Source of the DNA: Cycas panzhihuaensis
Taxonomy: Eukaryota > Plantae > Cycadophyta
Assembly: GCA_023213395.1 (NCBI GenBank)
Contig: CM041465.1
Coordinates: 182,659,741-182,723,740, forward strand
DNA: 64,000 bases
Reading direction: 5' to 3'
In this document: positions 1 through 64,000 of the stretch, in pieces
Position numbering within the stretch: the stretch's first letter is position 1
Layout of the letters: each line of letters opens with the position of its first letter
The notes under the pieces: model-generated
The model's input: only the letters and a program-made list of their open reading frames with translations
Told to the model about the DNA's origin: nothing
The model's database searches: none
Translations under genes and position numbers: made by a program

Positions 1-265
1 CCAGGGTCATTTTGGCTGCCTGAAATGATGTCTTGGTCCAGTTTCAGACCAAAAGGAGAACCTCTAGGATGTTTCAGAAAACCTTCAGATTTTTACATTA
101 AGTCCAGAAAGAAAAAAATGAGAGTAGATTTGATGCCTAATGGTTTACTGCCAAATTGACACCAGAATTCTACTACTGTATTGCATAATAGAGGATGGTT
201 AATCTTATGTTTCATAGAGAAGGTACGTATTGATGATTGACCCTACTTTCTGCTTATATACATAG

Positions 266-475
266 GAAGTAGGCAGTGGACCACAGGGGGCTCCTCCAGC
301 ATCAAAAGAAGTTGTTGCAAAATTGCCAGTCATTGATGTTACAGAGGAGGTTTTAGTACAGATTGGAAATGGCATAGAATGCGCTGTGTGCCGGGAGCAC
401 TTAGTTGTCGGTGACAAGATGCAGGAGATGCCTTGCAAGCACTTGTTTCATCCTGATTGCTTGAAGCCATGGCTG
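266..475 (+). CDS. AIP2: AIP2-like RING-H2 E3 ubiquitin ligase, penultimate coding exon (upstream exons outside window)
   Basis: Acceptor catag at 261-265, donor gt at 476. The 70 codons read EVGSGPQGAPPASKEVVAKLPVIDV...CAVCREHLVVGDKMQEMPCKHLFHPDCLKPWL, i.e. the APPASK motif plus the RING-H2 C-x2-C...C-x-H-x2-H-x2-C. Confidence 0.93.
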
Positions 476-598
476 GTACAGTCAACTGTTTTTTTTCCTG
501 ATGAACTGCCTTGTTCTAACAGTCTAAGAAACTTGTTTGTTTGTTATTTTTTTGTTTTTCTGAAATACTCACGGTAGGTACATACTTTACTTTCGCAG

Positions 599-748
599 GA
601 TGAGCACAATTCCTGTCCTATATGTAGGTATGAGTTGCAGACTGATGACCATGATTATGAAAGCAGAAAGGAACGTGAAAAGGAAGCTGAAGAAGAAAGA
701 AAGGGAGCTGAAAATGCCATTCGTGGAGGGGAATATATGTATGTTTGA
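599..748 (+). CDS. AIP2: AIP2-like RING-H2 E3 ligase, last coding exon
   Basis: Phase-0 intron 476-598 ends tttcgcag. The exon reads DEHNSCPICRYELQTDDHDYESRKEREKEAEEERKGAENAIRGGEYMYV*, completing the RING and matching the characteristic AIP2 C-terminus (RGGEYMYV). Confidence 0.93.
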   Translation, partial: DEHNSCPICRYELQTDDHDYESRKEREKEAEEERKGAENAIRGGEYMYV

Positions 749-3394
749 TGCCATAGGCTTATCATGAATTATTGATTAATGAAAACAACCGATTGTTTTG
801 TCCTATGGTTTGTCATTGTTTTATTGATTTATTAGTCATTCTTCAAAATAACTGTATATTCTATTATCAAGAACAATATGAATGTTTTTGTCAACAAAAA
901 TCTCTGCTTGCCAGTTGTATTGTGTACTGAAGTTGCAATGTCCATCAATGTCTACACGTTACATTAAAATACTTGAGCAATAATTCTTGATTCCCATAAA
1001 CTTAGATGAAGTGGAGTTTTTAAGGCCATGGCAGGCAAAATTCTTTTGGGGGCAACTAACATTGAATGTAATTGTATTATCTGGAATTTTTTTCTCTTGT
1101 AAAAGCTGACAGACAATAGATTATGATTAATTAATCTTTTTCATGTTAGTTAAAATAATTTAGAAATTTCTGAGCCTGCTTGTTTGGTCTAGTGGCAAAG
1201 ATTATTGGTTGTCTTCTGTAAGGTCAATTCAATTTTCATGGAGTAATTTGGGTAGGCTAGGTGTAAGTACTTATTTGAGGATTGGGCCTTCTATTACTCA
1301 CATGAATAAAATTTTCATTTATTTTTTTGATTGTGATGACCATGTTTATAGACGAGAAGGATAAAACTATACTTTTTTCTGCTGCTGCAGAAATGTCCAT
1401 GAAGTGCTTTGATATCAGCATTTCAACTGCAAGAATCTGTGTGCTTCTCAATATTGGGAATCTCTGCTAGCTTTGCATGCTTTGAAAGTGCCCTTAATGG
1501 CAGTTAAAACAGCTCCCCATTTACTCAGAACTGCAATTTCCTATTAGCTTTTTATCCGTGGTCATATTTATGCTTGACTAGAGGTGATTGGTGGGGCATT
1601 AAATGGTTCCTATGGTATTTGGTTCTACAACTTTCATGAATCGTTTTACTTTTTCTTGTTTCATGAAGAAATTTAATGAAGTTACATAAACTAATTTTAT
1701 ATGAGCCCATTACAATTCTGGATTGGGTTGAGATAGAATTTCACTATTGTTCTAAGAAGTCTTCCATATTTGAAATTTAGTTTGCTATCAGAACGTTGTT
1801 GAAGCTTTCTGCTAGTCTAGAGTATTGAATATCCATGACCTATATGGTGCCTGTCATTAATGTGGTAGACTGGACCCTAGTTTCTAATAGGTTTACCCCA
1901 GCCTTTGTGATACAAATTACTTAAATTCATAATCAAATTAGGTGTTCAACATCTCCTACACCTAGGACTATGTTTCCAATGAATTGTTCTCTTTTAATGC
2001 AATTCTATGCATGCCAGGAAGTATTCTATGGTGACCTTGGTGTGTGATATTGTAGTAGAACCTACCCCAAAAGTGTAAGTTGCTACAATTCTAAGCTTGT
2101 AGTTGGATATTTTTGATCTCAATGACCAATCATGATCTCTCAATGTTCTTTCTTTTTTTTTCCCTATCCCTTTTGCTTAAGACGTGGTCTTAAATGGTTA
2201 TAGATTAGATGTTTATATATAATGAAAACCAAGGTCCTCAATGCAATTATAGGATAAATGGGTTGTTTAGGGTGGACAAGTTCAACAAAAATTTTGCTTT
2301 GTGCACAAAGCATGAATTAGAAAATGTCATGTACACAAGTTAACTCTTAATACCTAAAGTAGCTTGTCCCATATCTAAATAGCCAATGAGAAATACTTCT
2401 TGTTGGTTGTTTGAAATCATGCTCTTAGGATGGATGCACCATTTATAAACAATATACTTAAAACAAATCTGGAAGTACAATTGCCACTATTAGGGTGGAA
2501 GTATTTTCAATCATGCTCTAGTTCACAATGTTTTGTTGAAGGTTAATGTTTTAGTTAAATGTACTTTTAGATTCCTGTTAGTTAAACATAACTTATGTTA
2601 ATAAAAGTAGTGCATAGTGCCTTTTTTGGCAATTTTTCATTGGCTCTCCTTGGACGCTGCTTATGTACATGTATGTGAGACTATCTCAGAAGAAGTAATG
2701 AGAAAGACATTATACAATTTTGAGTAAGAGTTTGTCTGTTATTTAACATGGTATTAGAGCAAGACTGAAGGGACCAACCTTTGGAGGTTTTAGTGATCAA
2801 AATTTATTTACTAAAGAAAACCTAAAGGGACCACTTAGTGGAGACATTAGGAGCATGCTTCGAAATGTACAATCAGCTGTATGGACCTATATTGAAGTGT
2901 ACGAACTGAAAGAAATCAAAGTTCTTGTATCAACATGAAACTTTCTCAGATTGGGTGCCTCTATACGAAGACCATTCTTCTCCAAAGAACTATCTTCAAA
3001 TTTAGCTTTTATCAGTGAGGATATGAGGATTTGCATTGGTATAGGTTTGGGACTTCTTCTACTCTTTTCTCTCAATTTTGTTAGAAGTTTTTCTTAAGAC
3101 TGGATTCAATCTCTTTCTTTCAATAAGAGCTTTCGATCAAGTATACTTTTGCATGGTCTTTATTGTGATTTTGAAAGATATTTATAGTTTTTCATTGCAA
3201 ACCCTAGCTGCCTATAGTGCTTTTGGGTCAATTTTCTCTCTGTTCATATGCATTTGAAAATCCAACTTCAAATTTGGATAGGCTATCTCAAAGCCTTTGT
3301 TTTAACACCATATTCATTTTTTACTTTCTGGTGTTCATACAACTATACATAACTATACAATTATGTCTATACGATCTTCTTCTATCTACATTCA

Positions 3395-6300
3395 ATGGCC
3401 TCCATCTATTCTCTTGTCGAGAATAGCAAATTATCTAGACCCAACTATTCTGCCTGGAGGATTAAAATGAAAAATATTATGGCTGCCAAAAATGTATGGA
3501 AATTAGTTGAAAGAATAAAGACCCATTTAGGAAATGTTGATAATGTCAAACTTGCCAATTGGGAAGAGAGGGACAACCATGCCCTTGCAACCATTTCCTT
3601 GTTAGTTGCAAGTTCCTTGTTAACTCACATCAGTGAGGCCACCTCAGCTTCTGAAGCTTGGAAAACTCGTCTCCTTATTTCACCAACAAAATGAGACTAG
3701 GATAGTTTCTTTAAGAGAGCAATTGTATCAGATTCAGTTGATAGTAGGAGAGCTTGTATCCAACTTCATCACCAGGATTGTTGAAGTCAAAGAAAATATT
3801 GCATTTGCCAGTGAACCCGTATCAAACATATAACTCATCTGACTTGTGCTTAACAAGTTACCTAAATCTCTTGACAATTTGGTGAATACACTCACCATAA
3901 GTGGGCAAGCATCCAGTATGACTTTTGATACTTTGTGTGGTCATCTTCTACAGTAGAAGCAAAGAATCAAAAGGTATGAAGAAACAAGGGAGCTTGAAGA
4001 AACTTTTGTAACTAGGCTAAGCCTCAGGGTAGAGGTCTACCTAGAAGTCACTCAAAGGGGAGAGGAGGATCTATAGGTAATAGACTGGAGGACTCCAAAA
4101 TCTACTATTATTGCAGGAAATCATGTGACATTATTAGAGATTGCCATTAAAGAAGAGCAAAGATTACTCAAGGGAAGAAAGCTATAGGGAACTATAACAA
4201 GGAGTAGCAAACTGAAAATAAAGAAGAGATTGCTTTCATTACAACATTGGCTTTATCCATCTGATCCAACATAGATTGGTTCATTGACTCTAGAGCATTT
4301 TAACATATGACTGCAAAAAGGGATAGGTTCAAATCTCTTCACCCTCATCTTCTTAGTGACTTAGTTGAGCTTGGGGATGACTCCACTTTAAGCATTGAAG
4401 AAAAAGGATCTATTGCGATTAAGATCAAGGAAGAAGTAAAAAGAATAAGCACTGTCCTCCTTGTACCTATTCTAAAGAAAAATCTTTTATTTGTATCTTC
4501 CCTAATGAAGAAGTAAAAACTTTGTGTCATCTTTGCTGAGGAAAAGTGCTTCATTTGTGACAAAAGAAAACTAATCTTGTAATAGTCGAAGGGATAGAGA
4601 CTAATAAGTTGTATAAATTAGTCTCTATACCTATAATTTAGTCTCTTTCTATGTGAAGATATAATAATAATAATAATAAAATTTGACATTCTCAGTATGG
4701 GCACATCACAAATGACAGGTTAGTGATGCTAAAAAATTTTAATATGTTGTATGATTTACCAAATATTTCTTTGAAAACTGATGTTTATGAAGGGTGCATG
4801 CTAGGGAAGTAACACAAATCTCAATTTTAAATAAGCACTTGGAGAGCTCAAGTGAAATTTGAATTGGTGCATAATGACTAATGTGGACTAATCTCTCCAA
4901 ATTCTATCAAGGGTGCCAAGGCTTTTCTTACCTCCATAGACAACTTTAGTAGGAAGGTTTGGGTTTACTTTATCACAAAAAAAATCAAAAGCTTTTGATG
5001 TATTTAAAGAATTTAGAGCCTTAGTCAAAGTAGAAAGTAGTCATAAGCTTAAAATTCTAAGGGGAGATAGAAGGGGAGAATATGTCTCAAATGCCTTGTA
5101 CAAATACTATAAAGCCTATGGCATACATGAGCAACTTGCCATTGCCTACACCCCTCAGTCAAATGGAGTTATAAAAATGCTAAATAAATCAATAATAGAA
5201 ATGGCCATGTGCATGCTAAAAGAAAATGGGGTCTCAAACATTTGTTGGATAGAAGGATGTTAAATAAATAATGTTCTATCTTTTGTATTCTAAAGTGCTC
5301 TAAAGTAAAGTTGAGAGTTATGTGTCCAACCCCTCTTTAATGTATTATTGACACTTGGTTGGCATGCACTAACTTCTTTATGTATGCATGATGTATTTAT
5401 ACGAAGGTGTCTCTCTCCTCACTAATGCATTGAAGCATTGTCTTCTCAGATTCATTGCATGTTTTGACAAAACAGTCAAAACTGCAATATATTTTATTAA
5501 TAAAAATCCCACTAGAACCTTTATGTTCACACTCCAGATCAGAAAAAATCAAAATTAGATAATAAAAGCATCCTAGTTGGGTACAACAACAAGTCTAAAG
5601 CATACAAGTATCTAGATCTAAAAACAAACCAAATTTACATTAGCAAGGATGTAACCTTTGATGAAATGTTAAAGAAAGAAGATCATAAAGCTATTTTGCT
5701 AAAAAGATCAGTTTAGAAAGAGGTCATAACTCATAGGAGTCAAGATGTAGTCAACCACAGTTCTTCAAAAAAGAGAACCTAGAAAATGGCATCCTAGAAA
5801 TCACACCTTCAATGGCAAGCGAGTAGCAAATAGAAAATAATCAATTAGGAGCAAGGATAGCCAAATGGTATTTAAAAAGTTTGGAGGGATCTAGAGGTGA
5901 GACATTTGAGTAGCGAACAAGGCTTCAAAAACAAGAAGTCTTAACTTGTTTTTTAGAACCTCAAAATTATTAAGAAGCTCACATAAATAAAGAATTGGAA
6001 GTTGTAATGGAAAAACAACTTCTTGTTATTGAACATAATAAAAGCTGGGAGTTGGTACCTTCTCCTAAAGGAAAACCTAAAATCGAGTGCAAATAGATCT
6101 ACAATAACAAGGAAAATCCTGATGGCAACATTGCAAAATATAAAACTTGATTAGTTGCCAAAGGGTATACTTAGCCTTGAGGAATTGACTATGAGGAAAC
6201 ATTTGTTTTAATGGCAAAAATGATCACAATTCACACTGTTATAGCCTTGCAACTAGTATGATTGGGAAATGATACAACTTGATGTGAAAAGTGTCTTCTT

Positions 6301-7470
6301 GAACGAAGATCTGACAAAATAAGTTTATATGGAACAACCTCCTAGCTTCATAAAAAAGGGCAAAGAAAATTTGGGATGTAGATTAAAGAAGGCACTTTAT
6401 CGTTTGAAGTAGGCTCCACGAGCTTGGTATGATAAATTGGATACTCACCTTAGAGGAAATGGGTTAAGAAGATGCGAGTCTAATCTAAGTTTGTACATAA
6501 AGAGTAGAGGAAAGAATTTGGTCACCATAATCATGTTATATGTTGATGATTTGATTGTCACAGGAAATGATCGTGACGTTATCAAATAGGTGAAACTAGA
6601 AATAAAGGACAAATTTGAAATGTCAAATTTGAGCTCTCTTCACTACTATTTGGGGATTGAAATCAACTAGGAGGATAATGGTATTTTTATTTCTCAGGAA
6701 AAATATTCTAAAACTCTTCTCAGAAGATTCAATATAGAAGAATGCAAACTATGTGCCACTCCCATGAAAACAGGCTGCTTCTTAACAACTGATGAAGAAA
6801 GCAAGAATGCAGATGATACCTTTATCGACAATTGATTGGGAGTCTTATTTATCTTACAACAACCTAACTAGATATTTCATACTTTGTTGGCATAATGTCC
6901 AGATACATGAGTAAGCCTAAAATATCTCATTGGATTGTAGTAGACCACATCTTCAGATATATCACAGGCACTTTGAACCTTGGAGTGAACTACAACAAGG
7001 CTATAGAACCCAAGTTGATCAATTATTGTGACTCACACTGGCAGGTGAGAAGCAAGAAAGAAAGAGTACTTCAAGGTATTGGTTCAACCTAGGATCTACA
7101 ATTATTTCATGGAGTAACAAAAAATAACTTATTGTAGCTCTATCCTCCATAAAGGCTGAATACAAGGTAGTAGTAAATGCAACTTGTGAAATAATATGAC
7201 TCAAATAATTGCTTAAGGATCTAAACCTTGAATATTCAAATGCAACTCAAATCATCTGCGATAGCTAGAGCACCATCAAGATAATAAAGAACCTAGTCTT
7301 CCATGCCTAAACAGAGAATATAGAAGTCCATTATCATTTTATCAAAGAAAAGGTTCAAAGCAAAGAAATTGAACTCCAATACTATAGTAGTGAATTTTAA
7401 TTAGCTTTTATTTTTACTACACCTCTGGAAAAGGACAAATTCTTGCGCTTCAAAAAAATCTTAGAATCAA
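3395..7470 (+). pseudogene. E1 gag-pol, many stops and frameshifts
   Basis: ORF fragments NYSAWRIKMK (gag), ELGDDSTL (protease region), YTPQSNG (integrase), MLYVDDLIVTG (RT), YCDSHW (RNase H start). Confidence 0.9.
5258..5469. mobile_element. Solo LTR inserted in the E1 integrase
   Basis: 212 bp, TGTT...GACA termini, interrupts W-I-E-A-V-K-T. Flanks aagga/aaaca are each one change from an AAGCA TSD. Confidence 0.75.
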
Positions 7471-9453
7471 ATAGAAAGGGTAAAACTTTAAGAGGAGGTG
7501 TTAAAAGTTAATAATTTACTTAAATGCACTTTTAGAGTTCTCTTAGTTAAGCATAACTTATGTTACTAAAAGTTGTTCATAGTGCCTTTTTTGGAAATCT
7601 CTTATTGACTCTCCTTGGAGGCTACTTATATATATGTGTGTGAGACGATCTCACAAGAAATAATGAAAACGACATATATACTATTTTGAATAAGAGTCTG
7701 TTTGTTTTCTAACATGGTTAACTTGACATTGCTTTACAATTTATTGGTAGGGTAAGATTAACATAACTCAGCTTTGCTCATGCTTAGCTCACTCTCTCTA
7801 TTATGGAGTGGACAATTCAAAACATTAATGAATTATAGTTGATCAACAATGACATGAAGTATTGACATTGCAGATTAAAATATAAGTGACCCCTTGCACA
7901 TGCATAATTGGATGCCACAAATAAAATGTTTATTTGGCTATATGCATATTAACTCTCTATTAAATCTTTTTTTGCTACTTTAGGAAAAATAACATTCAAT
8001 TTCACAGTTTTCTACATGACAATGTACATTACTTGGCTTGGCATGCCAAATTGCATTTGATGACTACAAGTAGTAGGAATGCCTTATAGTTATCTTTTGT
8101 GATAAGTGAAGTGATGTCAAATTACTAGGATTTCATGTATTGAAATCATCTCCCACTTATTGTATCGATTTTGAGTCATTTCTTGAGCTCATATAGTCCC
8201 CTTTTCTCATTGTTTTGCAAAGGCAATTGCCTTTATTGTGGTTTTGTAGGGTGTAGATTGGGATAATGGGGATCTTGCCTAGTGTTGTCTCTCACTAGAT
8301 TATAGCACCTTTAAATACCTTGAGAGAGTTGTTATGGTGCATTTACCAACAATTAATTGAATCTGTGCAATTTTGGCATTGGTAGTAATGGGCAAAAGTT
8401 ACACTATCTCAACCTCAAAAGGGGTTGATTTAATAGTTGAATTGTTGTGTCTATCCCATCATGTTATAATCTATTTGCAATTTGTCCACTTCTATAAACT
8501 ATTTGCAACCAATCCCCTATAAATAGAGAACTACATCCAACACTCAAACCAATGTCAGCAGATTAGTTAGGCTCCTTGTTGCAACCATTTCAACTAATGC
8601 TTTTCTTGAAGATATAATTTTAGTTTTACATTTGCCATCACCCTATAGAGGTGATTGTTCAACTTGCAAGTATCACACTATGGAAGAAAGAGGAAATTTT
8701 GTTGTAAAAAATGGTATGCAAAATTTCCCTTTTGGTGTTAAGTGCACGATCCATCTTGTATTTGCATGTAGTTTGGCCTTGTTTTAGTTCTTTCGTAGAG
8801 TTTGTTAGTGTAAATTGATTGTTTTATTCACGCCCAATTCAATGTTGTTTTCAATTCATTTGTTGAGTTTCTTAACATAAAACTTGGCTAACCCTGCGAG
8901 TTTCCTTGATGAGTTCTAATATGATTTCAATTGAGAATTTGTTTAACCGTTCACTCCTCATCTATATGGATAGTCTCTATTGACAAAGAATGGTCAATGG
9001 TTAATAACTGGTGTCAAGTGATGGTTGATAGCGGTCGACTTACATTTCACTTCAAGAATCAAAGTATGGTTGCAGGGGAAGGAGCCAATTCAAAAAAAAT
9101 AATGAAAAAGAGGGAAAGGGGAATCCTATTAGGCTATATGACTTGACCATATAGGACATTATATGTTGTGTCACATGTGATATATGTATATGTTGATGTT
9201 TATCATCACATGTCACATTAAGATTTTTGCATGAATTACATGTGAACACTGTTGATCCTTGTTGTGGTTGTTCTTATTGCCCCTTGAAACATGAAGTTTT
9301 AGAATGCAATGATGATGGTTGATGTGCTTTAATTGAATAACTCATTGATAGTGTTGAGATATTAACATTAGATTGGAGAAGAACTTGTTTCTTTATTATG
9401 AGAGATGAACTCTTTATATACAAAATGAAATTGTAACCACCATGTATTTGGCT

Positions 9454-9471
9454 GACACGTGGCATACACGT
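9454..9471. promoter_or_regulatory. ABRE/G-box (GACACGTGGC) plus second ACGT core in the E2 LTR (copy at 14402-14419)
   Basis: Matches the ACGTGGC ABRE consensus in both LTR copies. Function untested. Confidence 0.4.
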
Positions 9472-9559
9472 CTATGTTACATGAGAAGGTGTTTTATATG
9501 ACAAATCTTCCTAGATCAAATATTATATTCTGACACCCTCTCTTAATATTTTATCTTTT

Positions 9560-12500
9560 TAATCCTATTTGTCTCTAAGGGTTTGAATTTATCCTTGCTA
9601 TGTGGCTTTGTTAATATATCTATAATCTGTGCATTTGTTGAGCAGTATATTAGATCAATTTCTTCGCTTTTGACATTTCCCTGTATGAAGTGATGATACA
9701 CTTCAATGTGCTTTGTTCGAGCATGAAGAACTAGGTTTCTAGTTAGGTTGATGGCACTCTAATTGTCACAGAACAACGTTGTTGACTCCTTTTGGTGTTG
9801 ATCCAAATATGTCAAAAGTTGTCTTAGCCAAACTACTTCACATGCTGCACTAACAACTAACTTATATTCAACTTCTGTGGATGAGAGAGCAATTGTAGGT
9901 TGTATTTTGTTACTTCAGGAATTTGTTATTAATCTAAGAAAAAAAAAAACTTACTTATTGATCTTCTTTTTTCTTTGTCTGCTGCCCAATCTGAATCATA
10001 ATATCTAATTAATTTGTTTGATTTCAATCTAGGATATGTGAGTTTCAGATTAGTTGTTCCTTTTAGATATCTAAGTATTCTTTTTGTAGCTTTCTAATGT
10101 TTCACCTTTAGATCTTGCATACACCTGGAAACTAGACTTATTGAATATGATATATCAGGTTTAATTGTTGTTAGGTATATTAGGCTACCAATCAATTACC
10201 TATACAAAGTTTCATTGACTCCAGCTTCCCTTTCATCTGGGGTGAGATCACAATTGATTTCCATTGGTATTATGCAAATGTTGCTCTCTTCCATTTTAAA
10301 TTTTGTTAACAGATTTTTTGATATATCTACTTTGAGACAAGGAGATTGAATCTTGTTTTCGATCAACCTCTATTCCAGATAGTAGTTCAGAAGTCTCAAA
10401 TCTGTCATTTCAAAACCTTTTTCTATTTGAATACTTATATTATCTACAGACTTTGCATCACTACCTGTAAGTATCATATTATCCACATATACTACAATGA
10501 TAGTGATTAATTCTTATCTTCTCTTTGCATATAAACTACAGTCAGAGCTGCACCTGTGAAAGCCATTCTAGATAAGGTACTTATCTAACTTGGTGTACCA
10601 GGTTCTTGGAGCTTGTTTTAGCCTATATAATAATTTTTTAAAGTCTACAAACAATATTTTTTTGCTTGTTTTGCACATACCCTTCTAGTTGTTTCATGTA
10701 AACTTCTTCTTTGAGTTCACCATTTAGAAAAGTGCTCCACATTTAATTGATAGACTTTCCAATTATGTTGAGCTGCTAATGCAATTACTACTCTCACAGT
10801 GTCCAATTCAGCTATTAGTGAGAATGTTTCTTCATAGCCTATTCCAGTAGTCTGTGTATAGCCTTTAACTACTAACCTAGCCTTGTACTTGTTTATTTTG
10901 CCATCATCATTCTCCTTTATCTTGTATACCCATTTGCATTTGACTACTGACTTGCTATTAGGTAATTCTACCAATTCCCATGTTTGATTTTTGGAGATCA
11001 ATTGCATCTTTGCATCCATTGCAGCTTGCCAATCCTTATGTCCTTTTGCTTCTTCAAATGATTGTGACTCTATGTTAGTGAACAAGGCTTGATGCTTTTG
11101 ATGTCTTGTCCTATGTATATATATCTCTTTTACCTTCTTTGATAGTCTTGAGATACTATTTTGGTATTCTTTTTTCCTTCTTTCTTTCTTTCTCAATGAC
11201 AGAGTTTTTGGAAGATGCTTCTTCTTCTTCAGTGGGTGGACTTTCATGAGACTATGAAGCCCTCTCTGATTCATCTGTTTCCATATCCTCAGAAGCAATC
11301 CTAGAGACTTCTTCTGTAGGAGGCTCTTCTTGAGATATTCCCTATGGTGTTTCTTCAAGTATTTGTTAAATTGAAGAATCTTTCATAAGATCATCTTCAT
11401 TAAATACCACATCTCTACTTATATAGATCTTATTTGTTCTAGGATCTATACATTTATAGGCCTTGGAGTTCTTGCTATAGCTAATCATTACACATTCTAT
11501 ACTTTTTGAGTCAAGTTTAGATCTTTTCTTATTTAGGATATGAACAAATAATTGACTTCCAAAAATATTCAAATTACTTACATCTGGTTTGATGCCTATC
11601 TAGGCTTCTTCAGGAGTAATTTGATCCAAGGCCCTTGTAGAACTCTAGTTTATGAGATAGTCAGTTGTGCAAACTGCCTCTGTCGAGTATGGTTTTGAGA
11701 CATTCCTTTCTTCGATCATACTGTGAGCCATTTCCATAATCGTCTTGTTTTTACGTTCTACAACTCTATTGGATTGAGGTGTATATGGAATTGTTATCTG
11801 TTTATGTATTCCATGATCCTTATAGTAATTCAAAAGATCTTTCAAGATGTATTCTCCTCCACCATCTAATATGATATACTTTATTTTAAGTCTAGATTCT
11901 AATTCAACTTCAGCCTTAAATTCTTTACATTTTTCAAAAATCTCAGATTTACTGTAGAGAAAGTAAATCCAAGTTTTCCTAGAAAAGTCATCAATGAATA
12001 TTAAGAAGTATCTAACACCATTTATTAAATGAGGAGTAAGAGGACCACATAAGTCAATATGTATCAGTTCTAACTTGTTTTGAGCTCGTCGTTCATTTGT
12101 CTTAAAAGGGAAACGATGTTGTTTTCCAAGCAAATGACTTTGCAAACAAAGTGTTGAAATAAGATATTAGGAAGACCATCAAACATTTTTTATTTTTGCA
12201 ATTGAGCTAACCTATTAGAGGAAATATGCCCTTACTTCAAATTCCACAATTTATTATTATCAGTATTGACTGCAATACATGATTTTACATCTTTATTAGT
12301 TGTTACAAGATTAGAAAGTAACATATACAAGTCATTACTTTCTATTCCTTTAGCAATTATCACACTATTTTTTTTCATGTGCAAGATGTAACAGTGTCCT
12401 TTTTTATCAAAAGCTGTCCTCAACTTTTTCTTTCCTAACTGTGAAATTCTTTTTCAACCTAGGTACAAAAAACACATTACCAATTTTCTATACAACACCT

Positions 12501-13640
12501 TTTATTTTGGCTGCTATGGTTCTGAACTTTTTGATGTTTAATGGGTACTTATCCCCTAACTCAATAGATTTGTTAGAAGAGTAGGGTTTTAGGGATTCAA
12601 ATAAGTCCTCATGTCCTGTCATATGCCTTGATGCTCTAGAGTCAATGTACCACACTTCTTCGTCCTTGAGATTGCATGTGAGTGCAACAATAAATGCTAT
12701 TTCTTCACCTTCATCATCTTGTTCTTTGCTAAAATTTCCTGCAGGACATTTCCCAATTTGGATTTCAGCTCTTCTCTGTGAGCATTGATAGGGATAATGC
12801 CCAAATTGGCTGCAGTGATAACAAACGTTAAAAGACTTGCAATTGCTTGAAAAGCGCTATGATTTCCTGTAGTTGAAGCATACCCTTACTTCTCTGGGTA
12901 GAACGCTACGTCCTCATCCTCGACTCTCTTACCGCCTTCCACATAATGGACTTCTGATATCTGAGCCTTGTGCATGACTGCGAACTTGCCCCCTTCCTCT
13001 GGGTCCAAGATGGAGTTTGGTTATAAATGCATCTTCTACCTCTGCTACAACTTCGTATCGTTTATTTCTTTGTTCATGTCTCAATAACAAGCCTATTAAG
13101 GCATCAAGAGTCATTGTATTAATTTGATCATTATTGGTTATTGTGTTAATTGTGACATCAAACAATTTCAGAAAGTTGCTTGCTATCATTTCTACAATCT
13201 CCTATTCGGATATATTAGCTTCAACACTCAACAGATCATTTCTGATTGATACAACCTTGTGAATGAAGTTCGAAATTGTCTTTGTATCTTCTATGTATAA
13301 CTTAAACAACTCTTCTTTGAGGACTATGATTCTAGCCTGATTCTTTTGGCTATACATATTTTCAAACATTTTTTAGGTTGTTGAAGAAGAATTTAGTTTC
13401 TGAACATAGATGAGAAGAGGATAAAAACAAATAGTTTCAACACAAGTACCCCTGCATTATCTCTTTCTTCCCAATTGGTTTAAGCAATACTAACAACTAC
13501 AAACTTTGTTTCAATCTTGATGGCTATATTCTAAGTATTTTTTACCCTTACTGGGGTTTCCACTTTAATTTTCCAAATATGGTAGTTGGAATCAGTCAGT
13601 TTATCTTGTTCTATGAGTGTTAGAATTAAAGAGGCGATGA
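9560..13640 (-). pseudogene. E2 gag-pol
   Basis: ORFs with LIHIDLCGP and FIDDFSRKTW (integrase), TWELVELP...KYKARLV (RT), plus gag fragments. Confidence 0.9.
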
Positions 13641-14656
13641 TCAAATCAGAAGACAAAGGGTTTCAATGACTGATCGTATGACTATACTGATTTTCATTCG
13701 ATTTGCAGGTGTATGAACTAAACAAGAAAGTATCTCAAAATAAAGATCTTTTTTAGAGCAATTTGAATATGTGAAAATTTTTGAAGGAATCCTTCAAATC
13801 TAAGAGAAAGCAGCCTTGAAAACCATAGAGAGGCGATTAGGGTTTTATGTAAAATGACTTGAATCTTGAAAGATTTGCATTCAATCTTCTTAGAAAAAGT
13901 ATTAATGGGAACTTAATGATAGAGGGAAGAAATTTTGACAGAAAATACTTGGATTTAGAGACAAATTTGAAAGAAAATTGCATTTCCTTTCTCAATCCCG
14001 CATGACTGCAAATAAGGCAAAATGTCCTCTAAAACATACTCCAATCTCTTTGATGCAGAAGGAAGAAATGTCAAGGACGCTGAGATTTATTTGTTGGTGA
14101 ATTTTGATGAAAAATTAAGTACTTGAAATTTTCTGTCAGTACGGCTGTACAATCCCATACGACCGTTGTGTATCCCTTCTTTAATTAGTATTCTCTTCCT
14201 TGATTTGATAATAGATGTCTTTGTCTAGCACAAACGCTTATGGTTTCCTTCAACAGGAATTTCCTTTGTCAAATAGGCTAGGTTTCCTGCTCTTATACCA
14301 TGTTGAAATATTAACACAGATTGAAGAAGAACTTGTTTCTTTATTATGAGAGATGAACTCTGTATATACAAAATGAAATTGTAACCAACATGTATTTAGC
14401 TAACACGTGGCATACACGTCTATGTTACATGAGAAGGTGTTTTATATAACACTTAATCTTCCTAGATAAAACATTATATTCTAACATATAGGTTTTTCTT
14501 TTCTTTATTCTTTTATTCTCATTTTTGCACATTTTGGCTTTTTAAAGGGCTGTTTTCCCTTTTGCACATTCTTTCTTTTGTTTGAAGGTCTATTGTATAG
14601 GGGACTTTACCTCTTTTCTCTATTAAGTATATAGTTGTCTCATGTTAAGGGGGGAT

Positions 14657-15143
14657 TATTAGAATATGATCCATGGGATATGAAAAGGGGATGAAGACCT
14701 GTCCATGACAAAATGTGGTGGAGCATAATTTCAGGTTAAGTAAGGATCCCATTTGGAGAGAGAATAACTTAAGGTACCCCCCATCTTAGGGGATCATGTA
14801 ATGTGGAAAACATAATGTTAGGAAGGTGGGGGACCAAGAAGGCTTAGTTGTTTCACAGTATCCTAGTGCACCTATGTGGAAAATAGAGTGGCTTGGGAAC
14901 AATGCAGAAGAAATGGGATGCCCTAAGGATGATAGAAGGAGAGTGAGTGAGATGACAAGATGAGAGAGTGCACAAGGGAATCTTAATCTATCATAGACCT
15001 ACTCTTCTCCAAAAGTAAGGTTTTTGAAGAATTACTTTTGTAAACATATAACCATTGTTCAACTTTGTCATGTTAGTTCACATTGTATTGCCTAAAGATG
15101 GGATCGGATTCCATGTAGTTAAGTGAGTGTGTGAGACCTACAC
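14657..15143 (+). repeat. Probable old 3' LTR of an unidentified LTR element
   Basis: Preceded by PPT-like taaggggggga (14646-14655), starts tattagaa (decayed tgttagaa) and ends ...cctacaca. No partner LTR seen. Confidence 0.35.
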
Positions 15144-16679
15144 AACCAATAAACAATACCTCTATTCAATGTAGATGGTGAGACGTGAAAGGTGAAAAAT
15201 GGAAAGAAAGTACATGCACACATGCTTCTCTTATTGATGAGAAAGGTGGGATGGGAGGTTTAGCTCCTATGCTCCTATTGTTTATTTATTTACTTGAAAT
15301 TTTGAAAGTATAAAGATTACAATGTAGTGAGGGATCTCTATACTGGCATGTAAAAACATGATTTGACAAGAAATTTTAGGTTGATAATTTGACTACCTTC
15401 ATTGCTTGTGTGATTCTACTTGTCCATGTGGTTTTAAGAGATAGAATAGTATTAGTGATGGTGTTATTGCTTTATGTGGTGCTATTAATATGCTTTGTTA
15501 TGAATGTAAGCAATTTGAGAGTAGGTAGTGTTGCCTCTTGTTTTTGTGCCCCTAAAAAATTGACCTATATGAATGCGATCTATGAAATGTTCAATGGATA
15601 AACATGAAAAACAATGGAGAAACTGAAGAATGTTCAGGCCCAACATATATCAATTGATTTGTAGTATAAATGAATAAAGTGATAAAAATTATCTACAAGA
15701 ATTACAAAAACACACTATTTTAGATCTCTTAGAATTTATATGTGGTGTAATCCACAAATACTAATAGAGTTAAGTTAAATCAAATGAGTTACATCACTAA
15801 TTTCTTGACAATAACAAAAGAACTTAACATCAAATAGAGCAAATATAAGTTTTTAGATTATCAGAAGGGATGTTTTACAACAAACTATATATTAAGACCT
15901 ATTTAGTATACAAAATGACATTTAAGCAAAACTCCAGTTTGTCCTTGATTGGTTATGGGAGTCTATTTTGGAGACATTGAGAATCATGGATGAGAAAAGA
16001 GTTAAGAGTGAACATCAAAGAAATGCATGATACAAAAGAATTGGAACCAAGATTGCATACTAGATAGACCAAGCAATATTAATCTGTAGAACTCTATCTT
16101 CTTTAACCTCTCCCCTTTTAACTTTCCTCTATTCTTTAATAGTCGTGATGCATGGAAGAGACTTTGCAGCGCTGTTAGTTACATGGACCTCTTTCTGAAC
16201 GACTTCACAATCATTTGAACTCCCCACTGCTTGACCTAGTGTTTATTCCCATTTTAGGTTGACATCCATTCATTGGTTATCTCTTCTTCCAACCTAGCTT
16301 GAATCTTTTGCAGGTAAGCTTTGATAGGTGGCAAGTCACGAATTTAGATGCATGAGCTTGATTGAATAGAGGAATTGACATCAATGATCTAAATCTTTGA
16401 GGCTCTGAGTTGTTTGTTGTTCTTATCTGAATTCTGAAGTGAAAATGATCCAAAATACCTCTTTGATCATCTTTTACTAGATTTTTAGTGTGCTTGTGTG
16501 CGTTTAATGTGTTTCACACCTTTTTATCATTTAGATTAGTGCTTTATTGTATCTTCTTTACATTTTAGGATTATGCACATGAATCTCTTCGATGTGTGAT
16601 ATGAAAGGAACTTTTGTGAGAACCTAAGAAAGAAGTTGTATGAGATGACTTAATGGTGGGCCCTAATCACCTTCTTGTC

Positions 16680-17420
16680 TTCCTTTTGCAATTTTGCAAG
16701 CCAGTAGTTGAGTCTTTGTTGCATTTTCACCATTTGTGAAAATGTGAAAAGATATTAAATTACATCCCTCTTGTAATCTTGTAAATGAATGTCTCAATTC
16801 CATGACATAAAATACACCTTTGTGAAAACGTAAAGCAAAAAGCATATAAGACGCTTGTACTGGGTCGAATTACCATATGGTTAATTTTGGAGTTTTGCAA
16901 TTCTTTCTCTAGGGTAATGATGACTTTTGTCTCAGTTGCAAAAATGCAAGAAGATGAGACCTTCATTTCGCATCTTCAAGGTTTGTCATTTGAATAACCT
17001 TCATCTTTTATTCATTTGTAAAGATGAGAAAAGACTTATCATGAGCCTTTCCTTGTATTTTGCAATTTTAGGAATCAATAATCTTGATTTACTGAGTTGA
17101 ATAAGTTTTTGCGAAAACTTGCAAAGAGAAGATATATATGATGACTCTTGTAATGGACCCTATCATTTTGTCTTTCTCTTTGCAATTTCATATTTCATCA
17201 GTCTTCATCGCCTTTGTCGCATTTGTGCAAACATGAAAAGATACAAGACACTATCTCTTTCACAATTTCACATATTATCATTTGAGTAGTTGTTGCTTAG
17301 CCATTTGCAAAGATGCTACAAGGTATAAGATTGTTCCTTCTTTGTCTTTCGTATTCTTGGAGATGAATGATTTTTTGGCTTTCCTTTCTTCACCCACTTC
17401 CAAAATTGCAAAGTTTCATT
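16680..17420. repeat. Degenerate tandem repeat, ~80-115 bp units
   Basis: Recurring catttg(t/c)...aaa.atg..aaagat unit near 16731, 16817, 16933, 17013, 17107, 17220, 17302. Confidence 0.45.
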
Positions 17421-18608
17421 TGTAGGAGGAATGAAACCCCATCTAAAAGCATAAAGATCATGTTAAGAGTTAATGTTTAATATGTAAATGATGTAGTCCT
17501 AAAGTATTATGTAATGGTCTATAGGCTAGTGTTAATGTTATTGTCTAAGGTCCAATAGGGGTGTTAAGCGATGTCATTAAGCAAGTTTATATGGAACACC
17601 GAATTAGTAGGTGAGGCAATTGTTCTTTGTGGTTGGAGGAGTTAATAAGAAGTATAAATATGTATTCATTCCCCTTCAATAATGATCAATACAATAAGGT
17701 TTGATACCCATGGTTTAACATGGTATTAGAGTAGGGTTGTTAGTAGAAGTTAATGTTGTTGACGTTCATTTATGGTGAAGATTCTGTAATCTATTCGTTC
17801 TGTGATGTCACCTTTCTGTTCATTGCATGGAGCACGCATTACAACTTTGTTCTACATCATCACCTGTGTAGTTCATGGCTCAGTTCGTAGTAGCTATGCG
17901 TGAAGCACATTACCTTCATGGCACTCCTCATCTGTGACCTCTTACAAGAAGACATAACTCTGTCGTGTGAAGATTGCATGTCTGCATATCATTCCTATAT
18001 ATGCCTTCAATTTGATATACTGCGTTGGTAATCTACGATTGTTGCATGAAAACTGTCATGAATTGTAGAAGAGCATCCGATTGCATCGTCAAATCATTTT
18101 TTGTCTAAATTGACACACTTTAGCAATTACACTAAGAGGATTATGTCTGGTACAAAAAGTAGTCCAAGGGTCTAAGCAAGATTATGATGGTTGTATGAAC
18201 TATAGACGTTCATGTGAAGAAGATTTTCCGTTGTGCCTCCATAATTTTGCTCGTATGAAGATGGGGTTTCTTTCTCTCCCGCCATAATTGCCATTCTTGA
18301 TTTGTGTAAGAGCACACTGAAGGATTGTTAAAAACGTTTTTAGGGTACGAGATTTGACTCTTTCAGGATTAAATATGTGTATCAATTGGCTAAGGAAAGA
18401 AGGTGGGTTTGTTTAAGGTTTACCCTAAATTCATTGTGCATTATGAAGATAGAGTTCTAGAATCTTACAAAGGGAAACTCCATAGCATTTATTTGTGCAT
18501 GGCCGTATGACATGCTTTCTTAATTGTTTCTCAGAAGTCTAGTCTTTGTCTATTTGAGACATCGCCAGTTTATATCCTAGGGTGTTGTCAATCCACAGAG
18601 GAGATTTC

Positions 18609-18804
18609 ATGATAATACAATATGCTCTAGTGGCCCGTGGTTCTGTGGCATTAGTAGAGTTCAGTACGGCTTCTACCAATGGAAGCACAATTGCTCATCA
18701 AATATTGAAAAATTTTCAACAGTGATGACAATCACATCTCTTATTCACAGGAACGATATGTTTTCCATGTCAAGAGAACCAATGGATTGAAGGCTTTGTG
18801 TTTG
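18609..18804 (+). pseudogene. VAMP71: Captured fragment of a VAMP71-type R-SNARE (longin domain N-terminus)
   Basis: MIIQYALVARGSVALVEFSTASTNGSTIAHQILK then, after a frameshift, SDDNHISYSQERYVFHVKRTNGLKALCL. This closely resembles plant VAMP71 N-termini (MAILYALVARG..EF...STNASTIA.QILEK...SYSQDRY.FHVKRTDGLTVLCM). Confidence 0.9.
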
Positions 18805-20299
18805 ATCGCTACCACAGATAGACATGCAAGCTAACAGTGAGAAGGTTGTGAGCCACAAAGGCAAAAAGCATAGGAAGCTCTAGAGGTAGAGGAGAAGAAT
18901 GCCAGTGTTAAACAAGTTTACTAAAATTAGAGAGACCACAACTACAAGTTATAAATGAGGAGTGAAAACCCTTCTGAGGATGTTACAAGCTCTCACCAAT
19001 TGCATGGTTACAACAAAAACATCTTTATTAGTTGTGCCCAAATTTTGAATAAGAACAATTAATAGCGGAAGATCAAAGCAGTTCAAAAAATTCAGAACTA
19101 GGCATAGCCTTTAATATAGTTTACATTCTTGAGTTTGGGGTCAATGATGTAACCTAGAGCTAACTTTGTTGGTGATGAAGTTTGCAGTGTTCAACTATCG
19201 TGGATAGGTTTGAAGACTAGAAGTTAGCCTGCATTCAGATGTGAGAACAGAACACGCATACATGAGAACAAGTGGAGATTTGGAGAGTTGAAGGGTCATT
19301 AAATTCAAAGGCATCTATTATCAAGATACAGATCTTCATAATGACGACTAGATCTTAGATAAGTAATATGAATCTATACTAAATACCCTCTTTCCTTGTT
19401 GTGTATTTCTGGAGACTTTTAATGACTACTAAATAGTTATTGAATGCACTTATCCATAGAAAGAACATGTGAACGAAAAGTGCTTCCAATGTTAAAAACA
19501 TTTTTACTCTTATTCTGAAAGGAAAATAGTTAGTGAAATGGAGGGAAGTGTTAGGCAGTAAATGTGGGAAGTCATGCAAAGCATTAGAATTCATGAAATT
19601 CAGCCATCTCATGAATGAGAAGGCTCAGTTTTTGTATGTGGGTTAGCAAAGAGATTGCTTAGGTTTTCTTTGGCTACCTGGGCTTGTCAATTATAAATTT
19701 CTCTAATGCAAATCTACTAGAGGATCACTATCTTAGGTTTATTGGTGAATTAATCATACAAAAGGCATCTTCTCAATTTGAAAAGAAGTAGCACCTATAG
19801 ATTCTCCGCTTCAACAACATAGTTAGGAGTGAAGGGATTTCCATCCATATAAAGGGCACAAAAGGTGCACTAATTAGTCGTTACAAACAATATTGTCACA
19901 TAGGTTTCTGAGAACTTTTTTATGTAGCCCACTAAAGTCTTTTGTGATAGAGAATCCTCAGTCCAAGTGAGTGCACTCAATAGTGGGTGAAATTTTACAG
20001 GGAAATCACAAGGTGGATGTAGTCAAAATGGGGCATACTCAATCTTTTGTTAATGGAAAACAATTATCTAGAATGGTAAAAAGACATGAAGGCTTGGTTT
20101 ATGGGAGATTGTTTCAGATGGATGCACTAGTTCATCACTAGAGTTATAATAGAAGATGTATCAACATTTCAATGGGTTTCCTTCATGTCTACAAATAAAG
20201 GTTGCATAAAATTTTGTTATCTTTTTTGTCTGACTCAAAATACTACTTGCAAGGCATATAAAACATGGAATTTCATTTAAAAAAAAAAAAAATTCAAAG

Positions 20300-21764
20300 A
20301 TGAATCAATAATCAGTGGATGAAGGTAAAGACATTGAAAATGTAGCTAGCCCAAAGGAAGAAGTGCAGGTTACATACAGTAACCTAACAAAGAATCAGAA
20401 AAAGAAGTTGAAGATAAAAGCTAAAAAGGCAAATGTAAGTAATTAGACTAATTATAGTAAGAATGAATCTCACATAGATTCATCTAATGTTTTTTGTGAT
20501 AAGAAAGGTGAAAAGGTTTATGAACCTATTTCTGAGAATAAGTCCTTTGTTGATGAAGAAATATGTGAATATCATAATTATTGTGACAAGATAATTTCTG
20601 CAGATGAACTTATTTATGATTCTATTAAAGTAACAGATGAGTCTAATGATTTGACTCTAGATCCTTTCTTAGAAGCTAAGAAAAAAGAAAAACATGAAGA
20701 ACTGAAGACTGAGAAGACAGAGCTTGGAATAATTTGTAAGCATGAAAATTTTGAAGTTGATTTCAGACAGCCTTATTTATAGGTGATACAATATAGAGAC
20801 ATAACTATCTTAATAGAAAATTTAAGTAGCATTATCATAATTTTCATTTATAGATTTATTGCTAAATTTCAATTGATATTAGGTCACATAGTTGTATGTT
20901 TATACACATAATTCTTTACAGTTTCATTCAATATAGTAACATTTTCTGTTCTTGATATTGAAGAAGTTCAAGTTGTGTTGACATATGCAGCAAAGGCACT
21001 AGAAAATTCCTTCGAAAAAAAGAAAGATACTTTGATAGAAATTGGAATGGTGCTTGGCCAGAATCCTGTAATAGAATTTGTTTATACAAATTGCTATATG
21101 ATTGTGACAGGTTATTTAATCATAAAGTTAAATCATGTTATGGTGATATGTTGCCTTCATGTGGCCATAACGGTTGTTGGAAAGCTTATACTTGTAATTG
21201 TGATGGAAATTCTCTTTTATGTTTATCATTTTAATAGCTTCCTTGGATGATAAGAAAAAAACAAAATAGTTAGCTAAAAATTTTATTGAACTAGGGTCAA
21301 TACCAATACTCATGATAACATGGAAGAAATCATCATCCCTCATTCCTTTTCAAGAGATATTTTATTGGCTTGTTTTTTCAGCATATCTAAAGAAGTTAAC
21401 CATAGTGACAAAACTCATACTTGTTGGTTTAAAAGCAAATAAGGAGAAATCCTTTTTATTCTTCTTTAAGGAAATGTTGGAGCCCAAATCATGTGTTGTC
21501 ACTTTTGATCTTGAAGATAATGATCATAAAAAAGATCACACTTGGAGTATGATCTCTCAAATACAGTTGTAGTCACTAAGCAAAAAACAAGAGATAACAG
21601 AACAAGTGATCCAATAAAGATGATTCATAAAAATAAAAAAGCGTTACTACATTCTAAAATCAACTAAAGATGAAGATCAAGCTCCTAACATTGTCTTCAG
21701 GAAGATACCTAGATTCAAATGTTGCAAATTCAAAAATAACACCTCACGTCAACTCATGTGTTAG
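20300..21764 (+). pseudogene. Decayed ORF of unknown function in E3
   Basis: One frame runs 20300-21250 with only four internal TAA/TAG stops in ~317 codons, then continues after a likely frameshift to ~21764. Charged N-half, hydrophobic C-half. Confidence 0.5.
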
Positions 21765-22345
21765 TTTTCGTTAGTCCTTAGTATTTAGTGTTATGATGTC
21801 TTTAGTATTCAGTTTTTTGTTATCTTAACATTAAACGCTTAAGGAGGGGTTTAAGAGTTAATGTTTAATGTGTCAATGACGTAGTCCCAAAGTATTATGT
21901 AAATAGTCTATAGGCTAGTGTTAATGTTATTGTCTAAAGTCCAATAAGGGTGTTAAGTGATGTCATTAAGCAAGTTTATATGTAACACCTAATTAATAGG
22001 TGAGGTGGTTGTTCTTTGTGGTTGGAGGACTTAATGACAAGTTCAAGTATAAATATGTATTCATTACCCTTCAATAATGATCAATACAATAAGGTTTGGT
22101 ACCCATGTTTTAATAGTTCACAAGTTAAACATTTTTATGAGAAAAACATCCCCTTTATGTACCATGTTTTGGGCAAAGTCCTAAGACTACTATCCCTTCT
22201 TGATTTATTTTCTTTACTATGTACATTCACTATCACTATGTTTTTTTTTTCTATTTACACCCCTTGAGCAAAGAGAAAAAAGGGGGTAACAGGTACCATC
22301 AACAAACTAGCTTGTTTATGATTATATCATATCGTAGAGGGATAT

Positions 22346-25300
22346 TCTGAAAATTTAAGAATCGAAATTAGAACCAAACATTAGTGAACATAGGTTTATT
22401 CGATAGAATTAGTCTACCTTTAAAATAAAATTTCATTAATTAAGGAAAAATTTACATTAAAAAAGAAATATATTATACATATACATATACAAATAGGATT
22501 AGTAACGGTCCACACACGAACTTGTAATTGCCTTGACACGTGTCAGGAGCCTATTAAGGGCTTTATAACTCCTAATGACCCACTTATCACCCTTGTCCTA
22601 TATGAACATTAATCTAACACCCCTCCTCAATGTTCATATCATCGAATTTAATGCCGATACAATATTTAAATTCATCAAATTTATCCCTAAGTAAAGGTTT
22701 TGTGAAAATACTAGTTAACTGATCCTTTGTTGGTTTGCACAAAACTTTAGCCTCTCCATTCTAAATTTGATCCCAGATGAAATGATAATGCACCTTGATA
22801 TGTTGGTGTGACCATGGAACACTAGATTCTTGACAATCTTCAAAGTATTTTGATTGTCACAGTATAATGTAGTTGCTTCATATTTATGTAGTGCCAAATC
22901 ACCAAGCATCTATCTCAACCAAATGGCCTTACAAGTTGTTACCATAACAATTTTATACTTTACTTTAGTAAAAGATAAAACAACATTAAGCTATATTTTA
23001 CTACTCTAAGTAACAATAATAAAACCTAAACTAAACAATATTCTAAAGTGGACTATCTACTATCCTCACATTCAACCTAATCAAAATATGAAGATGTGTT
23101 AGCTAGAAATTATCGTTATGGCTAAACTCTAATCCAAAATGTACTATCCCCTGCAAATATCTTAGGATCCTCTTCACAAGTTTTCAATGGCTTAACTTTG
23201 GTTGAATGATGAATCTTAATACCATGCCATCTGCAAAAGAAATATCAAGCCTAGTAGTACTTAAGTAGATTAAACTACCAACTAGCTATATGAGCATTGT
23301 GTTATCTACTCGCTTATCATCATCAAAAGTTGTCAATTTTAAACCTGTTTCTATTGGGGCATGTATAGGTTTAACTTCTTCCATTTTGAATTTCTTCATA
23401 ATTTCCTATACATATTTAGTTTGTAAAATGTAGATTTTTCCAGGCTTCTGCCATACTTCTACTCCTAAAAAGTAAGGGAGCAACCAAAAATTTGTTATCT
23501 TGAATGCCTTTTTAAAATCATTTTTCAAGCCTTCAACCATTGAGGTGTCATTGCTTGTGATTGGAAGATTATTTACATGCAGCATTACAAGGATGATTGA
23601 ATTTCCTTCAACATTGATATATAGGTTTGGATCAACTTACGACCTCTCAAACTCGTCCAAAAAATATTGATTGATCTTAGAATACTAGGCTTTTGGAGCT
23701 GGCTTGAGATCATACAAAGTGTTCTTTAAACAACATACCAAATGTTCTTTGCCATTAGAAATATAAGTAGGTGGTTGTTCTATATTGGCTTCTTATGCAA
23801 GATCTCCATTAAGGAAAGTACTTTTGACATCAAGTTGGTGTAACTGCTATTTGAACTAAGCAACTATCATCAATATTAATATAATCATTACAATCTTTGC
23901 TATTGGAGTAAATGTCTCCTAATAATCTATCCTCAATGACACGAGTTTTAGCATCCATTATTGTCTTCACTTCTGCTCTTAGTTGGACCCCTCAAAACTT
24001 GAAAGCCCATCAGCATTTGACACATCTACCATCAATGCAAAATTGATCATATCAGGTCTCATCCTCAATTTCTATTTTTCTTCTTTCTTGGGCAACTTAG
24101 CTTCTGCCATAGTTTTCAAATACCATTTAGGGAACTTCTTGGTAGGTGGAATGACCTTAGGCTACATCTCAGATTGTGATTCCTTAGCACCTTCATACTC
24201 ATCCTTCTCAACTTCTTCCATCTTTTTAACTTCTTCCTCCTCCTTTGGCTCAGTCTTTAGCTTGATGAACTGCTATTTCGAAGAACTAAATTCAAGTTAT
24301 TCCTCAATCTGCTTCCCTTTACCTCACTAAATCTTCAAAGTATCCAAGTCCTAATCTTGATTTGAAACTTATTTATCAACCTCTTCAAAGTTGATGTCCT
24401 ACTTGGTTACCAATTCATATACCAATATACTTTGTTCTTTTCATTGTATCCCATGACGATGCACTTGGAACTTTTTATTATTAAATTTCTAGCATTTCCC
24501 TTTGGTAACATGCATATATGTTGCACTTTCAAAGATTTTAAGATGACTTATTATTGGTTGACATCCAGAACATGCTTCTTTAAGTGTCTTATTTTATACA
24601 ACTTTTGTTACACTCTTGTTAGTTAGGTACACTTTTGTACAAACAACTTTAGCCCAAATGATATTTGAGAGGTTCTTCACCTTCATCATTGATTTAGCCT
24701 TCTCGACTAATATCTTGTTTATTCTTTTAGCTACTCCATTTTGTTGTAGGATATATGTTCTTATTAAGTAATTTATACTATGGTCTTTGCAAAACTGAAT
24801 AAAGGCATTGGAGGCATATTCTTCCCCATTATTTGTTCTAAATATCTTAACCCCTTGATCAATTTCATTCACTGCCTTTGCCTTAAATTTTCTGAATATG
24901 TCAAATGCCTAGGATTTCTCCTTTATGAGATATACTCAAACTTTTTTGGAAAAATTATCAATAAAGGTCAAGAAATATCTTGCACCTTTGAGTGAATTGG
25001 TTGGCATAGGATCATATATGTCTGAGTTGATCAGGCTTAACTTTTCAGTTGCCCTCTAAGCCTTGCCTCTAGGAAACTTCTTCTTATGTTGCTTCTTGTA
25101 AATATAGGGTTCACAAATATCGTTTTTTGTCTTAAACTTTGAGAAGCCATGTATTATGTTCAAGTTATTCATCAAATGTAGGCCAGGGAAGTGCAAATGG
25201 CCCAATCTTTCACACCACAATTGAATTTTATTTAACATATTTGTAATCAAAGATGCTCTTTGGCTTATTGACTTACCTAAGAGCCTATAAAGATGGTTTT

Positions 25301-27250
25301 CTGTAACATCTTCTATGCCTGTTTTCCCCTTTACAATCATTAATAATGGCGTTTTCATCTTAAAAGAGAACACTCATCCTTTTGTCCTCTATCTAACTAA
25401 TAGAAATAAGGTTCATTGTCAATTTAGCCATGTACAAAACATCCTCCATATAATAATCATCTCTTCTTGAGTTATAATTATGACCTCTCGTATGCCCTTG
25501 ATAGTTAAAATTTTATTATCTCCTAGAATAATAATGTCTTATAGCTTCCCACATATTCCTAAATCATCAAAGCCTACCTGTCATATGTTTGGAAGTGCTT
25601 GAACAGATGTACCAAAAATTATCAAACTTTATTTGATGTATTGCTATATTCCTTTGGTTAGCTTCATTTTACAAATGTTGTTGACCAACCTACAACAATC
25701 TATAGTTTTTCCTAAGGTGGCATGGCTTGTTATAGTTATGGTAGGTTTTATGAGGTTGTTTTTTAGAGTAGGGGAATAAACATTTTCCACCCATTATGAT
25801 GTGCAATAACAAAATTACACTATAAAACACATAACAAACTATAACACGGTGGGCATAAAATAGCCTTGACACAACACGCCCATATTTATTTAAAATTAAA
25901 ATTTGTGGGGTCCTTAGTCACTACATAAAGTGTCAAAAAAATAATAAAATCCATGGTTAGCATGTAGGCAATCAGAATCTCATCATATGACCATGCTCAG
26001 TACAAAAAGCATGAAAAAGTACAATAAAAAGGTAGCCTTCATTTTTACAAAAGGCTCCTCAGTGACCCAAAAAGACCTTTAGCACATTACGCACAACATC
26101 ATTAGGGCCTAACACATAGGGGTTAAAGTACAAATCTTAAACTCAAGTTAAAAATAGATTAATGCAATTTTAACATTATGAAAAAAAGAAAAAAAAAAGA
26201 TTAAAGTATATGCAACAAACTTTATTTGCATGTGCTCTACATTACACAATGAATCTTTGTCGAATTGACGATTTGAGTTCCCCTTTGTTCAACTTATCAT
26301 TTCGACTGGTTCGTTCAACTGTGCAAAAAGCCCACCATCATCATTGATCTTAGTTCGTACATTTATACAGTTTGCATGATATTGGCAATCATGATGCTCG
26401 TTTGTAAGGGGAAAATTCACTTAGTGTGACTTTGTTAATGCTATGTTGTGTCCTTTTATTTCTTGTTTTCTTGAGTGATGCCCATTTACAATTTGCGTAG
26501 GTCTCCATATGATATTTATCTCTACAGGTCCTTCAAGCTATCCTTACAAACTTGTGACATTTGAGTAAATGTATGGATTTGCTATTGTATTGAGTCATCT
26601 CAACTGGGTCCCAGGGTCCATTTGTTTTAGTCAAATGAAGTTAAGCTCTGATTTTGAGTGTTGGTATTCATACTACAACCGCCTCAAACATGGTTTCCTA
26701 GGATTCTTAAGTTGTTTCAAGTGAGGCCCTTTAATGCTTGTTTGGACTTAGTTAATGTAGTGCCAAGTTGAAGAACATAGAGACTCATAAGGTTTCTATA
26801 CAGTAGTGATGTGCTACCCTTAACATGTGCTAATATAAGGCAAGGCAATATTCCTCCAAAAGACACACTGTCTAACATTTCCATAAAATGTTTTTTTTTT
26901 TTTTTTCTTTTCAACACTGAATACTTGATAGATAAATTAATTCCATAGCATACAATTGTGAATTTTTGAATTGAATTCACCTACAAATTGATAAAACAAA
27001 ACTTGTTTGGCTCCACATGTCACAAGTTTACAGTTAATTAATAACTAGTGATAAATCTAACTCTAATACCACATGAAAGCTTAAAAATCAAAATTGGAAC
27101 CAAATATAAATGAACATAGGTATATCTAGTAGAATTATTCTACTTTCAAACTAAATTTTTATTCATTAAGAATGAATCTACCTCAAAAAGAAAAAAGTAC
27201 AAAAAAAATATATATATATATATACTATACATATACATATACAAGTAGGG
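22346..27250 (-). mobile_element. Ty1/copia element E4 with truncated 5' LTR and missing/replaced gag
   Basis: 3' LTR 22346-22619 with PPT cccctcct, PBS rc (actctaatacca) 27060-27071, 5' LTR similarity 27072-~27250. RNase H/RT 22640-23930, integrase 24400-25050, zinc knuckle remnant ~25700-25760. Confidence 0.82.
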
Positions 27251-27299
27251 GCATGCATGGCCTTTCATCCAATCTCTTTCTAATAATAAGTTCTAGTGG

Positions 27300-28619
27300 A
27301 AGTTTTGATCGACTATATCAACATCTAATACTATCGTTCAATTTTCAAATGCAATAGATAGAGAGGAAGTTGTTCATATTGGTCAATTGAGACAACCATT
27401 GAATGCTTATAGAACATTTGCAATGGGATAGAGGTTTCACATGTTTAACTAGTCAAAAGTGTGAAATGGCGTTATTGATGTGGTAGAACTTTTATCTATT
27501 GTGCATTCAGGGAACTAACCATTGTTCTATCAACATAACTATGTTGAAGTAAGGGATGGGGTAGTTTCAATGTTTTCTCTATTAGTATGGTAAAAAGTCA
27601 TCACTTTAGCTAGGTCAACATCTATAACTCCTATGGCTTCTCGAAGCGAACTCTGTTGAGTAGGATCATCTTGAAGTAATCTTTTGACCTCTATGAGTGT
27701 AGGAATATAGGTATCTTGGTTCTTTTTTTGTGGAATTAATTTTAAGGAAAATATCATTAGTAAGTTTCTCTATAGGATAAAATCCTATCGTATTGGTTGG
27801 TTGCCTACTAAACTTTTGAGAGGATTTTGTAGTTGGTTAGAAACTCATGATGTAGTTGTTTTCGGAAGGTGCTTGCTAATTGGGCTATTTTAGATTGAAC
27901 CTATATTTTGGATGTGGATGATGGTGTAAATGGAGGCACAACAAACTTGGGTGGTTGTGATGTTACAATCACATGCTCAACTACCTCGTCATTAACATCT
28001 CTATCAATTATAAAAGATGGCAGAGAGGCAATGAGTTTATGTTTCTTTAAATATGCCATTTCAAGGGCTAAGGCTTTAAAGATAGCTTATTCCTTATTTT
28101 CAAGAAAATGGTTCATTAGGATAAAAACATAATTAGGGAGTAAATTATGAATGAACAATTTTGGAGCTTACTCCTCTTAGATTACATCTTTGTACCTTTG
28201 GTGAGCAACTTTCCAATCTTAAGTTTCTAGTTTTATTTCATAGTAATTATATGCTCTATTCCATAATTATATGAGGTTGCCACCTTGAACAATCATAGGA
28301 ATTTCATATAGATTTGAAAAAATAGAGATGGAAGCTTAAGGTAGGCAATAATATCATTTCATGATTGGTCCTTGGAGGAATCTAGAAAATAGATGAAGTT
28401 TGTTGTTGGCTTTGTTATATTTGCCCTAATGGATGAATTCTAGTACATAGTCTTTCAAATCTTAGCTTATAGTTGCATTAATTTTTTAAGATATACTTAG
28501 CTAATCTTATTTGGTAAGTCTTACCATTGGGGGTATACTTCGATTGGGTTATTGGAAGTAAGAGTGGACCTAGTATCCAAGTTGTTAAAGAACACTACAA
28601 AAGTTGGAGAAGAAGAAGA
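27300..28619 (-). mobile_element. Ty3/gypsy gag-protease remnant (continues at ~45162-45600 beyond E5)
   Basis: Minus-strand translation gives HLFSRFLQGPIMK*YYCLP*ASIS (retrotransposon gag-like) near 28330-28410 and ECTIDKSSTTSITPF (aspartic-protease-like) near 27465-27510. Confidence 0.6.
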
Positions 28620-31600
28620 AGTTAAGACGAGAACATGTGGACAGAAATCCTTCCTTAATTATAGGGAAGAGATAATCTCTCAATATATACAGCAGAGTCA
28701 TAAGCATGGGCCAATGCATGTAGGCCATATGTCAGATAGATGCAAAGAGGGGGTTACATCATATAATCCTTATCTTACTTAGGACCCCTTAAAAAATAGA
28801 ACATAAAAATAAAACATTAATATAACACCCCCTCTTAATATTTTATCCTTTGTTTTTTATTTCTAACTTTTCCTTCAAAATTTAGAACTTAGCCTTTAAT
28901 AAGGGTTTTGTAAATACATCCACAAGTTGCTCATTACTGGTGCAATTTGTAAGTCTATTTCCCTTATTTGAACTTTTCTTTGATAAAACGGTAGTGCACT
29001 TCAATGTGTTTGGTCCTTGTATAGATACATGATTTTTTTATTTATTTGATAACACTTTGGTTATCACAAAAAATAAGAGTAGTTTGATGTTGACTTTGTT
29101 TCAGATCTTTGAAAAGTTATCTTATCCATATTACTTCACAAGTGGCACTTACTACAACTTTGTATTCTACTTTTATAGATGACATGGCTATAATAACATG
29201 TTTTTTGTTGTTCTAGAATGTGATAATTGACCTAAGAGAGAAGCAGTAACCTGAAGTAGATTTTTTCTCTTATTGATCTCTAGCTCAGTCCGAATCACTG
29301 TATCCAGTTAATTTACAAGAACTTGTATTGATATAAATTAATTCTAGAGTTGGAGTATTTTTTATATATCTCAATATCCTTTTTACTACATTCAAGTGTG
29401 ACACTTTTGGTGTATGCATATATCCTGAAAGTACCCTGATTAAATAAGAGATATTAAGTTTGGTAGCAATTAGATAAATAAGGCTACCAATAAGTTACTT
29501 GTACAAAGTTTTATTTACCTCTTATCCATCTTTATCAATAGTTAGCATACATTCTAATTTCATTAGAGTAGTAGTAGCAATACAATGTTCTATCCTAATT
29601 AAAAAAAAAAAGAATTTTTGGCATATTTTGATTGAGAAATGAAGATAGAGTCTATCTTTTACTTTAATTCAATTCCAAGATAATAATATAATGCACCCAT
29701 GTCTATTATTTCAAATACATATTTTATTTGCACTTTTATCCAATTGATTATGTCTTGATCACTCCTAGTAATTATCATGTCATCTATATAAACCACAATT
29801 ATGGTGATCAAGTCATTGCCCATTTTCTTAATATAAAGAATTAGATCTTATTTACACTTAACAAAACCTTTTTATTTGAGATGTAAGCCTAACTTCATAT
29901 ACCATACTCGTGGTGCCTGTTTCAGCCCATATAGTTCCTTCTTTAATCTATAAATAGGATACTCTTCACCTCCTTTTATGTATCCAAGAGGTTGTTCCAT
30001 ATATAATTCTTTGCCTAGATCCTTGTTTAAAAAGGCACGTTTCACATCCATTTGTATAATATTCCATCTGAAATGTGTTGCCATGGCAATGATTGTCTTA
30101 ATAGTTATCAATTTTGCCATTAGAGAGAGGTTTCTTCATAATCAATACCAGTAGTTTGACTATATCCTTTTGTAGCTAATCTAGCTTTGTATTTTTTAAT
30201 GCTTCCATCATATTTTCCTTTAATTTTATACACCCATCTGCATACAACAATGAGATTACTTCGGGTAGTGAGATTAGTTTCCAAGTCTTATTTTTTTCTA
30301 TGATACCCATTTCAATGACCATAGCTTTTTACAACTCCGAGTCTTTACGCACTTTGTCATAACTTTGTGGTTCAACAAAATAAATCAATGCCTGATGTCT
30401 TTAGAATCTTGTCCTATATTTAAAGAGATTTCCCTTTGATTCTTTAGTAGTTTTCGAATACCATTTTGGTAACTTATTTCTATTTAGACTTGATTTTTCT
30501 TTTCATTATTCCTAGTCTACTCTATATCTATAAGTTGATTGCTAGACTCTTCTTCTTCTTGGGGTTTATTGGAGGTATTTTCTTCGAAAGATATTCTATT
30601 GGAATTATCCAATATTTCTTGTTAAATAATTTTTGTTTTTGAAGCTTGATCACTATTAGTTAATCCTTTATTAAACCCTTCATCAAAGATTAAATCTTTG
30701 TTGGCATAGATTTTGTTTGTTTTTACATTTATGCAGTGATAAAATTTAGATTTATTACTACAACTAATCATTATACACTGAATGCTTTTATCATTTATCT
30801 TTGTTCTTTTTTAATCTAGAATATGAAAATAAGTTATACTTCTAAACATTTTTATATGACTTACATCTGGCTTTCTTCCTGACCAAGCTTCTTTTGGACT
30901 AACCTTACTAAGAATTTGTGTGGGACTTCAACTTATAAGATACATTTTTGTATTGATAGTTTTTTTCTAATAAATATTTGGTACTATTTTTTCTTGAGCA
31001 TACACCAAGCCATCTCTGTTATTGTTCTATTTATTCTCTCTACGACTCCATTCAATTTGGGGGGTATATGATGTAGTGAGTTGTCATTAGGTTTTATTTA
31101 ATTTGTAGAAATGATAGAAGTTATTTGTGATGTACTCTCCTCCTCCATTGGTCCTAAGAGTTTTAATTTTGTAGCCACTTTCTAACTTTGCTTATACTTT
31201 GAATTCTTTAAACACATTTAATACTTTTGATTTGCTGAAGACAAAGTATACTCATGTTTTTTTAGAGAAGTCATCAATAAACGTGAAAAAGTACCTGGAC
31301 CATTAATGGAGTTTGGCGTGATTGGCCCACATAAGTATGAGCAAATAATTCAAGTCTTTCTTTTGTCCTCCATGTGCTTTCTTGGAATTGAACTCTGTGT
31401 TGTTTTCTTAGCATACAACTTTTGCAAATAGATAAGTTAAGCACCATATTATGTAATCCTTCTACCATATTAAATTTCTTTAACATTTCTAACTATCTCT
31501 TTGCAATGTGTCTATATCTAGAATGCCCAATTTTATTATGAGAATTATCAGTAGCAAAATTTTATATAGGAGAACATGGGATAGGGCATAGATCAATTTA

Positions 31601-32899
31601 CTCCTTCCATAATTATAATTTTAAATTGTTTCATATCATATAGGAAACATTTTTCATTCTCATAAAAAATAATCAAAGCTTCTTTTTGCTCAGTTGTGAT
31701 ATAGAGAGTAGATTTTTCTTTAAACTAAGAACAAACAACACATTGCCAATTTTTTGAATTTTATTAGTAACTTTTATAACAATTATTATTTTGCCTTTTA
31801 TCTATAAAGGAAAATTATCTTCAAGTTCCATTATTTGGCTATAACTATATGATTGAAGAGTCTTGAACCAATCCATTCTTTCTGACATATGGTTTGAAGC
31901 TTTCAAGTCTATGAATCAATCATCATTCTTTTGAGTAGATGAAGCCAACATAGTGATGAAAGTAGTTTCTTCTTTTTCTTCTTCTTTGCATTATTTACTG
32001 TTAAATTTTTTTTCTTTCTTTTCCTTGTAGATTTTCGCTCTTTTTTATGGACAACTATTGGCAAAGTGTTCGTATCTTCTATAATAATAATAGGTTGGAG
32101 GAACATAATACTTATAATTATTAGGAAGATGTCCTCTTCTATCACAATGATAATAGGGTTTGGATTCTGTTGATGTGTGCCTACCTCGTGCATCATTGAA
32201 TCTTTCTATTGATGTAGACTAACCTCCTCATCTCTCATTGAATCTTCCTCTTATAACTCTTTCTCTTCCTCTTAAGGTGCTCTTGGGTTGTCCACTACCA
32301 TCTAACTATAACCTTGAAAGAAACATTTTTTCAAAGTTTGTCTTCTCATTGTACCATTTTATTCCCATTTCTTGCTATAATAAGTGCCCACATAAGGTAT
32401 CAAACAACATATTAGTAGCCTAGCCTTCTACGGTAAGAGTATTGACAATATTGTTAAAGGATTTTGACAAACTGTTGAGGATTAGCCTAACAATTTTTTT
32501 AACAGACAATGTTTCTCTAGTAGATGTAAGATTGTCTTTGGCTTTGACTATTTTAATGATAAAATTTTGAACCGATTCTCCTTCTCTCAGATAAATTCAA
32601 TACAACTATTCTCTAAGGGAGATGATTTGGGCTTCATTTTTTTGACCACATAGAGCTTCTAATATTTTCCAAGCTTCAACAAAAGAATTTACTTCTTTTT
32701 TTTTTATATGGTTTAAGAAGATGAAGGGATTAAAAGGGGACCCCGACCCCATTATAGATCAGCTAGGTTAGCCTCTTAGACCTACCATGACAAGCCCATG
32801 ACTTAGCTCCAGAATACAAAAATAAACCTGACCAATTCTACTAACCCTACCTTGCCATGACAAGCTTGATGATTAGCTATAAGAACCAGAATAGAATAT

Positions 32900-35800
32900 C
32901 TACCACTACATGCCCAGTGGATAGCTTTGTAGGCATACTAATAACCCTCCAAATCTTTCCTAACCAGACCTATAGTTTTCTCAAGAAGCAAATCCCTCTA
33001 TGCCTCATTTCTTCTGAACTGGACCCCCTAGTTAGCCAAATTGTCAGCTACTTCATTACCTTCCCTGTATGTTCGGACCATCTAAACATTTTCTCTCCCT
33101 TGGAGAGACTATTTTATACCATTTATCATAGCTCTATGATTCCAATCTAAGTTCACCTCTCTTCTAATTAATTTTATCGCATTCAATGAATCCCCTTCCA
33201 TAATCACTCTTTGGTGCCCCTCTCAAGTTATCATGTCCACAGCTTTGCACATAGCTTCTAGCTTAGCTTGGCGATTTGTTTGGGTCCTATAATAATTAGC
33301 AAAGGGCCAGATCACATTCCCTTTAACATCTCTGCATACCCCTCCACCCCCTGGCTCACCCTTTTCCACACTCCCCCTAATATCCTATTTTTAGTTATTC
33401 ATTTTTCTGAGATGAGGAACACATGTTTAGATTTCATTGTGTACTCCCCAAAAGGGAAAGCATGCTATATTAAAGAGTCCTCCTTGGGGAGCCTGGGAAT
33501 GTAAACTTTAGTTAACTCCCTCCTAAGAGCCTTAATTTTCTCTAATATGGAACATTCAAGAGGAAGATCCTCGAAGTGCCTCTAATTTTTCAAGCCCCCA
33601 CGAGTCTCCCAATAGTTCTTTACATTTTTACCATAAATCCTCTCACAGATATGCTAAAGGGGGCCAAAGCTTGCCCTCTTATATAGTTAGGACTGACCAC
33701 ACCATATGTCTTCCCAGAAGTTTATTGATTCACCATCCACCAGGATCCATTGAGCTCCCGATGTAAGCATCTTCCTCACGTAAGTTAAACTTCTCCAGAT
33801 TGCAGATCTAAGCTTGCCCGAGATGCTATCCTTCAAGAACTATTTATCCCTAAGGTATGTATGGGCTACAATTTTACACCATGACCTCCTGTCCTCTTTG
33901 GACAAATTCCAGCCCATTTTAGCCACCAAGGCCTTGTTAAAGTAAGTTATATCTGCATTCAACCCACCCGCCCATTTAGGGAGGTAAACTTTTTCCCAGG
34001 ACACTAGGTGAATTCTATCCCTTTCCTCCACCCTTGACCACGAGAACCTTTTCTAAATATATTCTAAAGTTTTGATGACTTTCACAGGGCATCTAAATAA
34101 GTACATCATATAGGTTGGGATATTATGGAGGGAGGCCATCGGTAATTGGATTTTTCTTACTTGACTAAGTAAGGCCCCCTTCCAACCTGCCAGCTTTCTT
34201 TGGACTCGATTAATAATCAAATTCCATAAATCCTTCTCCATTCTACCAACAAAAAGCGACATACCAATGTACAGAGTAAGAAACTTTGAGGGAGGCATCT
34301 CCAGAATCTTGTTAATGGTTCTCTAGGTTCGCTCCAAGGTATTTAGAAATAAAATACTACTCTTGTTCAGATTTGCCTTATGGTTTCTTACAGCCTCAAA
34401 CCTTTCGAGCTCAGCCTTTATAGCCCTAGCTTCCTTGATAGTGACCTTGCTCAATAAAATGTTGTCATCCACAAAATGTCAGTGAGTGACAATGTCCACT
34501 CCTAAAGTGGGCTTAAGACCTGCAACCTTTCTTGTCTTCTTGGCCTCCTCCATAGTCCTACCCAACAATTCGGCCATAATGATGAACAAGTACGGAGCTA
34601 AGGGGTCCCCTTACCGTAGACCGTTAAAGCTAAGGAAGAAAGTTGTTGAGGTTCCATTTACCATCATAGAGAATTTTAGCTTCGAGATACAACTATTTAT
34701 CCAGTTCTCCGATCAAGCTCCAAAGTCAAAAGCTTTGATACACTCCTTCAAGCACTCCTATAAGACCCTAATATAAGCCTTAGAGAGGTTGATCTTCACT
34801 ATCATTTTGGACTTCTTCCTCTAAGAGGTCGAGTGATCAGTTTCATGAACTACTATTATCCCATCCATAATTTATCTACCTTTGACAAAGCCATCTTGGC
34901 TAGGTGATATGATCAAAAGGAGAAATCTCTTGAGTCTATTAGCAAGAATCTTGAGCAAAATTTTATACTTCACATTACATTGACTGATAGGTCTATAATC
35001 CTCCATCATTTTCATCTCTTCTTTCTTCGAGATAAGAACCAGAAAGGTGGCCTGCCACTCCCCATGGGTCTTACCATTCTTATAGAATGCTTTGACAACT
35101 TCTAAGAGATCTTCCTTAATAATTTCCTAGTAATCCTAGAATAATCTAGGAGGGAAGCCATCGGGGCTAGGAGCTTTCTCCTTTTTGTACCAAACATAGT
35201 GCTCCTCACCTCTTCCATTGAAAAGGGAGCTTCAAATTTTCAATTCATTTCTTCCCCGACATTCTTAGGGATTAGATCCAATAATTCTCTCTTGGCCTTT
35301 GCATCTAGACACCTGGGTTTAGAAAATAGATCCCTGAAGTAATCCACCGTCACATCCTTAATGGCTCTCTGCTCTAAGACTTCCTCACCATCCTTGTTGA
35401 TCATAACCTTAATCTAGTTATAAGAATGATGTTTCAAAGTAGTCATGTGGAAAAATTTTGTATTTCTATCCCCCTCAGCCAGCCACAAGGCCCTAGATTT
35501 TTATCTCTAATGGATTTTCTCCTTTATCAGGGATTTCCTCTAGTTTTAAAAGGAGGTTTCTCTCTGTTTGATCTAAGGATTAGGACCTCCCTTCCTCTTG
35601 AACTCTAGTCTCCACTACCTTAAGATCCTCTAGGATCTAGTTCTTTATTTCATGGATGTTTCTATAAGAGTTGTTGTTCCACTCTTTGAACTAACCTTCA
35701 CTCAGTTCAATTTTTTAAAGAACCTAAGCATCACACATCCTTCTACTGGGACCTTTCACCAGTCTTCAAATAGCTCTTAGAGGCCAGGCTCTTTTGTCCA

Positions 35801-36550
35801 TATTAGCTTGAAATGAAAGGGGGCTTCTATATGTCTCTTGCTGTCAGCAAACCCCAACACTAAAGGAGAGTGGTCTGATATTGACTTTGGCAAAGCTTCC
35901 AGAGTAATATTATTATACTAGCTAGCCCAAGCATAATTTATTAGAACTTTATCAAGTCTAACCTAAATATGGTGAGCTCCCAACCTTCTGTTGGACTAAG
36001 TGAACTTTGGATCTCTAAGGGGAACATTCATCATGCCCCCCTTCTGCATAAATTTCCTCTAGTCTGCCATGCTATTTGCCTAGCCCTCCTAACCCCCTTT
36101 CTTTTCTTCAAGGGATAAAGCCGTGTTAAAGTCTCTAACTATCATCTAAGGACCCTTCCATTCTTTGTGGGCGTCCAACATCCTACCCTACAAACTTTTC
36201 CTCCCTTCTTGAGTTAAGGGAGTATGCATGTTTGAAACCAACCATTTGAGATTAGATTTTCTACAGGTCAACTAGCTAGATATAAAATGGTCCTATAAGA
36301 TACAAACCTCTCCCTCCCATTTTCTGGCATTCCACATGATAGCCATATCACTCGAGCATCCACACTCATCTGATGCAATCATCTTAACTCCCATCCACAT
36401 TTTGATCTTTATTTTATCTCTATTATCTACTTCTAATTTGGTCTCTTAGAGTAAAAGAATATCTAGATCGAAGTGAGATCGAAGATCTCTCACTAATCTA
36501 TATTTTGATGGGGAATTTATACTTTCTATATTCCAGGAGGCGAGTTTCAT
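32900..36550 (-). pseudogene. LINE ORF2: AP endonuclease, RT, RNase H
   Basis: Starts MKLASWNI...ETKLE (APE), includes SDHSPL, KAPSPDGFP, YRPISQCNV, RKLAGWKG.LLS, HLVSWEKV.LPK.AGGL, and RNase H motifs VIMEGDSLNAI and YREGNEVADNLAN. Confidence 0.88.
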
Positions 36551-39500
36551 GACTACTCTACCCCCTTCTCCCTCCACCTCTTCATCTTTTACTTCTTAAT
36601 TTAGGACCTTTCCCTCCTCTATCCTTAAGGGTACATTGACTGCCCTGGTCTATCTATAAAGCCGCCTCCCTCTCTTGCAGCATCTTCTAAGAGGATCTCC
36701 TAGGCCTCTTTTCACTTCCAAAATCTGGTCCTTTGGCATGTTCTGAATCCTTGTAATCCTCTCAGACCCCTTTCCCTTTGACTTTCCAAACCTTCTCAAG
36801 TCTTCCTTATTTCTCTTGTCTTCTTAGGGGAGCCTAGTCTTCAAATTGGGAGGCCTCCTTCTCCCCTAACAAGGTCCCCTTGTCCAGATCAACGAGTTCG
36901 ATATCACCTTTTTAGGTCTGATTGTGAGCTAGGGGGGTACTCATCCTAAGCTCCTCCCTCACCTTTGTCTCCCCTTCTTCTAGAAGGGTATCTTCCTCCT
37001 TTAGGTCCAACTCCTAACCAACTTTAATTAAATCTTCTTCAACCCTCTTCACCTCTTCAAAGACTCCCAACGGTCAATGTTGCTTATCGCTACCTATCTC
37101 CTTCTTCTCCTAATGGAGCACATGAGGCTCCTTCTTTGGTTCCCTAGGGCAATTTTGGGGAAGGTGTCTTAGATGCTTATAGATTATGTATCTTATGTTT
37201 TCAAGCTCATACTCTAATTTCTAATCTTTGCTCCATCCTTCTCCCTCTATTTTCACTTGGTTAGGAAGGGGTCTATCTATTCTTGCTAGAGCACAGAATC
37301 TGGCATTCACCAACCTACTCCTATTCTTGGTAGTCGAATCAACTGCTAAAAGGGGACCTATAACATTAGCTATCCCTTTTATAACATCAAGATCCCAATC
37401 TTAAAGTGGGAGGCTTGGTAGCTAAACCTAAAGTAGAATTTGCTTTATAGAGCTCCTAACTAGATCAAAATCCAGATGCCATTTCTCCATAAGGGTTGCT
37501 TTTCTCCCTATCATCCAGGGTGATCTTAATAAGACACTTACTAAATTTTCTTTATATATGAATTTGAAGAGTACACATCCCTTAGGTAGTTCTATGACCT
37601 CCACTGACCCTTTCAGTTTCCATTTCTACCCTACCCATTTCCTTATGGGGTCCACTCTTGGTCTTGTAGTATTGATGCTACAATCGTAGATGAAGAATAC
37701 TTGATGATCTTATTGAGAGTATACGAGTATATATATATATATATATATATAATTAGGGTTTATAACCCTCTGGAACTACTTTGTAATCGATACATAGAAT
37801 AATGACATGTGTTATTAACATGTGTCATTAATATACGAAAGGATTAGACATTATATTCTAACTTCCCCCCTTAATGTTATATCGTTTTCCTTCATGCCGA
37901 TCTTATCTCTAAGGTACATGAACTTCTCCTTGAGAAGAGGTTTTGTGAAGATGTCAACTAATTGTTTTGAACTTAGACAATAGGATTAATTGACTTCCCC
38001 TTTGTCTACTTTCTCTCGGATGAAGTGATGATGAACTTCAATATGTTTCGTTCGGGTATGAAAATAGGAGTTCTTCATCATTTGAATAGTGCTCTGATTG
38101 TCACAGTTGATTACGGTTGCAGCCTTTTGAGAAAAGTGTAGTTCATCTAAAAGATGTCTTATAGCCAGATAACCTCATAGGAGGATTGAATTATTGCATG
38201 GTATTCTGGTTCAGATGTAGATAATGATATTGTGAACTGTTTCTTCATTTTCTAAGATACAATACTGTTTCCCAGGTCAAAACAGTATCCAGAGGTAGAT
38301 TTTTTATTGTTAATGTCTCCTGCCCAGTCTGAGTCTATGTACCTGGTTAATAGATTTGATCCTTGATTACTGTAGTAAATACCATATGTCTTTGATCCTT
38401 ATAGGCAACGAAGGATATGCTTGGCTACTTTCCAATGCGATACCTTTGGGCAGACATGTACCCCTATTGTAAATGTAATGTCTGGTATAGTTAAAGTAAG
38501 ATATATGAGATTTCCAACTAGTTTCCTTTATGAGTTTCATTTACTGGTTCCCCATCAGGATCAATAGTAAGCTTGGTTCTAAAGCACATGGGTGTGAGAG
38601 ATGGTTTGTAGTCCATCATACTGAAGTCTTTTAATATGTGTGTTATATACTTACTTTGATTTATAAAGATTCCACCCTTTAGCTTATGAATTTCTATTCC
38701 TAAGTAGTAGTGGATTTCTCCCAGATCTATTATTTTAAAGGTTTTGGATAATTGAAGTCGTAAAAAGTTGATCTAGTTAGTGTTACTACCAATGAGTATC
38801 AGATCATCTACATACAATACAAGAATGATGACTTTGTCATTTTTGTCAGTGTGAATGCAAAGGCCAGAGTCAACTTCTAATTGCTTCATTCTAAAACTTT
38901 GTAGGTAGGAGTCCATCTTTGCATACCAAGCCCTAGGAGCTTGTTTTAGTCTATAACGAGCCTTGTTAAGTTTGCAGATAAGGTGTTCTTATCCTTGTGT
39001 GATGTATTCTGGTGGTTGTTCCATGTATACTTCCTCATGAAGATCTCCATTGAAAAAGGTTCATTTGACATCTATTTGATACATTGGCCAATCATAATCT
39101 ATTGCTTGAGTTTGAGAACAACCTTTTGCAATAAGTTAGGCCTTGTATTTCTCAATTGATCCATAAATTTTTTCTTTGATTTTATACAACCATCTACATC
39201 CAATGATGGGTTTTCCTTGACGAGGAGTAGTAAGTTTCTAGGTTTTATTACTGTAGATTGATTCTATTTATTCATTTATTGCTTCTTTCCAACGAGGACC
39301 ATTTTGGGCTTGTTGATATGATATATCATATTGAACAGTAAGCCCATGATGCATTTGACTTTAGGTTCTTTTCCCTTCTTGAATGAGATCTAGATTTACT
39401 CAGGATTCCTCTATTGTTTTCAGGTACCATTTTGGCACCTTTTTTTGTGAGGAATTTTGCAGTTAAATTGAGTTGTTGATGACCTCATTTTGTTCAGATG

Positions 39501-42500
39501 AGTGGGATCCTTCATCAGAGACACTTATAGTGATAGCCAATGGTGGTGCATTTTCTATTCCTTGTTGTTCACCTTGATCTATCTCAGAGTGAGATTGAGT
39601 CCAACTTGGTATGATGATGTCAACTGATTAAGTAGGTACAATTTTCCCATCAACCTGGTCTTCATAAGATGATTCGTCAAAGTGCACATCCCTACTAGGA
39701 TAGATCTCCTGGTTGAGGATCTAAGCATTGATATTCTTTGGATACTTCACTGTATCCCACAAGAATGCATCTTTTGCTTTAATCATCTAATTTCTTTCTC
39801 TTTTTAGCAGGAATGTGCATGTAGACAATTGATCCAAAGACTCAAAGGTGTGAGACATCTAGTTTCTGACCCGACCATGCTTCAGGGTTATGTTCTCTAG
39901 AGCTTTAGTTGGACTTCTGTTGAGAAGGTATATGGCTATATTTACTGCTTCAACCTAATATTTGTTGCTTACCCCTTTTTGTTTTAGCAAGGAACGAGTC
40001 ATCTCTGTTATGGTCCTATTTTTCCTCTCAGCCACTCCATTGGATTGTGGAGCGTAGGGAGTTGTTAATTATCTTTGCATACCATTTTTCTTATAGTATT
40101 ATGTAAATTCATTGAATATGAATTCCCCACCGTTGTCGATCCTTAAGCATTTGATACTGCATTCACTTTCTTTTTCAACTTTGGCTTTGAATTTAAGAAA
40201 GGTGTCAAATACATCAGATTTTAATTTAAGGAAATAGATCCAGATATTTTTGGTGCAATCATCTATGAAAGTCAAATAGTAGTATGCCTGTTGTAAGGAT
40301 GGGGGAGTGAATGGACCGCATAGATCACTGTGAATTAGTTGCAGCTTGCAATATGCTCTGGTAGTGCTGATGGAGAATTGTAGTTTATATTGTTTGCCCA
40401 TCATGCATGTGTTACAAATAGAGTTAGATTTTCTTATCCATGGAAGGCCATGCTCCATATCATGTTTGCTTAATAAGAATTAAGCATCATAAGGCAAATG
40501 ACCATAGAGTATTTACCAAAGTTTTCTATTATCAACATTTTTAGTTACATGTACGGCATTCTGAACTAGTGTGGCAAGGAATTTGTACAATCCATTGGTT
40601 TTAATGCCCTTACCAATTTCTTTGTTCCCTTTGTATTTATCAAAAATAACACATCCATCACCATCAAATAGGACCTGGAGCTTATTGTTTGTTAGCTAAG
40701 ATATAAATAACAGGTTTTTTGTCATTCGTAGTACATAAAGCATACAACCAACTTTTTCAGTATTTTCGTCTGGCAAGGTAATAGGCATTGTTCCATATCC
40801 TTGTATTGGATGGGTGGTGTCATCTCCAAGTTCAACTGAGCCACAATTTTGAGAAGGGCTTATGCTGTTGAACCAAGCTTGCTCATGGATTATGTGTCTA
40901 GAAGCTCTAGAGTCTATAAACCAATCATCATGATTTTTGTTCTTTACTGTTGAGGAAAGAGCTCTTACAAACACAGTCTCTTCTTCTTGTTCTTTAATTG
41001 ACTCCTTTCTGTTAGGTTGTCTTGAGTAGCTACTTGAAGCTATGATCACCCTTTCTATTTCAACTTTACGGTGGTGATAGTCAATGGTGTAGTGACTAGT
41101 TTTTCCACAATAATAATAGATGATTTAGTGACCAAGTCATCCCCTTGAATATTGGATGGGGTGAGTGCGAAGAGAAGATCATCCTCTACGAGGAGTATAG
41201 TTTGTGGGTCATCTTCTCCCTCAGTTTGATCCATGAAAAACTCCTCTGTTGGTGGTTCCCCTGCTTCGTATACTCACTCTAGATAAAAATGCATTTTCTA
41301 ATTCATTTTCGAGATTGGTTTCAGTCCGCTCATGATGTAGAAGTTGGCCATCGATAGCAGTGAATGAGGGCTATGCAATTTCTACCATAAACTTGTAAGA
41401 TGTAACAAAGTTATGGAATCAGGTAGAAAGTTTGTGTATAATAAGATCAATGAGGCCACCATTTGAATAACTCACTCCAACTGACATCAGGTTTTCATGA
41501 AGTAGCTTGAATCATCTAAGAAAGGAGGTGGAGTCTTCCGATTTAGACATCCTTAGGGTAGCCATTTGGCTTTTGAGTGCCATGACACGAGTTGTATTTT
41601 TTTAGTATATAAGGTCTTTAATGTGGACCAGGCTTCATGAGGAGTGGTGGTGCCAGCTATATGAGGTAAGATGGAGTTTGCAACTGACAAAGTTATGGAG
41701 ACAAGTGCAAGACCCTTTTGTTCCATGTGCACCTTCTTTTCAGTAGCATCTGCAGGCTTAGGTTTGATGCTCTTTGTCTGGTCTAATGCACCTTGAGCCA
41801 CTAGTATGGATCTCAACTTGGTCTTCCATGATTCATAGTTATCATCGATGAGTTTTCAGACTCAGAAAGTCAAAGAGAGGAAGCCATGAGAAGGTGAGTA
41901 ATTCTATTAAGTCTAGACATGGGATTACCTGAACTTGCAGGCCTATCGATAAACCTCCAATGGAGATTCAAGATAGGTAGCTTTATGGTGCTAACCACAA
42001 ACCATTGCACTACAAGGCTTCAGTAGTCAGTTGGGCTCCCTAATCTAGGTTGGGCTCAAGGTCCTATAGGGTCCTCCTATATACCTTTCGGTATGTGGAG
42101 GCTCAAATCCGTGAGCGAGTTCTGTCTAAGGCCTGGGTATTGGGTCCTTTCGGTTCTCTCACTTCACACGATGGTTCCAAACTCCCAATGTGCTTAGCCA
42201 AGAACAACAGATCCAACATGATTTTTATAGACCTCAGAACAAGGTCTCTAAGGCTAGGAACGGGTAGCTGCCAAGCAATATTATCTACCTGAGGGAGAAG
42301 AAGAAGGCAAGTGCAATAAATATATCTCCCTTTTTAATATATATATTTTTAAGAAATGAAAATACTAGAATACTCGGCCAAAATAAGAAAATGCAGCAAG
42401 GAGGTTTTTTGAGTGCTCTCCTAAGATAAAAAACTATTGCTGACAGTCATATGGGTGACGGTACTATACAATAAATGAGTCAAAAAATAAAATTTCTCAA

Positions 42501-43700
42501 AATGCTCTAAAAGAGATGTCAAAAGAATGGCCTTGATGTGTAAATTCCTGATCTGTAACTATTTTTTTGAATGAACCTCTCAGTGAGGAGAAAAATCTAG
42601 ATGAAACTCTAATGGGCGACTAGGGTTTTTTCATGATTTTATTGATTTCTTTTGGATCTGAAAGAGAAGGCCTTTGAGTTATATATCAATGGAAAGATTA
42701 TGCTGAGGGCTTTCTATTGATACCAGGTTTTCCCAGTATAGACGTTTGTACAATGAGAAACAAACAAAAATCTTCAATGGCAATTGTACGACTTCGAATA
42801 GTCTTTAGGGCATCAAAATAACAAAATTTGAGTTCGGTCCTTTGGAGAGAAGTGAAGAGCAAGTCGAGGCGCCTCTCTAGGTGAAATTTTATCAAATTTC
42901 GAGACAATGTTTTTTTTTTACCATACTAGTGTACGTACCTGTCCATACAGTCGTATGGAAATGCTTCTTCAGACAAGATCTAGACCTAAAATGGCTCTGA
43001 TACCATGTAGGATTAATGCTACAATGGTAGATTAAGAATACTTGATGATCTTATTGAGAGTATAAGAGTATATATATATACAATTAGGGTTTATAACCCT
43101 TTGGAACTACTTTGTAACTGATACATAGAATAATGACACATGTTATTGACAAGTGTCATTAATATACAAAAGGATTAAACATTATATTCTAATAGGTTTG
43201 GGGGCCGAGAACCACCCAACTATATAGTTTTCCCAATGTTTCTCCATGCGATTAGATAATATCTTGGGGATGGGGATTTTGATCAAGTCCTCATTTATTA
43301 TACAATTTATATCAAATGATTCAACTTCTTCATTTCTCAAGGCTTTAAGGTATGATTTTCCTTTATTTAGGTTTTGGGTCTAGTTAGGGATTTGGGTCTG
43401 GATAAGTAGCTGATTCTATGTATTATCCATATTCATTAAAACCTCCTCTATTACTTTAAATAAAACTAAACAAAGGCTTCAATCTAAACTTCCATCAAAT
43501 CTACTAGTTACAAATAGTCTCACCAGATAGAATCTGTGAGTAGGGTGTCTTTGATCCTCTCTCTCACTGGTTTGGAAATAGACACACTCTTTTCCTTGTG
43601 CATGTAGCTGGAATGATTCGCTCCTCTCCTCTAGCATGGCACATTAAGATCTCTATCTTCCATAAGAGATAATCCTCTGTTTACTAGTTAATCCCTTCTC
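36551..43700 (-). pseudogene. LINE ORF1 remnant, split by E6 (37665-43194)
   Basis: PWMIG, LPSLPL*DWD..IKGIAN.IG.LL.VDSTT, ARFCAL-type plant L1 ORF1 motifs and a decayed zinc knuckle at ~37150-37190. Exact start uncertain. Confidence 0.7.
37665..43194 (-). mobile_element. Ty1/copia element E6, full length, nested in LINE ORF1
   Basis: LTRs 37665-37863 and 43006-43194, perfect PBS rc gctctgatacca 42994-43005, PPT tcccccc after 37863, TSD ggtct/ggttt. Gag ATG at 41887, WFIDSRAS protease, HSDLCGP integrase, LYVDD RT. Confidence 0.95.
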
Positions 43701-46459
43701 CATAGTCTCTTCATCCCTCATTAAGAAATGAAGTTTTGCTTGATCTCCTTTGGTCCAGAGAAAATGCCTCCATGTTATATCTCCTTGCTATGTCTAACTT
43801 CATACCGCCATACGGGAAGGTCTGCGCCTCCTTATATCCATTCTTAGGGATGTGTTCCTCCCCCATGTTCCTCCATCTAGCCTCTGCGACCTCCACGATA
43901 GCTCTGGGAGTTTGTAATAGATCCACGCCACTACCACAAACCCTGAACCTTCATACCATTCGCCATTTGCCTCTATGCAGATGACCCCCCCCAATCTCAG
44001 ATTTGTCACATCAGATCTATGGCATTGATTGATGATTATAACATAGGAATTTACTTTACCGAGGTGTGTTAGAAGAGATTCTCCTACTGACAACATAATG
44101 GCAACGTGGGCATGCCTATCCCTTTCTTCCAAATTTGTCAATCGAGTGGCATCAATGGCTCCAAGTTTAGCCTATTTTCTAGTTGTAATCCCTCAAGCAT
44201 TTTTTGCTATAAAAGGACCCTTTATTCTGAGCTTCTAGGCATTATAATTTTGCTCTGTTAGCTTATTAGAATTACTAAGTATGTAAATTGAGGCCATAAT
44301 TGTTTATTTCAATATAGTAAGACAAAGATAAAACACTGAGACATAGAATAGTGCCTAATCATATGATTGTATGAAAAAACGTACATGGAATTTTATGGAA
44401 CTCTCCCAACACGAAGATTTTAAAGTGCTCTTTCCAGATCTAAAACTTTTATGTTGATTTGACTTTTAGAATGGCTAAAAAAGGGCTCGAAAATTGTACA
44501 ACCACTTAGGATTTAAAAGTGATTTGTATTCAAATTTTGTAAATACTTGATAAAATATTACAAAAATGGATTCAAATGAAAGCTTATGTTAAAATCAAAA
44601 TTTTGAAATAAGTCTCACTCATTGAGACGATGAAATATGAGAGAAAACTATAAGAAAACCCTCAAATCCATGCCACTATAAAAGATTAATTTTCTATTGA
44701 TTGAAGAGGATTTTGAAAATGGTCCTTTGGAATGAATTACTCCTCATACTGAGATGTCCCAACTAGTAAAATTTTGTCTTAAATAGATCACTTTGAAAAT
44801 TCTATTTGTATGGTTCTATATGATTGTACTGTAATTTTAACTTTTCTACTATTAAAAAAAGATACTTGATCTTTATTCCCTTTTATTTCTTCTGACTTTT
44901 ATCTTAAAAAACTTTTTAACCCTACAATGATTCTCTTTATAGACTGACTTGCTTTAATACCATGTTAAGACAAAAAAACATATGGAGAGAAAAATTATCC
45001 TTCCTTAATTATAGGAAAGAGAGAATCCCTCAATATATACAATGGAATCATAAGCGTAGGCCAATGCATGTAGATCATGTGTTAGACACCTATAAAGAGG
45101 GGTTATTTAACCCTCATCTTACTTAGGACCCCTTAAAAAATAAAACATTAACACTTTAACAAAAGAACAGGGATTAGCCTTACTAATGGAGGAAACAAAT
45201 GGGTTCACCATATTAATAGTTGGAATTGGTTTATGAGAGGTAGGTGAGGTAGGATGGATGTAGTTGAGGATGAATAGGGAGATGAAGTTAGTGAAATAAG
45301 AGTAGGTGAAGTTAAGGGTCTTGTAGTAGGTGAAAAGTATGATAAGGGGGGTTGCCCTCAAGGCTTTCTATATAAGTAAATTGCATTGCAATGAGAATAA
45401 GGTTTTGAGGGATTAATTGTGGTAAATTTTGGGGAAAAGGGGGAATAGGAATATTAGCTAATATTCTAGACTTTATTTTAAAAAAGGAAAGGGAAAGGTT
45501 CCATAGTATGGTCAATGATAATTTATTAATAAATTGACCAAACATTTAATTTTAAGGGTTTCCACATATCGATAACAAATAATTTATAAGAAAAGAAGAT
45601 GGAGAAAGTATGTGTCTCACACATATTCACTTTATACCTCACTAGTCATAAAGATGCTTGTTTATATTATAGTTTCGTGTTATTTTTTTTATGATTATTA
45701 CTTATAAACACTTACAACAATTTTTCTCTTAGATTAAGGTTAATTATGCTGATCTACTTATTGGATAAATGGATATTTATTAATAAAATATAAACACTAG
45801 ATTCACAAGCGAATGATTATAAATAGAAGTGAAGTTGGTGTTTTTTTTTTTTTTTTTAATAAAAATCATTTATAGAGAGAGATTTTATAGAGTGCAAATA
45901 AGCTTACCTTAATTGTATGTGAATGGCATCGATGTCACACAATAGATGACTTACAACATTTAGGTGTTATGGATGAATGGAAGATGGATAACAATAGTAG
46001 TCATTAGTTCTCTTCACTTTGATCCCCTTCAAGACAAAAGATCTTTATAAAAGTATAGTTCTCTAATGTAAGGAAACTATAGTCTTATATTCCCATGTAA
46101 ATAAAATAATATAACTTTCTCAAAAGGTCTTAAGAGGTCAAAGGAATCACTAAATGCCAATATGGAATCAAAGATTTTCTTCTTCCCTTATTATTATTTT
46201 TTTTCTTTGATATTCTTAATGTCTAAATGGAATGGTAGACGTGGGTTTATATATGTTAATTTTGGCACAAATCTTGGACACAAGTTATCTCTTGGCATCT
46301 AAAACATCATAAATAATAAATTTAAGCCAGAAAGGGGTTGGTTTGTGTAAAATTGTTGTCTAAGCTAAATTACCTCAAAATATTCCTAGTTTTTTAGATC
46401 TCTATAAATGGCCATAAACCATAATCAAAACTCATCAAATTGGTTTAAGTTAAAAATGA

Positions 46460-47990
46460 AAGCAACAAGAAAATTAAATCCATATCTTTTTTGAAAAATC
46501 ATCAATGAGTGTAAAAAATACATATATCACACAAGATTTTCATTGGACTACGTATGTTACTATGGCTTAATTCTATTTTTTCTTGTGGCTCTAAGATGAT
46601 TCTTGAAATGGGTTCTTGTATTGTTTTTTGAGCATGCATCCATCACAAATGGTTTGATTTCTAGATATAGTAGGTAGCCCAATCACCATGTTTTTCTTCT
46701 TCAATTTCATTAGATTCTAATAATAGACATGCCCATAGTTCAAATACCAAATTTTATTTATACAAGAGTAATTTACTATAAGAAAAGCCTATATAACAGG
46801 TGAGGCTACAAATTTGCAAAGACCATTTTCCTATATCTCTTTTGCTACAACTTTATAATTTAATTATTATCTTTAATAAGTCATTCGTATTGATTAAATT
46901 CAATCTTTAAATTTATCTTGGCCATCTAAGATATTGATAAAAGATTTTTCTTCAATCAGGATACATAGAGAACATCTCCATTTCTTTTTATTTCTACATC
47001 ATTTATCATCATGGGGGTAACCCCTTTTCCCTGAAAGATGAATAGAGTTATTGCCAAACCCTAATCATCTCTTATGCATTGACTATTATCCAATTTCTTG
47101 AACCATTCTAGCTTTGAGGTTGTGCTTTTATGCCCTTGAGTGTGTCTACCACTCTCTAGTGCTAAACTTGTAAAAAGAGAAACAATAAAAGTTATGTCTT
47201 CACTTTTTTCTTTGATTTATTCTTCTTGTTTTTCTTCACTAATATTTTTAGCAAATTTATTTTCCTTTAATATGTTAAATTTTCTTTTGTTATATTCCCT
47301 ATCAAAGTGTCCTAGTTTACCATAAGAAAAACATTATCTTTTAATAAGTTATTTCCTTCTTATTTCATATTATTTATGCTTAGGTTGATTCAAAATATTT
47401 TGCTTTTGATAATCTCCTTTGTTTCAAATCTTATTTGTGTTTCTAAATATTAATTTTGAAACAATGGCTTCCTCTAATTTTGTTTCCTCCTCAAACAATT
47501 GGTTGGCTTATTCTTCACGATGAAAAAGCCCACATAGTTAATCAAATGCTAGAGTTGTAGCCTTAGATGTGATTATTAATTTCAATTTTAACATTTTAAA
47601 AGACATAGTAAGCCTATTTAGAATGGTTTGAACAAACTCCCTATTTTCTATTTTCTCTCTTAATGAAGTTAGTTCTTTTATTATTTGGTTGATCTTGGTT
47701 GTGAAATCTATTATGCTTTCTCCTCCTCTCAGTTGAGTGTTAATGAGCTATTCTTTGAGATTAATCCTTGCTTCATTTTTTAGTTCATAGATTGATTGTA
47801 ATCTCATTTATACTTCATGAGATGTTCTTACATAAATAAGATGATAAGGAATATGTTTAGAAACTGAAAGTATGATGGCTACAAGGGCATCACTATGTCT
47901 ATCTTCATGTTATTTCAAGTCTCTTCTTTTCTAGTAACAATTCTCCTAGTCGTACTGGCCCTAAAAGGACTTCTTACACACACACACACG

Positions 47991-48023
<33 letters not shown>

Positions 48024-48087
48024 TCCAAGTGAAATATTTACTTCCATCTAGTTTCCTTGGTTCAAGAATAAAATATTTTGAGGCCAT
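46460..48087 (-). mobile_element. Truncated, highly decayed copia fragment E7 (gag to integrase N-terminus)
   Basis: MASKYFILEPRKLDGSKYFTW gag start. ICDGCMLKKQ...TLIDDFSKKIW near 46470-46660. No LTRs identified. Confidence 0.7.
47976..48022. repeat. Compound microsatellite (AC)n(AT)n
   Basis: Direct reading of the sequence. Confidence 0.95.
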
Positions 48088-48639
48088 GACTCCTATAGGA
48101 TTGATTGAACACCCTTGGACTAGTGGATAACTTCCTTCACAAGCCACATAAACACTTATGAATACTTCCTGACTTGACTTAACTTTCCACTTACTAGACA
48201 CCTCATGACTTAACTTTATAAACTCCCATTTACAAGTGACAGACTCTTAATAAAGTTTATTTGGTTATCTTAATTAGCAAATATAGATCAAGTCCATTTA
48301 GACTTAAACAACGTTACAACTAAAGCTGCAATGAGGTTATAATAATAGAAGGAATATTATTTTTAACACATGCCATTTTGGCATTGAACAACCTAGTTTT
48401 AGGAAGAATAGATTATATAGGTAGAATTTGGTTTGTATAAATTTGTAGTTGCCTATATGAACTACTATATTGCAGATCATATGGTAGAGGGGATTGGTAT
48501 ACCATGCAACTAATATGTAGTTCATGCAATCTGTAAGGTATTGTTTATGGACATAATATTATGAAATTTAAGAAATGAATTGGTTAATGAAAAATGGAAA
48601 TCATAGACTTTTCTATTGATGAAAACTTATGGTGATAGC

Positions 48640-51600
48640 TGTGACAAAATTAGAATTAATCTCATAACTAAAAAACACATGATAGGATCTTTATTCTCTA
48701 TATTCAATAGACATATATTCATCAAATATATTATGAACAAATTAAAATGAACACAATATGTGAATGAGGATTAGAAGTTGGCTCTAACTCAAAATAATAA
48801 ATAGATCAAATTAGTTGATAACTAATACAGAAGTTTTGCAAAGTTTTGACTCTCACCAAATATATGACCTCTGTAGTTGATGAGTATAGACATGGCTTTA
48901 ATTTATAGAGGACTCAATGTCTATCACATTACAATACGGTGAGTGTGGATTGGACCTCATATGCTCATACTTCATTGGACCTCATATTACATACATCTCA
49001 TTCGATAATTATGAGGCTAAAGTAAGGTGATAACCCTCAACTAGGAAGTACAACATTAAGTCATAACTTAAGTTATAATTACACTTCTATATAAGAATAA
49101 ATGAAGGGGTCCTTATATTTTAACATCATCCCTTAATGACAACCTCATTAATCTTGACACTGAGGTCATGCCGTAACCTTTCAAACTTAGTTTTGCCTGG
49201 TACTTTGATGAAGCTATATATAATCTAGTCTTTGCTCAGTCTGTACATAAGATTAATTTGCTTTGTTTTTGTAATTGGCATCTTTATTTTGTAAAGCCAA
49301 TGACAATCATTTGGCTTCTTCTTTCCTAAAGGTAATTCAGTGATCTCTGAAATATCATTTTTCAGGATAGAATTCATCTCTTCATCCATAGGAGCCTGCC
49401 ATATTTAGTTTTTGATTACCTCCTCAAAGGTGAAAGGCTTGGGAGTGTTGAGAACTTGTGCCATTAAAGCAAAGTTTATAGTATGCATATATTTTAATTA
49501 CCTTTTTTATTCTATAGGAGGTGAAGGTGCATCTACTATGACTTGTAAGTACTACTGAGGAAGTTTCTTAATGCTTTCAACTTATTTATCTTTTGGAGAT
49601 AGAGGGGGTAATGTAGATATAGATATAGAAGTAAAGAGAGATACAGGAGAAGTAGATGAAGAACTTGGAGTACATGAAATTGAAGGAGCAAAAGGGTCTG
49701 TAATTGGTGTAGAAGGAGCTTCTAAAACATCAACATCATTGTCTATCAAAAGCTATATCTAATATTGATCTAAGTCCTAATTATTTTTTATAAATATGAC
49801 ATCTTGAGATGAATACACCTATCTTCTAATAAGATCATTTACCTTGTAATCTTTGCATCTAAGTACATAGCCTATAAAAATACACTTTAAGCTTTTATCA
49901 TTAAGTTTCCTTTTATTTTCATTTATAAGGTACATATAAGCTGCATAGCTGAATATTCTAAGGTGTGAGATTATAGCCTTTTATCTTGACCAAGCCTCTT
50001 TAGGTGTCATGTCTCTGACAACTGAAGTCGGGCTCCTATTTGTAAGGTAAGCAGTAATATAAATAACTTTATCCCAAAGTAAGTAAGTAATGTTTACATC
50101 ATTTATCATTATTTTTATTTTATTTACCAATGTTTGATTTATACATTCAATAATGTCATTTTGCCGAGGAGTATAGGGAGCTAAGAATTGGTATTTAATG
50201 CTATGTTCTTTATAGAAATTGGTGAACTGATTTGATGAGTATTCACCTCTATTATCTGTACACAGTATCTTGATTGTCGCATTAGATTCATTTTGAACTT
50301 TAACTTTGAATTTCTTGAATTTATCAAAGGCTTCAAACTTGTTCTTTAAAAAGTAAACCTAAACTTTCTGAGAATAATCATCAATAAAAGTGATAGAATA
50401 CAAACTACCATTGAGTGAAGGCTTAAACATAAGTCCATAAATATTTAATTGAACTAAGCCCAATGGTTTAGTTACATGCCAAGCTTACATAGATTAAAAT
50501 AGTTCCCTATGTTACTTACCAACTATGTAGGCTTCATAGAAACATTTATTCTATTTGATTTTGGGTAGCCTATATACCATTTGAAGTCTAAACATGAGAT
50601 TAAGACTTTCATATTTAGATGACTAAGGTGTTGCTGTCATAATTGATTCTTGGTACACTTTCTATTGGGTTGCTCCTTACTGTGAGAAGATTTTCCCTAC
50701 ATTTCAATAGGTGGGTTGTTTATAATAATCTACTTTCCTTTATCTACATAAGTAGACTATATAATGGTACTTAAGTTTAGATTTTATGTAGAGGAAAGTA
50801 ATACACCATCAATCTTGTAAAGGGCATTATCTTCATATCCTATGATAACTACTTACCTAATTGAGTGGTCTAAAATAGTATAAGTTCCCTGGTTGAAGAG
50901 TACATCAAAGTTCTACTTATTGATCTAACAAACACATAGTAGGTTCTGTTTTATACTAGGTACATAAAAGAAATTACTGATATGATGACCAACATTTAAA
51001 TTTTTTAAAGCAATTGAAGCTTTTCTAATCTTAGCCATATTCTATATGGTATCATCACCAATTGTGATTATCTGAGTTTGAACAAGTTTGATGTCTTTTA
51101 AGAGTTATCCAATGTCTATCATGTGACAAGTAGCATTGGAATCTATCAACTAGGAGTTATCTAAATAATGAAAAGATAGAGTGGCAAAGAACATATTCTG
51201 GAAATTATTCTAGGAATTGGCTACATAGCCTCCTTCCTATAAATTCCCGTTATCATCCTGAGATTGGTTCCTAGCTTGATTTTAATTTCTTAAGTGTCTA
51301 TTACCTTGACCATGATCTCTACTTTGTTGTTGATTATGGCCTTTTTATTATCTATGATTGTCCTATAAGATTTGTAGGTTAGATTATATTTTTTTATATT
51401 CAATTATCACATGCCCAGGTTTCCTATAGTAGAGACAAGTAATATTTTATTTTCTCTGTTAATTTATGGTCTATTATCGATGTTGGTTTAAATTTATAGA
51501 ACCAAATTGTTGGGTAAGTGATTGTTGTTATGGCTAATTCCTCCTTCAATTTCTAGCTATGGATGCAGGAGTGGTGTTAGAAGAAGATGTTGTTCCTTAA

Positions 51601-52050
51601 TAGTTCAAGATACCTTCTTCTTTCAACAATGATCCTTCTAAGGTATTGAAGTCTATGGTAGCAAAGTTATTAGATAATCGAGAGATAAAATTGTTATACA
51701 TGGAGGGAAGGATATTTACAATACTAGAAATAATATCATTATTGAATGGAAGAGCTCCAAGAGTATTAAGCTAGTTTCAAATGGACTTAACTTTTGTCAT
51801 AAGTGAGGGAATAAAACTAGCAGAGGCTATAGTATATAAATGTGCTTTTAGCATAATGGATCTAGAGTCATCTTTCCACTCATAAAGAGAACGTATAATG
51901 TTCCAAGCTTCATGAGAAGTGTCTACCATTTTAATATTTTAATCCACATTGTCCTCTATGACTAAGTGAAGGAAGGATAGAGCTATATTATCTTTAACTC
52001 TAAAGGAAGCAAGAGCAACAGGGGTCTAGAGGGATCTCATTGCTGGGGTT
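48640..52050 (-). mobile_element. Copia element E8, internally deleted, 5' end cut by E9
   Basis: 3' LTR ends taaca at 49125 (start uncertain), decayed PPT, RNase H end joined directly to RT start at ~49280, integrase ITFIDDYSQK ~50370-50400, protease LIDSNATCHM ~51120-51150, gag to ~52020. Confidence 0.75.
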
Positions 52051-52062
52051 AGTTAAGTCAAG

Positions 52063-55000
52063 TGTGGGAGCAAGTTTAGTTATATCTCTAAAAGATGTTA
52101 ATGTATCAAGGTCATTTGTGTAGATTAATTATGTGACCTTAGAATATATTATTAATATTAGTCTCTTAATGAAATACATTTTATATGCATTTAGATATAA
52201 TTTTGGGTTCATGTTATTAAGCGAAAAAATCCTAATCCTAATGCTCACCCTCAATAATAAAAGGTGAAATCTCAAGAAGAGAGTTATTATTCATTCTCAC
52301 CTCTAAGCTTGCTCTCATATCTTATTTTATCTTCTTTTTCATTCTCCATTACCATTATGTGCATGTGAGTGATTTATTCTCTAGATCCATCCTTCCTTCA
52401 TGTGGTATTAGAGCTAGAAGGGGATCTATTCACTCCATTCCACTTGCATGGAGTCATTTTGTATCTTCTTCACATTTAATATGAAGTATTAAGAGTGCAT
52501 TCATCATTTTTTAATATTTTGAGAGCTTAAAATTATAGTACTTTATATGTTGCTACTTTTTATATATGTATAAAAATTCAGAGGTGAATAATACATGTTG
52601 TCGAAGCCGTTCGGCTGCTAGAACAGTCTCAGAAGCATTAAAGGCCCAAAATTTCATAAAATTTTGACCATATCAGAATTTGATGAAATTTGGCATACGA
52701 GGTCACTTTGACTAGAGGATCATTTTTGTCTTCTAGAGAAACTTTAGATTCAACATGCAACAACAATTTTTGGATGTGACAAAAGGGTAAAATCTATGGA
52801 TAAGTGATTTAAGACACTTTTCCCAATGAAGTCCTTTAATTATTAGCTAAAAATCTGAAATTTTTATTAAGGGATCTGGTATATTTATATCTTAGGATCA
52901 TTTTAAGATAAATATTATCAAATTTCATCCACTAGTTAGTGAGATATATGTAGTTTTTTCACAGTTACTGATTTTACCTACTCAACCCCATAAAGGACAT
53001 TGCAAGGGCATTTCGAATAACGTTTTGGCATATTTTAGATATGATGCAGAAGGAAAAGTTGATGTATGTATCAAAATATAACTTTTCACATATTGAAGTT
53101 CAGATTCTGAGACAGTGGGTCTGGCAAGATTTTACTTTTGTGCTTTTTCAGACAAAAACGTTTTTATGCATTTTCAGAAATCTGACTTCACTACTCTATC
53201 AGAAATAGTATTTTGAACACTTTTTTCTTCTGTCATAAATTTAAATTTTATCATTTAAGCCTTCATATTTGTAATTTTTAAAAAAAATTATCTATTTATC
53301 ATTATTTATAAATTTTGTGAAAAAATCACAAAATAAGACAAAATAACATACATATTGATTTAGAAAAATCATCATTTTAGTGGCAAGTTGATCTGCGTTT
53401 TATCCCATTATGGATTTTGTATCAAAACTTCCAAAAATATATTTGGAAACACTGTACTAAAGCAAAGGGAAACCTTGTATCGAAAGTAATATATGGTTCC
53501 CTTGCTAAATCTAGCATGCTTTTTCTATTTGCACACATAACATAAAGCATAACAAAAGTAATAACAACAACAAAGCAAGCACAAAAAGTAAGCAAACATG
53601 TTTGGCAACTTTCCATTTCAGTTTTCAGTTATACAGAAATATCTTACACTATTCCTAAAGGGAATCTCATCCATGTGATATATACCACGAGTTCTTGATT
53701 TGTGTGCACACTTGCCTTGGTTGAAATAGACCAAGGTTGGCTAAAGTGCAGGCCCTAAGGGAGGTGTGAGTTTCATACTGGGTCTGGTCTTAATTAGAAT
53801 AGTGGTGGAGGGATAGATTAGCCATACCTACGGCCTCCAATTAGGGTAATCCTAATAATCACCCGAGAAAATTGAAAACCTTAATGCAAGATTAAAATTA
53901 ACCTGATCTAATATCTGTCATAGTGATGGGATACATAGTACTGTTTGACTCTTTGGAGGAGGTATATAGCTACTCATTGGTGAATTGGGTGAGGACTGGG
54001 AGTACCTGGGCTCCACTGTGACTTGGATTTCATCACCAAGTGCAAATGTGAGTATTGCGGGTGAAGGCCCTAATCATATACTAGAAGCCTTAGGTATCGA
54101 AACCTCACCTACATATGGATATAAGTGAGAGGTTAGTGGCATAACACATCACCACTCTTTGCCAGCTCTACATCAGGCCCCATTCTTGCATCATTACTTA
54201 TATTCATTTTTTTTTCATAGTTGTTAAAAAATACTTAATCATTGCTTGCTTCTCACCATAGCATTCATTTTTACATCTCTGCTATGCCAGGTGTATTAGC
54301 CACACATGTCAATGGAATATACTTCTATCATCTCTTCTACTTCATCATCATCACCATGTCATCTCAATTTAAGCAGAATGTTAACTGCATATTGAAAGGC
54401 AAAGAAAATTAGGATTTATGGTACACTGGAGTTAAAAATGATGCAAAGTATAAGGCCTTTGGAGAGACCACTTGTAGCTTACACCTAGCATACCAACAAT
54501 AGCTACAACATCCGCTTCCGGTAGATATACCCCAATAGCTCTTACATATGCCACAACCAAACTACAATGGGAGATAAATGATAAAAATATTCATACAGGA
54601 ATTTTGTTAGTCACTGATCACTCTTTGCGCAACTTGATTAATGAAGAGCAACATGATATAGCTTAGAAGGTCCTTGAAGTTCTTAAGAAGAACTTTGATA
54701 CCAAATTAGATTTAGAATTTGTTCATCTTTTTCTGAAAATGAACAAATTAAAAATACAAAATGGATGAGCTCATGAGACAATAAATCTCTTTCGACCAAT
54801 TAAACAGGCGATTGATAAAGATTTTAAGACCTAATGTATCACTTGGGCATTTTTCATCCAGTCATGTCTACATGTTTCTGATTATAAAAACTTGTTTGGA
54901 AGTCTTTAATCTAGTGGAATATTGAAGACACTCAACTTTAAAGCACTTACTGATAAGTTCATAGAATTTGACAAGACCTTTGATACGAACTTTGTAGTCT

Positions 55001-58000
55001 CTAACTCTCTTCCAGATGTAGCCTTTGAGGTAGAAGAAGAAGTTTGCTACACAAGAAATTAAGGTCCCTCTCATGGTAGAGGAAATAACTATGCAAGAGG
55101 AAGAGGAAGAAACATGGGAAATCATCCACAAGGTCAATCAAACCGTTGGATATAGCCTCAACAGTCTCAAGGCCAAGGGCCACAACAAAGAGCAAGATAG
55201 TCAGGACAAACTAGTACCTCTTCAAGGACTGGTAATCAAACCATTATCTGTGATTGGTGTAACCATAAAGGACACTTAGCAAAAGACTACAGAACCACCA
55301 CTTATAAGTTGGCTAAGTTCCAACCAAAACATGCAGTTCACAATGTTGAAGAAACTTATGAAGAATCCTTTAGTGGTGCAAGTTTTGTACAAGCACACAT
55401 TTAAAGAATTGAGAGATCTTTAGCATCAAATGCCATTTACCAACTAAAGAGATACTTTGAAGCTCGATGTAGATATATCACTTGTGAATTCCCTTCACCA
55501 ATGCCAAGCCCTATTGGAATTGCCAATAGTGTGGCTTCAATCAATGGACAGTGGATCGTGGACACAGAAGCAACTCAACATATGACGTGTAATCGCAGTC
55601 TATATCAAATATTTGACTCAAATGTTCAAGGAGTTGTTCACATAGCTGATAAATCACAACAACCTGTTGAAGGAATTGGTAACATTCACCTGAAACTCCC
55701 AGGCTTAGAAGATTTTACATTGCTTGATGTCTTATACATACCCAATCTCAAACAAAACCTACTCTCCTTATCCACACTTGTCTCTCATGGATTTGATCTG
55801 AGTATAACTGCAAATGACTAGACTCTCCATATCATTCACCCTTCAACTAATCAAGTGGTTTTGACTAGACATCTCTTTGGTAAACTTTTTTGACTTAATA
55901 ACTTTCCATCTTCTGAAGCCCATTGTGCCCAAAGCCCTTGTGCTAATAAAGAATTTGTATTTAATTTCATCTTGACCCATCCAACATTGTCACTAGAAGC
56001 TCTTTAGCATGATCACATGGGCCATGTTCACATTGATAGACTTAGAGATCTTTCTAACACTCTTCCAAATCTTCCAAAGTTCTCCTCTAAGCCCTTTAAA
56101 TGTGAAGCTTGTATCATTGCCAAATCTCGTCAACAACCCTTTCCTAAAAGTCAGTGGAAATCGAGCCATTCATTACAATTGGTACACTCTGATTTGTGTG
56201 GGCTAATGTACATTCCCTCACTGAAGGGCAAATTATATTACATCTTTTTCATTGATGATTTCACTAGAAAAGTATAGGTAACTTTTCTACATAAGAAAAA
56301 TGAAGCCTTTTGTATATTCAAAGAATTCAAAGCCCTCACTAAAAAAGAGTCAGGTTATCAACTTAAATGTCTTCAAACTAATAATGGTGGCGAATATACC
56401 TCACATGAGTTTAAAAGCTACCTTCGAGACAATGGCATCAAGCATCAAACAATAGTAGTAAGTACCCCATAGCAAAATAGAGTTGTCAAGCACATGAACA
56501 GGATAATCATGAACAAGGCTTAGGCTATGTTAATATACAAAAATATACCTGCCTACCTATGGGATGAAACTATCTAGACAGATGTTTATTATATCAATGT
56601 TGTTAGCCCATCAAAGGAATGACAAACACCTAATAAAAAGTGGTTAGGACAAGCCCCCATTGTTCACTACTTTAAAAAATTTGGCTCTACATGCTATGCC
56701 CACATTTTGGATGCAGATCGAAACAAACTCTAGCCAATGGCACTTAAAGGTATTTTTGTTGGATACCCTATGTATAAGAAAGGGTATAAGGTTTTTATAC
56801 CTTCACAATGGAAAATCATTGCTACCAGAGATGTCATTTTTGCAGAGATAGAGTATCAGTTACTTAAACTAGACTCTAAAGTACCTTCACGCTGCTATAA
56901 TCATGTTATCAAGTATGATGTTCAAATTCTAAAATTTAGGGGGGGGGATAGACATAAATTACTCCAAATATTGGAAGTTGAGAATAGAGCCTCGGAGAAT
57001 ACAAGTTGTGACTCTGGAACCGATGAGTGCACATCTAGCACCATCATTTGAAGATAACAGAATTAACAAAGGTAAAGCCATTATAGAAGAACCATCGTCT
57101 CCACCTTCTATCGAAAAAAGCAAAATAATGGTAGAAGGACCATCTTCCTCAAGTGCATCAACATCCTTCTCACAAAATAATCATTTTAATGAACAATATG
57201 AGAACCAAGAAGTTGAGAACATGAGGATTTCATTCCCAACTTAAGAATCTCAAGAAGCCTGCCAACTCAATAAGGATATACGACCAGATGATGTAGGCAA
57301 AACTAGCACTCGAAGTGCCCATAGAACAAGGATGTAGGAATCATTATATATTGAACTTAAATTAGCAGAGATGTGCCTTTCTCTTAATGAAGAGCCCTTA
57401 ATGTACCAAAAAGCTATAAAATATACAGTTTGGAGAAATGCTATGAATGAAGAGTACTAATCTCTTATTAAGAACAATACATGGGAGCTCGTTGATCTAC
57501 CACTTGGCAGAAAGGTAGTTTAAAATAAATGGGTATTTAAAAACAAATATAGATCAGATGGTACCCTTAAAAAATATAATGCGAGGTTGGTAGCTAAATG
57601 ATTTACACAAAGGGAAGGCATCAACCACATTGAAGTATTTGCACCTACAACCAAGTAGCCTACAATTAGAACTCTTATGGCCTTAGCTACTCAACAGGGT
57701 TGGAAAATCCACCAACTCGATATTAAGACTACGTTTCTCAATGGAGATCTTGAAGAAGAAATTCACATGGCTAAACTAGAAGGATATGAGATTGAAGGTT
57801 AAGATAATAAGGTTTGTAGGCTTAGAAAGTCCATGTACAGCCTTAAACAAGCCCTTCGTGCTTGGTTTGCTAAGTTATCTGAAAGAATGAGGTAACTTAG
57901 ATACCAAGTTTATGACTACCAAAATATTGATGCAACATTGTTCATCAAGCGCCATAAGGATAAAGTCACTTATCTCATAATCTTTGTGGATGACATGCTA

Positions 58001-59072
58001 GTAATGAGTCATAGTTAACAGGCAATAAGCCAACTGAAAAATGACATTGGCAAAACATTCGAATTATCTGACCTTAGTCTGATGAAATATTACTTAGAAA
58101 TTAAAGTAACATAAAAGAATAGAAAAAATTTCCTCTCCCAAGAAAAATACATCAATGATCTTCTAACCAAGTTTTAGTTAGAAGATGCTCGACTAATGAT
58201 GTTACCTATAGACCCTAATACCAAACTCTCAACTGAATGTGACACTATGGAGGTAGATACAATACTCTACAAAAAACTTGTAGGTAGTCTTATCTACACT
58301 ACTAATATAAGGCTAGATATTGCACACTCTGTTAGTATTCTTGCTCGTTATATGACAAATCCTAAGCAGAATCATTTGCAGGCAGCAGTGCGAGTGTTGA
58401 GATACCTTAAGACGACCAACAAATATGGTCTATTGTATGAACCTAATTCATACTTCAGGCTTTCTGCATACACATGCTCAGACTTTGCAGGAGATAAAGA
58501 TATAGGAAGATCTACGTCTGGGTATGTAATATTTCTTGGAATAACACCAATATCATGGAGATCCATATGGCAGAAGATTGTTATAGATTCAACTACTAAA
58601 GCTGAATACATTATTACTTTTGAGACCATTAAGGAGGTGATATGGCTTAGAAAATTATTGGAAACATTGAACATCATCTAAACAAGTCTTATCAGTCTTC
58701 ATATGGATAATCAATCAACAATCTGCATGGCAAAAAATCTTGTATTTCACGATCGTACCAAACACATAAGTATGAAAGTCCACAGGATTAGAGAACTTGT
58801 TCATGATGACACAATTCAACTAGAATACTACCCCACAACAAATTAAGTGGTTGATATCTTCATCAAACTACTACAAAAGGTGAAGTTTGAACAGTTTTGA
58901 AGGTAGCTCAGCCTTAGGGCCTTCATTTTCGATTGACCAATGAAGATGGCAACATGATCATCATACTCTATTCTCTTCATAAAAACCCCTTGTGGGCGCG
59001 GAAAAATAAGAGTAGGCATTTGATTTATCATGTTTGTGAAAACCCCATATGGGAATGAAAGGATAAGGGCTA
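52063..59072 (+). mobile_element. Ty1/copia element E9 with ~2 kb 5' leader; 3' LTR displaced out of window by E10
   Basis: 5' LTR ends ca at 52400 (start uncertain), PBS tggtattagagc 52403-52414. WIVDTEATQHM protease, HSDLCG and FIDDFTRK integrase, IFVDDML RT, SDFAGD...RSTSGY RNase H. Confidence 0.87.
54350..58920 (+). pseudogene. E9 gag-pol
   Basis: ORF fragments 55501-55821, 56017-56277 and 58196-58681 with copia domain motifs. Confidence 0.87.
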
Positions 59073-62000
59073 TGTTGACAAAACGCAGATCAGAAACAAA
59101 CAGAGAAAGGAATAAGATGATTTTCTATTGAGATTTATTTACTTAAGTATACAAGAGTCATGAGTTGGTTACAACCACTAATGTAACCAATCATTTAGAT
59201 GTTGCCAAGTGGCATGATATCATGAGAGCATTAAAGGGTTGGTCTAACATGACCCCCTCTTCTGTCCTAGATAAAACATTATATCTTAACACCCCCTCTT
59301 AATGTTTTATCTCTAAAAGTCCAATCTTGTCTCTCAAATATCTGAGTCTTGCTCTCCCAAGAGGTTTTGTCAGAAGATCTGCAACTTGTTCAGATGTCGG
59401 ACAGTATTCCAAGTCTATTTCTTTGTTCTGCACTTTTTCTCTTATAAAGTGATGATGGACTTCAATATGTTTTATTCTTGCATGCAGAATTGGATTTTTG
59501 GTTAGCTTGATGGCACTTTGGTTGTCATATTTTAGGGAAGTTGCTTCTTTCTGCTATTGATTTAAATCAAGCAAGAGTTGTATTAGCCAGATGGCTTCAC
59601 AAAGTTCTTGATGTGGTCGCTTTATATTCGCTTACAGAGGAGAGAGCCACTGTGGCTTGTTTTTTACTGCACCATGAGATTGCTGAATCTCCCAAGAAAA
59701 AATAAAAACCACTTGTGGATTTCCTTTGTTCTTTGTCGCCTGCCCAGTCTGAATCGTAGTATCCTGTGATTTTGATTGGATGCCCCTTTGAATAGACTAA
59801 CTTGAGATCTATTATTCCTTTGAGATATCTCAGAATTCTTTTTTCTGCTTGCCAGTGTCTCAACTTTAGATTCTGCATATACCTTGATATTAGCCCTACT
59901 GAGTAAGATATGTCGTCCGGTGGTCGGGTAGATCAGACTTCCAATCATTTGCCTGTACAGAGTAGCATCGGCATCTTTTTCCATACTATCCACTGTTAGA
60001 TTACAGTTTGTCTCCATGGGGGTGGTGCATGGATTGCAGTTTTCCATTTGAAATCGAACAAGTAGACTTTTGATGTAGTTACTTTGGGACAGAGTTACAT
60101 AGTTTTGGTGTTGACCTATTTCCAGTCCCAAGTAATAATTTAGTGAACCTAAATCATCATTTCAAACTTTTCTTTGAAGTTGACTTTTGATCCACTTGAT
60201 TCCTTCTACATCATTCCCAGTAAGCAGTATATCATCCACATAAACAACAATTATTGTTATCTTGTTGTTTGTTTTCCTTATGTATGATCGAATCAATTAC
60301 ACCGAGTGAACTTATTTTCTTCAAGAAAGTGATCTAGTTTTGCATACCGTGCACGGTGCTTGTTTTAGACCATACAAGGCCTTTTTCAATTTGCACTAGA
60401 TTTTCTTTTCCTTGTTCTCACAGATCCATCCGGTTGTTGCATATAAACCTCTTCTTCCGCTCACCGCTAGGAAGGCACTTTTACGTCCATCCGAGAGATT
60501 CCCCAACCTTGGGCGCCAAGGCTATTACTGCCCCATCTGTGTTCATCTTTGCCATCGGAGAAAAAGTCTCATCATAATCTATACCTGCAGTTTGAGTATA
60601 TCCTTTTGCAACTAACCTTGCCTTGTACTTTTTAATTTGGCCATCAACTCCTTTCTTTGTTTTGTAAACCCATTTGCGCTTCTGAGATTTATTAGCAAGT
60701 AGTTCTACTAATTCTCATGTTTGATTTTTCTTGATTGAATTTATTTCATTGTCCATTGCTTCTCTCCATTCTAGATGATCTTTCGCTTCGTCAAAATTCT
60801 GTGGTTCAACCTTGCTTAGGAGAGCTCTTGACCTTTGCCCTCGAGTTTTTTATTCCAATATATTTCCTTCTTCAACAGTTTTGATGTACCACTTTGGCAG
60901 CTTTTTTTGCTTCTGTGGATTTTCTTTTTCGACGATGTCTCTCTGATCAGTTGGTGATGATGGTCCTTCCTGACCTGTTGTTGATGACGAATCAGCTTGT
61001 CCTTCTTCTAGCTCGTTTTCTTCTCCAGTTTCTTGATTTTCTGAAGTAATTCCTGACTGATCTTCTTCCTCATCTTCCTGCATTATTCTCGTGTCCGACG
61101 CTCCCGCCTTTTCGCTTTCTATTATTTTGATCTGTGAGGATTCTTCTGAGCTATCTTCATTAAACACAACGTCTCTACTCACATAGATTCTATTTGTTCT
61201 AGGATCTATGCACTTATATGCCTTTGAGTTTTTACTATATCCTATCAATACACATTCTATGCTTTTTGCATCTAATTTGGACCTCCTTTTAACAGGAATA
61301 TGCACAAATGCTTGACTACCAAAAACCTTGAGAAAACTTACATCGGGTTTCAAACCTGTCCATGCTTCCTCTGGAGTGACGTTCTTCAGTATCCTGGTTG
61401 GACTTTTGTTTATCAAGTAGCATCTTTGTCTTGGATCGCTTGCCCAATATGTCTTTGATATCTTTGTTCCATACATCATGCTTCGAGCCATCTCCATCAA
61501 GGTTCTATTCTTTCTTTCAGCTACTCCATTTGACTGAGGAGTATAGGGAGTTGTTACTTGTCTACGAATTCCCCTATATTTGCAGTAATTTAGAAACTCG
61601 TTCGACATATATTCTCCTCCTCCATCTGACCTGATACACTTGATTTTCATTCCTGATTCTAGCTCAACTTCTGCCTTAAATTCTTTAAATGTTTCAAAGA
61701 CTTAAGACTTATTATGTAAAACATATACCCAAACTTTTCGAGTGAAATCATCAATGAAAGTTAAGAAATATCTGCATCCGTTTAGTGACAGGGGTGAAAT
61801 AGGGCCACAAATATCTCAGGTGTATCGATCTAATTTAGATTGAGATTTCCAAACGCTTTCTTTAAAAGGAAACCTATGTCGCTTTTCCGAGTTGACAACC
61901 TTTACAAACAAATGTATCTGAAGAGATATTAGGTAAACCATTTACCATTTCTGACTTTTCCATTTGTTTAAGTGTGTCAATTGGGAGATGTCCATACCTT

Positions 62001-64000
62001 AAATGCCATACTTTATTATCAGATTTAAGAGCAAGATGCTTTTTCTTCCAAACAAGGAAGTACAGGATTTGACAGAAGTTTGTAGAGATCATTGCATCTG
62101 ATCCATTTTCCAACAATTTTCCAGTCTTTTTTCATATCCAGGATGTGGCAATTCCCTTCTTCATCGAAAATGGTCCTCAGTCCCTTTTTGCTCAGTTGAG
62201 AGACTGAAAGAAGATTCATCTTCAGGTCTGGTACATAGAGAACATTTCCAATTTTTCTTTCATTTCCATTTAGATTTAATGAAATGGTTCCAATCCCTTT
62301 GATGTTAAGGGAGTACTTGTAACCCAGCTCCACGGACTTGTCCATATTGTATGGACTTATGGTTTGAAACCGCCTTCCCGACTAAGTCATGTGTTTAGAG
62401 GCTCCTCGAATCTATGTACCAAATGTCTTTGTCTTTCATTCCCATAACCAATCTTTGTATGAAGGCGCCTCTTCTTCTTCTTCTTCTTCTTCATCTTTTT
62501 CTTTCAGTATCCGCCGATAGGTCTTTTTCCTTTGTAAATTTCATTTCGCCTTTGAGGACACCGATAAGGATAGTGTCCACTCCGTCCGCATGAAAGATAT
62601 GTCGAAGACCCTACAATTGTTGGCGAAGTGTCCATTCCACGCTTGTAGCATATTCTATTTTCATCGCATCCTCGTCCTCGAATTTGACCGCCCCTCGACC
62701 TCGAATCGACATTCTCGCTTGGTGCACGAAATTGTTGTCTCCCTCTTGCCCGAGATTCAACTGGATGCAAAAGCATCTTCTAGCTCATTATATTTTCGTA
62801 TCTTTTGTTTCTCCGCTCCTGCCTTAATAGCGATCTGTCAATTCATCAAGTGTCAATTTATCTAACCTATCACTATCCGTGATAGTGTTAACAATGGTAT
62901 CAAAGATTTGGGCGACCTTTGCATTACTATTTCTACAAGGTCTTGTTCGGATATCATTTCTCCAAAGACTCGGAAGATTATTTCTCACGTTGATGATTTT
63001 ATGCATAAATTCTTCCACGCCTGCTTTCTTTCATATGGAGTTTATACAACTCTTCTTTGAGTGTGATTATCCTTGCTTTATTCTTTTGACCATATAGGTT
63101 TTCTAAACATTTCCAGATTTCAGAGGTCCGGGTTCGCTTTTCAACATAGACAAGTACTAATCGAAATAGACATTTTTAGGGTGAGACTACCCATATTATT
63201 CCTTTCAATCCATCTCTTTAATTTATCATCACCAGCAGGAGGACGGGTTTCTTTTCCTTCAGCAATTTCCCAAGCGTCTTTCATCTTCAGAATGGTCTCC
63301 ATTTTGATTTTCCACACATGGTAATTTGAACCGGGTCGCTTTTCGAGATAGAGTAATGAGGGAGGAAGACATGATTTTCGAGTTGAAGGACCTGATTTAG
63401 GGCTAGTCCGCATACAACGGATTCCGTGACAAAACCCTAGGTGTACTACCAAAATGAAGTGTACCTCAAAATGTAGGTTTTCAAGTCGCCTATGAGGATC
63501 TGAAGTCAGATTTTCGAAACTGCTTTCCAAATGAGAGAAATCGGCTCCAGAAGGAAAAATGGCGGCTAGGGCAGAAATTTAAATTTTGAGAAAAAACACT
63601 GGAAAATCTCAAAATAAACCTTCGATTTTGGATGCAAATCAAACGTATTTATAGTGTGAAGGATTTCAGACCAGAAATACCTGGATTTTTTTGAAAATCG
63701 AAGAGATTTTTGCTCTGGTTTCTCCAAAAACGCGCGGACTGGTTAGGGTCTGATTTGGGCTTGAAAACGGCCTCAAAATGCTTCACTCCAGAAGAGAAAT
63801 GTGTTCGGAGCCCTTCGATCTACCTCCCTGTAAATTTTTGTCTCGATCCGACACAGTTGAAAAAATGACGTCCGTACAGGTCCGTACAGGTCCGTACAAT
63901 TCCGTACGATGGAGAATTTATGACGCTGACTGATAAATCTTCCTTCAACACTTGATAGGATTGATAAACAGAAGAATTCTTCTCAAGAGATGTCAGTTTG
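59073..64000 (-). mobile_element. Young Ty1/copia element E10 (5' LTR beyond window)
   Basis: 3' LTR 59073-59291, PPT ccccctct, 266-aa integrase ORF (RSDGGGEY, TPQSNGVAERKNRT), YYDSDWAGD RNase H, gag start ~63372. CpGs largely retained. Confidence 0.93.
63871..63910. repeat. 4 x 10-bp tandem repeat TCCGTAC(AGG/AAT/GAT) in the E10 5' leader
   Basis: tccgtacagg tccgtacagg tccgtacaat tccgtacgat. Confidence 0.9.

What the first reader, a model, noticed from the sequence alone, without database searches (positions are those of the whole stretch)
17461..22115. Gene-capturing non-autonomous LTR element carrying a host VAMP71 (R-SNARE) 5' fragment
Seen: intact-looking cis signals (paired ~260-bp LTRs, iMet PBS, PPT, TSD gatca/gttca) surround 4.1 kb with no recognisable gag, integrase core or RT. 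About 65 codons matching the longin N-terminus of plant VAMP71 start at their own ATG (18609), in sense orientation, roughly where gag would begin. Known: LTR elements can transduce host gene fragments, and VAMP71s are vacuolar R-SNAREs. Inference: because the TSD flanks the whole unit, the chimera may have retrotransposed as a package. It could be a family that spreads VAMP71 fragments and yields siRNAs against the parent gene.
Basis: partly seen in the sequence, partly recalled or inferred. Interest (0 to 1): 0.78.

Follow-up and report, generated by a model that had tools for sequence, protein, structure and literature searches.

The report
Retrotransposon carrying stitched host RNA scraps
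An old, broken plant jumping gene carries a dead piece of the VAMP71 gene fused to short pieces of up to four other likely host transcripts, probably stitched together by slips of reverse transcriptase and likely copied as one package a few times; it is a well-supported new example of a known gene-capture process.

Summary
LTRs 17461-17720 and ~21850-22115 are 92% alike, with a PBS, a PPT and a 4-of-5 TSD. The VAMP71 piece is real (E 3e-17) but frameshifted and decayed.

The LTRs and the 3' 1.8 kb (which holds a decayed ORF of no known family) are about 100-140 times deeper in four genomic runs than the 2.3 kb behind the PBS. That low-copy stretch matches five different contigs of one likely RNA run. 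VAMP71 (18497-18804, with 5' UTR) joins its neighbour through a 5-nt overlap, and that neighbour lacks a likely intron. Other contigs about 86% alike carry the same fusion, and the cargo is more diverged than the LTR pair. So the chimera likely predates this insertion and was copied a few times.

Best reading: LTR-mediated retroposition by template switching (Bs1 type). It is not a VAMP71-spreading family, and siRNA action is untested and unlikely. The scan noted three similar mosaics elsewhere in this genome. New member of a known kind; interest 0.38.

The parts
17456..17460 (+). left TSD copy (GATCA)
   Evidence: sequence; empty-site joint 17460>22122 in 4 of 4 runs
17461..17720 (+). 5' LTR, 260 bp, high-copy
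17721..17732 (+). PBS-like site (iMet type, one mismatch; consensus recalled)
17736..20027 (+). low-copy insert (cargo) between the PBS and the family's 3' part; 770 of 2292 bp assigned to RNA-matched pieces, the rest unassigned
   Evidence: depth tables and loose ends at 17735 and 20045
18099..18170 (+). piece A: internal 72 nt of a 2892-nt contig of the likely RNA run; gene not identified
   Evidence: record 17, 7 differences, loose ends on both sides
18264..18501 (.). piece B: UTR-like end of a 1589-nt contig; lacks about 191 letters present in a single-copy-depth DNA contig (likely intron); orientation not determined
   Evidence: record 18 (18287-18501, 32 of 215 differ, no gap); X4 record 20 and joint 18386>18398 in 3 of 4 runs; stops in all six frames
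18497..18501 (+). 5-nt overlap (GCATG) where piece B ends and the VAMP71 piece begins
   Evidence: records 18 and 19; chance about 0.007 for one junction
18497..18804 (+). VAMP71 piece in sense: part of the 5' UTR (18497-18608, 56 letters shorter than the parent contig) plus the first 66 codons, frameshifted near 18708
   Evidence: record 19 (1377-nt contig)
18866..18941 (.). piece D: 76 nt matching a 247-nt contig of the likely RNA run; not identified
   Evidence: record 20, 15 differences (weakest match, 80%)
19560..19640 (.). piece E: 81 nt matching the end of a 707-nt low-depth contig; lies in a moderately repeated stretch, may be TE-derived
   Evidence: record 21, 11 differences, depth 4.6
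20028..21849 (+). high-copy 3' internal region of the family; its start has a copia-gag-like look by eye only
   Evidence: depth 490-4740 over 20161-21780; no Pfam support
20300..21250 (+). decayed ORF, 317 codons with 4 internal stops, no known family
   Evidence: 5 stops (one terminal) against 40 and 44 in the other frames, 0 of 5000 shuffles; relatives P0004-P0006 are unnamed
21841..21849 (+). polypurine tract
   Evidence: sequence
21850..22115 (+). 3' LTR, 266 bp
22116..22120 (+). right TSD copy (GTTCA)
   Evidence: sequence

Best explanation
This is a decayed copy of a high-copy LTR family with no detectable pol gene, whose stretch behind the primer-binding site is a low-copy mosaic of pieces matching several likely host transcripts, VAMP71 among them, probably joined by reverse-transcriptase template switches and likely re-transposed as one unit a few times. 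Shown: the element's borders, the depth contrast, the five matches to separate contigs, the 5-nt overlap at one junction, the frameshift, and diverged contigs carrying the same fusion. Inferred: host mRNAs were co-packaged with the element's RNA in particles made by an autonomous helper; RT jumped between templates at short shared words; the product kept its LTRs, PBS and PPT, so a helper could move it again; it then decayed neutrally under methylation-type mutation.
For: (1) Mosaic: 5 of 5 contigs laid from run X19 match separate short pieces at 80-90% and run on into unlike sequence. X19 has zero depth on the ends of the laid stretch where the DNA run reaches 274-523, so it behaves like RNA. 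(2) RNA origin: piece B has no gap against the X19 contig, while a DNA contig that also stops at 18501 has 202 letters in place of 11 at 18386-18398. This joint is seen in X1, X4, X5 and X3. (3) Microhomology: pieces B and VAMP71 overlap by 5 nt (about 0.007 by chance). Tan et al. report a median of 6 bp (PMC5131818, passages). (4) The VAMP piece starts inside the 5' UTR (96 letters of the parent contig are missing) and ends after codon 66 of about 220. (5) Package movement: X1 record 3 (70 of 517 differ), X5 record 26 (77 of about 546) and X5 record 28 (32 of 244) bridge the B/VAMP joint; X2 record 12 (37 of 278) bridges the VAMP 3' end. Cargo against RNA contigs differs at 84 of 612 letters, against 21 of 260 between the LTRs (p 0.02). 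(6) Neutral decay: a frameshift, 4 amino-acid changes among the 7 codons with listed differences, and 32 of 39 listed transitions run AT-ward in the window.
Against: X19 is RNA only by the tool's guess, and its contigs are unstranded. Only one junction has both partners defined; two thirds of the insert (1522 of 2292 bp) has no assigned source. The splice letters of the presumed intron were not shown, so it could be another kind of indel. No listed diverged contig links the cargo to an LTR (the nearest is X2 record 15, 19764-20261, 95%), so the siblings could be segmental duplicates. LTR-pair divergence can be lowered by gene conversion, and LTR and cargo differ in CpG content, so the timing argument is moderate (p about 0.02). 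Only about half of each DNA run was read and 32 pieces were listed per call. No helper element was identified.
Confidence: 0.75

Rival explanations
1. The mosaic was built at DNA level (gap repair, or a Helitron or Pack-type element) and landed in, or was taken up by, the LTR element afterwards.
For: Two thirds of the insert is unassigned and could be genomic DNA. All major TE superfamilies capture exons in gymnosperms (PMC13477047 section 12).
Against: Likely intron loss in piece B. A 5-nt overlap rather than a TSD at the one resolved junction. No direct or inverted repeat of 30 nt or more listed inside the insert.
Confidence: 0.12
2. One capture event only: the ~86% copies are old segmental duplicates, or a non-LTR processed chimera that served as donor, and this LTR copy never re-transposed with its cargo.
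For: No listed diverged contig bridges cargo and LTR.
Against: The diverged copies are more distant from this one (13-14%) than its LTRs are from each other (8%) (p 0.015-0.025), so the fusion likely existed before this insertion. A TSD and empty-site joints mark the insertion as a unit.
Confidence: 0.1
3. The element is kept because it regulates VAMP71, through siRNAs or as a chimeric gene.
For: The locus is shared at about 98% by three species labels. In maize, donor genes map more siRNAs, and older captures there did not show less cross-talk (bioRxiv 10.1101/777037, passages).
Against: The frameshift and amino-acid changes; an expected share of perfect 24-mers of about 5%, and a longest clean run of 15 nt between listed differences. 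Sharing among close species is expected of any old insertion.
Confidence: 0.03

Closest known systems
LTR-mediated retroposition by template switching (Tan et al. 2016, PMC5131818; passages read)
   Same: Partial mRNA pieces replace part of the internal region between two LTRs; short shared words at junctions; several parent genes in one chimera; secondary retroposition of the chimera.
   Different: Described there for young animal copies. Here an old plant copy with up to five pieces, a large unassigned remainder, and only one junction resolved.
Maize Bs1 (as described in PMC5131818 and PMC13317346, passages; the primary paper was not held)
   Same: Non-autonomous plant LTR element with pieces of three or more host genes, present in a few copies that share switch points.
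   Different: Bs1 formed a transcribed and translated chimeric ORF. Here no ORF spans the pieces, the cargo includes UTR pieces and sits right behind the PBS, and the backbone belongs to a high-copy family.
Gene-fragment capture by TEs in gymnosperm genomes (PMC13477047; passages and section 12 read)
   Same: Old captures, a bias to first and second exons, hundreds of thousands of cases per conifer genome; 13.68% of capturing TEs carry two or more fragments.
   Different: In the parts read, that survey counts captured exon fragments and does not resolve junction mechanism or PBS-proximal position. The host of this window was not shown here to be a gymnosperm.
LARD / TR-GAG non-autonomous LTR elements (PMC13570524, passages)
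   Same: Longer than 4 kb, no pol, cis signals kept, a fragmentary ORF.
   Different: The family's ORF has no gag match, so TR-GAG membership is not shown. It carries host cargo.

Membership tests
LTR retrotransposon (non-autonomous) | paired LTRs, PBS, PPT, 4-6 bp TSD | tested here: met
   empty-site joints; 3' LTR termini are decayed and the TSD is 4 of 5
LTR retrotransposon (non-autonomous) | no pol domains | tested here: met
   none detected in six frames by Pfam or with 15 retroelement ORFs of the window; sensitivity on decayed frames is low (the same Pfam scan missed the VAMP piece)
Ty1/copia superfamily | PR-IN-RT-RH order or an RT that groups with copia | not testable with these tools
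   no pol is present; short LTRs and an iMet-type PBS are only suggestive (recalled)
TR-GAG | a gag ORF as the only coding domain | tested here: inconclusive
   no Pfam gag hit for the ORF, its start or its relatives; Atlas hits under 0.9; likeness at 20028-20130 is by eye only
LTR-mediated retrocopy (Tan et al.; Bs1 type) | partial host mRNA pieces internal to LTRs | tested here: met
   records 17-21
LTR-mediated retrocopy (Tan et al.; Bs1 type) | intron loss relative to the parent gene | tested here: inconclusive
   about 191 extra letters in a DNA contig at 18386-18398 are absent from the RNA contig and the element; splice letters not shown
LTR-mediated retrocopy (Tan et al.; Bs1 type) | microsimilarity at junctions | tested here: met
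   met at 1 of 1 junction with both partners defined (5 nt); the other junctions are unresolved
LTR-mediated retrocopy (Tan et al.; Bs1 type) | secondary retroposition: several dispersed copies share switch points | tested here: inconclusive
   diverged contigs share the B/VAMP and VAMP-end fusions; their flanks and LTRs were not seen
LTR-mediated retrocopy (Tan et al.; Bs1 type) | transcription from the LTR | not tested
   no run on record as RNA was listed as a holder
plant VAMP71 / VAMP7 R-SNARE (parent gene) | N-terminal longin domain of VAMP7 type | tested here: met
   Pfam Longin only at E 0.017 on the second half
plant VAMP71 / VAMP7 R-SNARE (parent gene) | SNARE motif and transmembrane anchor in one open frame | tested here: not met
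   the element holds only residues 1-66 with a frameshift, so it is a pseudogene fragment, not a family member

The most novel reading that the evidence does not exclude
The stretch right behind the PBS is a reusable cargo bay. In this high-copy pol-less family, and in other LTR families of this genome, members carry different stacks of host RNA pieces there, picked up serially by a capture route tied to the priming site, while the 3' ORF region and LTRs stay constant. This would be a genome-scale, position-specific RNA-shuffling system rather than rare accidents. Hints: family contigs diverge from each other about 3 nt after the PBS (9 contigs in X3, agreement 0.49; two more different ends in X11), and the scan noted three similar mosaics elsewhere in this genome (unchecked).
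Probability: 0.22. Interest if true: 0.65.

Novelty: new member of a known kind. Interest (0 to 1): 0.38.

Why it matters
As it stands, this is a well-resolved plant case of multi-gene LTR retroposition, with a parent contig, a junction overlap, likely intron loss and sibling copies. Plant examples at this resolution are few in the papers read (mainly Bs1), although fragment capture itself is very common in large plant genomes. VAMP71 appears to be incidental. It would matter more if the PBS-proximal position proved systematic: a high-copy family with variable host cargo would let junction rules, RNA packaging bias and capture rates be measured across hundreds of natural events in one genome.

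Tried and rejected
No whole genome is held for this window, so no genome-wide copy table could be made.

Two metagenome scans for family copies gave 0 matches and 2 chance 20-mer matches.

Expression: no RNA holder was listed, and X19 holds no contig 95% or more alike to the element (0 of 5 laid). This is no evidence either way.

Identifying cargo pieces other than VAMP71 failed: Pfam on six frames and on short frames, PDB on six frames and a protein search on 19460-19696. In some searches the hits were weak and not credible (calcineurin E 0.0014 with no passing stretch; HCV E2 on the off-frame of the VAMP piece), and these long-frame searches missed VAMP itself, so they are insensitive.

Family ORF: no Pfam family, Atlas hits 0.88 or lower. 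Its hydrophobic stretches are strong in the window copy (max 2.6) but weak in three relatives (1.5-2.0), so an env-like membrane protein is not supported. A structure prediction of alignment A1 had not finished, so there is no result.

Look-ups of earlier findings by sequence found no look-alikes. No tRNA genes were found.
Full report
Check of the observation. The element runs from 17461 to 22115. Its LTRs align over 260 letters with 21 substitutions (13 transitions, 8 transversions; K2P 0.086). A PBS-like word abuts the 5' LTR at 17721, a purine tract ends at 21849, and the flanking 5-mers match at 4 of 5 places (2.3% of random pairs). The flanks are themselves a moderately repeated sequence, and contigs join 17460 to 22122 without the element in all 4 DNA runs laid, which fixes the borders independently. 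The VAMP piece is real: read with X at its frameshift it hits two plant longin proteins at E 2.9e-17 and 3.8e-13 (2 of 38 candidates) and four VAMP7 structures. tblastn places it at residues 1-34 (18609-18710) and 35-66 (18709-18804) in two frames. No gag or pol domain was detected. The rest of the window is a nest of ordinary copia elements and a LINE. No genome is held. I did not determine the host; an earlier scan note calls this genome a gymnosperm, which I did not test.

Two parts of very different copy number. Laid on four genomic runs from three species labels, the median summed depth was 1409-1770 over 20161-21780 and 10-16 over 17821-19980, a ratio of 99-141. The tool warns that summed depth is no copy number, so I use only the contrast. 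A zoom with run X3 puts the borders at about 17735 and 20045. Behind 17735, nine contigs run on into sequences that agree poorly with each other (0.49); before 20045, nine agree at 0.73. So the LTRs and the 3' 1.8 kb are a high-copy family, and the 2.3 kb behind the PBS is particular to a few copies. The 3' part holds a frame at 20300-21250 with 4 internal stops in 317 codons (0 of 5000 shuffles). Its only relatives among 1.84 billion representatives are unnamed Logan proteins (5 hits at E 0.001 or better, 3 at 1e-10 or better), with no Pfam family. Its role is unknown. A gag-like look at 20028-20130 is my reading by eye and has no statistical support.

The cargo is a mosaic. Run X19, which the tool guesses is RNA, was read whole; 5 contigs were laid, none on the high-copy ends of the stretch. 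They match 18099-18170 (7 of 72 differ), 18287-18501 (32 of 215), 18497-18542 plus 18591-18712 (5 of 46 and 14 of 122; this 1377-nt contig continues as VAMP71 beyond the frameshift), 18866-18941 (15 of 76) and 19560-19640 (11 of 81; low depth, may be TE-derived). Each has unmatched sequence on at least one side. The VAMP71 capture begins inside the 5' UTR, 96 letters short of the contig's end. It has 48 letters where the contig has 104, either an alternative splice form or a deletion, and it ends after codon 66. Piece B ends at 18501 and VAMP71 begins at 18497, a 5-nt overlap (about 0.007 by chance for one junction). It is the only junction with both partners known. A 634-letter DNA contig at single-copy depth matches 18264-18386 and 18398-18501 with 202 letters between and stops at the same place as the RNA contig (X4 record 20; same joint in X1, X5 and X3). 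I read it as the parent gene with an intron that the element lacks; the splice letters were not shown. Together the matched pieces cover 770 of 2292 bp. Searches failed to name any donor except VAMP71.

It likely moved as a package, a few times. Besides contigs about 98% alike (the same locus in species labels A, B and C), there are contigs 86-87% alike that bridge the B/VAMP71 joint: X1 record 3 and X5 records 26 and 28. In X5, three different contigs cover that joint. X2 record 12 bridges the VAMP 3' end (only 32 of some 19,660 pieces were listed, and about half of each run was read). The cargo differs from the RNA contigs at 84 of 612 letters (13.7%) and from siblings at 13-14%, against 8.1% between the LTRs (Fisher p 0.015-0.025). 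Of the listed transitions, 32 of 39 run AT-ward in the window (p 7e-5), so most change arose on the element's side. The fusion therefore likely predates this insertion. Caveats: LTR gene conversion, unequal CpG content, and no listed diverged contig that links cargo to an LTR. Age depends on the rate: about 20 My at 2.2e-9 per site per year (recalled conifer rate) or 3 My at 1.3e-8 (the rate used in 10.1101/777037).

Mechanism. Best supported (0.75): host mRNAs were co-packaged with the element's RNA in helper-made particles, and RT switched templates at short shared words, probably in several rounds. The product kept its cis signals, was re-transposed and then decayed. The anatomy is shown; packaging, switching and helper are inferred. 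Rivals are DNA-level capture (0.12), a single capture with segmental duplicates (0.10) and a regulatory role (0.03). For the last, the longest run between listed differences in the VAMP coding piece is 15 nt and about 5% of 24-mers are expected to match perfectly. Against my reading, the maize study found that older captures did not show less cross-talk. No small-RNA data were available.

Comparison with what is known. The features match those listed by Tan et al. 2016 (PMC5131818, passages): partial mRNAs between LTRs, microsimilarity of median 6 bp, multi-gene chimeras and secondary retroposition. They also match maize Bs1 as described there and in PMC13317346 (passages). Capture is very common in gymnosperms, and 13.68% of capturing TEs hold two or more fragments (PMC13477047, passages and section 12; its supplements were not read). 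Non-autonomous elements of this size form a continuum of LARD and TR-GAG types (PMC13570524, passages). Four literature searches were seen as listings with abstract starts. None of the listed titles described a family with variable PBS-proximal host cargo, but this is no proof that it is unpublished. Earlier scan notes report three similar mosaics in this genome; they are unchecked, share no detected sequence with this element and gave me the mosaic lead, which I then tested.

Verdict. This is a new member of a known kind; interest 0.38. The boldest open reading, a systematic cargo bay behind the PBS, has probability 0.22 and would deserve 0.65.

Noticed in passing
window 20028-21849: High-copy family region with a long decayed ORF whose only relatives are unnamed Logan proteins (P0004-P0006, 31-65% identity). 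It has no Pfam family or confident Atlas match, so the family's own coding part is unclassified.
   Followed up: partly
window 17732-17738: Family contigs diverge from each other within a few letters of the PBS (9 contigs, agreement 0.49, in X3; two other ends in X11), suggesting variable sequence right behind the PBS across the family.
   Followed up: partly
window 18540-18635: A contig of species label E (X11 record 1, 16 of about 96 differ) carries the element's 48-letter UTR stretch, preceded by other, T-rich letters ending at a TAG. This may be an alternative splice acceptor in the VAMP71 5' UTR, which would make the VAMP piece a spliced isoform too.
   Followed up: no
window 19258-19750: Sub-stretch of the cargo with 2-4 times the depth of the rest (28-49 in X3); source unknown, possibly a repeat or a gene-family piece.
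   Followed up: partly
window 21534-21650: Many family contigs have loose ends or skip about 113 letters here, so this is an indel-variable spot of the family.
   Followed up: no
window 17101-17460 and 22121-22500: The flanks are a moderately repeated sequence (depth 12-280) whose other copies lack the element: it inserted into an older repeat.
   Followed up: partly
window 266-700: 3' end of a host RING-H2 finger gene on the + strand (Pfam zf-RING_2 E 1.5e-9), followed by about 63 kb of nested retroelements.
   Followed up: no
window 28647-45151: Three-level nest on the - strand: a copia element whose gag region is interrupted by an L1-type LINE (DUF4283 at 37224-37625, RVT_1 at 34875-35126), itself interrupted by another copia (37665-43192) whose LTRs contain an inverted repeat.
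   Followed up: partly
window 2534-7675, 9370-14486, 22468-27249, 54700-58700, 59280-62900: Further decayed copia-type elements with short LTRs or pol remnants; their leaders were not examined for cargo.
   Followed up: no
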